A DNA stretch of 64,000 nucleotides from Cenococcum geophilum (GCA_050273025.1 CP158635.1:14074001-14138000), one strand, 5' to 3'. Positions 1 through 64,000 are shown, counted from the stretch's first letter. Notes: a model not told the origin generated them from the letters alone. Numbers and translations: made by a program.

Positions 1-1080
1 AGAGATAGAATTATTTTTAATCCATATCGTTAAAGAAGAGGATACCATTTAAAAGGGTAAAAGCATCCCTCTACTATAATAAGTCTTAGCGAAGTTCAGC
101 TATTAGCCGTTAGCGAGGATAACCACCTACCTTTATAAAAGTAGAGATAAACTCCTAGATAGAGCGGTTATATAAACGCCTAAGCCTAATTACCTGGGCG
201 CTCCAAGCAAGTCTACTAGCTAGTTTTTAACTCTAAACCAGCGTTAGGAATCTACCACTTAACGCTTTATTAATCTCCTTAATCACAGTAGCCTGTTTTA
301 AAGGAGAAAGACGCAGCTTAGACTTTAGAGTATCTATAATATAACCTAGAACTTTAGCCATAGTGCCTTTAATATTCTTTAATTTGTTTTATAGGATGCC
401 TAATTTATTGCTTAATTAGTTATATATACTAAGCAATTAAGGAAGAATAGAAGCGTTAGAGAGTATAAAGATAAAGTTATCTAGATAGTGCTCTAAGGCG
501 GCGTTTAGGATATATTAGATAAGTATCCAGTAAAATCCCTCCGCAAAAAGATTAAATAAAAAGGGTGCAGTTTAAAGGCTAAATAAGAGGCAACGTTCGA
601 AATACACTATACCCTTCTAGGAGAACCCTATAAGGCGTTAAGCTTTAATAGAAAGTAGGATATTCTAAAAGGCGTCCTTAATGTCCCTCTTAACAATTAT
701 GCAACTATAGCCTATATATATAACGTATTAGAAAACCTAATTAACTGTTAAATATTATAGTGTGGCGAATGCTATAGGGATTAAGTCGTTAATAGATCGG
801 CTAAATAGTAAGGATAAGTTATAAATACGGCGCCATTCCTTATCTGCTTTAGGTATTAAACCTAGCGGCAAGGACATAATAGGAGACGTTACTATTATAA
901 TCCTACCTATATCTAGATCGGCGCTAATCTTCTCTAAGATTAGGACCGTATTTACAGCTATTAAGGCTTAGTTTTTTTTAAAAAAGGAGCTTAATTTCTA
1001 GGTCTGCCCTAATCTGGCATCCGAACTTTAAAATACTAATAATATTACGTTAGAGGTTACTAGGGTATAGGAATAGATAA
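1..1080 (-). pseudogene. DIRS-type reverse transcriptase/RNase H pseudogene fragment
   Basis: GLIPK..WRRI at ~820-865, KRDIKDAF at ~670-695, HYLDNF at ~475-495; many RIP stops. Confidence 0.8.
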
Positions 1081-1139
1081 CGCCCCCACGCTTAAATAAT
1101 TAAGGGGGAGGGAGAGTCCTGTAGAGAAGAGGAGGGCAG

Positions 1140-2400
1140 GAAGACTAGAAATAATAGTATAGTATTTAGCCTACCCGTACTATAAGGGTAGAGCATAGTT
1201 TTAGCAAAGTATAGGTATAGCTTAATAAAATCCTCTTCCTCCTCTTCCTTTTCCTTATTAACACTTTCCTCTAGTAATTACTACTTGTAATTCCTTATAG
1301 CATATAGGCTACTATACTTACTATAGGTATATAGAAACTTGCAATCCTTACCTAGGTCATACTTCCCTCTATTAAAGCTATAATAGGTCCTTAAGATATT
1401 AGTGCTTACTTACGCGCGTTTTAAAATAGATGCGGATTTATAAGTACTAGGATTATAATAGATATCTAGGAAGTTACTAGAGATCTTTTAGTTAGCTAGC
1501 TCTAACTAGTTCTTTTAAATAACCATAGAGTAGTACTCTAAGGCTATAGTTATTAAAGGAGCAATTTAGTAGGTAGCAGATAGCCAGATAACTTAATTAT
1601 AAAAGATAAGCATTTAGGGAATAAGATCTACTAAAAGATTCTTATATATAACGATTAAAATCATTATATAGTTAAGGAAGCCCTCTACCCACACTTTAAT
1701 GGACGAGTAGTTCTTTATTATCCCTTCTTTCGGTCTTATAAAAAGGACGCTATTAATAATAAGGATATTATTCTAAGGCTTAAACCAGAGCTAGTATATC
1801 TAGAGGCAAGAGAGGTTATTAAGTAAGAAAGTACCCTAAAATACCTTAAGTATCTCTTTATTTAGGACGCCAGGGAGAAGGGTATTTAGAATATTGGCTA
1901 TAGATAGGAGCAACTTACCCAGTTTATTAATTAGGGTTAAGGATAACACTACTATAGCTAATCTCGCTGTTACTATAGCGAGGCTTAATATATAGAGTTT
2001 AGTCGCCTAATTTTCCTATTCTTTTTAAACGCGTAGCATTTTAGTATAGTCCTTCTATTCCTAAAGAAGTCTTATTTTCTAGTTAGTTGCCTAGTCCTTA
2101 ACCTCCTTTACCTAAGCTCTTCTAATCCTTAGGTCCTCCTCATGTAGTTACTAAAGCCGTTCTTTAGCTTTTTTAGCGGCTAAAGTCTCGCGTTAAGCCG
2201 TAGAGAGAGGCGCCATTATAGAGGATAGAGACTGTAACGCTAGTGTATCGCCTAAAGGTATAGGGGAAGGTAAGGGAGACTGGTAGGTAACCTCTGAGGA
2301 GTTTAACTCGTTAAGTGTATCGTCATTAGTTAAGTTTTTAAGGTTTTTATAGATAATTCGCGAAGGTTTAGATGAGCGTATAGGTCGTTAAGTTATTAAT
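1140..2400 (-). pseudogene. DIRS/Ngaro gag-like pseudogene
   Basis: Restored C-x-x-FNRGKCDLGKDCKFLHTC-x2-C finger at ~1310-1390; limits approximate. Confidence 0.6.
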
Positions 2401-4421
2401 AGCAATAATCAATTATTAGAAATTAAGTAAATAAGGTATTAGCTCTTAAATAAGACTAATATAGAAAGCAAGCAAGCAAGGCTCAATTTTGTAAATATTA
2501 ATAATATTAGTGTTGCTAAGATGCAGGGGTGCTGCTATAGTACTCGCTTAGCCATATAGACATGTCCATCTATATAGGTATTATAAGCTTTCTCTAGCGT
2601 TCTGCAATTCTCTACGGCTATTAGCCCGTATATGATTAGGTTTGTATTATTAACAAAGCCTATCCCCTAGGTCGCCCCTTTTTTAAAGGAGTTAAGTAGG
2701 TTGCTTATAAAGAAAAGGAAGAGTATAGGCGAGAGGGGTAATTCTTATAGTATTCCTGTTATAACTGCGATAGGGGGGCTTTGGTATCCGCTAAAGACTA
2801 GCAATATTTCTTTTTGGCCTATAAACCCTTAAATAAATTATATAATCTATTCTAGGAAGCCTTTTGCTTTAAGGATATATAAGAGACGCTTATAGGGTAC
2901 GTTATTATAGGCGCTACTAATATCTAGGCTAAGTATTAATACTACAAAGTCTCTTTGCATCGCCTATACTGATTTAATAGTGGTAGCAAGTAACGTAAGT
3001 GCTGATAGTGTTAAGCGGTTCTTTCTTGCCCCTATTTAGCTTTATAGTAGTAGGGCGTATTCCTTTACTATGTCTGCTATATAGTCCGCTATTACCCTTT
3101 CTAAAATCTTGCTAAGGGTATTCTCTAAGGCAATAGGGCAGTAGCTCCCTGGAAATAAGTAGTTTGCTTTACCTTCTTTATATAGGATAAATATTGTTAT
3201 AGCTCTTTTAAGTCTTGGGTAGTAGCCTATTATAAAGTATGCTCTAGCTATATCCACAAGCTAAGGTGCTATTAGTGGTCCGTAGGTTTTTAGGGCTTTA
3301 TTTAGGATCCTATCTAGTCCTAGTACTATATTATTTAAAAGGCGGCTAATAGTTCTGGCCATTTCTTTAGTTGTTATATTACTATTAACCCTTAGGCGAG
3401 TCACCGGTGCTTTACCCGTAATATTACTAAGGTCTACTAAAGCTGGTTAAGGGAAGAATCTTTCTATAAGGATTTTTGCCTTCTTATTATTATTGCTTAT
3501 AGCTAGTAATTTACCTAGTTTTTATAGGGGCGGAAGGTGTGGGTCTTCTACTAGATATCCTACCTTTCTTTTTACCTATTTTGCTATCCTCTAAAGACCT
3601 TTATTATAGGGGAGGCTTGGGTTAATAGTATACTTATTTATAAACCGTCTCTAGCTATTCCTTACTTCTTTTTTTAGGGTATTCTTTAGCTAGTTTCTTA
3701 TATCTTTATAATATCTCTTATCTTTAGGATTATAGCTACTTATATATTTTCTTCTTACTCATTATTAGCTGGTAATAAAAACCGCGCATTATACGGACTA
3801 TGCGTATTACGCGTAGGGGCCCGCTTTTAAAATTAGGCAGTGCTGTTTTAACCTATTTTTAATTGCTGCCTAGATCCTTTCTAGTCTTTAGTTAATTTTC
3901 TTAGGGGTAGCCACTAAGCCTCACTTATTTAGTATTAGGTGGATTTCTTCTAGGTCTTAAAGTTATTATTTAACTATATTAAGGAAGCTATCTATCTTAA
4001 GCTTTCTTATTACATATCTTTTGCTATTTAATTATGCCTTAATATCTAGATCTAGCTGTATCTAAATAGGGATATAGTCTAAAGCGAGTGCCTATTCTTC
4101 TTTAGGGTTATACCTTTTAAGTCTCTAGTATAGGCCTTTGTCCATAAATATAAGGTTAATTATGCTTCTAGCGGTGCCTTATTACTATATAATTGCTCCT
4201 AAAAGGGTGGCTAGCTTAAGGCCCTAGGTGTCTATAGCTTTTAGTAGGCATTTTACCTATTGTTTAGCAGCAATATAGATACCCCCCTACCGCGGGTAGT
4301 AGAGGTTTATATCTCCTAATAGAATAAACTCTATACCTTTAGTTTCTAGTAAGCTTATTACTAATATAATATTCTCTATTTATAGGACCCCTTTAACCCT
4401 AGGGTTATACATATTAATAAT

Positions 4422-7400
4422 GGGGCGTCCGAAGTGGAAAACTATGGTAGAGGGCCCTAGCAGGAGGGCCTCCGCAACTCTACTTTGTATGTAACTCTCG
4501 TAGCTCTGCAATGCAAATGTATCCTGGCCTCTGCTTATAAGAACTTGTTAAGGTTAACGCGTCGCAAAATTATACGAAACTTGTTAAGGCCCCAAGGCCA
4601 CCGCAAAGAACTTGTTAAGGCCCTGCCTAGAGAACTTATTAAGGCCCCTCTACGAAGGCCTATCTGGTATCCGGTACACCCAGGTAACTCAGAAGAGGGT
4701 CTTAATAGGCGTGGTGCGCGCGACCTGGACGACAGGACGCGACAGCGACGCAATGGCGACGCGACGGCAACCAGACGGCTCAACGAGGTGGAAACACGGG
4801 TAAAGCTCTAGGCAGCGGAAACACAGGCCAGCTTCGACGGCCCCATGGCGTTCAACCTACGGTTGACCTACAGGTGACTCACAGGAGGGTCTTAATAGGC
4901 GTAGTGCACGCAACCTGCACATATATATGGGGGAGGCTCTAAGAAAACACAGGCTAGTTATATAAGGACTTAACAGTTAGAGACACAGGCTAGCTTATAT
5001 AAAGGGGGGACATAAGCTTGGTTAGTAGAATAGAGTAGGGTAGGTCGCCTGGCACGGGACCTAGTCTATAACCTATTCTGCAAGATACAGTCGGCCTATT
5101 ATAAGAAGACTTTTACAGGCAACGCGAAATGGGAATTAAAACCTCCCGCGGGGCGTAGTGCGTAGTAGCCACTACTAGCTCTAGGGACCTTACCCCTTAG
5201 CTGGGCTCTAACCCCTAGTGCACCTAATAGGCAGGCAGGATTATATCCTGGCCGGAGAGACTACTACGTAGCTTAAGAGAACGGATACGCGTGTTGGTGT
5301 ACTAATAGATAGGACTATTCGCTAGGGCAGTACGACTGCTCGCTAGGGTAGTACACTAGTAAGGTACGCTTAAGGAGTAAACAGGAGTTACTTAGGCAGG
5401 GGAGGCTTTTGGCTAGGCCTTAACTGTAGATAGTACCTAAGGCTTCAACCACATTGTAGGATGCAGCTACGACGCCCTTATAGGATTACGTCAGTAGGCG
5501 CATAAGACAGGAGTTATAACCCCTGTAAATGGCAGCTTATACCCATACCGGCGGAAATAATAAAAAGAGGCGTAAAACTAGAGGCTATAGAAGGCTCCCA
5601 AGCTATATAAAAGCATACTAACTTTAGGAGGAGACTCTTATATAGACTGCTAGGGGGTAGGCTAGTACTTAGGCTAATAGCCTATTATAAGATATCCGAG
5701 AGAACTGGTAAAATTCCCTATATTATAGGTAGTAGCAGCTAACTGCTTATAGAAAGCCCTAGGCCCTCGGGCCTAGATAAATAAGAAAGCTACTAGAAAA
5801 CTAGGGTAGAGGCCTAAATAAGCAGGCATGTCGAACTCTACTATATAACTACCTGCCTAGGAAGCTACTAACCAATCGCCCTTAAAAATACGCTAGGAAA
5901 GCTTCTAGAAAAGATAGTTATAGAGCGCATATAAGACGCCGCAGAGGAGCAAGGACTACTACCGTAGACACAAATAGGCGCAAGAAAGAAGCGATTAACC
6001 CTTTTAGCCCTCTCCCTAATTACCTCTAGCGTCCAGGCGGCGTAGCAAGCCCGCCCAGGATACGTAGTATCTATACTTAGCTTAGACCTAAGTGGAGCCT
6101 TCAACAACGTATTGTATAAGAGACTCCTATAGATCCTAAAAAAGAAGGGTCTACTAAACTAAATAGTTAAGTTTATATAAGCCTTTCTAATAGGGCGTAC
6201 CACTAAGATAGTATTTAAGGGCTATAAAAGTGAATTAATACTAACACCTACAGGCATCCCACAGGGGTCGCCCCTATCGCTAATCCTATTCTTATTCTTT
6301 ATATCTAAGCTACTAAAGACATTTAAGAGCAACTAGAAAACAGTAGCCTTAGGATTTATAGACAATATAAACCTAATTACGTAGGGAAACATAGCAGCAG
6401 AAAACTACACTAGACTAAACTAGGCGCACAATAGGTGCGTCACATAGGCAAAACGGTATAGCGCTAAATTTGCACCAGATAAATACCAGCTTATCTATTT
6501 TACAAGGAAAAGGAGGGCGAATAACAACCTAGCGTTAATAGTAAGCATCTAGGGCTACAAAGTAAAACCAGAAGCCACCCTTAAGGTCCTAGGGGTATAG
6601 GTAAACGCTAAACTAAACTAGAATGCGTATATCACACAGGCGACTTATAGGGGAGCAGCAGCATTCGCAGCGATATCGCGTATCATAGCCTCAACCTAGG
6701 GACCCTTATTTAGACGCACACAACTACTATACACAGCTATAGTAAGGCTAATAATGCTATACGGCGCCTAGATCTGGGGCGTAGACCTAAAAGGCAAGCC
6801 ACTAGCAAAAAGCTCCCTAGAGCCACTAGTTAAACTACAAAACTAATGCCTACGTAAAATCACAGGGGCCTATAAGAGGACACTACGTACCGCACTAAAA
6901 CGCGAAGCAGTAATACCTCCACTAGACATATATATAGACACAATTACTATATAGAGAGCAGCTACAGTACAAGACCACTTAGTAAAGAAGGATATACGCT
7001 AAACACTTAATCGTATATAAGGAGTAAGGGCCCCCCGGAGGGGTAATATGCCTAAGCTTATAAGCTAGGAAGCCCTTCGCCTACGTGCGGTAGAGAAAGA
7101 ATAGAAAATACGGGAGCTACTATAATACTAAGCGGAGACCCAGCGCCACGCCGGCGGAGCGCCACTATGGCAGTAGAGGATAGGAGGCCACCAGCATAAG
7201 TGGAGATCCACTATATGCATCGCAAGATGGGCAGATATTAAGTAGAACCAATAATGGAAGAAGGCGGCAAAAACACAGAGGGTAGCCATATAGATCACCC
7301 CATAGACGATACTAACTCTCCCCCTATATAAAGGACAGACGAAGGCAGAATCTATAGCCGCCTTCCTACTAAGGACAGAGGTTCTAGGGCTAAATGTATA

Positions 7401-7958
7401 GCTAGTAAGCATCTATATCCCAAACATTACGCCACACTATACGTGCGGATAGCCTACACAGTTAGTACGCCACGTACTACTTTTCTGCAACTAACGCACT
7501 ACAAAAGACCAGTTATTCGCTAGAGCAGGCACAAATAATATTACCTAAATACTCTCTACAAGTAGGGGTCTATACGTAGCAGTATAATAGCTTATAAGCC
7601 AAGGAGTCCTTTAGCAGTTCCAAACAGCAAATAAGATCCAGCAGGAGGACACTAAAGGATACGCCCCCTTCCAGTCCCTTAGAGACTGGACACCCCCTAC
7701 CTAGTTAAAGGCGGCACGCCGGCGAATCACCAAACCCTCCTACTACCCCCTAGATCTTCCAAGACACCTTAGAAGCATAGTACGTAAGGCAGACATTATA
7801 TAAAGGTACACAGGCGAGGCGAAGGCGGAGCGCGTAAGACTAGCTAAAAGGATATACCTAGGTTTTCCCCCTTAGGGGGTTTTTCCTATATATAGAAGGT
7901 AGAAGCCTGTATAGACCTAAAAAGGGACCAAATCGGGCGATAAATAGAATTAATAATA
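4422..7958 (+). mobile_element. Non-LTR element B: ~1.1-kb GC-rich non-coding head fused to the RT/C-terminal half of a Tad1-like LINE
   Basis: 15-bp TSD ATACATATTAATAAT at 4407-4421 and 7959-7973; (TAA)n tail; RT motifs; no recognisable gag or endonuclease. Confidence 0.85.
5750..7700 (+). pseudogene. LINE B reverse transcriptase plus C-terminal CCHC finger, RIP-degraded
   Basis: GSY*PIALKNTLGKLLEK ~5862, SLDLSGAFNNV ~6079, GIPQGSPLSLILF ~6253, GFIDN ~6352, (C)TCG*PTQLVRHVLLFC ~7438-7490. Confidence 0.85.
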
Positions 7959-8591
7959 ATACATATTAATAATCTATACCGGTCCCCTATATATCTAGAT
8001 TATTATAACTATAATATCTAGGTTAACTGCCTGCTATAACTATAAGGATAGGCTGATAGCCTTACTAATTATAAAGCACACGTATATAGCTGCTTTTGGT
8101 TTATATAGGAGCTAGAATCCTTAAGGGCAGTATATTAATTATATATAGGCATTATAATACGGCTCTTATATAGTAAGGATATAGTATTTCTTTAGGTCTA
8201 AGCTATCTAGCAAGGGCCTTACAAGATGGTGGTTTGTATTGCCGTAGTTATACTATATAATAGATAGGTGGCGGACCCCCGGCAGGGGTCCTTTGCCTCT
8301 TTTTTATTCCTCGCTTCCTCTATTTCCACTTTCTTTAGGACATTTAGAGCTTCTATCTCTTATATCTACATCTTAGTTACTACTTATTTTATATAGAGCT
8401 TTCTATTCCCATGTCTTATATTTTTAGTAGCGCTTCTATATCTAAATCTATTATTGTCTTTAGTTCCTCCCCTATTCTTACTAGTTAGCTATATACCCTT
8501 TAATAAAAACTGGAGCTCTTACTACACCCGGCTTAAAAAGACCAAAACCAACCAAAAGAACCCTAAAAAACACCTAGAGAATCCCCCTGAG

Positions 8592-10200
8592 ATGTATGCA
8601 TCGTAGGGGAGGCACACGTTAAACGACGGTGGCTCGCACTCGCGTACGACCGCTAGAACTACGCCTAGCAATAGCCCTCCATAACAAAGACGGGCGAATA
8701 CTACACCATAAAGCGGAAATACCTCTATTAAGAAGGCATCTAATAAAATATAAAGCCTATTAGACGCGTCTAGTATCTAGAATTATAGGGGAGTAACTGT
8801 TAGCTATAATAAACTAATATAGCTAGCAGAATAGCTCCGCTAGTCTAGTAAACCCTTAATTAAATCCTCTAACGGCTAAGCAAAATTAAAAATAAGTATA
8901 ACCCCCCCTTACCGGCGAACCGCACCTAGGCCGCTATAGCTACGCTTTTATAGTATAGGGAACCTACCCCCCTTAAGTTAATAACCGGGCATATAATTAT
9001 AATATAACCAAACATAGAACAAGCAGAGGGGCTTAGGGGATAATTAGAAATAAAAGTCCTTATAGAGATACGCAAAGAAGTTTACAACGCTGTTATAGTC
9101 CAATACCTTAAGAGCGGAGACATTAGAGTTACCCTAAAGGACTAACAGGCAAAGGAACGAGCCGTAAGGGTAGGGGATAGGCTAGGAGAACGTATTAGCA
9201 TAAAAGTACTCCGTAAGGATTACCTAGTTAAAGTTCTAGCGGTTCCTATAAGCCTTAGGGTAGAAAAGGGACGCTAGGCGGACAACACAGCAATTATATA
9301 GGAGATAGTAAGATAAACGGAACGCCTTATACCAGAACTTAAAATCACCCGAATCTAATAGCTTTAATAGGAAAATGTAAACTAAGCATATAATAAGAAT
9401 AATAAGAGAATATAAGGGTCGCTAGAGACTTGCTAGGGAGACGCCGGACGAATATATAGCTCCCTTATTGTTAGTATATATACACCAGGAATGCAAAAAC
9501 TCCTTATCCAAAAAGGAATAATTATAAATAGCCTTATATACAATATAAGGCTCTATAACTATAGACTACGCCTAGAATAATACTATCGCTATATATAATA
9601 GGGACACACCTAATCTATATGCGCAGTATAGGTGTGCTGCGGCCACTATGCAGGCCCCCACGATACGAGATATTACTTAAATTAAGACTAAATAAAATGC
9701 GCGAACTGCCACCAAAGCACATATAAGGCGTAGGAGAGAGAAGACTGTATTAAATATAGGAGATAGAAGGTAAGGGCTTAACAGCTACGGAAATAACTGC
9801 ACGGTAGGTTATATAAATGGAAATAATAGGCGATAAGCTAGGGGGACGCAGGTGCCTTCCTAGCGTTTCCTACCTTTAATACTAGAGGGCTAGGCTAGCC
9901 ATCCTAAGCCTTAACGGGCCAGAAGCAACGCCGCGCGATATTACCAGACCAATTAGGGATATAAGAGTTATAGGGGACATAAGGGAGAGAACGCCCTGTA
10001 GGAAGACCCCTATAGATAGTAACAGCAGGCTTAAAACCAGGATAATTAAGAATTAGACTTAATGCGGCAAATATAACATTCGCAGCCGACCTATAAAGGG
10101 CATATAGCCGACTAGTAAGAACAGGGGAAGAACTAGTAATAATAACAGATTTAGATATAGAAGCGCTAATAGAAATATAAGACATAGGAATAGAAAGCTC
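8592..10200 (+). pseudogene. LINE A2 ORF1 (gag-like, zinc knuckles)
   Basis: Restored CYRC..WGHT..C / CGHCAGPHDT..C / KCANCHQS.HKA at ~9580-9750; limits approximate. Confidence 0.75.
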
Positions 10201-10329
10201 TATATAAAATAAGTAGTAACTAGGGTGTAGATATAAGAGATAGAAGCTCTAAATATCCTAGAGAAAGTAGAAATAGAAGAAGTAAGGAATAAAGGAGAGT
10301 TAAAGGACCCTCGCCGGGGGTCCGCTACC

Positions 10330-13300
10330 TATCTATTATACAGTATAACTACAGCAACACAAACTACCGCCTTATAAGGCCCCTACTAGACAGTCTAGAC
10401 CTAGAGAAATACTATATCCTTGCTATATAAGAGCCGTATTATAATACCTTCACATAATTAATATACTGCCCCCGAGGATTCTAGCTCCTATATAAACCAA
10501 AAGTAGCTATACGTGTGTGCTTTATAATTAGTAAGGCTATTAGCCTATCCTTATAGTTATAGTAGGCAGTTAACCCAAATATTGTAGTTATAACAATCTA
10601 AATATATAGGGGACTGGTACAAATTATTAATGTATATAACCCTAGGGTTAAAGGGGTCCTATAAACAGAGAATATTATATCGGTAATAAGCTTACTAAAA
10701 ACCGAAGGTATAAAGTTTATCCTATTAGGAGATATAAACCTCCACTACCCGCGGTAGGGGGGTATCTATATTGCTGCAGACTAACAGTTAGAGTGCCTAC
10801 TAAGAGCTATAGATATCTGGGGCCTTAAGCTAGCTACCCCCCTAGGAGCAATTATATGGCAACGAGGCACCGCCAAAAGTATAATTAACCTCACATTTAT
10901 AGACAAAGGCCTATACTAGAGACTTAAAAGGTATAACCCTAAAGAAGAATGGGCACTTACCCTAGACTATATCCCTATTTAGATATAGCTAAACCTAGAT
11001 ACTAAAGCGCAATTAAATAGAAAAAGATACGTAATAAGGAAGCTTAAGATAGACAGTTTCCTTAATATAGTTAAACAACAACTCTAAGACCTAGAAGAAA
11101 TCCACCCAATACTAAATAAGCGAGGCCTATTAACTACCCCTAAGGAAATCAACTAAAGACTAGAAAGGATCCAGGCAGCAATTAAAAATAGGCTAAAAGA
11201 GCACTACCTAATCTTAAAACTGGGCCCCTATACGCGATATATATGGTCTATATAATACGCAGTTCTAGTTACCAGCTAATAATAAGTAAGAAGGAAATAT
11301 ATAAGTAGCCACAACCCTAAAGACGAGAGATGATATAAAGACATAAGAAACCAGCTAAAGAATACCCTAAAAAAAGAAGTAAGGAATAACTGGAGACGGT
11401 TTATAAATAAGTATACTTCTAACCCGAGCCTCCCCTATAATAAGGGCCTTTAGGATATAGCGAAATGGGTAAAGAAAAAGGTAGGGCGCTTAGCAGAAGA
11501 CCTATACCTACCACCCTTATAAAGAGTAGGAGAATTATAGGCTATAAATAACAATAATAAGAAGGCAAAGATCCTTACAGAAAGGTTTTTCCCCTAACTA
11601 GCTCTAGTAGACCTTAGTAATATTATAGGCGAAATACCAGTAACTTGCCTACGGGTTAACAGCAATATAATAATAGAGGAAATAGCTAGAATCATTAGCC
11701 GCCTTTTAAATAATATAGTACTAGGACCAGATAGGATTCTAAATAAGGCCCTAAAAACCTATAGGCTACTTATAGCACCTTAGCTTACAGATATAGCTAG
11801 AGCATACTTTGCTATAGGCTACTACCCGCGACTTAAAAGATCTATAACAACGGTTATTCTATAAAAAGAAGGTAAAGTAGATTACTTAATCCTAGGAAGC
11901 TACCGCCCTATTACCTTAAAAAACACCCTTAGCAAGATCTTAGAAAGGGTAATAGCGGAATACATAGCAGACACGGTAGAGGAATATACTTTACTACTAT
12001 AAAGCTAAATAGGGGCAAGAAAGAACCGCTTAACACTATTAGTACTTACGCTACTCGCTACTACTATTAAATCTATATAGGCGATGCGAAAGGACTTTAT
12101 AGTATTAATACTTAGCCTAGATATTAGTGGTGCCTATAACAATATACCCTATAAGCGTCTCCTATATATCCTTAGGGTAAAGGGCTTCCTAAAATGGATT
12201 ATATAATTTATCTAAGGGTTTATAGGCCAGAAAGAAATATTACTAGTCTTTAGCGGATACTAGAGCCCCCCTATTGCAGTTATAATAGAAATACCATAAG
12301 GATTACCCCTCTCGCCTATACTCTTCCTTTTCTTTATAAGCAACCTACTTAACTCCTTTAAGGAAGGGGTAACCTAGGGGATAGGCTTTATTAATAATAT
12401 AAACCTAATTATATACGGGCTAACAGCCGCAGAGAACTGCAGAACACTAGAGAAAGCCTATAATACTTATATAGAGTAGGTAAAATGTTATAGAGTCTAA
12501 TTCTTACTAGAGAAATACCAGCTAATCCATTTTATAAGAAAACGCAACTAATCTATAGATCTCTAGTATATAATTCATATCTAAGGCTTTAGGGGTTAAC
12601 TAGTTTAGGGCCTAAGGGTATTAGGAGTATAGGTAGACAGCAAGCTCTAGTAGAGCGTATATACGGCATAAGCGGCCCGTAAAGGCTAAGCACAGTTTAT
12701 CGCTTTATCTAGGATTATTAATTCTATATAGGGTCTATACTTCTAGAGGTCACACCTACTATATATAGCAGTTATCTGGCCAACTATAATATATAGATCC
12801 AGTATCTAGGCCATTAGAGAAATTAAGAAGGGCCCCCTAAAATCACTCCTTAAACCACTTTAAAAGGTCTAAATAGCCTGCCTCTAGAGTATTATAGGCG
12901 GGTATAAGTGAACGGCCACAGCACTACTTAAGAAGGAATCCAATATTCCCCCCCTATAGTTATATATTAAAGCCGCTGCAATATAAAGAACGTAAAATAA
13001 ACGTAACTCTAATGTTATAAAGTATATTAAGACACGCCTAAGTAAACTATAAAGGGACCCTAGTGTACTCTATAGGAGAACAAACTAACAACCCTAAAGT
13101 AGGAAAGAGATATTAGAGAAATAGGTAAAGAAAGCAGAAGAAGAATAGTGCCGCTTTAGGGCCTAGGCCCATATAGAGGAGGAAGGGAGACGTATAAGAG
13201 GTTAGTAAAGACAACAGTAAGATAGAGAAAGGAGCTAAAGTAGAATATATAAGAACGCCGGGAAACCATCTACTATAATATAATACTAGTTAGACCAACG

Positions 13301-13400
13301 CTAGAAAGGTAAATAGAAGTTAAAGGTATAGAGGCTAACTTAGGCAAGATAAACCTAAGCTATAGTATGGTTAACGCTATAGGGGGTAAATACCTAAGGG
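10330..13400 (+). pseudogene. LINE A2 ORF2 (APE endonuclease + reverse transcriptase)
   Basis: IIQYN ~10335, GDINLH ~10728, SIINLTF ~10878, GPDRILN ~11724, YRPITLKNTL ~11901, SLDISGAYNN ~12114, P*GLPLSPILF ~12294, GFINN ~12384. Confidence 0.88.
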
Positions 13401-14960
13401 CTCCGAGAAGGCCTAATAAAGGTAGAAAATATAATAGCAATACTCTTAAGAATAGGAATAATAGGACTAAAAGATTAGCTTTACTGGGTGGGTGTCCTAG
13501 TAGGTAGCCCAAAATACGAATGTAGCTGGCTAAAATAGACACTAAAACACGTAATACTGCTATACCCCCTACGCACCAATTAAGAAACAATGCTCTTAGT
13601 AGCTAGCATAGAAAACTATAATACACTGCTCTTAATACAAAAAGGCCTCAAGGCGGTCACCTAGTAGCTTATTAGTTAAAATATACTAAATCAGTTCTAG
13701 GTTGCAAGGGAAATAGTAATAGAAGGCAAGGGGGCGAGCAGTAGGTGCCCCCTAGTAACTCTACAGTAGTAGAGTAAAAGTTTGTAATACTAGCGCGTCC
13801 GTAGGCTTGTTACGGCAGCAGTGGTTCCCAAGGAGGTTAAATAGTAAGGTAGTAGAGCACCACAGGCGACTTATAGGCGCTAAGTAGGCGAGTTTTAAAA
13901 GGCGGGGAGATGGATTACAGGGTTTTCTCATTTTCTTAAATAGAGTTTTCTCCCTATATGTAAATAAGGAGTAGTCCGCGTGGGCCTAGTAGGGATCCAA
14001 ATCGGACGTTAAGCAATGAATTATTATTATATACCCTTTAAAAGTCGGCTATAAATGTTATATTTGCTACGTTAAGTCTAATTCTTAATTATCCTAGTCT
14101 TAAGCTTACTATAGCTGTCCATAATAGTCTTCCTACAGGGCATCCTCTCCCTTATATCCCCTGTAACCCTTATATCCCTATACGGTCTAGTAATATCGCG
14201 CGGCGTCACTTTTAGCCCGTTAAGGCTTGGGATAGCTAGCCTAGCCCCCTAGTATTAAAGGTAGGAAATGCTAAAAAGGCACCTACGCCCCCCTAGCTTA
14301 TCGCCTATTATTTCCATTTATATAACCTAGCATGCAGTTATTCCCGCAGCTATTAAGCCCTTATCTTCCATCTCCTATATCTAATGCAGTTTCCTCTCTC
14401 CCACGCCTTATGTATGCTTTAGTGGCAGTTTACGCATTTTATTTAGTCTTAATTTAAGCAGTTTCTTATATTATAGGGGCCTACACAATGGCCGCAGCAC
14501 ACCTATACTGCGTATATAGATTAGGTGTATCCCTATTATATACAGCGGTAGCATTATTCTAGGCGGAGTTTATAGTTATAGAGCCTTACGTTATATATAA
14601 GGCCATTTATAATAATACCTTTTTAGATAAGGAGTTTTTACATTCCTAGTATATATGTGCTAATAATAAGGGAGCTATGCGTTTAACCGGCGTCTCCCTA
14701 GCAAGTCTCTAGCGACCCTTATATTCTTTTATTGTTTTTATCATATACTTAGTTTACATTTTCCTATTAAAGCCATTAGATTTAGGTAATCTCGAGTCCT
14801 AGTATAAGGCGTTCCGTTTATTTTACTATCTTATATATAGTTACTGTATTGTCCGCCTAGCGTCCCTTTTCTACCCTAAGGCTTAGGGGAACCGCTAGGA
14901 CTTCGACTGGGTAATCTTTACAGAGTACTTTTATACCAATACGTTCTCCTAGCCTATCCT

Positions 14961-17900
14961 ATCCATTATATAATATAACTATAGTAATACAAACCACCGT
15001 CTTATAAGGCCCTTACTAGACAGTTTAGACCTAAAGAAATACTATATCCTTATTATATAAGAGCTATACTACAATACCTATATATAATTAATATACTGCC
15101 TTTAAGGATTCTAGCTCCTATACGAACTAAAAGCAGCTATATATATATACTTTATAATTAGTAAGACTATTAGCCTATCCTTATAGTTATAACAGGCAGT
15201 TAATCTAGATATTATAGTTATAATAATCTAGATATATAGAGGACCGGTATAAATTATTAATATATATAACCCTAGGGTTAAAGGGGTCCTATAAACAGAG
15301 AACATTATATTAGTAATAAGCTTACTTAAAACTAAAGGTATAGAGTTTATCCTATTAGGAGATATAAACCTCTACCACCCGCGGTAGGGGGGTATCTATA
15401 TCGCTACTAAATAATAGGTAAAGTACCTACTAAAAGCTATAAACAGCTGGGGCCTTAAGTTGGCTACCCCCCCTAAGTAATTATATGGTAATAAAGATCC
15501 GCCAAAAGTATAATTAACCTTATATTTATAGACGAAGGCCTATACTAGAGACTTAAAAGGTATAACCCTAAAGAAGAATAGGCACTTACCTTAAACTATA
15601 TCCCCATCTAAATATAGCTAGATTTAGACATTAAGGCGTAACTAAATAGTAAAAGATATGCAATAAGGATGCTTAAGGCAGACAGTTTCCTTAATATAGT
15701 TAAATAATAACTCTAAGACCTAAAAGAAATCCACTCGATACTAAATAAGTAAGGCTTATTAGCTACCCCTAAGGAAATTAACTAGGGACTAGAAAGGATC
15801 TAGGCAGTAATTAAAAATAGGCTAAAAGAGCACTGCCTGGTCTTAAGGCCGTGCCCCTATACATAATATATATAGTCCGTATAATGCGCGGTTCTTATAG
15901 CTAGCCAATAATAAGTAAGAAGGAAATACTTAAGTAGCTATAACCCTAAAGATAAGAGATAATATAAAGATATAAGAAACCAGTTAAAGAATACCCTAAA
16001 AAAAAAGTAAGGAATAACTAGAGACGATTTATAAATAAGTATACTTTTAATCTAAGCCTCCCCTATAATAAGGGCCTGTAGGCTATAGCAAAATAGGTAA
16101 AAAAAAAAAGGTAGGGCGATTAGTAGAAGACTTATACCTACTACCCTTATAAAGAGTAGGGGAATTATAGGCCACTAATAATAATAATAATAAGAAGGTA
16201 AAGATCCTTATAAAAAGGTTCTTTCCCTAACTAGCTTTAGCAGACCTTAGTAATATTACGGGTAAAGCACTAGTGACTTACCTATAGGTTAACAGCGATA
16301 TAATAATAGAGGAAATGGCTAGAACTATTAGCCGCCTTTTAAATAATATAGTACTAGGTCTAGATAAGATTCTAAATAAGGCCTTAAAGACCTATAGACC
16401 ACTTATAGCACCCTAGCTTATAAATATAGCTAGAGCATACTTTACTATAGGCTACTACCTATAACTTAGAAGATTTATAATAACGGTTATTCTATAAAAA
16501 GAAGGTAAAGCAAACTACTTAATCCTAGGAAGCTACCGCCCTATTACCTTAGAAAACACCCTTAGTAAGATCTTAGAAAAGGTAATAGCGGACTATATAG
16601 CAGACACGGCTAAGGAATACGCCCTATTACTATAGAGCTAAATAGGGGTAAGAAAGAACTGCTTAATACTATTAGCACTTATACTACTCGCTGCCACCAT
16701 TAAATCTATATAGGCGATGCGAAGGGATTTTATAGTATTAATGCTTAGCCTAAATATTAGTGGCGCCTATAACAACGTACCCTACAAGCGTCTCCTATAT
16801 ATCCTTAGGGTAAAAGGCTTTTTAAAATAGATTATATAATTTATCTAAGGGTTTATAGGTTAAAAAGAAATATTACTAGTCTTTAGCGGATACTAAAGCC
16901 CCCCTATTGTAGTTACAATAGGAATACTATAAGGATTACCCCTCTCGCCTATACTTTTCCTTTTCTTTATAAGCAACCTGCTTAATTCCTTTAAAAAAGG
17001 GGCAACCTAGGGAATAGGCTTTATTAATAACACAAACCTAATTATATACAGGCTATTAGCCGTAGAGAATTACAGAATGCTAGAGAAAGCTTATAACACC
17101 TATATAGAATAGGCAAGACAATATAGAGTTTAATTCTTACTAGAGAAATACTAGCTAATCCATTTTATAAGAAAACGCAAACAATTTATAGATCTTTAGC
17201 ATATAATCCGCATTTAAGGCTTTAGAGGTTAACTAGTTTAGGGCCTAAGGGTATTAGGAGTATAGGTAGATAGTAAGCTCTAGTAGAGCGCATATACGGC
17301 ATAAGCGGCCCATAAGAGCCAAGTATAGTATATTATATTATCTAGAATCGTTAATTTTATATAGGGCCTATGCTTCTAGAGGTCACGCCTACTATATATA
17401 GCAGTTGTCCGGCTAACCATAACATATAGGTCCAGTATTTGGGCCATTAGAGAATCTAAGAAAGGCCCCCCTAAGTCGCTCCTTAAACCACTCTAAAAGG
17501 TCTAAATAGCCTACCTCTAGAGTATAATAGGCGGATATAAGCGAACGGCCATAGTACTGCTTAAGAAGGAAGCCAATATCCCCCCCCTACAACTATATAT
17601 TAAAGCCGCTGCAATATAAAGGGCCTAAAATAAACGCAACTCTAATATTATAAAGTATATTAAGATACGCCTAAACAAACTATAGAGGGACCCTAGGGCG
17701 CCATATAGGAGAATAAACTAATAACCCTAAAGTAGGGAAGATATATTAGAGAAACAGGTAAAGAAAGTAGAAGAAAAATAGTGCTGCTTTAGGGCCTAGG
17801 CCTATATAGAGGAGAAATGGAGACGCGTAAGAGGCTAGTAAAAATAATAATAAGAGAAAAAAAGGAGCTAAAGTAGAGTATAAAAAAACGCTAGGAAACT

Positions 17901-18650
17901 ATCTACCGTAATATAATACTGGTTAGACCAACGCTAGAGAGGTATATAGAAGTTAAAGGTATAGAGGCTAACTAAAGCAAGAGGAACCTAAGCTGTGGTA
18001 TAGTTAATGCTATAGGGGGTAAATACTTTAGGGCTCTAAGAAGGCCTAATAAAGGCAGAAAATATAATAGCAATACTCTTAAGAACAGGAATAATAGGAC
18101 TAAAAGACTAGCTCTACTAGGTGGGTATCTTAGTAGGTAGCCTAAGATGTAAATATAGCTAGCTAAGACAAACACCAAAATATATAATACTATTATACCC
18201 CTTACGCACTAACTAAGAAGTAATACTTTTAGTAACTGGCATAGAAAACTATAATATACTGCTCTTAATATAAAAAGGCCTTAAGGCGGTTACCTAGTGG
18301 CTTATTAGCTAAAATATACTAAACTAGTTCCGGGTTATAAGGGAAATAGTAATAGAGGGTAAGGGGACGAGTAATGGGCGCCCCCTAATAACTCTATAGT
18401 AGTAGAGTAAAGTTTGCAATACTAGCGCGTCTATAGGCTTATTACGGCAGTAGTGGTTCCTAAGGAGGTTAAAAAGTAAGGTAGTAGGAGCACTATAGGT
18501 GACTTATAGGCGCCTTATAGGCGCCTTATAGGTAAGTTCTAAAAGGTAGGGAGATAGATTACGGGGTTTTCTCCCTATATGTATATAAGGAGTAGTTTGC
18601 GTAGGCCCAATAGGGATCCAAATTAGATATTAAGCAATGAATTATTATTA
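14961..18650 (+). mobile_element. LINE family A copy A3, ORF2 + 3' UTR + (TTA)n tail
   Basis: Colinear with A2 10330-14027; ends AAGCAATGAATTATTATTA. Confidence 0.9.
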
Positions 18651-19858
18651 TAAAGCTAAATCTGGTCTATAGATTATGTCTTTTTATACTAAATAAGATC
18701 TATTTAGGTAGTCCTTATATCCTTATAGGATTAAAGGTCTTAATTTCTTCTTTTAAAAGCTTAAAGCCTCCTTCTCCTAAAAAAGGTAGGGTAGGAACCC
18801 TATAGGCTATAATTTAAACATATAGTTATAGATTTTGTTCTCTTTAAAAGGTAAAGCAGTTATGCTAGATTTCCTTATATTTAACTAGGAAATCCATATT
18901 ATACTCTTTTATAGTTATAAAGAGAATATTTTATTTTCCTTTAGTTCTAGCTATAGATGCTAAAACTAGTTTTTCTACTTATAGTTTTAATGTAAATAGT
19001 TAATTAACTTTATTTTATATAGAGAAGGTATCTAAATATTAGTCCTTTTAGTCTATAATTAGGACTAGCTTTCTTTTTTATAGCTACTTTTTCTTACTTC
19101 CAGTGGAAGTAGAAGGAGTAGAAAATAGTAGTAATAAGGAGGGTAAAGAGGATAAAGTAGGGAGGTCCTTTTTTAGCCTCTTTATATAGGTTTCTTTAGT
19201 AAAGGCTACCTTCTTATAGAGAGCTCTTGCTTCTTTAACTAGTCCTTTTAAAATATCTTTTATCTTTTTTTTTCCTTTTATAAAGGGATTTTCTCCTATT
19301 AAAATACTATGTGTATAGTCCTTTAGCTATTTAACTTATTCCTTTTTATCTTTTTCTTTTTCTTCTTTTAGCCCTTTATAGGCCTAGGTTAAGCTATCTA
19401 AAGCCTTTTATAGGTGTTATTTTAGAGAAAGGGGAGAGAAAGATATACTAGGTATACTAGCCGTAAAAGTTCTTATTTTAGTTATCTTTTTTATAGGTTT
19501 TTAGTTTTTTTTTTTTAGTAGAAGACTAAGGATGTTTTTTCTCTCCTATCCTAAATAGGCTAGGAGAAGGAGAAGAGCTAGAAAAAGTAAATATAGATAT
19601 AGACTTATCATTACTTATTTTTATAGAAAGTTTTTTTAAGCCTACTAGGCTTTAGCATTTTATATCTTATAGGGGGGGTTTCTTAGTTTTTACTATCCTT
19701 ATACCCTTTCTTCTTACTAATCCTACTAAAAGATTTCTAGGGAGATTAGGCTAAGAAGTAGTAGAGAAACTAGCCCCTATTTTATAGTTTTTAGTATTAG
19801 TAGTAGTGGTAGTAGTTTTAGTATTCCTATTTATGCCTTACTTATAAGCTAGGGCCAC

Positions 19859-22021
19859 ACCTTTCACCACACATGCAACCTTACCAAAAGGTAGCGCCAC
19901 ACTTCAAAACTTACGCATACCCATCTTACCATCAAAAACAATCGATTTTCCAACTTTTAAGACCTAATTCTTACTGCCTAGCGAGCTAGAGGTGGATTTA
20001 TTTATCATTTTACCCCCTTTACCCTAACAGAAAATTCTTCTTAGGGGTGGTCCTAGCTTATAAGCGAGGCACGGACAGGAACACCAAAACCAAATACCAA
20101 AACCACAGAATATAGAGGCTAGATTTTCTACTACCTTTTAGCCTAATCTCCCCAGAAATCTTCTAGTAGAATTAGTAAGGAGAAAGGGTATAAGGGTAGT
20201 AAAAACTAGGAAACCCCCCTATAAGATACAAAATGCCAAGGCCTAATAGGTCTAAAAAAAAAACCTCCTATAGAAATAAGTGATGAGGATTCTATATCTA
20301 CTTTTTCTCCCCCTTCTCCTTCCCCTGGCCCATTTAGGACAGGAGAAAAAAGAGAACATCCTTAGTCTTCTCCTAAAAAAGAAAACCAAAAACCTGTAAA
20401 AAAGACAATAAAACCAACGACTACTACGGATAGTACGGCTAATATACCTTCCTATTCCCCTTCCTATTCCCCTTCTCCAGAATAATATCTAAGCTTCGCC
20501 CTAGAAAGCCTAACCTAGGCCTGTAAAGGGCTAGAAGAAGAAAAAAAAAAAAGAGAAGAAAAAAAAGAACAAGTTAAATAGCTAGTGTACTATACACGAA
20601 GTATCCTATTAGGAGAAACCCCCTTTACACAAGAAGAAGAAGAAGAAGAAGAAAAAGAAAAGGAAAAGGCAAATAAGGTCCTAAAAGGACTAGTAGAAGA
20701 AGTAAAAGCTCTCCGTAAGGAGGTAGCCTCTACTAAAGAAACCTACGCAGAGAGACTAAAGAAGGACCTCCCTACTTCGTCCTCTCTACCCTCCCCACCA
20801 CTACCATCTCCTACCCCTTCTCCTTCTAGTAGGAGTACTACTTCTACTAGAAGTAAGAAAAAGCAGCTATAAGAAAGGAAGCTAGTCCTAATTATAGACG
20901 AAAAGGACCAACCTTTAGATACCTTCTCTATACGAAACAAAGTTAATTAACTATTCGTATCAAAACTGCAGGTAGAAAAGCTAGTGCTAGCGTCTATAGC
21001 TAGAACTAAAGGAAAACAAAATATTCTCCTTATAATTACAGAAGAGTATAATGCAGATTTCCTAGTCAAGTATAAGGATATTTGGTATAACTGCTTTACC
21101 TTTTAAAGAGAACAAAAACTAGAACCCTGGGTTCAAATTATAGCCTATAGGGTTCCCACCCTACCTTTTCTAGGAAAGGGAGGCTCTAAGCTTCTAAAAG
21201 AAGAAATCGAGACCTTTAATCCTATAAGGATACAAGGACTACCTAGATAGATCTCATCTAGTAAAAAAAGACACAATCCATAGACCAGATTTGGCTCTAT
21301 AGTTTTTACTATAGAGAACGAAGAAAAAAGACAAGAAATCCTCAAGTAAAAAGAGATATTAATTGCAGGTACAGCTACTAAGGTAGTAAAATACCTCGAA
21401 GTCTCTCCTACTACGCAGTGTATAAGCTGCCAAAAATTTGGCCATATAGGAGACAGGTGCTCTACTAGAGCCTGCAGATACTATGCAGCTGCACATTTAT
21501 CTAAAGACCATTCCTATTCTACCTGTATAATAACAGGCAAGCCTTGCCAGCATACCACCCCTCTTTACATTAATTGTAAAGAAAAACACTTTACTAATAG
21601 TAAAGACTGCAAGACTCTTAAAGCAGCTAAACTAGTACGTAAAGAAGATTCTATAGAAGAATAAAACAGATAGGATTCTAAAAGGAGGCAACTCCTACTA
21701 GGCTCTTAAAAAGATATTAGAGAGTAAAAGGACAGAATAAATTGCAAAAGGACAGGGACAGGTGTTAGGATTTCATAGTTTTTCCTACTGTTTTCTTATT
21801 CCCTAGTAGTTGTAGGAACTTAGGGTTTACTAAGGAACTATAAACTCCTAGTTTAGGAGTTTATAAACTACTAGGACATAGCTACTAGTACATATTAAGC
21901 TGCCTAGAAAGAATTCATATATATAGAACTATAGCGCCATAGCCTAGAGGCTGCATGCGCAGTATTATACGTAGTATAATACAATCGGATATAAAAAAAT
22001 ATATATATATATATATATAAA
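19859..22021 (+). mobile_element. Gag-only non-autonomous LINE derivative C2 (~2.16 kb, complete)
   Basis: 13-bp TSD AAGCTAGGGCCAC at 19846-19858 and 22022-22034; A/(TA)n tail; one gag ORF, no EN or RT. Confidence 0.88.
20112..21664 (+). pseudogene. C2 ORF1/gag-like protein with zinc knuckles
   Basis: TTQCISCQKFGHIGDRC...AAAHLSKDH..STC..TGKPCQH...INCKEKH..NSKDC at ~21410-21610; stop TAA 21662-21664; ORF 20585..20872 is a fragment; start approximate. Confidence 0.8.
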
Positions 22022-22223
22022 AAGCTAGGGCCACCCTTAGAGAAATTTTTTCTATTAGGAAAAGGGGGTAAAATAATAAATAAATCCACCTCTGGCTCGC
22101 TAGGCAGTAGGAATTAGGTCTTAAAAGTTAGAAAATTATTTGTTTTTAATAGTAAGATAAGTATACGTAAGTTTTAGAGTATGGCGCTACCTTTTGGTAA
22201 GGTTATATATATAGTAAAGGTTT

Positions 22224-24315
22224 TATATATAACCTTACTAAAAGGTAGTACCACACTCTAAAACTTACGCATACCTATTTTACTATTAAAAACAATTGAT
22301 TTTCTAACTTTTAAGACCTAATTCCTACTGCCTAGCGAGCCAGAGGTGGATTTATTTATTATTTTACCCCCTTTTCCTAATAGAAAAAATTTCTCTAAGG
22401 GTGGCCCTAGCTTATAAGTAAGGCATAAATAGGAATACTAAAACTACTACCACTACTACTAATACTAAAAACTATAAAATAGGGGCTAGTTTCTCTACTA
22501 CTTCTTAGCCTAATCTCCCTAGAAATCTTTTAGTAGAATTAGTAAGAAGAAAGGGTATAAGGATAGTAAAAACTAGGAAAACCCCCCTATAAGATATAAA
22601 ATGCTAAGGCCTAGCAGGCTTAAAAATAAACCTTTTATAAAAATAAGTAATAATAAGTCTATATCTACATTTACTTTTTCTAGCCCTTCTCCTTCTCCTA
22701 GCCTATTTAGGATAAGAGAATTTTTTTTAAGTCTTCTACTAAAAAAGAAAACTAAAAACCTATAAAAAAAGATAACTAAAATAAGAACTTTTATGGCTAG
22801 TATACCTAGTATATCTTTCTCTCCCCTTTCTCTAAAATAACACCTATAAAAGGCTTTAGATAGCTTAACCTAGGCCTATAAAAGACTAAAAGAAGAAAAA
22901 GAAGAAGATAAAAAGGAATAAGTTAAATAGCTAAAGGACTATATACATAGTATTTTAATAGGAGAAAATCCCTTTATAAAAGGAAAAGAAAAGATAAAAA
23001 AATCTTAAAAGGACTAGTTAAAGAAGCAAGAGCTTTCTATAAGAAAGTAGCCCCTACTAAAAAAAACCTATGTAAAGAGGCTAAAGAAGGACCTCCCTAC
23101 TTTGTCCTCTCTACCCTCCTTATTACTATTATTTCCTACTCCTTCTACTTTTACTAGAAGTAAGAAAAAGTAGCTATAAAAAAAAGCTAGTTTTAATTAC
23201 AGACTAAAAGGACTAATTTTTAGATACCTTCTCTATATAAAATAAAGTTAATTAACTATTTATATTAAAACTATAAGTAGAAAAACTAGTTTTAGCATCT
23301 ATAGCTAGAACTAAAGAAAAATAAAATATTTTCTTTATAACTATAAAAGAGTATAATGCGGATTTCCTAGTTAAATATAAGAAAATCTGGAATAACTGCT
23401 TTACCTTTTAAAGAGAATAAAAACTAGAACTATATGTTTAAATTATAGCCTATAGGGTTCCTACCCTACCTTTTTTAGGAGAAGGAGGCTCTAAGCTTCT
23501 AAAAGAAGAAATTAAGACCTTTAATCCTATAAGTATATAAAAACTACCTAAATAGATCTTATTTAGTGTAAGAAGACACGATCTATAGACTAGATTTAGC
23601 TTTATAGTTTTTACTATAAAGAATAAAGAAAAAAGATAAGAAATTCTTAAGTAAAAAGAGATATTAATTGCAGGTATAGCTACTAAGGTAGTAAAATACC
23701 TTAAAGTCTCTCCTACTACGCAGTATATAAGCTGCTAAAAATTTGGCTATATAGGAGATAGGTGCTCTACTAGGGCCTATAAATACTATGCAGCTATATA
23801 TTTATCTAAAGACTATTCCTGTTCTACCTATATAATAATAGGTAAGCCTTACTAGCATACTACCCCTCTTTGTATTAATTATAAAGAAAAACACTTTACT
23901 AATAGTAAAGACTGTAAGACTCTTAAAGCTGCTAAACTAGTACGCGAAGAAGATTCTATAGAAGAATAAAACAGGTAGGATTCTAGAAGGAGGTAATTCC
24001 TACTAGGCTCTTAAAGAGATATTAGAGAGTAAAAGAATAGAAATAAATTATAAAAGGATAGGGATAGGGGTTAGGATTTCTTATATTTTTTCTTACCATT
24101 TTCTTATTCCCTAGTAGTTATAGTATCTTAGTATTTTACTAGGAAACTATAAACTCCTAATTTAGGGGTTTATAAACTACTAGGACATAGCTACTAGTAT
24201 ATATTAAGTTGCCTAGAAAGGATTTATATATATAGAACTATAGCGCTATAGCCTAAGGCTGCATGCGTAGTATTATACGTAGTATAATATAATAGATAAT
24301 AAAGGAATTAAAAAA
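22224..24315 (+). mobile_element. Gag-only element C copy C3
   Basis: Colinear with C2 over its full length including the gag-stop/3' junction; A-rich tail. Confidence 0.88.
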
Positions 24316-27269
24316 AGAAGAATAGGGGCGGCTATTAGGGATATACTAGGACGAATAAATCCTTTATTAAGGTATTTGTTAATATACTTTTTTACAACTA
24401 GAAGTTTGTCTTTAGATATTAGGTAGGGTCTTTTATAAGGTAGCATTTTTCCTTATTTAATATTAATAGTATAGTTATTAGGTCAATGTGGGGGGAGTAT
24501 ATCTACGCTCTTTTATAAGTATATGTTAATAAAGTCGTAGTACCTCTTAGGGAGGAGCTTATAGAGTTCTTCCTTAGTAAGTCCTTTTTTAAGTTTTATA
24601 AACTTCTTAAAGTCTAAAGGTAAAAGTCCGTGGAGTTCCGCAGGGGTATTGTCTTTTAAAAGGTCAACTATGTCTATCCTATTACTATAGAGGACGTAGT
24701 TTTATTCTTTGTTAAGCTTATATAGTCGTAATTAGGAGGCTATAGTAACGGTCTAGCCTTTTCTATATACTATATAGTAGAAGGCCGCGGCACTTATATA
24801 ATAGCAGTTGGTTATAGGTAGGGTAATAAGGGGTTTCTTAAATTAATATCCTAGTAAGTAAATAGAGGCGGCTAGGCTATGTCCTAAGTAAGTCTCTCTA
24901 TAGTATTTAGAGTTAAAGGTTGCTTCTCTCTTTTCCTAGTTAATAATAGGGTTGTATTATTTAAGCTAGCTTATTCTAAGGATAATAAGGTAGTTAGTAA
25001 GTGGTATAATATAGGCCTAGAGCTCTTCTTGGTGTCCGTTTATATATAAGTAAAGTTATACTATATAGGTAATCTTCTATACAGTAGAACTACTATTAGC
25101 GAGTTATAGGGCGCGGGCTTTAGTAAGGGGTAAGGTAGGTAGGCTATAAGTACGCACAAATTAGGTATTTATAAATTTATTAGTAGCTCCACAGTTAATT
25201 ATAAAACGGCTTTTATATTGTTTTTTGGCAGTAGTTCCTATTATAGGTAAAACTATCTATTTCCGTTTATTTATTTTTACTAAGTTATCTATTAAGCAGG
25301 CTAATATATAAATCCTTCTATTATTAAGGCGTCCTAACCTATAACTTAGGGTAAGGACTTAGCGTTTTCTACTTCTATATCTAATTTTACTATTATTACT
25401 ACATCTTTATTTTATATAGTAGTGGCGCGTAGTAATATATTTAGTGTTTAGGGTATTAAGTTAGGTATTAGTTAACGGCTTCTAAACCTAGCTATTAAGT
25501 AGTTTAGGTTATTATAATAATAGCCTTTTTAATGGCATCTATAGCAGCGTCCTAGTTTCTAGAGTAGCTTACGCTCTCTATCTAGGAGTTTTTACGGAAA
25601 GGTTAGTATAGAGAGGTTAATATTGGCTCCCGTGGTACTTAAGGTAGTAGGTGTTAGTAGCCTAATATATATGGATTTAGTAGGCCCGGAGGGCTTCTAC
25701 AAAGAGGTCTTTAGGTAAAGGTTAGCGGTAGCAATCTAATTTAGTTATTATTCAATTTTCTATAGAGCTACTACTATATTATAAACGTCGTTATAGTTAT
25801 AGCTAGCGGCTGCGTAATTAAGGCAATAAGTACCCTTTTTAAGGAGGTCCTCCTAGTCTTTAATATTATCTTAGGTAAGGGCTCTAGTATATTCCTAGAA
25901 TTTAATATAGAATTTATTAAATAATTTAGTAGGGCTTATCTTTAGGGCACGTAGTTTAGCTTAGTTGGTGGCTAGTAGGTTATAGTCGCGGTATATTAGG
26001 TTAAGATTATTAAGGACTTCTTAGTAGGACTACTACTTTTAGGGGCTACTAGTTTCCTATTAGGCGAAGAGTCTATTAAATAGTATACCTTTTATTTACC
26101 CAATAATATAGCTAATCTTAGTATCTTTTATAGGAAAAAGGCAGGCGTTCTAAGTTAGTTTCTTACGGATTTATATCTTTTAGTAGCTGTATTCCTTATA
26201 GTCTCCCTAAAAAACTAGGGGATTAGGGTAGCGTATATTAGACCCTATAGTAGCAGTTTAGGTCCGATTATTATAGCTTTTATTATTACTGCTTTAGTAG
26301 GGGTTCCTATTAGGTAAAGCTGCTTAATACTAGCCCTTTATTAAGTATTAAGTAGGTAAAGTTGCCAGGGGTATAGAGACTTAGGTGGTGTTATATATAG
26401 TAAAGAGGTATCTAGCGTTGTTATAAATGTGCTTATTAAGCTAAGATTATAGGTATTTAATTATACCTTCTTTTTTAGTAACTATAGCAATTAGTATAAT
26501 CTTAGCCTTCTTTAACTATTAGACGTCGCGTTTAGATACGCAGAGGTTGTCTTTAGTTTTTTAACGTATATTATTAGCGAGCGCCTTATAAGCTTATAGG
26601 TCTTAGATAATATTACAATCTTAGGTAATACGTATCTTAACTTATATAAGCTTTAGGTGGTAGTTCTATAAAAGGTAGTAGTATTTATTAGGGTCTTATG
26701 CTACCATTTTTATAAACGTCTCGGCGTCTCGTATTTTAATTTTAATAGGTAGTAGCCCTTCCGTTTGCTTATCTGTAGTTATATAGTTAATAAAAGATAA
26801 GATATTATTAGTGTCCGTCTCCTTAGGGGTTAAGGCTAGAGCTAATAAATTAAATTCTTTTAGAATTGATTGACGTTATAGGTTAAGTATAGGTATTAGG
26901 TTATTCTTTAGGTTTAATATAGTAGCTAATAAGGAATATTGTCTTACTATTATTCGTTCCTTAGGGGTATAAAGTAAGGTAACTTATAAATATACTGCTT
27001 CTGGCAGCGCCTATAGTATTATAGAGACGTAGAATTAGTTATAGACAAAGCGTTAGTGGTAAAAAGGCGCAATGTAATGTTATAGGACGGGGGCAGTGAC
27101 TATAGGCGTATGTATTTAAGGAGTCTACAAGACGTTACGCGATCGATCGTAAGGGTCGAGGGCGTAAGGAGGTGATATACCTACGCGTAGCTGATATAAG
27201 CTATACGTAAGGTGTACGCAAGAGCACGGGGCTCTCCTATAGAGGCCCCTATAGTGGGGTTCCGTAATA
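24316..27269 (-). mobile_element. Ty3/Gypsy family F, 5' half (5' LTR, gag, protease, start of RT)
   Basis: Minus strand: FIINCGATNKFI (protease DxG) ~25170-25220; KGFIRPSISLIAAPILL (RT start) ~24316-24370; LTR at the right end. Confidence 0.8.
27078..27269 (-). repeat. LTR of Gypsy F (~192 bp)
   Basis: TGTTATAGG...CCGTAATA (RIPed TG...CA termini); followed directly by resumption of Gypsy E gag. Confidence 0.7.
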
Positions 27270-30200
27270 TAGACCTACTAGGAGCCCTTAATGCCTATAT
27301 AAACGTTATTAATAAACGGTATAATAATATACTACGCCTAATACTAAAGCTAGCCCCCCGATATAATACGGCAACCCTATAAACGTTTACTAAGTTATTA
27401 TCTTAGCCTAAGCACCCTAACGCCATAGATATTAACACTAGAACCCTAGAGTACGCCCTACTAGGGTCCCCTAAATAAGAAAGACGCATTAAGCTAGGCC
27501 TTTACTTTAAATGCGGAAGTAAGGACTACATCTTAAAATACTATCTCGTCCCATTATTTACGCCCTAAAACGATTTATAAACGGCTAATATTAGTAACTA
27601 TTTATCGCGCCTAAGCTTAAGCCATTAATTATAGCCCTTATCGTCTAGCTCTAGCCTATTGTTTAGTAAGCACTATTTATAAAAATTAAGCTCTAACTAA
27701 TATCCTATAAGAACCCCGCCCTAATTACCTTTTAAAAAAAAAGGTCTTAAAGTTAAGTCGCTCTCTAGGACGGCTCTGCTATAGGATTTCGCTAAACGCA
27801 TTTAATATTACAATCTTTAACTTTTAGGACTGTAGTATAACCATTAACTACTGTCTTTAGTAGAATAGTTAATAGGCTAACGCTTAAATCCTAATTAATA
27901 TAGGAGCTAGCGACATAGGATTTATTAATAAGATCTTTGCGTAAGATAATAGTTTTACCCTAACTTCCCTTAACCGGCATATTAACGCATTTGGATTTAA
28001 TAGTAAACGCACTATCTTAGGCCGTATTACCTACGTAGTAGCCCTAAAACTCTAATACCTAAACTATAAAGAACTAATTAAGCCTTTCGTTACTACCCTA
28101 GGTCATATATTAATCCTTAAACAGCCCTAAATAAAGCTATATAAGGTAACTATTAATTAGAAAAATCTTAAGCTTCTATTTACCGCCTCCTATTATAAGC
28201 AGAAGTGCCTTACTACTTACTACTTAGACCTAGAACTAAAATCTAAAAAATCTACTAGAATTCACTAGTCTAAAATTTCTATAACTGTTTACCCTATACC
28301 TAAGGAATTTACCAGATTCTACTAGTATAAGAATTCTACTGACATCTACTAAGGATCTAAAAACTCTACTAAATTCTATAAGTTATTACTAAGCATTATA
28401 CCGCCCCAAGCTAAGTAAAAGCTTAAGCTTAATATACGAAAATACTAGAAGGACTGGTATTTTACTATAAAAAGGATTCTTAAAGAACCCGAACCTAAAT
28501 CTAATATTAACTCCATACCTAATACCGAACCTAAACCTGAATAAGAAACTATAAATAATCTAAGTAAGCTCGGCACCCTAGATATCCGCATAATTAGAGC
28601 TACCCCGCTAGCGCGACTTGCTAAGAAACCCGAATATATAATCTTTATTATTACTATAGCTAATATTAAAAAGGCCTTAGCACCGAAGAAGTATACTAAC
28701 CCTGCTACGAAGGTACTAGTAGAGTACTATAACCGCCTAGAGGTATTCTTATGGAAGGAAGCTAATAAGCTACTAAAACACCAATCGTACGACTATAAAA
28801 TTATACTTAAAGAAGAAAAGCAGCCTAGATTTAGACCCTTATATAGGATATCTTAAAACAAACTCTAAGTGCTTTAAAAGTATTTAGATAAGAACCTAAG
28901 TAAAGCATTTATTAGAGTAAGCTCGTCGCCTATAGCCGTATTAGTAACCTTTATTAAGAAACCTAGCGGCAGTTTATGCTTCTATATAGACTACTAAGCT
29001 CTTAATACTATTACCGTTAAAAACTAATATCCGATTCCGTTAATATAGGAGACACTAAACCGACTAAGTAAGGCTCGCTACTATATAAAGCTTAATATTA
29101 TCTCTATATTTAACCAAGTAAAAGGAGATAAATAGCTTACTTCATTTTGTACTTAGTATGGATTATTTAAATACTTAGTAACGCTATTTAGCCTCGCAAA
29201 TGCTCCGAGCTTGTTTTAACAATACCCTATATCCCTACCTAGACATTTTTATACTACTTATATTAATAACGTCCTAATATATAGTAATAACCTAACCGAA
29301 TATTGGAAATACGTTAACTTTATCCTATAAGCCCTATATGGAGCTAGTCTATAATTAGATATAGATAAATACGAGTTCTATAAAACGGAAGTCCTATACC
29401 TTAAACTCCTTATTTTTATTAATGGTATATAAATAGACCTAAAGAAAGTTAAAGTAATTATAAACTAGTAAGAACTTAAGAACGTTAAGGATATAAGAAC
29501 CTTTATAAGATTTACTAATTTCTACTAATAGTTTATTAATAACTTCTCCGCCTTAGTTTTACCCCTTATTACTCTAACCTAAAAGGATAAAGCTTTTATC
29601 TTTAATAAAGAATATAAAAAGGCCTTTACTTATCTAAAGGTTATATTTACTACTATACATATACTCTAACACTTTAACTTAGAACGAATAAGTGTTATAA
29701 AAGCTAACTCATCTAATTACATTACTAGAGGTATTCTGTCTTAATATAATAAAGAAGGAGTATTGCACCCTATAGTATACTTCTTAAAACGACTAAGCCT
29801 TAATAAATATAATTATAAGATCTATAATAAAGAATTGCTAGCTATTATTAGATACTTTAAGTAATAGTAACCTAAACTAGAAGGCGCCGGATTTCTAACT
29901 AAGGTCCTTAGCAACTATAAGAACCTATAGTATTTTATAACCACAAAACAGCTAAGTTATCGTTAGGCCCGCTAGTTAGAATATCTATTACGCTTCTAAT
30001 TCTTAATTACGTACCGCCTAAGTATTTAAGGTTAGAAGCCTAATACCTTAACCTAATATTTATAAGACACACTAGCCCTAAAAAAAGCGCGCTTTTACTA
30101 AAACCAGACTCTGCTTTGCCCTAAACTATTTAACCCTCTTACTAAAGACCTTATAGTATACGTCCTTAAAATAACTAATCGACCAATTAAATAGAATATA

Positions 30201-32077
30201 GTTAATAAATACCTAAATAACGAGTTTATCTAAGAAACGCTTAAGCTTATTTAAGATAGCGTTAAACGCTTTAAAAAAGATTTCTTTAAGTAAATATAAA
30301 GCTTATAGAAACCGCTTATATTACTAAAACTATCTAGTTATCCCTAATTATAATAAGCTTAAGCTTAAGCTCCTTAAACACGTATATAATCTACCTATTA
30401 CCGGCTACCTAGGCTAAGGAAAGACCCTAAAACTACTCTAATAGGAGTATTACTAGCTAAATATGTATAATACGACATAAAGGTATATCTTTAGCTACTA
30501 TACCTACTAATAAGCTAAAGCCTTATATAAGACGTATAATGGTATTTTAAAGCCACTGCCTATTCCGGACTAAAGATGGAAGGATATCTTAATTAACTTT
30601 ATTATTAACCTCCCTAAAAGTAGAGGCTGTACGAACATTATAGTAATTATAGACCGACTATCTAAGATAAGACACTTAATCGCCTATCCCGATATATTAA
30701 CGCTTACTATTGCCTAACTATTCTTAGATTATATATAGAAACTTCACAGACTCTCTAAAACGATTATCTCTAATAAAGGTAGCTAGTTTATCTTAGCATT
30801 TTAGAAAAAACCAACTACCTAACTCTGTATTAAAGCACTATTATTTACCGCGTACTATTTAGAAACGGATAGTTAAACGGAACGCGTAAATGCTATAATA
30901 GAATAGTATATTTAGATATACACGTTATATTTATAAGATAACTAGATTAACTGGCTTATATTTACCAAGTTTACTATAAATAATTCTATCTCGGAAACTA
31001 CGAAAGTCTCCCTATTTCTAGCCAATTACGGCTAATACCCATAAATAGGTTTTAAACCCTTTAGTAATGTTCCTTGCCCCGCTTATTACGCCTTATAAGT
31101 TATAAAAGTAAATAAATTTATAGAAAAGATAGAGGAACTATAACAGTTCCTTACTAATAAGATAATATGGGCTTAATCTGTCTATAAATCCGTAGCGAAT
31201 AGGAAATAAACCCTAGCACTAGTTTACTAAATTAGTAATTTCGTCTAGCTAGATATAAGAAATCTAAATACGAAACGACCTACTAAGAAACTTAATTAAA
31301 AGAATACTGGCCCTTATAAGGTTAAAAAGGTTATCTCTCCTTATGCCTACTAACTAAAGCTCCCTAATACAGTTAAAATCCACCCTATATTCTATACGTT
31401 AGTCCTCTGCCCTACTGCCCCTATATTAGACGCCCTACCTAAACAAATATAGGATCCTCCCCCACTAGTTAAGGTGGACGGTAAGGATAAGTACTTTATT
31501 AAAAGAATTAATAATATTAAGTACGATAAACAGAAACGCCAATATATATATCTTATAAAGTGGAGAGACTATACTAAGCCCTTATAGGAACCCGTTAACT
31601 CTATAGGACTTATATAAGCCGTAGAAAACTTTTATAAACTCTACTTAGAATTACTATAGCCCTATTTCGTAGAAGCTTAAGTTTAAATAGGGGGGTACTA
31701 TTATAGGATACCCCCGTAACACCTTATACACATCTACTTATTTCTACTAACTTAGTAACTAAAGACTAACCACAAAACGGCAATTTAATAGCAATCCGCG
31801 GTAATTTAACGGCAACTTGCTATATTTTACTATATTCCACCAAGTTCTACTAAGTTCTACTAAATCCTGCTAAGTTTTACCAGGACTACTACCTAAATCC
31901 TATTCTACTTTGTATACGTATTAACTAAGTAACTAAGTCTATAATATGTACCCTTTCTTCCCGTTTTCCTACCTTCTTTCCTTATATAACGTCTTAACTT
32001 CTTACACAGTTTATATATATAGCTTAATAATATTTACCTTGCTATATATTATCGCCGCTTATACTCACTCCGTAACA
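27270..32077 (+). mobile_element. Chromovirus-type Ty3/Gypsy family E copy E1 (gag 3' part, PR-RT-RH-IN-chromodomain, PPT, 3' LTR)
   Basis: INIGASDIGFIN ~27895, FIKKPSGSLCFYIDY ~28950, YINNVLIYS ~29259, HVYNLPITGYLG ~30379, YLIKWRDY..L*EP ~31550; PPT ATAGGGGGGTAC. Confidence 0.9.
31699..32077 (+). repeat. 3' LTR of E1
   Basis: Homologous to the E2/E3 LTRs; ends CCGTAACA. Confidence 0.9.
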
Positions 32078-32682
32078 TATACTTAAAAGGTTCTATATAG
32101 GAGGAAGAAGAAATCTCCTTAGCTTCTAAAGCTAGAGGAGAAATCCCCTTTATATAATATAATATAGGGGAAATATAAGAAGTATAGCAAACCCTACTAG
32201 AAATAGGATTTAGGAGAAAAATAGATATTATTCTAGTACAGGAACCTAGTACCTGGAAAGATAGGCAAAAAGGATCCTACTTTATTTTATATCCTGTATT
32301 TAACCTTATCCTCCCTAGTAATCTAGCTATTTATCCTAGGGTAGCTATTTATATAAGGAAAACTGGTTCTAATATTCTATAATATAGAAATAGGGAGGAT
32401 ATCTATAAAGATACAGATACTATAGCACTAGAAATCTATAGCTAATTTAAAAGATTTTTACTGCTTAATATTTATAACAAGAGATAACCAAACAAGAACT
32501 TTAGAACCTAAAGAAATAGTATAAGTATTATCTTTAGAGCTATTCTAGAAATAGAAATAGACCTCCCTTTTATACTAATAGGAGACTATAACCTATACTA
32601 TATATAGTGGAATGCACTAGCGAGGAATTTAACTAGAGAGGCTAAAGAACTAGTAGACTAGCTAGACAAATATAACTGCTAA

Positions 32683-32892
32683 TATCACGGCTTATATAAA
32701 TGCCTCTAAACCGAAGCTTATAGAATACTATATTATAAAGATACTAAGCCAAAGAGAAGGAAAAGGGGTTGCTAGGGCCGGTGTAAATAAATATATAGAG
32801 TGAGCCGCTAAGGCGCTAGCTTTGGGCGGGCCAATTATAGGTTAGTAAAATATGGCAGAATTTAGCAGGTAATATGCGATAGCGCCATTATA
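32683..32892 (-). repeat. G1 3' LTR
   Basis: Matches 51912-52121; adjacent PPT complement TCACCCCCCTCTTT. Confidence 0.9.
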
Positions 32893-35800
32893 TCACCCCC
32901 CTCTTTAAAAGAAAGCCTGCCTTTAGACTTAGTTAGAAATAGGGTAGTACTAGGCTTATAAACATAGGATTACAAAATATAAGATAAGGAGATAAAGGGG
33001 ATATAAGTATGTCTAAACTAAGTATAAAGGGCGATTATAGGCTAAGTGGAAGCACTAGGCTAGAAAAAGTAGCTATTAAAAGTCCTAGCATAGATCTAGC
33101 TAATTAGATAACTTTAACCAGCGGTTAAAGTTCCTAGATATCTAAATTTTTATGGTACTGGTAGAAAACGGTAGTATATAGCAGAATTTGGCAGATAGCT
33201 GCATTAGGGCTTTAGGGCGTTTTTATCCCTATATTCTTCCGGTAACTTATTCTTTTTATTATACTAGCATTCCATCTATTTATCTAGGTACTTTAGGGGT
33301 TTAGGCGTATTAGGGTATTAGTTATAAAACCTTTTAAGCTTTTAGGGGCAGCCTATAAAGTTCCATATAGGGTACTAAGTTAGGTTAAAATTATAGCCCT
33401 TCTATTAGATACGGTATTTTAGCGTTTCCCATACTATCTTATAGGCTAGTATTTTATTAACCTCCTATTCGTTATTACCGTTTACTTAAACTAGTAGGGG
33501 AGGCTTGTTCTTTTATCCGGGTAATAGGTTATTTATAGCTTTTTATAACTTATCTAGTAAGAAAATAAAATAAACCCTAATTAAATCTAAAAGCTTTATC
33601 TTATATAAGTTGCCTATCTTCTTAAAAACCTTATACAGTCCTACTATCTAGTAGTTTAGCTTATAGCTAAGTCGTTTGGTTTTCTAATTTCTTATTATAA
33701 CCCAGACTATATTACTAGGGGTAAAGTTAGGCTCTTAATAGTGTTTATTCGCCTACTATTCTATTAACCTTTAAGCTTTTTTTAGGTTCTTATAGGCTAC
33801 CATTTAAGCTTCCTCTAATTATTTGGCGTACTATTAGGCCTTAGTATAGGATAGTTTCTCTTATATAGTTTGGGGTTCTTCTAGCCTTTTCTAGTTAAAG
33901 CTTATATAGGGTAAGTATCCTATTTCTAGCTAAATTAGGGCAAACCCTATAGAGTTATAGGGTAGGGTTACTTGCGTATAGTCTATTAAGGGTAGTAGTT
34001 TAGACTAGTTATCCTAGAAATAGTTAATAAAGGGCCTAAGCCTCTAGTCTAGGTACTAATTTATAATCTCCGTCTAACTATTTATCTAGGGGTAGTAAGC
34101 CGTAGAAAGCTTTAGCTTAATGCCTAGGATCTAGGTAAACTTATTCTAAAAGGCCGATATAAACTATAGCCTATAATTAAATATAATAGTATCTAGTAGT
34201 TTATAGATTTGGTAGACGTAATAGATATATAATTAGGCTGCCTCTTTAGCATTAATATTCTTATAATAGGGAATTAAGAACGGGCGTTTACTAAAGCGGT
34301 TAACTATAACTATAACTATATTATATCTGTTACGGTCCCTAAGTAGTTTATAAAAGTCTATAAAGATATATTACTAAGGGCGCTCTAGTATTAGGAGTAG
34401 CTTAAGTAGTCCTAGGGTCTTATTCTATAGGATTATAGCTCTTTAGTAGTCTTTGCAGTTTTATATATATTAATTAATATCTATAACTATTCTTAGCTAA
34501 TAGTAGTGGCAGCTAATAATTTACAGGTCTTATTTTTACTAAGATATACTATAAAGACTTAGCAATAAGCTTTACAGATTAGTTTAGTCTATAGATTATT
34601 AATATTAGGGACTATAAGCCGCTCCTAGTATAGGAGTAATTCTTCCTCTATCTTAAAATTGGGGTTTCCTTTTATAGCTTATTTATAAAGGGCCCTTAAG
34701 GTATTAACTATACGGTTTATAGTTAAGAGGTAATTAATTAGCCCTATTAGCTTATCTAAGGACTCCTCTATTAGTGCTAGCTTGTTTTATTAAGAGTTTA
34801 GATCCTCTAGAATCCGTAGGTTAAGCTATTCTAGATAAAGAAGGGCGCGCGTCTAATATTAGGTTTTTAGCTTATCCTAAGGTCTTATATCTTATTCTTT
34901 TTAGGTTAGAGTATTAGCCTTAATATTTTACTTACTAGAATAATATATAATTATAAAGAAGAATTAGAAGAGTATTTTAGCCTATTAGGCTTATTATTTA
35001 GTAAGCTGCTTTATAGTTATAAAGTACTTTAGGGCTTTATAATCTATATATATTTTAATCTAGGAGTTTATACCTTTAAGCTCTACGCGCTATTAGGAGA
35101 GTAATTAAATAATAGCTAGTATTTCTTTATTATATACTTTATAGTTATACTTAGCCGGGTTTATTATCTTTAAGAAAAAAGTAATAGGGTACTATTTACC
35201 GTCTAAATATAACTATAATAGGATTCCTACTATAACCCTATTAGAGGCATCTATTTCTAGCATTAATTTAAGGTCTTAGATTATAGTAATAAAGAATTAA
35301 AAAAGAGATAAGCTAATCCTTTATCTCTTTAAAGGCTTCTATATAGCTATTATTAAAGATAAAAGGCGTATCCTTCCTAGTTAGTTATATAAGAGGTTTT
35401 ACTATAATTTTATAGTTATAGATAAACTAGTGGTAGAAGTTATAAAAGCTAAGGAAGAATTAGATTTCTTTTACTATATAAGGGGGCTTCTAGTTATAGA
35501 TTGCCTTTACCTTTTTAGGGTTAATCTTAATTCCTTTTATAGTTATAATAAACCTAAGGTATTTTATATATTTTACCCTAAACTTATATTTCTTAATATT
35601 AACTTATAAGCCCGCGTTCCGTAGTCTCTTTAGGACTTTTTTAATATAAACTTAATACTTAAGTTTATTATCTAAGTATATAAAAATGTTGTCTAGGTAT
35701 ACTATATAGAATTTGTTAAGGTAATTAAAAAGAATGTTATTTATATACCTTTAGTATATAGCCGGTCCATTTATTAGTCTAAAAGGAAAAACTTTATATT

Positions 35801-36190
35801 TATAGGAACCGTAATAGGTACGGAATATTATTAAAATTTTAAATATAGGGTCTTTTCTAATTTAGTAGAAAGCTTAGTAGATATTAAGTTTAGTAAAGAT
35901 CTTTACCTAGCTTAAATATATAAGGGTTTTATTAATTAAAGAAATAAAATACTAGTCCTTTTAAGTAATAGCGTTTAGCTTTTAATAGTTAATATAAAAA
36001 TTAAGGCCTTTATTAGGCTTTTTTATAAATAGAATAGGGGAAGTAAAAGGGGCTTAATTTAGCTTAATAAACCCTTTATCTAGGTTATTAATTAAGTACT
36101 GCTTTATTACTTTTAGCTTATCTATTAATTAATAGTAAAGGGGGCTATAGCCTAGCGAGTTATTAGCTTCTAATTAAATCTTATAATTAT

Positions 36191-37299
36191 TATTATTGAT
36201 TCTTAATTAACGTTTAATGCGGTCCCAATTAAGGTCCATGCAGACTATAGCCGTAATGTAGGTACAAAAAACCTCCAAGGGAGACGTGAGAGGTAATACA
36301 GCATGTACCCCTCCAGGTAGCACGCCCGTACTACGTCAACGGGAGGAAAAATACCCTTTGGTCTCTGCTCTGACACTAGTCTCCTAATAAGACTTAGTCT
36401 CCTAATTGCCTTGCTTGCCCTGTCTACCGCTTATACCATACTTCCTGATATTATCGTTATAGGTTGCCATTAGGTGTTGTATCTTACCTGCCCCTAGCTC
36501 CTTACTGCCCTATATACCCCCCACCTGCGGTCCTCCTGCTTATAGCATGAATCCAGTCCTATATAACTTTCCTAGCGGAATAGCGGGGTAAACTAGGTGT
36601 CCTAGGGCCCAAACCTAGGTCCCTACTATCTCCTAGCCAAAAGATGTAGAGAGAAAACCGCGCATACTTGGTAAACCCAGGCTAAACGGGTAGGGTAAGG
36701 CAGGTAGTTAAGAGGCTTGTTACAGGCCTTCCGCCTATAAGGTGTATATATAGGTGCCGTACAGTATATCGCGCTATACCGCATAAGAAGAAGGGGGACG
36801 CCGTAGGTTATACTGCCGTGGATTAAGTGTACTAGACGTGTATATAAGGTCGTAGTAGTTATATTTATAGTCCTCTGCTAGGGCTCACCCTCCTAGCAAG
36901 AAGATTCTTCCCATTACTACTACGTCGCAGCGCCGGCGCTGCGCAGCCGTATACACGTCTCTGCGTTTGCTCTAGTAGTCTATTAACACGGTCTAGATGG
37001 AACGCCAATAGCTGCATACTAGGTTCCTGGGCTCCACCGCGTGGAGGTGCAGAGGCCGATTTTTTGGAGTTGTCTTGCCCGTATTGTTAACTAGGTCTTA
37101 GCGCCAAGACCTATAAAAACTCTGCTGTTCTGACGGCGTTGAGGGCAACGCATTTAAAAGCGCCCTGTAGCCACGACGTAACGCCGCTGCATCAGTAACA
37201 GACGAGATCCTCACTCTCAGCTTAACCGTACGGACAAGATGAGACGGAAAAGAACCCCCATAGGACAGTATGGGTCGGATCTCGATTTTGGTGTTCCTT
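36191..37299 (-). mobile_element. SINE-like non-autonomous retroposon S (~1.1 kb)
   Basis: 17-bp TSD TTAAATCTTATAATTAT at 36174-36190 and 37300-37316; (TAA)n tail on the minus strand; GC-rich, no ORF in the track; 3' end resembles LINE A/B 3' ends. Confidence 0.85.
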
Positions 37300-37821
37300 T
37301 TAAATCTTATAATTATATATTTAGTAAGGGGGTAACTTATTTAAGGCCGCTTTTAAGAATATATCCTTATAATTTATATAAATAGTAAAAAGGAGGCGTT
37401 TAACTAGTTCCTTATTAGTTTCCTTATCTAGCCTTTCCTCTCTATTATTAATAATTTAGTTAATCTTATATAGGCTCGTTATAAAGACCTTATTATCCTT
37501 CTGGTATATATTAAAGTAAAATATTATAGCGCTGGTTGCGGTAATATTTATAGTGGGGGGGGGGTTACCTAATAATAGGGGCGTGTATAACTTTAGGGAC
37601 TTCTAGGGTACTAGCGTTATTATTACTCCTTTTAGCTCCTATTATATCTTTTAAAGGTTATCCCTTATATCCTATTAATACGTTCTTTTCCATACTGGTT
37701 AAATCTATATAATTTAGACGTTATTTATATTATTATCTATCCCGCTTCTATACGTAGAGTCCTCTTTAAACGTAGTACTTTAGGAGAGTATCTTTATTAG
37801 TATAGAGTTCTTTCTACCTTT

Positions 37822-38032
37822 TGTAACGGCGCTATCGCATATTACCTGCCAAATTTTGCTATATTCTACTGACCTATAATTGGCCCGCCCAAAGCTAGCG
37901 CCTTAGCGGCTTACCCTATATATTTATTTACATCGGTTTTAGTAACCCCTTTTTCCTTCTCTTTAGCTTAGTACCTTTATAATATAGTATTCTACAAGCT
38001 TTAATTCAGAGGCATTTATATAAGCCGTAATA
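37822..38032 (+). repeat. G2 5' LTR
   Basis: TGTAACGGCG...CCGTAATA. Confidence 0.9.
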
Positions 38033-41000
38033 TTATACTAAGCTCACTCTACCTTGCCTAGGAAGGCCTTAATAATATCCTACCCTAAAGAAACTTTGTC
38101 TATAACGGCATATTAATACGCTATACTTAAATATTAAAACAACTCTATATTACCTGGGAAGGCCTAAATAATATCCTACCTTATAAGCTAGATAGAACTG
38201 GACCTATACCTCTAGAATTAAAACTAAAGTATATAATACCAATAAACCTTAGAAAGCTAATAATGGCACCTAAAGTAAGCTTATTTAAGAGAGTTATTTT
38301 TACTTAAGAAGAACCTAAGATCTAATTAGGATTAGAAATTAAAGATAATAATAACGTTATAGACGTACGCGAGTAGATTCGCGCCCTTATAGCTAGCTAA
38401 GAAGCTAATTATTTTAAAGTAAGAAATATATAAAAGACCCTATAAGAGATCCTAGAAAGCCTTATAGCCCTATTAAATAGCCTAGCTTCCCCTTTTTAAA
38501 GCCCTAGCCGATCTATTTACTCTACGAAATACGATATACTAGGGAGTACGGATATAATAATAAAGTAATTAAAGTCCGTTAAGCTCCCTAACTCCCTACT
38601 ACTATTTAATAGAATAGACCTTACCTTTAAGAATTAGAGGATTTAAGTATGAGGAAAGCTCCGCGTTAACTATAACTATTTCCTTTCTAAAGAAGCCAAA
38701 ATGCTCTACCTCTTTAGTTAAACTACTAGGGACGCCTAATGGCACCTTTAAGCTAAGTTTAAGGATAACTCCTCTATCTAATTTATATCTATTAATAAGA
38801 TAATATAGCACCTAGCGGCTATTTATATTAACCCGAATAAAGTATAGGATGCCCGTTTTAACTATAATTGCCTAATAATAAAACTAAACTAACCCTTTAT
38901 TAATTCTAGACTTAATTCCTATACCTTATAGGAGAAGGCTAGGTTCCCCTTAAGAACTACTAATTAGACCTATATAATAAGCTAATAATCTAGCTATAAG
39001 AAAATATTGCTATAACCTTAAATAACCTACTAACGTATAAAAGACTTACAGCTTATTACCTATTATTAGACTTAAAACTAAAGCGGATTAACGCCCGCCC
39101 TAATTAGTAGAAGTAACTCTATAATAATTAAAACTCGCTAGCTATACCTATAGGAGCTAGAGCAGAAAGATAAGTTATAACTACTCTTACTCTAAAGGCA
39201 GTTATAACTACGTACTAGTAAGCCTACCTAACCAGTTACGTACCATACTATTAACTAGTATTCGCTATAATACTCTAATTAACCCTACCTTAGCTATATA
39301 TTATAACTATAATAAGTAGGGTTACTTTACCTTATCCTGCCTAAAGCTAAAGGATATAGGCAATATTAAGGAAATAAAGGAAGGAGAAACATCTAATAAG
39401 TTAGGAAAAGAAGAACCGTAGGGAAAGACTCCCCCCTAGGGTACCCTATTGATCTTAAAGAGATTAATCTTAGTTAATAGGTAGAAAGTATTTTATAGTT
39501 TTATATATAGTATCTTAAAATGGATATAGAGTTAATATAACCGCCCTTATTAACACTAGAGTAAATAGCTTTGCCTTTATAAATACTACCTATATAAATA
39601 ATGTTGCTAAGTTTTTAAATGCAGAAGCTATCTAACTAGAGAAGCCTATTTAGGTAAAAGGCTATAACGGCTAAGCTAGTCGGCCTATTACCCACATCTT
39701 AAAGTTATATATTGCTTTTAATAGACGACGCTAATATAGCATCCCCTTTTACATTATAAACCTAGGGTCCTATAATATAATCCTTAGACGAAAATAGATA
39801 TCCTATTTTAATATTTAGTTAAACATATAATAAAGACGGTTTATCTAGCCGGAGGATAGACTAAGGTTACCCTTCTTTATTAAAAAGATCTAAATTAACC
39901 ACAAGACACTAACCGTAAGGGCTAACCCTACTTATTAGTAGGATGTCTGGGCTTATAACCTAGCCTTTACCTAAAAAGACGCCCGCCACAAAGCTAGAAA
40001 GAACTCTATACTAATAAAGATACTCTCCTAAAGCGCTACGTTTAAAGAGGACTCTATATATAGAAGTAGGATAAATAGTAATATAGACGATATCTAAATC
40101 GTATAGATTTAACTAGTATAGAAAAGAACATATTAATAGAATATAAGGGATAACCTCTAAAAAATGCAACAGGAGCTAAAAGGAGTAATAATAATACTAG
40201 TACCCTAGAAGTCCCTAAAGTTATATATACCCTTATTATTAGGCAACCCCTACTATAGATATTACTGTAATTAGCGCTATAATATTTTACTTTAATATAT
40301 ACCAGAAGGATAATAAGGTCTTTATAACGAGCCTATATAAGATTAACTAAATTATTAATAATAGAGAGGAAAGGCTAGATAAGGAAACTAATAAGGAACT
40401 AGTTAAACGCCTCCTTTTTACTATTTATATAAATTATAAGGATATATTCTTAAAAGCGGCCTTAAATAAGTTACCCCCCTACTAGATATATAATTATAAG
40501 ATTTAATTAAAAGCCAATAACTCGCTAGGCTATAACCCCCTCTACTATTAATTAATAGATAAGCTAAAAGTAATAAAGTAGTACTTAATTAATAATCTAG
40601 ATAAAGGGTTTATCGAGCTAAGTTAAGCCCCTTTTACTTTCCCTATCATATTTATAATAAAAACCTAATAAAGGCCTTTATTTTTATATTAACTATTAAA
40701 AGCTAAACGCTATTACTTAAAAGGCCTAGTATTTTATTCCTTTAATTAATAAGACCCTTATACGTCTAAGCTAGGTAAAGATTTTTACTAAACTTAATAT
40801 CCGCTAAGCTTTCTACTAAATTAGGATAAACCCTATATTTAAAGATTTAATAACGTTTTATACCCGTTATAGTTTCTATAAATATAAAGTTTTTTTTAGA
40901 CTAATAAACGGACTGGCTATATACTAAAGGTATATAAATATTTTTTTAATTATCTTAATAAATTCTATATGGTATACCTAGATAATATTCTTATATATTT

Positions 41001-43755
41001 AAATAACAAACTTAAGTATTAAGTTTATATTTAAAAGGTCCTAGAAAGACTATAAAACGCAGGCTTATAAGTTAATATTAAGAAATACGAGTTTAGGGTA
41101 AAACGTATAAAATACCTTAGGTTTATTATAACTATAAAAGAAATTAAGGTTAACCCTAAAAAGGTAAAGGCAATTTATAACTAGAAGCCCCCTTATATAG
41201 TAAAAGGAATTAAATTTTTCCTTAGTTTTTATAACTTCTACTACTAGTTTATCTATAACTACGGAATTATAGCAAAACCTCTTATATAACTAACCAGGAA
41301 GGATACGCCTTTTACCTTTAATAATAGCTATATAAAAGCCTTTAAAGAGATAAAGAATTAGCTTATCTCTTTTTTAATCCTTTATTACTATAACCTAGAC
41401 CTTAAATTAATGCTAAAAATAAATGCCTTTAATAGAGTTATAGCGGGAATCCTATTATAGTTATATCTAGACGGTAAATAGTACCCTATAGCTTTTTTCT
41501 TAAAGATAATAGACCTAGCTAAGTATAACTATAAAGTATATTATAAAGAAATACTAGCTATTATTTAATTACTCTCCTAATAGTGCGTAGAGCTTAAAGG
41601 TATAAACTCCCGAATTAAGATATATATAGATTACAAAGCCCTAGAGTACTTTATAACTATAAAGTAGCTTACTAAATAATAAGCCTAGTAGGCTAAAATA
41701 CTCTCTTAATTCTTCTTTATAATTATATATTATTTTAGTAAGTAAAACTTTAAGGCTAATACTCTAACCTAAAGAGAATAAGATATAGGACTTTAGAATA
41801 AGCTAAAGACCTAATATTAGACGCGCGCCTTTCTCTATTAAAAATAGCTTAACCTATAGATTTTTAAGGAGCTAAACTCCTATTAAAACGAGCTAGCATT
41901 AATAGAGGAGTCCTTAAATAAGCTAATAGGGCTAATTAACTACCTCTTAACTGTAAACCGTATAGCTAATGCCTTAAGGGCCCTCTATAAATAAGCTGTA
42001 AAAGAAAACCCCAATTTTAAAATAGAGGAAGGATTGCTCTTATATTAGGAGCGGCTTATAGTCCCTAATATTAATAATTTGTAGACTAAACTAATCTGTG
42101 AAGCTTATTATTAAGTCTCTATAATATACCCTAGCAAGAATAAGACCTATAAAATTATTAACTACCGCTACTACTAGCCAAGAATAGTTTTAGATATTAA
42201 TTAATATATATAAAACTGCGAAAACTGCTAAAGAGCTATAATTCTATAGGATAAGACCCTAGGACTACTTAAGCTACTTTTAATACTAGAGCGCCCTTAG
42301 TAGTATATTTTTTATAGACTTTTATAAACTACTTAAGGACTATAATGGATATAATATAGTTATAGTTATAGTTAACCGCTTTAGTAAACGCCCATTTTTA
42401 ATTCCCTATTATAAAAATATTAATACTAAAGAGGCAGCCCGGCTATATATTTATTACGTTTACTAAATCTATAAACTACTAGATACCATTATATCTAATT
42501 ATAGGCTATAGTTTATATTAGCTTTTTAAAATAAGTTTACCTAAATTTTAGGTATTAAGCTAAAGCTTTTTACGGCTTATTACCCCTAGACAGACAGTTA
42601 GATAGAGATTATAAATTAGTACCTAGACTAGAGGCTTAGGCCCTTTATTAACTATTTTTAGGATAATTAGTCTAAACTACTACCCTTAATAGACTACGCG
42701 CAAGTAACCCTACCCTATAACTTTATAGGGTTGGCTCCAATTTAGCTAGAAATAGGATATTTACCCTATATAAGCTTTAACTAGAAAAGGCTATAAGAAC
42801 CCTAAACTATATAAGAGAAACTATCCTATACTAAGGCCTAATAGTACGCTAAACAATTAGAGGAAGTTTAGATAGTAGCTCGCAAGAACCTAGAAAAAGC
42901 TTAGAGGTTAATAAAATAGTAGGCAAACAAATACCGTTAAGAGCCTAATTTTGCCCCTAGCGATATAGTCTAGGTTATAATAAGGAATTAGAAAACTAAA
43001 CGACCTAGCCATAAGCTAGACTATTAGATAGTAGGACCATATAAGGTTCTTAAAAAAATAGGCAACTTATATAAAATAAAGCTCCCAGGTTTAATTAGAG
43101 TTTACCCTATCTTTTTATTAAATAAGTTACGGAAAGCTATAAACAACTTATTGCCTAGATAAAAGAATAAGCCTCTTTTACTAGTTTAAGTAAACGGTAA
43201 TAATAAATGGGAGGTTAATAAAATACTAGCCTATAAGATAGTATAGAGCACGCTAAAATACCGTATCTAATAAAAGGGCTATAATTCTTACCTAACCTAG
43301 TACCCTACGTAGAACTTTATAGGCTGCCCCTAAAAGTTTAAAGAATTCTATAACTAATACCCTACTATGCCTAGACCCCTAAAGTACCTAGACAAATAAA
43401 TAGAATGCTAATATAATAAAGATAATAGGTTACTAGAAGAATATAGGGATAAAAACGCCCTAAAGCCCTAATACAGCTATCTGCCAAATTCTACCGTTTT
43501 TCTACTAGTACCGTAAAATTTTAGATATCCAGGAACTTTAACCACCGGTTAAAGTTATCTAATTAGTTAGATCCGCGCCAAAACTTTTAGCGGCTACTCT
43601 TTTTAGCCTATAATCGCCCTTTATACTTAGTCTAGACGTATTTATATCCCCTTTATCTCCTTATTTTATATTTTATAATCCTATGTTTATAAGCCTAGTA
43701 CTTCCCTATTTTTAACTAAGCCTAAGGGTAGGCTTTCTCTTAAAGAAGGGGGTAA

Positions 43756-43966
43756 TATAACGGCGCTATTGTATATTACCTGCCAAATTCTGCCAAATTC
43801 TGCTAATCTATAATTAGCCCGCCTAAAGCTAGCGCCTTAACAGCTTACCCTATATATTTATTTACATCAGTTCTAGCAACCCCTTTTTCCTTCTCTTTAG
43901 CTTAGTATCTTTGTAATATAGCATTCTACAAGCTTCGGTTTAGAGGTATTTATATAAGCCATAACA
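43756..43966 (+). repeat. G2 3' LTR
   Basis: TATAACGGCG...CCATAACA. Confidence 0.9.
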
Positions 43967-44030
43967 CCTTTACGGCAGGCGTTTTCTTAGGTAAAGGCTA
44001 GGTCACGGGCCCGGATATCCTACTAGTAAG

Positions 44031-44400
44031 TGTCACGGAGTGAGCACAAGCGGTGATAATATATAGCGAAGTAGGTATTATTAAGCTATGTACATAAACT
44101 GCGTGATAAAGTCAAGACGTTGCGTAAGGAAAGAAGGTAGGGAAACGGGAAGAAAGGGCATATATCGTTGACTTGGTTGCTTGGTCAACACGTACATAAG
44201 CAAAATAGGGTTCAGGTCGTGGTCCTGGCAGAACTTAGCAGAATTCGGTAGAACTTGGCAGAATATAGCAGAATGCCATAGATTGCCGTTAGATTGCCAT
44301 TAGATTGCCGTTAAATTACTATTTCGCGGTTAGTCTCTAATTACTAAGTCGGTGGAAACAGGTAGACGTGTATAAGGTGTTACGGGGGTGTCCCATAACA
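44031..44400 (-). repeat. E2 3' LTR with internal 10- and 11-bp tandem repeats
   Basis: TGTCACGG...CATAACA; (GAACTTGGCA)n and (AGATTGCCGTT)n; PPT complement GTACCCCCCC at 44401. Confidence 0.93.
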
Positions 44401-45311
44401 GTACCCCCCCTTTAAACTCGAGCTTCTGCGAGATGGGGCTGTAGTAGTTCTAGGTAAAGTTTGTAAAAGTCTTCTGCGGCTTATATAAGTCCTATAGAGT
44501 TAACAGGTTCCTATAAGGACTTAGTAAAGCCTCTCCATTTCATAAGATATATATATTGGCGTTTCCGTTTATTATACTTAATATCGTTAATTCTTTCAAC
44601 AAAGTACTCGTTCTCACCATCCACTTTAACTGGTAGGGGAGGGTCTTATATCTGTCTAGGTAGGGCGTCTAATACGGGGGCAGTAGGGCGGAGGACTGAC
44701 GTATAGAATACGGGGTGGATTTTAACCGTATCGGGGAGCTTCAATCGGTAGGCATAAGGAGAGATAACCTTTTCAACCTTATAAGGGCCAGCGTTCTTCC
44801 AATTAAGTTTCTTAGTAGGTCATTTCATATTTAGATTTCTTATATCTAGCCAGATAAAATCACCAATTTAGTAGGCCGGTGCTAGGGTTCGTTTCTTATT
44901 CGCTGCGGCTTTATAGACAGATTAAGCCCATATTATCTCATTGGTAAGAAACTGTTGTAGTTCCTCTATCTTCTTTACGAATTTATTTGCTTCTGCGACT
45001 TATAAGGCGTAATAAGCGGGGTAAGGAACATTACTAAAGGGTTTAAAACCCATTCGTAGGTGCTAGCCGTAATTGGCCAAAAACGGGGAGACTTTTATAG
45101 TTTCCGAGACGGAGTTATTTACAGTAAACTCGGCAAATGCGAGCCAGTTAATCTAGTCATCCTATAAATACGATATATATATCCGAATATACTATTCCAT
45201 TATAGCATTTACGCGTTCCGTTTAGCTATCCGTTTCTAGGTAATATATAGTAGACAACAGTGCTTTAATATAAAGTCGAGTAGTTAGTTCTTTCTAGAAT
45301 GCTAAGATAAA

Positions 45312-45635
45312 CTAGCTACCTCTATCAGAGATAATTGTTTCGGGGAGTCCGTGGAGTTTCCATATATAATCTAGGAATAGTCGGGCGACGGCAGGCGTTG
45401 ATATATTGGGGCAGGCAATCAAGTATCTTATTTTAGATAGTCGGTCTACAACTACCATAATATTCGTGCAGCCTCTACTCTTAGGAAGGTCAACAACAAA
45501 GTTAATTAAGATATCCCTCCATCTTTGGTCCGGAACAGGCAGCGGCTTCAAAAGACCGTTATACATCTCATGCGAGGCTTTAGCTCGTCGGCAGGTATAG
45601 CAGCTAGAGACGTACCTTCGTGTCGTGTTATACAT
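45312..45635 (-). pseudogene. Retrotransposon integrase fragment (E2)
   Basis: End of the H2C2 finger plus start of the rve core; flanked by RIP stops. Confidence 0.9.
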
Positions 45636-48600
45636 GTTCGGCTAATAATACTCCCGTTAGAGTAGTTCCAGGGTCTTTTTTTAGCCTAGGTGGCCGGTGA
45701 CAGGTAGATCGTGTATATGTTCAAGGAGTTTAAGCTTAAGCTCATTATAATTAGGGATAACTAGACGGTTCTAGTAATATAAGCAGTTTCCGCGGGCTTC
45801 GCATTTACTTAAAGAAATCTTTTTAGAGCGTCTAATACCATCTTATATTAGCTTAAGCGTCTCTTAGATAAACTTATTATTTAGGTATTTGTTAACTATA
45901 ATCTATTTAATTAATTAATTAGTTATTTCAAGGACGTATACTATAAGATCTTCAGTAGGAGGGTTAAATAGTTTAGGGCGAAGCAGGGTCTAATTTCGGT
46001 AAGAGCGCGCTTCTTCTAAGGCTGGCGCGTCTTGCAAGCATTAGGTTAGAGCATTAGGCTTCTAACCTTAGACGCCTAGGCGGTATATAATTAAGAATTG
46101 GAAACAAGACAGATATTCTAACCAGCAGGCCTAATGGTAACTTAGCTGTTTCGTAGTCGTAAAGTACTATAGGTTCTTATAGTCGCTAAGGACCTTAATT
46201 AGAAATCCAGCGCCTTCTAGTTTGGGTCGCTATTATTTAAAACATCTAATAATAGCTAACAATTCCTTATTGTAGATCTCGTAGTTACATTCGGCTAGGC
46301 TTAGTTATTTTAAGAAGTATACTACAGGGTGTAATACTCTATCCTCGTTATATTAAAACAGGATACCTCCAGTAACGTAGTTAGATAAGTCGGCTTTTAT
46401 AACACTCATTCAGTTTGGGTTAAAGTATTAGAGCACGGGCGCAGTAGTAAATATAACCTTTAGATAGGCAAAGGCCTTCTTACATTCCTTATTAAAGATA
46501 AAGACTTTATCCTTTTAGGTTAGAGCTATAAGGGGTAAAACTAGGGCGGAGAAGTTATTAATAAACTGTTAGTAGAAATTAGCAAATCCTATAAAGGCTC
46601 TTACATCCTTAACGTTCTCGGGTTCTTACCAGTTTATAATTACTTTAACTTTCTTTGGGTCCATTTATATACCGTTTATAAAAATAAGGAGTCCAAGGTA
46701 TAGGACTTCCGTTTTATAGAACTCGCATTTATCTACATCTAATTATAGACTAGCTCTGTATAGGGCTTATAAAACAAGGTCAACGTATTTCCGATATTCG
46801 GTCAGGTTATTACTATATATTAAAATATCGTTGATATAAGCAATATAGAAGATGTCCAGGTAGGGGCGCAGGGTGTTATTTATATAATGTTAAAACGAGC
46901 TCGGAGCGTTTACAAGGCCAAATGGCATCACTAAGTATTCAAATAGTCCATACCGAGTATAAAATACAGTAAGCCATTTATCTCCTTTTGCTATACGGAG
47001 GCGGTTAAATGCAGAGATAATATTAAGCTTCGTATAGTAGCGAGCCTTACTTAGTCGGTTTAGTATCTCCTATATTAACGGGATCGGATATCAGTTCTTA
47101 ATAGTAACGGCGTTAAGAGCTCGGTAGTCTACACAGAAGCGTAAACCGCCGCCGGGTTTCTTAACAAAGATCACTAGTGCGGCTACAGGCGATAAGCTTG
47201 CTCTAATAAATCCTTTACTCAAGTTCTCATCTAAATACTTTTATAGTACTTAAAGTTCGTTTTAGGACATCCCGTATAAGGGTCTAAATCCAGGCTGCTT
47301 TCCTTCTTCAAGTACAATCTTATGGTCGTACAATCGGTGTTCCGGTAGCTTATCGGCTTCCTTCCATAAAAATGCCTTTAGGCGGTTATAGTACTCTACT
47401 AATACCTTCGTAGTAGGGTCAGTGTACTTCTTCGGTACTAAGGCCTTCTCAATATCAGCCATAGTGACAGCAAAGATCGTATATTCAGGTTTCTTAGCAA
47501 GTTACGCTAACAAAGTAGCTCCAATCATGCGGATATCCAGGGTACCGAGCTCGCTCGGATTGTCCATAGTTTCTTATTCGGGTTCAGGTTCGGTATCAGG
47601 TACGGAGTTAGTATCAGATTCGGGTTCGGGTTCTTCAAGAATCCTTTTCATAGTTGGATACCAGTCCTTCTAATATCTTCATATAGTAAGCTTAAGCTTC
47701 TGCCTGTCTTTAGGCAGTACAGTACTTAGGGCCAATTCGTGAAGTTCGGTGGAATTCCCGGATCCTTAATAGATATCAGTGGAAATCTTACACTAGTGGA
47801 ATTCGGTGGAATTCCTAGGTTGGTGGAATCTAGTAAATTCCTTAGGCGCGGGGTAAACATTAGTAGAAATCTTAGGCTAGTAGATCTTAGCGGATTCCCT
47901 AGATTTCAGTTTAGGGTCAAGGCAGTGCGTTATATAACACTTCTGCTTACAACGGGAGGCGGTAAATAGAAGCTTAAGGTTGTCCCAATTAATAGTTACC
48001 TTATATAGCTTCATCCAGGGTTATCCAAGGATCACTAGGTAACCTAGGGTAGTAACGAAAAGCTTAATCAGTTCTTCGTGGTTCAGATATCGGAGTCTCA
48101 GGGCTACCACGTAGGTAATACGGCCTAAGACGGTACGTTTACCATTAAATCCAAATACGTTAATATGCCGGTTAAGGGGGGTTAAGGTAAAACCATTATC
48201 TTACGCAAAGATCTTATTAATAAATCCTATGCCGCTAGCTCCTGTATCAATTAGGATTCGAGCGTTAGCCTTTTAACTATTCTGCCAAAGGCGGCAGTTA
48301 ATAGTTATACTACGGTCCCAAGAGTTAGAGTTTGTGACATTAAATGCGTTTAACAAGATCCTATAGCAGAGCCGTCCTGGAGAGCGACTTAGCTCCGGGA
48401 CCTTCCTTTTAGAGGCAATCGGGGCGGGGTTCTTATAGGACATTAGTTGGAGCTTCGTCCCCATAAGTAGTGCTTACTAAACGTAGGGGTAGAACTAGAT
48501 AAAGATCGGGGACGGTAACCGGAAGATTAATGTAGTAAACGGCTGCCAGTGCTAGCCGTTTATAAATCGTTTTAGGGCATAGGGACGGAGCAGTAGTTTA

Positions 48601-49630
48601 AGAGGTAGAAGCTACTTCCACATTTAAAGTAGAGGCCTAGCTTAATGCATCGTTCTTATTTAGAGGACCCTAATAGGGTATATCCTAGGGTCCCAGTGTT
48701 AATATCCATGGCGTTAGGGTGCTTGGGTTAAGACAATAACTTAGTAGACGTTCGCGGGGTTATTATATTATACCAATAAACGGGCTTCAGTATAAGGCGT
48801 AGTATATCATTATACCGTTTATTAATAACATTTACACAGGCGTTAAGAGTTTCCGGAAGGTCTACGCCTATTAGGGAGGTTTTTAGTTTAGGGCTTAAGG
48901 ACTTAACGAGGCTGTTAATTAGTGCGGAGTCATTCCAGCCTATTTCCTTTGCGTAGCGGTTAAATTCGGAGAAGTATACTAGGAAACTTTTCTTTTCTTA
49001 AGTTATTTAGTTTATCTTTCTTTAAGCGGTAGCTTGGCGGTTCGGGTTACCGTACATAGCTTCAAGAAGTATAACTAGGCTTTATACTAAGTTTAGTTAG
49101 AAAGGTTTAATAAGGTTAGCTGCGTCTCCTCCTAGTCGACTTAGGGCGTAATAGAGTCGGTTAGCTTTAGTTAGGTAGCGGTTAGTATTACCGGTTAGCT
49201 TATTTTTAAGCCGGCTTAAAAATAACCAAAGCTCTCGTTGTTTACCGGTAAATACTAGGGGGTCTAGTAGTTTCTCAGATCGTTTCAGTGCAGTAGTCGG
49301 CTTTATAGGGTAAGTAACTACTACTAATTCGGGGCTTGCGTTCCGCGTATTCATTTCCGGAGATAGCGTTCGGTCTTAGGGCCTTAATATAGGCATCTTA
49401 AGGATACGGACTTCTTCTTAAAGTGCTTCAATCAATTATTATTATCGTGCTTCTTATTCGGCTTACTATTAAGTTAAAGTGGCTTAGTGCTATGCAAGGG
49501 CGTCCGTAAAGGACTTCTATATACCTGCTAATTGTTCTTAAAGTGCAGCCATAATAGCGTCGGCCGTTGTAGGGGCTTCAGGGTCGTTCTGCATTTTCGG
49601 AGGGTAGTGTAAGTTTTTAACGCAACGTAG

Positions 49631-50000
49631 TGTTACGGAGTAAGCACAAGCGGTAATAATATATAGCGAAGTAGGTATTATTAAGCTATATACATAAACT
49701 ACGTAATAAAGTTAAGACGTTGCGTAAGGAAAGAAGGTAGGGAAATGGGAAGAAAGGGCATATATCGTTAACTTAGTTGCTTGGTTAACACGTGCATAGG
49801 CAAAATAGGGTTTAGGTCGTAGTCCTAGCAGAACTTGGCAGAATTCAGTAGAACTTGGCAGAATATGGCAGAATGCCGTAAATTGCCATTAGATTGCCAT
49901 CAGATTGCCGTTAGATTGCTATTTCACGGTTAGTCTCTAATTGCTAAGTCGGTGGAAACAAGTGGACGTGTGCAAGGTATTACGGGGGTGTCCCGTAACA
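49631..50000 (-). repeat. E2 5' LTR
   Basis: Matches 44031-44400 with transition-type differences. Confidence 0.93.
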
Positions 50001-51911
50001 GTAAGTAAGGTTAGCCCTTACAGCTAGTGTCTTATAGTTAGTTTAGATCTCCCTAATAAAGGAGGGCAACCTTAGTCTATCCTCTGGCTAGATAAACTGT
50101 CTTTATTATATATTTAACCAAATATTAAAATAGGACATTAATTTTTATCTAAGGATTATATTATAAGACCCTAGGTTTAGGATATAAAAGGGGATACTAT
50201 ATTAGCGTTATCCATTAAAAGCGATATATAACTTTAAGACATAGGTAATGGGCCGACCGGCTTAGCTATTATAGCCTTTTACCTAAATAGGCTTCTCTAG
50301 TTAAATAGCTTCTGCATTTAGAGACTTAGTAACATTATTTATATAGGCAGTATTTATAAAGGCGAAGCTATTTACTTTAGTGTTAATAAGGGCGGTTATA
50401 TTAACTCTATATCTATTTTAAGATACTATATATAAAACTATAAAATACTTTCCACCTATTAACTAACTAAGATTAATCTCTTTAAGATTAATAGGGTACC
50501 CTAGAGGGAAGTCTTTCCCTAGGGTTCTTCTTTTTCCCAACTTATTAGACGTTTCTTCTTTCTTTATTTCCTTAATATCGCCTATATCCTTTAGCCCTAG
50601 GCAAGATAAGGTAAAGTAACCCTACTTATTATAGTTATAGCATATAGCTAAGGTAGGGTTAATTGGAGTATTACGGCGAATACTAGTTAATAGCGTAGTA
50701 CGTAGCTAGTTAGGCGTCGCTCGCTAGTATATAGGTATAACCGCTTTTAGTATAAGAGTAGTTATAACTTATCTTCCTACTTTAGCTCCTATAGGTATAG
50801 CTAGCGAGTTCTAATTACTATAGGGTTACTTCTACTAATTAAAATAGGCTTTAATCCGCTTTAGTTCTAAGTCTAATAATAGGCAATAAGCTATAAGTCT
50901 GTCGTAAGTTAGTAGGTTATCTAAGGTTATAGTGATCTTCTCTTATAGCTAAATTATTAGCTTATTATATATGTCTAATTAGTAGTTCTTAAGGGGAACC
51001 TAGCCTTCTCTTATAAGGTATAGGAATTAAGTTTAAAATTTAGTAAAGGGTTAGTTTGGTTTTATTATTAGGCAATTATAGTTATACTAGGCGTCCCGTA
51101 CTTTATTTAGGTTAACATAAATAGCCGCTAGGTGCTATATTATCTTATTAACAGATATAAATTAAATAGAGAAATTATCCTTAAACTTAGCTTAGAGGTG
51201 CTGTTAGGCATCCCTAGTAATTTAACTAAAGAGGTAGAGTATTTTAGCTTCTTTAGAAAGGAAATAGTTATAGTTAACGCGGAGCTTTCCTTATACTTAA
51301 ATCCTCTAATTCTTAAAGGTAGGGTCTATCCTATTAAATAGTAGTAGGGGGTTAAAGACCTTAACGGACTTTAATTACTTTATTATTATATCTATACTCC
51401 CTAGTATATTATATTTAGTATAGTAAATAGGTTAGCTAGGGCTTTAAGAAGGGAAAGCTAGGCTATTTTATAGGGCCATAAGGCTTTCTAGGATCTCTTA
51501 TAGGGTCTCTTATATATTTCTTGCTTTAAGATAATCGGCTTCTTAGCTGGCTATAAGGGCGCAAATCTACTTACGTACATCTATAACGTTATTATTATCT
51601 TTAATTTCTAATCTTAATTAGATCTTAGGTTCCTCTTAGGTAGAGATAGCTCTCTTAAATAAGCTTGCTTTAGGTGCCATTATTAGCTTCCTAAGGTTTA
51701 TCGGTATTATACGCTTTAGTTTTAATTCTAGGGGTATAGGTCTAGTCATATCTAGCTTATAAGGTGGGATATTATCTAGGCCTTCCCAGGCAATATAGAG
51801 TTATTTTAGTGTCTAAGTATAGCGCGTTAACGCGTTGTTATAAACGAAGTTTCTTTTAGGATAGGATATTATTAAGGCCTTCCCAGGTAGAGTAGGGTAA
51901 GCTTAGTATAA

Positions 51912-52121
51912 TATCACGGCTTATATAAATGCCTCTAAACTAAAGCTTATAGAATACTGTATTACAAAGATACTAAGCTAAAGAGAAGGAAAAGGGGTTG
52001 CTAGGGCCGGTGTAAACAAATATATAGGGTGAGCCGCTAAGGCGCTAGCTTTGGGCGGGCCAATTATAGGTTAGCAGAATTTAGCAGAATTTAGCAGGTA
52101 ATATGCAATAGCGCCGTTACA
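51912..52121 (-). repeat. G1 5' LTR
   Basis: TATCACGGC...GCGCCGTTACA. Confidence 0.9.
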
Positions 52122-54499
52122 GCTAACTACTAAATTTAAATAAATAGGAAGGGACCTTTTATAGATCTAATATAAGGGAAAAGTCTATTATAGACCTAGC
52201 CTTTTACTTAGGAAACTTTTAAGAAAATACCTAGGATAATTAGACTATAATAGAAGATATAAGATCTGATTACAAGACTATAGCATTCTCTCTATTTACT
52301 AGAGAGACGTAAAGATACCTAAACCCTCTTTAAGAAACTCCTTTCTCTATAAAAAAAGGCAAACTGGGAGATTTTCTCTACTTCTTTAAAAGAGCAAGTT
52401 TTAGAGCTAGAACTAGAAGTAAAACTTTTAGTACTAAAGGAACTAGTAGGAGAAAACCCCTAGATAGAGATAGGAGAAAAAGGTCTCCTAGCCTCTTTAA
52501 AAGATTTATATAGACTTAGGGATAGAAGCTTAAGTATACTAGTAGATAATCTAGTAATAGATCTTACTAACTATATAAAGCTAGTAGTAGAGAAAGCTAT
52601 CCCTAGATCTAGAACTTGTAAATTATCTAAACTATAGTAGAATAAGGAGCTTCTAAAGAAAAGAAAAGAAAAATGGCAAAACTAGGAAGACTTTAAGAGG
52701 AATAGCCTACTAGAAGTTCTAGACTAGAAGCCTATAAAGAAACTAAAAATTAATACTTCTATATAATAAGAGAAGCTAAGACTAGCTGCTGGAATAGCTT
52801 CCTAGAAAAAGCATAAGGGAAGGAGGTCTTTACTGCCCTAAAATACACAAAGGAGAGAACATTGAGAATAATCCCTAGTCTACAGTATAGTAAGAATAGG
52901 ACTACTAGACTAGTATAAAGCTTTAAGGACTAGTGCAAAGCTTTTATAACTACTCTATTCCTAAAAACCCCCCCCCTTCTACTAGCTCTATAAAGTGGAA
53001 GGACTATATAATAGACAATAAATAGAAATAGCCAGAACTAGAGAAAATAGAGGTCAAATAAGCAATTTTCTCTAACTTTAATAAAAAGGCTCCAGGACTA
53101 GATGGGATATCTTTTATAATTTTATATAAAGCCTACCCTATTATAGAAGATCTTCTATATAGAATCTATAGGATTTTGTTTATTCTAGGCTATTAGCTAA
53201 AGATCTAGAGAGAAGCTTAAGGAGTTATTCTCCCTAAAGTAAATAAGGAGGACTATTCCTTACTAAAGGCCTATAGACCTATCTCCTTACTAAACTACCT
53301 AGGAAAGACTCTAGAAAAGATCTTTACTACTATATTAGAATATCTAGCTAGTACTACTAGCTTACTTTAAGACTCTTAATTAGGAGGAAGAAGACAGCAG
53401 TCCGTAATAGACGCAGTCTTACTACTTCTAAATAATATCCAATCTAAAAATAGTAGGAAAAAAGCTAGACAAAAGATAGCTACTACGTTATTCCTAGACG
53501 TAAAAGGGGCTTTTAACTATATCTTTAAAAACCAGCTTCTATCTATCTATAAGGAACTAGGACTACCTATAGCGATTATATAATAGGTAGCCACTTTCCT
53601 TATCAATAGAAAGCTACAGCTTTCCTTTAATGGGCAAATATAAGAAAAAGTTAAATTAGAAACAGGGATACTATAGGGATCGCCTATATCCCCTATTTTA
53701 TTTCTACTATATATACGCAATATCTATAGTATACAGACAGAAGGAGCCTATTCTCTTAGCTATATAGACAATTTTGCAATTATAGTTACTTTAAATTCTA
53801 CTAAGTCTAATTGCAAAAAGCTAGAGAGAATAGCGCTAGAGCTAATATCTAAAGCTAAAGAAGCTGCTATTAGTTTTAACGTTATCAAAATAGAGCTTAT
53901 ATACTTCTATAGTAAACGTACTACTATAGAAGAAGGGCTAAAGCTAGGAGACGTAGAAATATCCCCTAAACCCCTAGTTAGGTAGTTAGGGGTATTCCTA
54001 GACTCTAAGCTTACTTTTAAACAATATATAAAAATACAAATCTCTAAAACAATAGCAGCTTTCTATTTAATTAGAAGGCTAGGTAATATATAAAAAGGTC
54101 TATTTCTATAAGCCCTACAACAGCTCTATATAGCTTACGTTACTACTATAGCAGACTACGGAGTATAATGCTAGTGGAAAAGCAAATCTAGAGACTACCT
54201 ACTAGATAGGTACCAATCTCTATAAAATAAGGCCCTAAGACTAGTTCTAGGAGCTTTTAGAGGATCTCCTAGCTAAGCTATAGAGATTAAAGCCTCTATT
54301 CCTCCTCCTAGAATTAGATTAAAAAAGCTTTGCAATAACTACGTATTAAGAATCCTAAAATTTAAGGAAAACTACGTAATTAAGAAGGTTTGTATAGAAG
54401 AGATTAATAAAGATAGAAACGAATTAGCAGCTAGTTCTAGCTCTAGTTCTAGCCCTAAAAACTCTACTATAAAGTACCTTTTATAGCTAAAGATATAGC

Positions 54500-54951
54500 T
54501 GTTAATTTGCGTAAGCGGAGGTCGGAGGACGACAGGGTGAACAATGTAGTGAAGTAAGTGAAGTGGATAAACTTGATGCAATTGATGATGTCTATCTACG
54601 GGGGATCGAGTCTCTATATACCTGGAAGACCCTAGTTCCAGAACGTCTACGTTCCGTCTCGTATTCTGATACGTTACCTAATACACTAGGTAATACGTTA
54701 CCTAACACACTAGGTGATACATTACCTAATACACTAGGTGATACGTTACCTGATATACTAGGTAATACGTTACCTAATACACTGGCTAATACACTAGCTA
54801 ATACTATCTAATACACTAGTTGATACACTAGTTAATACACTAGTTGATACACTAGCTGATACCATCTAATACACCGCGTAAAGCCGTAGGGTTCTTCCAG
54901 GGTGTTCTTATGTAATGCTTACATAAGCAACATCAGAGATTATCATTGACA
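54500..54951. mobile_element. Solo LTR-like insertion I (452 bp) with an internal 12-bp tandem array
   Basis: TGTTAAT...ATTGACA termini; TSD ATAGC at 54495-54499 and 54952-54956. Confidence 0.8.
54667..54875. repeat. 12-bp minisatellite (GATACACTAGCT/TAATACGTTACC variants)
   Basis: Read directly; produces the spurious TLPNTLG ORF. Confidence 0.85.
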
Positions 54952-57333
54952 ATAGCTACTATCTCTAACCTCTAGAGTTTAGCAGCTAATTTAAAATTGG
55001 AAAATAGAGAGAATCTCTCTAAAATGGCAAAACCGTAGTCTCCCCCTATTTCTGCATCCTTTTCTATCTTAAAAGGTAGTAAGGAAGAAGCTGCATAAGA
55101 ATATCTAAGACTAGTAGAAAATCTACAAGAATCCCTAGAGTGGGACTTAGTAAATATATACTATATAGATAGCTCTAAAGACAATAAATTTAATATAGCT
55201 GCCGTATATAAAATAGGGGAGAGAAATAGGATTAAATATGCAACGAACTGGAATTTAGGACTCTATATAGAAATTATAAATATAGAGATCTATGCAGTCT
55301 ATAGGGCTCTAGAACACCTAAAATAATAAAGATTAGAAGAGAAATAAGTCTATATCTTTATAGATAGCTAGGCGGCTATTAAGAGATTATAGCTTAATTC
55401 TCTTATAGGGGGCAAGAACTAGTCTTTAAAATTACGCAAAGCTGTTCCTATTTAGCTAATAAGGGGATCTCTATTAACTTTTACTGGGTTCCTAGCTATC
55501 TAGGAATCTATAGAAACGAAATAATAGATAAGCTAGCTAAAAAGGGCCTTTTTAGAAGAAAACTATAATGTTTTTATACCTCCCTAGCCTATATAAGGAG
55601 AGCAGCAAGAGAAAAGATACTAAAATAGTAGAAAAACAACTAGCAACAGAATAAAAATAAAGAAAAATACTATACTAGGATCTATAAAGGAAGTTATTCC
55701 TTTTCTCTTAAAGCCCCTAAGGATAAATATCCTAAAAGGCTATTTTAAATCCTTCTCTAAAGTAATAGGGGGGGATAAAGATAGTAGATACTTTAGGGTA
55801 TATAGAGTACTATAAACCCCTAGGCATTTACTACTAGACTATAACCTATATAGAGAAGAAAGAAGAGAAATGCAAAAGAAACTAAGCTCTTCTCTCTCTT
55901 TAGAAAAGCTATTTTGTACATAAAAAGGAAGAGAGGCGCTTTTTCTATTTCTAAGTAGGATAGGGATAGCTACTAGAAAGTGGCTAATAACAGCAGGATC
56001 TATAGAAGGAGGTAACTCCTACTAGGCTCCTAGTAAAGAGATATTAGTAAGTAATATTATAGATTAGCTTAAGCGTCTCTTAAATAAACTCGTTATTTAG
56101 GTATTCGTTAACTATAATCTGTTTAATTAATTAATTAGTTATTTTAAGGACGTGTACTATAAAGCCTTTAGTAGGAGGGTTAAATAGTTTAGGGCGAAGT
56201 AGGGTTTAATTTTAGTAAGAGCACGCTTTTTTTAGGGCTGGCGTATCTTATAAGTATTAGGTTAGGGCATTAGGCTTTTAACCTTAAACGCCTAGGCGGT
56301 ACGTAATTAAGAATTAGAAGTGTAATAGATATTCTAACTAGTAGGCCTAATAATAACTTAGCTGTTTTATAGTTGTGAAGTACTATAGGTTCTTATAGTC
56401 GCTAAGGACCTTAATTAGAAATCTGGCGCCTTCTAGTTTAGGTCGCTATTACTTAAAGCATCTAATAATAGCTAGAAATTCTTTATTATAGATCTTATAA
56501 TTATATTCGGCAGGGCTTAGTTATTTTAAAAAAGTATGCTATGGGGTATAATACTCCTTCTTTATTATATTAAGATAGAATACCTCTAGTAACGTAATTA
56601 GACAAGCCGGCTTCTACAATACTTATTTATTCTAGGTTAAAGTATTAGAGTATAGGTGTAGTAGTAAATATAACCTTTAGATAAGTAAAGGCCTTTTTAT
56701 ATTCCTTATTAAAGATAAAAGCTTTATTCTTTTAGGTTAAAGTAATAAAGGGTAAAACTAGGGCGGAAAGGTTATTAATAAACTGTTAGTAGAAATTGGC
56801 AAATCCTATAAAGGCTCTTATATTTTTAACGTTCTTAGGTTCTTACCAGTTTATAATTACTTTAACTTTCTTTAGGTCTATTTATATACTATTTATAAAA
56901 ATAAGGAGTTTAAGGTATAGAACTTCCGTTTTATAAAACTCGTATTTATCTATATTTAATTATAGACTAGCTTTATGCAGGGCTTATAAAATAAAGTTAA
57001 CATATTCCCAATATTTAGTTAGGTTATTACTATATATTAGGATGTCGTTAATATAAGCAGTATAGAAGATATCTAGGTAGGGACGTAGGGTGTTATTTAT
57101 ATAATATTAAAACGAGCTTAGAGTATTTATTAGGCCAAATAGCATTACTAAGTATTTAAATAATCTATACTAAGTACGAAATGTAGTAAGCTATTTGTCT
57201 CCTTTCATTATACGGAGGCGGTTAAATATAGAGATAATATTAAGCTTTATATAATAGCGAGCCTTACTTAGTTAGTTTAGTATCTCCTATATTAACGGGA
57301 TTAGATATTAGTTCTTAACGGTAACAGCGTTAA

Positions 57334-57526
57334 TATAACGGCTTAAACTATTAAACAAATGTCTCGATAGAGACTTAAATAAATGCTTGCAAGAAGAAGC
57401 GAACGAATGTTGTATTATAAAGATATTAAGCTAAGGAGCAAGAGAAGGTGGTGAGGCCACGTCCATATACACATGCTAAGTCCTAAGCGAACCCCTAACT
57501 AGGTGACGCGCCCCAGCGCCGTTATA
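57334..57526. mobile_element. Solo LTR H (193 bp)
   Basis: TATAACGGC...GCCGTTATA (RIPed TGTAACGGC/GCCGTTACA); TSD GTTAA at 57329-57333 and 57527-57531; interrupts E3 RT. Confidence 0.85.
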
Positions 57527-60058
57527 GTTAAGAGCTTAGTAGTCTATATAAAAGTATAAACTGCTACCGGGTTTTTTAATAAAGATTACTAGTACGGCTA
57601 TAGGCGACGAGCTTACTCTAATAAATTCTTTACTTAGGTTCTTATCTAAATACTTTTATAGCACTTAGAGTTTATTTTAGGATATCCCGTATAGGGGTTT
57701 AAATCTAGGCTGCTTTCCTTCTTTAAGTACAATTATATAGTTATATAATCGGTGTTCCAGTAGCTTATTGGCTTCCTTCCATAAGAATACCTCTAGGCGG
57801 TTATAGTACTCTATTAGTACCTTTATAGTAGGGTTAGTGTGCTTTTTCGGTGTTAAGGCCTTTATAATATCAGCTATAGTAACAGTAAAGATTATATATT
57901 TGGGTTTCTTGGCGAGTTGCGCTAATAGGGTAGCTCCAATTATATAGATATCTAGGGCGTTAAGTAAGCTCTAGTTGTCCGCAGTTTCTTATATAGTTCC
58001 TTACTCGATTTTAGGTTCGGTGTTAGGTATAGAGTTAGTATTAGATTTAGGTTTGGGTTTTTAAGTATTCTTTTTATTATAGGGTACCAGTTTTTCTAGT
58101 AGTTTTATATACTAAGCTTAAGCTTCTGCTTAGTTCGGGGCGGTGTAGTACTTAGGGTCTGTTTGTGGGGTTTAGTGGAATTTTTAAATCCTTAATAGAT
58201 ATTAGTAGAAATCTTACGTTAGTAAAATTTAGTAAAATTCCTAGGGTAGTAGAATCTGGTAAATTCTTTAGGCGTAGAGTAGACATTAGTGGAAATCTTA
58301 GGCTAATAGATTTTAGTAGATTTTCTAGATTTTAGTTTAGGGTTAAGACAGTATATTATAAGGCACTTCTACTTATAACAGGAGGCGGTAAATAAAAGCT
58401 TAAGGTTGTTTTAATTAATGGTTACCTTATATAGCTTTATCTAAGGTTATTTAAAGATTACTAGGTGATCTAAGGTAGTAATAAAAAGCTTAATTAGTTC
58501 TTCGTGGTTTAAACATTAAAGTCTTAGGTATACTACGTAGGTAATTTAGCCTAAGACTGTGCGTTTACTATTAAATTTAAATGTATTAATATGCCGGTCA
58601 AGGGGAATTAGGGTAAAACTATTATCTTATACAAAAATCTTATTAATAAATCCTATGCCACTAGCTCCTGTATTAATTAGGACTTAAGTATTAGCCTATT
58701 AATTATTCTACTAAAGACGATAGTTAATAGTTATACTACGATCCTAAGAGTTAGAGTTCGTGACATCTAAAGCATTTAATGAAATCCTAAGGTAGAGCTG
58801 TTCTGGAGAGCGACTTAACTCCTAAAACGTGCCTTTTAGTAGCGAGCGGGAAGGGGTTTCTATAGAACGTCGGTTATAGCTTCGCCCTTATAAGTAGTGC
58901 TTATTAGATATAGGGCTAAAACCAGGTAAAGATTAGGGGTGGTAACTAGAAGATCGATGCGGTAAATAGTTGCTAGTGTTAGCCGTTTATAAATTGTTTT
59001 AGGGCGTAGGTAAGGGGACGAGATAGTATTTTAAAATATAGTTCTTACTTCCGCACTTAAAGTAGAGGCCTAGCTTAATGCGTCTTTCTTATTTAGGGGA
59101 CCCTAGTAGGGCGTACTTTAGGGTTCCAGTATTAATATCTATAGCATTAGGGTGCTTAGGCTAAGATAATAACTTAATAGACGTTTATAGGGTTGCCGTA
59201 TTATATTAGGGGGCGGGCTTTAGTATTAGGCGTAGTATATTATTATACTATTTATTAATGACATTTGCGCAGGCATTAAGGGCTCCTAGTAGGTCTACGC
59301 CTATTAGGGAGGTTTTTAGTTTAGGGCTTAGAGATTTAATAAGGCTGTTAATTAATACGGAGTCGTTTTAGCCTATTTCCCTTACGTAACGGTTAAATTT
59401 AGAGAAGTATACTAGGAAACTTTTTATTCCTTAAGCTATGTAGCTTATCTTTCTCTAGGTAGTAGCTTAGCAGTTTAGGTTACTATATAAGGCTTTAAGA
59501 AGTACAACTAGGCTTTATACTAAGGTTAGCTAAAGAGGTTTAATAAGGTTAGTTACCTCTTCTCCTAGTTAACTTAGGGCGTAACAGAGTTAGTTAGCTT
59601 TAGTTAGGTAACAATTAGTATTACTAGTTAGCTTATTTTTAAGCTAGCTTAGGAATAATTAGAGTTTTTATTATTTACTAGTAAATACTAGGGAATCTAG
59701 TAGTTGTTTAGATTATTTTAGTATAGTAATTGGTTTAAGGTAGATAGTTGCTATAGGTTCGGGGCTTACGTTCCACGTGTTTATCTTTAAAGATAGTATT
59801 TAGTCTTAGGGCCCTAATATAGGCATCTTAAGTATGCGGATTTCTTCTTAGAGGTCCTTAATTAATTACTAGTATTATACTTCTTATTCGGCTTATTATT
59901 AATTTAAAGTAGCTTAGTTTTATATAAGGGCGTCTATAAAAGACTTTTATATTTTTACTAGTTATTTCTAAAGTGCGGATATAATACCGGCGGCTGTTAT
60001 AGGGGCTTTAGGGTTGTTCTGCATTTTAGATGTAGTATATAAAGTTAACGTAACGTAG

Positions 60059-60428
60059 TGTTATGGAGTAAGTATAAGCGGCGATAATATATAGCAAGGT
60101 AGATATTATTAAGCTATATATATAAACTATATAAGAAGTTAAGCCGTTATATAAGAAAAGAAGGTAAGAAAATAGGAAAAAAGGGCATATATTATTAACT
60201 TGGTTGTTTAATTAATATATATATAGGGCAGAACAGGGTTTAGGTCGTGGTCCTAGTAAAACTTAGTAGAATTTGGTAGAACTTAGCAGAATATGGCAGA
60301 ATGCCGTAGATTGCCGTTAGATTGCCATCAGATTGCCATTAGATTGCTATTTCGCGGTTAGTCTCTAATTACTAAGTTAGTGGAAATAGGTAGATGTATA
60401 TAAGGTATTATAAGGGTGTCCCGTAATA
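60059..60428 (-). repeat. E3 5' LTR
   Basis: TGTTATGGAG...CCGTAATA, 370 bp. Confidence 0.9.
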
Positions 60429-60792
60429 ATAAGGCCTTAAAGACCTATAGACTACTTATAGCTAGAGTATACCTTACTATAGGTTACTACCTACGACTTA
60501 GAAGATCTATAACAACGGCTATTCTATATATAAAAAGGTAAAGTAAATTACTTAACCTCAGAAAGCTACCGCCCCATTACCTTAGAAAATACCCTTAATA
60601 AGATCTTAAAAAGGGTAATAGTAGACTATATAGTAGATATAGTTAAGGAATATACCCTACTACTATAAAGCTATATCGGCAAAATATGGTACCCTACCAA
60701 TGGCCTCAATGGTTAGTGGTTGACGTAATTGGCGCGCAGTTGAGGGCATTTAGCAACTCGACCGACTAGCCTATGTCATGTTTTTTTAACAC

Positions 60793-60860
60793 GCAGCCTG
60801 CGCGCAGCCTACGCGCAACCTACGCGCAACCTGCGCGAAACCTGCTAGCAATCTACGCAT
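60793..60860. repeat. 11-bp GC-rich tandem repeat (GCGCAACCTAC)
   Basis: About 5-6 degenerate units read directly. Confidence 0.75.
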
Positions 60861-60999
60861 TTGGCAACCACAATTATATTTACCTCTTTTATACTAATAG
60901 CATATTTTAAATAAATAAAAGCTACTTTAAGGCTATTTATAAGGCTAGCAAAATAAATATTATTTTAAATAATTTAATATAATATAGTAATGGTTCTCT

Positions 61000-61432
61000 T
61001 CTACCTATCTACCTATTAACTTACCTACCTACCTATCTACCTACCTACCTACATCGCCTACCTGTCTACATTGCCTACCTATCTACATCGCCTACCTATC
61101 TGCATTGCCTACCTATCTATATCGCCTACCTATCTGCATCGCCTACCTATCTATATCGCCTACCTATCTGTATTATCTACCTATTTACATTACCTACCTA
61201 TTTACATCGCCTACCTATCTGCATTGCCTACCTATCTATATCGCCTACCTGTCTATATCGCCTACCTATTTACATCTGCCTACCTATCTATATCTGCCTA
61301 CCCGTTAGCATTTACTTACCTATCTGTATCTGCTTACCTATCTGTATCTAATTACCAGTCTACATCTGCCTACCTATTAGCATCTGCCTACCCGTTAGCA
61401 TCTCTCTGTTTATACCTACCTGTTTATACTGC
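61000..61432. repeat. 17-bp (GCCTACCTATCTACATC) array grading into an 18-bp array
   Basis: Read directly; source of ORFs 61071..61442 and 61105..61308. Confidence 0.88.
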
Positions 61433-61489
61433 CTTGATTTAATCGATCGATTAAATCGTTTATAGTGTTCGCTGGCTAGTCGTTGTTGT

Positions 61490-61862
61490 CTGGCTTTAGT
61501 GACAGTCGTCTAGTTCTGGCGACGGTTGTCTAGTTCTGGTAACGGTTGTCTGGTTCTAGCGACGATCGTCTAGTTCTAGCAACGGTCGTCTAGCTCTGGC
61601 GACGGTCGTCTGGCGACGGTCGTCTGGCGACGGTCGTGTGGTTCTGGTAACGGTCGTCTGGCGACGGCAACGGTTGTCTAGTTCTAGTAACGGTCGTCTA
61701 GTTCTAGCGATAGTCGTCTGGTTCTGGCGACGGTCGTCTTATTCTGGCGACGGTTGTCTGGTTCTAGTAACGGTATTCTAGTTCTGGCGACGGTGACGAT
61801 CGTCTAGTTCTGGTAACAGTCGTCTAGTTCTAGCAACGGTCCTCTACTAGCTGCCGTTCTGG
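61490..61862. repeat. 20-bp array (GTTCTGGCGACGGTCGTCTA) with shorter 14-bp variants
   Basis: Read directly. Confidence 0.88.
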
Positions 61863-61959
61863 TACCTCCCTAGGTAGGGAGGATATAAGAAAGAATAAAT
61901 AGATAAAAAAAATAAGGTGGCTATATAGGAGAGGCTATTGGGAATATAGCGGGGACCCG

Positions 61960-62502
61960 ATGCAGAGCTTCGTGTAGAGCCTCTGTACGCAGAGCTTCGC
62001 GCAGAGCCTCGTGCAGAGCTTCGTGCAGAGCCTCGTGCAGAGCCTCCGTACGCAGAGCTTCGCGCAGAGCCTCTATACGTAGAGCTTCGGGCAGAGCCTT
62101 TATACGCAGAGCTTCGTATAGAGCCTCGTGTAGAGCCTTATGCAAAGCTTCGTGTAGAGCTTCGTGCAGAACTTCGTGCAGAGCTTCGTGCAGAGCTTCG
62201 TGCAGAGCTTCGTGCAGAGCTTCGTGCAGAGCTTCGTGCAGAGCTTCGTGCAGAGCTTCGTGCAGAGCTTCGTGCAGAGCTTCGTGCAGAGCTTCGTGCA
62301 GAGCTTCGTGCAGAGCTTCGTGCAGAGCTTCGTGCAGAGCTTCGTGCAGAGCTTCGTGCAGAGCTTCGTGCAGAGCTTCGTGCAGAGCTTCGTGCAGAGC
62401 TTCGTGCAGAGCTTCGTGCAGAGCTTCGTGCAGAGCTTCGTGCAGAGCCTCTGTACGTAGAGCTTCGTATAGAGCTTCGTGTAGAGCCTTATGCAGAGCC
62501 TC
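61960..62502. repeat. 12-bp array (TTCGTGCAGAGC), 23 perfect units at 62173-62448 with degenerate flanks
   Basis: Read directly; FVQS/EALH ORFs. Confidence 0.95.
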
Positions 62503-62594
62503 TAAGTAATAAAACTATATAAAAATTCATTTACGTAATTAGCATATAACTTTACCTTAATTGCATGTTAAGGAATATACAGTTAGCTTTTAAA

Positions 62595-63035
62595 GTTGTT
62601 AAGTAGGTTAACTGCGTGTTATTTAACTTTTAAATATATTAAGTAGGTTAACTGCGTGTTAAGTTAGTTAAATTATATATTAAATAGGTTAACTGCGTAT
62701 TAAGTTAGTTAAATTATATATTAAATAGGTTAACTGCGTATTGAGTTAGTTAAATTGCATGTTAAGTAGGTTAACTGCGTATTAAGTTAGTTAAATTGCA
62801 TGTTAAGTAGGTTAACTGCGTATTAAGTTAGTTAAATTGCATATTAAGTAGGTCAACTGTATGTTAAGTTAGTTAAATTGCATGTTAAATAGGTCAACTG
62901 CGTGTTGAGTTAGTTAAATTGCATGTTAAGTAGGTCAACTATGTGTTAAGTTGGTCAAATTGCGTGTCAAGTTGGTCAATTGCGTGTTAAGTTGGTCAAT
63001 TGCGTATCGAGTTGGTTAAATTGCATGTCAATTAC
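62595..63035. repeat. 41-bp (20+21) subterminal array GTTAAGTAGGTCAACTGCGT-ATTAAGTTAGTTAAATTGCAT
   Basis: Period 41 (e.g. 62761 and 62802). Confidence 0.88.
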
Positions 63036-64000
63036 GCGAAACGCGAACACTAAAGTCAACTTAAATCTCATCCTGCGAATATTTTCCCGATGTAAATAGG
63101 GGCAAGAAAGAACCGCTTAACATTATTAGCACTTAAGCTACTTACTACTACTATTAAATTTATATAGGCGATACGAAGGGACTTTATAGTATTAATGCTT
63201 AGCCTAGATATTAGTGGTGCCTATAATAATATACCCTATAAGCGCCTTCTATATATCCTTAGAGTAAAGGGCTTCTTAAAATAGATTATATAATTTATTT
63301 AAGGGTTTATAGGCTAGAAAGAAATATTACTAGTCTTTAATGGGTACTAAAGCCCCCTATTATAGTTATAACAGAAATACTATAAGAATTACCCCTCTTG
63401 CCTATACTCTTCCTTTTCTTTATAAGCAACCTACTTAACTTCTTTAAGGAAGGGGCAACCTAGGGGATAGGCTTTGTTAATAATATAAACCTAATTATAT
63501 ACGGGCTAATAGCTATAGAGAATTATAAAACACTAGTGAAAGCTTATAATACCTATATAAAATAGGTAAGACAATATAGAGTCTAATTCTCTCTAAAGAA
63601 ATACTAGCTAATCTATTTTATAAGAAAACGCAACTAATTTGTAGATCTTTAGCATATAATTTATATTTAAGGCTTTAGAGGTTAACTAGTTTAAGGCCTA
63701 AGGGTATTAGGAGTATAAGTAAATAATAAGCTAAAACAGACACTAAAATATATAATACTATTACCCCTTATGCACTAACTAAGAAGTAATACTCCTAGCA
63801 GCTAGTATAGAGAACTATAATATACTGCTCTTAATATAAAAAGGTCTTAAGGTGGTTACCTAGTAACTTATTAGCTAAAATATACTAGACCAATTCTAGG
63901 TTATAAAGGCAAAGGGGCGTCCCCTAATAACTCTATAGTAGTAGAGTAAGGATTGCAATACTAGCGCGTCCGTAGGCTTATTACGGCAGCAGTGGTTTTT

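Follow-up and report, generated by a model that had tools for sequence, protein, structure and literature searches.

The window analysed here is a stretch of 64,000 nucleotides from Cenococcum geophilum (GCA_050273025.1, CP158635.1:14074001-14138000), and the feature under study, at positions 18651-24315, consists of copies of one repeat family, here called C. The copies were compared by self-BLAST and MAFFT alignment and domains were sought with Pfam. Copy C2 (19859-22021, plus strand) is a complete gag-only unit, as delimited by self-BLAST, by the alignment and by collinear metagenome copies. It is composed of a 5' UTR (19859-20232), a gag frame in which ORF1 is fused to the first codons of ORF2 (20233-21664), an ORF2 remnant (21665-21701) that holds the final 12-13 codons and ends at the ORF2 stop TAG (21699-21701), a 3' UTR (21702-21988) whose final ~120 nt form a stem-loop-rich module common with another element of the window, LINE D, and a tail A7(TA)nA4 (21989-22021). 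The 13-bp sequence AAGCTAGGGCCAC stands on both sides of the unit, at 19846-19858, where it is itself C1 sequence, and at 22022-22034. Once C2 is taken out of the alignment C1 becomes continuous again, and therefore the 13-bp repeat is a true TSD and C2 was inserted into C1. The first-pass annotation of this DNA, which had described C2 as a complete unit of ~2.1 kb with a 13-bp TSD and a tail, is thus confirmed.

The interrupted copy, C1, lies on the minus strand. Its distal piece (18649-19858), which holds part of the 5' UTR and the first ~2/3 of gag, is 93.5% identical to positions 22397-23606 of C3 by self-BLAST and is truncated at 18649, where another repeat family (14958-18652) adjoins. 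The alignment shows that it continues the 5'-terminal piece (22022-22222), which was placed by self-BLAST and MAFFT head to head with C3, so that 22022-22413 is a 92.9% palindrome. Copy C3 (from ~22223/22231 to 24320, plus strand) is heavily RIP-mutated and comprises gag (22601-23969), an ORF2 remnant up to the TAG at 24004-24006, and a 3' UTR that ends at ~24293-24297 and is followed by a degenerate A-rich tail to ~24320. It had also been annotated as complete, which is confirmed; its own TSD is unreadable because the 5' flank of C3 is C1. The identity between C2 and C3 is 81.8% across 2139 alignment columns. As had been noticed earlier, C2 differs from C1 and C3 by indels in gag (in-frame indels of 6, 12, 6, 24 and 18 bp common to C1 and C3), yet the junction after gag is common to C2 and C3. 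Self-BLAST of the C2-C3 region found no repeats inside one unit besides the C copies themselves.

All three window copies are RIP-mutated and dead. The gag of C2 has 10 in-frame stops, aligned with Q or W codons of intact relatives of 459-480 aa, and a frameshift near an A run at ~20266; the gag of C3 has 24 stops and a GC content of 0.28, and C1 is truncated and split. Against an intact locus (L006), 184 of the 230 differences of C3 are C>T or G>A toward the window copy, with CpA as the commonest context, and the same holds for 81 of the 147 differences between C2 and locus L020.

No endonuclease, reverse transcriptase or any other Pfam domain was found in the three frames of C2, in agreement with the earlier description of a single gag frame without EN/RT. 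As for the zinc knuckles of that description, three Cys/His knuckle motifs, invariant in the alignment, can be recognised by eye, and zf-CCHC had no Pfam match in gag or ORF1 even at E 0.1. This domain is carried by 29% of the members of one neighbouring protein-atlas cluster; the closest clusters come from fungi, with Ascomycota as the commonest source.

LINE D (52122-56060, plus strand; Pfam, BLAST) is cut at both ends and RIP-mutated. The fragment includes the end of the endonuclease region, RVT_1 at 53242-53916, a tandem repeat of 12/24 bp at 54669-54874, a stretch resembling RNase H at 55153-55560 and the ORF2 stop TAG (56023-56025), with the first ~35 nt of the 3' UTR behind it. At ~56060 the element is cut off against an LTR element, and the similarity to C extends right up to the cut. 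Five metagenome loci represent full-length relatives of D: L072, L073, L074 and L021 supply the 5' UTR, ORF1 and ORF2, and L001 supplies the end of ORF2 and the 3' UTR. Identity between window D and L072, L073 and L001 is 84-88%, and L021 is D-type, with 91.6% identity to L072. In L072 and L073 ORF1 is followed by an overlapping ORF2 (ATGTCAATGA). Pfam identified Exo_endo_phos_2 and RVT_1 in ORF2 of these two loci and RNase_H in the ORF2 end of L001, which gives the domain order AP-type endonuclease, reverse transcriptase, RNase H. From this order and the fungal host, D would be a Tad1-like (Tad1/I-type) LINE. The nearest full-length ORF2 protein in the database is 53% identical to that of L072 across 97% of the query, and 57% identical in a local match that covers 43%. 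None of the loci contains an intact full-length D partner whole; the frame of L072 is open for 897 aa to the contig end. In a D-type parent, ~680 nt of 5' UTR would precede ORF1 (473-479 aa, three Cys/His knuckles) and ORF2 (~1345 aa, encoding endonuclease, reverse transcriptase and RNase H), and ~345 nt of 3' UTR would be followed by an A-rich tail.

The two elements are joined by what follows gag. Within-window BLAST matched 21672-21727 of C2 and 23977-24041 of C3 to 55995-56063 of D (82-83% identity; E 2e-8 and 3e-12); the stretch past the gag stop thus matches, as first noticed, the end of D ORF2. The ORF2 stop follows within 40 nt of the gag stop in C. Comparison with the D-type loci, of a kind also suggested by the first-pass annotation, extended this relationship to the whole element: the gag of C covers the whole of the related D ORF1, knuckle region included; L074 gives a D 5' UTR that starts with the same first bases as the C copies with a long 5' UTR and runs collinear with them; and in L001 the 345 bp behind the end of ORF2 run collinear with the C 3' UTR as far as the same final bases. 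C measures 2.1 kb vs an estimated ~6.5 kb for D, and ~98% of ORF2 is lost. At the ORF1 stop region 5 bp are missing from C, whereby ORF1 is fused to the first ORF2 codons, which make up the last ~14 codons of C gag. The stop TAA of C2 gag (21662-21664) is generated at the deletion junction. The architecture of the family is established by these comparisons. We read C as a non-autonomous retroposon family that has ORF1 (gag) only and goes back to one origin in a D-type LINE. It is defined by two lesions: one of 5 bp removes the ORF1 stop, with readthrough into the first ~14 codons of ORF2, and one of ~3.95 kb leaves only the last 12-13 ORF2 codons and makes a new stop codon; the window copies belong to a sub-lineage with two more 5' UTR deletions.

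The comparison set for C beyond the window was 79 metagenome loci, fetched by a gag query and ranked by similarity to one C-type protein; their contigs may belong to another species than that of the window, the top gag identity to C2 being 92%. Positions 1-2125 of C2 are collinear in dozens of these loci, and gag lies upstream of 52 of the 54 occurrences of the 3' UTR. Among 51 gag 3' ends of the window and the loci, 46 are C-type, 3 D-type, 1 of another kind and 1 without room for the junction; since the loci were ranked on likeness to a C-type protein, the 46:3 ratio is no gauge of abundance, and C and D fragments are about equally common in flanks free of query selection. Of the 17 full-length copies that could be tested, 9 have exact TSDs of 11-14 bp, each of the nine in different flanking DNA; among 272 mismatched flank pairs used as controls there were 2. 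In all copies displayed, tails of A(n), (TAAAA)n or (TA)n begin directly past the same last bases. With variable TSDs, A-rich or simple-repeat tails and no terminal repeats, C is a non-LTR retroposon, and its spread by retroposition and diversification into subfamilies are demonstrated. The family had been proposed to be amplified and diversified and not a one-off deletion. This is borne out, for neither of the two findings named beforehand as speaking against it, a junction confined to local copies without independent TSDs or a 3' region unrelated to that of D, was made. The whole explanation, namely a gag-only family derived from D, with a gag kept by selection and copying in trans by the D ORF2 protein, appears to us quite likely.

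The best surviving alternative, which we nevertheless consider unlikely, is that C arose by deletion and is passively copied in trans, as a SINE is, with a gag frame that is a relic and not needed for movement. Most copies carry stops, only 5 of the ~51 near-complete C gag copies among the loci are intact, and internally deleted, noncoding LINE derivatives do amplify: RIME, which derives from ingi in trypanosomes, does so without coding capacity. Neither SINEs nor RIME encode a protein, however, whereas C encodes a gag of 459-480 aa under purifying selection. For dN/dS, a test suggested by the first-pass annotation, the five C gag ORFs were picked for being intact; omega was 0.22-0.37 at dS of 0.22-0.39 in all ten pairs (bootstrap upper bounds at most 0.53), a range like that between D-type ORF1s (0.29). 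As the junction is common to all copies, the divergence among the intact gags postdates the loss of ORF2, and purifying selection on gag after that loss is demonstrated. Moreover, the gag indels between subfamilies are multiples of three, and 11 of 15 aligned database proteins finish with the C-type tail. On the internal branches of the C clade we counted 243 synonymous, 191 missense and 20 nonsense changes (N:S sites ratio 3.58); the 20 internal nonsense changes mean that these tree counts are disturbed by parallel RIP or by the copying of dead copies.

C probably borrows the reverse transcriptase of a D-type LINE in trans, as the common 3' module suggests. In SINE/LINE pairs the 3' end of a LINE is present on the non-autonomous partner and is recognised by the LINE reverse transcriptase (PMC5786205), and C resembles such pairs in its terminal ~120 nt. 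Across the final 122 columns of the 3' UTR alignment, D is as similar to C (93.5%) as C copies are to each other (92.8%), with a single sequence, L001, as the sole D-type 3' end; outside this module D and C share 63-73% in the other 3' UTR and 77% of gag nucleotides. The predicted stems are 98.3% paired, with 10 pairs changed on both sides vs 4.8 in shuffles, of which 1 in 500 was as high. Double changes from G-C to A-U can also come from RIP on both strands. The RNA of C would start from the 5' UTR common with D and would be coated by its own ORF1 protein; a D-type ORF2 protein would recognise the structured ~120-nt terminal module and, by target-primed reverse transcription, insert new copies of C elsewhere. 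RNA reads span gag in sense orientation, and they gave no clear support for a C-type transcript, the junction bins having a depth of 0.15-1.44.

Slightly less probable again than a passive derivative is mobilisation of C by an autonomous LINE outside the sampled D lineage, such as an unsampled closer parent. C and D ORF1 are separated by a dS of 0.62-0.83, none of the loci gave an autonomous element whose gag groups within the C clade (L021 being D-type), and loose ends in three RNA runs point to another element with only the last ~100 nt in common. Against such a mobiliser, the terminal columns are as alike between D and C as within C, the 5' UTR and both termini are common to the two, and D fragments share both contigs and the window with C. 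With D as the partner, its LINE might, as a tentative possibility, host layered parasites on one reverse transcriptase, that is, C and the highly transcribed element of the last ~100 nt.

Purifying selection is by itself silent on who benefits, and gag could have been kept for a use in the host or its lifestyle, as a co-opted gene family. A fungal precedent exists in the EKA family of Blumeria graminis (AVRk1/AVRa10 homologues), a multicopy family derived from LINE ORF1 and located in degenerate LINE copies, whose candidates have an ORF1 stopped before the nucleic-acid-binding domain and are read as co-opted effectors in the available part of PMC4641428. C is likewise a multicopy fungal sequence from a LINE ORF1. 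It retains, however, the whole ORF1 with the knuckle region that the EKA candidates lack, both UTRs, the tail and TSDs, and it is present in many copies in RIP-mutated repeat clusters, with subfamilies typical of transposon master lineages. Neither an ORF2-deletion junction nor a self-propagating gag-only element appears in that part of the EKA description (PMC4641428). An EKA-type ORF1 fragment is ruled out by the extent of C gag, and co-option of the family we regard as very improbable.

Still more improbable is that C forms arise repeatedly from D by RNA splicing or recurrent deletion and constitute no self-propagating lineage. Short similarity does flank the break (GAAGAA and GAAGGAGG contexts). 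Nevertheless GAAGAA is joined to the last ORF2 codons in 46 of 46 aligned C-type junctions and all of these also have the separate 5-bp deletion, a branch with 100% SH-aLRT support separates the three D rows of the gag tree from the 51 other rows, and among the gag-only rows dS reaches 0.39; a single origin of C is established by these observations. Spliced LINE copies of the SpIRE kind were ruled out, as the D sequence has no GT..AG at the two break points. That the window copies are a mere product of local duplication or rearrangement can be practically dismissed, since the palindrome of C1 and C3 and the unreadable TSD of C3 would fit it but the insertion of C2, with its TSD and tail, inside C1 refutes it for that copy, C2 and C3 group with different subfamilies in the gag tree, each with closer relatives elsewhere, and dozens of copies lie in unrelated flanks.

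Judged from its sequence, C is an ORF1-only non-autonomous LINE derivative of the kind of HAL1 and HeT-A, in a fungal LINE that bears RNase H. Like HAL1 (half-L1) of mammals, C has ORF1 and the LINE ends without endonuclease and reverse transcriptase. The L1 clade, source of HAL1, is not known to have an RNase H domain, and its ORF1p has a coiled coil, an RRM and a CTD, whereas the source of C is a fungal LINE that has an RNase H domain and whose ORF1 is of the knuckle type; in addition both ends of ORF2 have left a few codons in C, and C has its 3' module in common with the partner. Because the partner ORF2 has RNase H and the nearest clusters are fungal, C is an analogue of HAL1 and not a member. 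In Drosophila, HeT-A and other ORF1-only telomeric elements of the Jockey clade rely on ORF2 proteins of related families, and ORF1-only lineages can seed new ones (PMC13534243). C resembles HeT-A, for which the ORF2 source is TAHRE or TART, in that its gag-only members have diversified alongside a full-length relative with the same UTRs. The Drosophila elements form head-to-tail telomeric arrays without TSDs, whereas C is interspersed and non-telomeric, with TSDs of 11-14 bp, and belongs to another LINE group and another kingdom.

A full-text literature search found no description of a gag-only LINE family in fungi. On the more tentative reading of layered parasites, if true, C would be a long-lived, non-telomeric gag-only lineage that has kept its RNP protein under selection through a dS of ~0.4, and its intact genes may now outnumber those of its autonomous partner. 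Outside mammals it would then be the first documented case of an ORF1-only LINE lineage that is interspersed, and it would offer a tractable system for studying why some LINE parasites retain ORF1.

The window consists of nested repeats in an AT-rich cluster (GC 0.27 to 0.45 per 2-kb bin), and self-BLAST and alignment agreed with the first-pass annotation that the reported region holds three copies of one 2.1-kb unit, family C. Copy C2 (19859-21988, tail to 22021, plus strand) is a complete unit enclosed by the 13-bp target-site duplication AAGCTAGGGCCAC, found at 19846-19858 and 22022-22034. On both sides it is flanked by C sequence in the opposite orientation and, when C2 is excised, the two flanks join as one inverted copy, C1 (22222-22022 and 19858-18649), so C2 is a nested insertion. 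Copy C3 (about 22223-24320, plus strand) had been described, like C2, as a complete unit; both are indeed about 2.1 kb long, but the target-site duplication is readable for C2 and not for C3. C3 lies with its 5' end head to head with that of C1. The two 5' ends meet exactly in a 392-bp palindrome (22022-22413, 92.9%), which represents either two head-to-head insertions or one inverted duplication. A 3.7-kb repeat is present in two direct copies (10328-14031 and 14958-18652, 86%), the second of which ends exactly at the C1 truncation (18649-18652).

C1 and C3 are 93.5% identical and C2 and C3 81.8%, and gag indels of 6, 12, 6, 24 and 18 bp are common to C1 and C3 against C2 in the alignment. 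The long frame contains 10 stops in C2 (20233-21664) and 24 in C3 (22601-23969). Compared with less mutated relatives from metagenome contigs, 184 of the 230 differences between C3 and locus L006, and 81 of 147 between C2 and locus L020, are C>T or G>A with CpA as the commonest context, which is the pattern of RIP. The window copies of C are dead.

No Pfam match was found in C2, which had been described as a unit devoid of endonuclease and reverse transcriptase, and no Pfam family was assigned to the gag. A profile search of PDB sequences with the gag gave nothing below E 0.37, and the AlphaFold2 model obtained from a 15-row gag alignment was too poor for a fold search (mean pLDDT 40.4, pTM 0.22). 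When the stops of C2 were read as X, a protein search identified 24 relatives, 14 of which span 441-480 aa and share 60-83% identity with the query. Among 15 of these relatives, once aligned, every C2 stop corresponds to Q or W, and 11 of the 15 carry a ...S(M/V)E(E/K) C-terminal tail, as in C2. The database protein P0001, a C-type gag, is called 'cell division septum initiation protein DivIVA' by one source, which lists ORF2 relatives of full length as 'ribonuclease HI'; in both cases a eukaryotic transposon gene in a metagenome has been given a wrong, prokaryote-style label.

The RNase H-bearing LINE D (52122-56060) lacks both of its ends and retains RVT_1 (Pfam) and an RNase H-like stretch, with the ORF2 stop at 56023-56025. 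The resemblance of the C sequence after gag to the end of D ORF2 proved real (82-83% identity over 60-69 nt, with E values of 2e-8 and 3e-12). This similarity extends as far as the truncation of D, so the window alone is unable to reveal the ORF1 or 3' UTR of D. A 12/24-bp tandem array of about 8-17 copies lies within the ORF2 of D, after RT and before RNase H (54669-54874), and about 450 bp of the window D at this site are missing from its relative in locus L001. The boundary of D with an LTR element is at about 56060. That element (56060-60433, truncated at the D boundary) and an inverted one (27270-32083) are relatives of an LTR retrotransposon at 44029-50003, whose 375-bp direct terminal repeats (44029-44403 and 49629-50003) are 91% identical. 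Diverged tandem-repeat blocks, with self-matches offset by about 80-260 bp, occupy 61000-63030.

Relatives outside the window were sought by scanning metagenome contigs with the 15-protein alignment, which found 272 relatives, of which 79 loci (661 kb in total) were kept; the copy census is thus one of metagenome contigs, which may be from related species rather than from the window host. In four of these loci (L072, L073, L074 and, on the minus strand, L021) a more distant ORF1 is followed by ORF2. These D-type ORF1s have 64-71% protein identity to P0001 and 72-81% nucleotide identity to C gag. The ORF2 of L072 contains Exo_endo_phos_2 and RVT_1, and in L001 the final part of ORF2, which includes RNase_H, precedes a 3' UTR of 345 nt and then an A-rich tail. 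The window D is 84-88% identical to the D-type loci. From overlaps we estimated by arithmetic an ORF2 of about 1345 aa and an element of about 6.5 kb. Starting with shared first bases, ACCTTTCACCACACATGC..., the D 5' UTR in L074 is collinear with the C form that has a long 5' UTR, and two further 5' UTR deletions occur in the window copies and in many others. When a closer autonomous parent was sought, the sole extra candidate was L021 on its minus strand, itself D-type. The best database match among full-length ORF2 proteins was 53% over 97% of the query, another being 57% over 43%; that no intact full-length D ORF2 protein appears there says little, because the partial ORF2 of L072 is itself absent from that database.

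Two lesions define C. The ORF1 of D-type elements terminates in ...AAKLV(C/Y/H)Q*, and the start of ORF2, which reads MSMSTSLEG.TQEEEE..., is nested in that end (ATGTCAATGA). C-type copies are without 5 bp at this overlap, so ORF1 continues into ...STSLEGSMEE. After GAAGAA the sequence then jumps to the last 12-13 codons of ORF2, which in D encode ...GS(L/I)EGGNSY* and of which the C remnant is recognisable from ...LEGGNSY*; the new gag stop TAA derives from the 3' end of ORF2 read out of frame. With an ORF2 of about 1345 aa, some 3.95 kb, roughly 98% of ORF2, would have been lost. C2 and C3 had been described as sharing the gag-stop/3' junction, and both lesions are found in 46 of 46 aligned C-type junctions. 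An origin of C by splicing is out, since the break points are without GT..AG. A sub-lineage of C (L010, the 225-521 copy of L003, and L002) carries a 4-bp insertion right before the ORF1/ORF2 fusion point, which causes a frameshift and a premature end of gag; likewise the database protein P0003 ends ...KLVYA.

C2 aligns to all 79 loci and, in dozens of them, as one collinear match over positions 1-2125 with 78-91% identity, which makes the 2.1-kb gag-only unit a family and not a local accident. Both ends were available for 21 copies, four of which had too little flank. An exact 11-14-bp duplication, abutting the 5' end on one side and the A-rich tail on the other, was present in nine of the 17 testable copies, compared with 2 of 272 mismatched flank pairs reaching 11 bp; further copies have imperfect duplications by eye. 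Flanks of different C copies are unrelated, and each tail is a run of A or a repeat of the (TAAAA)n type. C copies therefore do have independent target-site duplications.

A gag tree was built from 55 near-complete copies minus four of more than 1500 nt (L003, L029, L062, L076), plus three D-type ORF1s. A branch with 100% SH-aLRT support separates the three D rows from the 51 others, although these were labelled C by exclusion and the tree, being rooted on the D rows, cannot alone show them to be a clade. Together, this split and the presence of the two lesions in every C-type junction establish a single origin of C, followed by diversification. C2 and C3 fall in different well-supported subfamilies, and their nearest relatives, 92% and 88% identical to them, lie in metagenome contigs; the view of C as an amplified and diversified family thus stands, on the dozens of collinear loci and on these subfamilies.

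Five loci (L004, L006, L007, L011 and L065) have intact C-type gag frames of 458-473 aa, all collinear through the junction. The proposed dN/dS comparison (Nei-Gojobori) gave 0.22-0.37 at dS 0.22-0.39 in all 10 intact pairs, with bootstrap upper limits of at most 0.53, in pairs picked for intactness and under a mutation spectrum skewed by RIP. Between C and D gag the ratio was 0.22-0.36 at dS 0.62-0.83, and between D gags 0.29. Parsimony on the tree (codons 195-459) counted 243 synonymous, 191 missense and 20 nonsense changes on internal branches, and 559, 545 and 78, respectively, on terminal ones (site ratio N/S 3.58, Fisher p 0.027); the nonsense changes on internal branches show either homoplasy or that dead copies were copied. 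Gag nevertheless kept coding through the divergence that followed the loss of ORF2. A frameshift count from the nucleotide alignment was dropped, as the low-complexity N-terminal half gives 7-14 in intact ORFs too.

Forty-three C 3' UTRs were aligned to one D 3' UTR. Over the distal 122 columns D and C are 93.5% identical, with a single sequence on the D side, much as C copies are among themselves (92.8%); in the proximal 3' UTR the D-C values are 73% and 63%, and in gag nucleotides 77%. The proposed comparison of C with D-type elements thus shows the two to be related in both ORF1 and 3' UTR. RNAalifold predicts in this module a series of hairpins, including a 9-bp terminal one, in whose stems pairing holds for 98.3% of cells. 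Both sides have changed at ten pairs, compared with 4.8 in shuffles (1/500 as high) and 0-5 with a slid partner, a signal that is suggestive only, as this alignment also served to predict the structure, its rows are related and G-C can become A-U through RIP.

Runs containing L004 belong to 17 studies, which deal with metagenomes of roots and soil and with fungal isolates; six rows are recorded as RNA, and four runs were compared with L004. One raw RNA run yields 177 reads of at least 90% likeness over the 5' UTR and gag; their first mate falls almost always on the minus strand, which for most stranded libraries denotes sense RNA. Transcription of the gag family is thus seen; at the C junction (bins 1729-1944) the depth of 0.15-1.44 is too thin to tell a C-type transcript, and no contig of the other RNA runs is long enough to span it. 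In three RNA runs, reads or contigs show other upstream sequence joined to the last ~100 nt of the C/D 3' UTR, with loose ends at 1991, in the region L004:1985-2095 (window 21880-21988). The 3'-terminal bin is 10-100x deeper than the body in RNA contigs and about 3x in isolate DNA contigs. The loose-end sequence was not found in the window or the 79 loci and may be another non-autonomous element with only the 3' module in common.

The reading of C as a gag-only LINE derivative is essentially right: its anatomy, single origin, retroposition, diversification and gag constraint were all observed, and its use of D ORF2 is what we infer from them. C RNA would be transcribed from a promoter in the 5' UTR common to C and D and packaged by the C ORF1 protein; the ORF2 protein of a D-type LINE would then bind the 3' module and insert C by target-primed reverse transcription, leaving the 11-14-bp duplications. 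We regard this whole picture, of a family with this anatomy, origin and spread that employs its own gag and a D-type ORF2 enzyme, as probable, with most doubt attaching to the source of the enzyme and the need for gag.

ORF1-only LINE derivatives are few, and those documented in the literature searched are HAL1 of mammals and, in Drosophila, the telomeric elements of HeT-A type. C probably works like both but is a member of neither, because its partner has RNase H and is fungal, unlike that of HAL1, and its copies are interspersed rather than telomeric. It also differs from EKA of Blumeria, which are truncated ORF1 pieces interpreted as co-opted effectors. Full-text literature searches, judged by titles and abstract starts and with Repbase, Dfam and subscription journals outside their scope, returned no fungal ORF1-only LINE; a prior description may exist outside the searched literature. 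Such 2.1-kb units are easily mislabelled in annotation and easily mistaken for 5'-truncated or degraded LINEs. C is an independent, interspersed ORF1-only case in a fungal RNase H-bearing LINE, with an exactly defined origin. This origin, together with selection on gag and the conserved 3' module, makes two old questions testable in a microbe: whether a LINE parasite requires the ORF1 protein in cis, and what the reverse transcriptase recognises.
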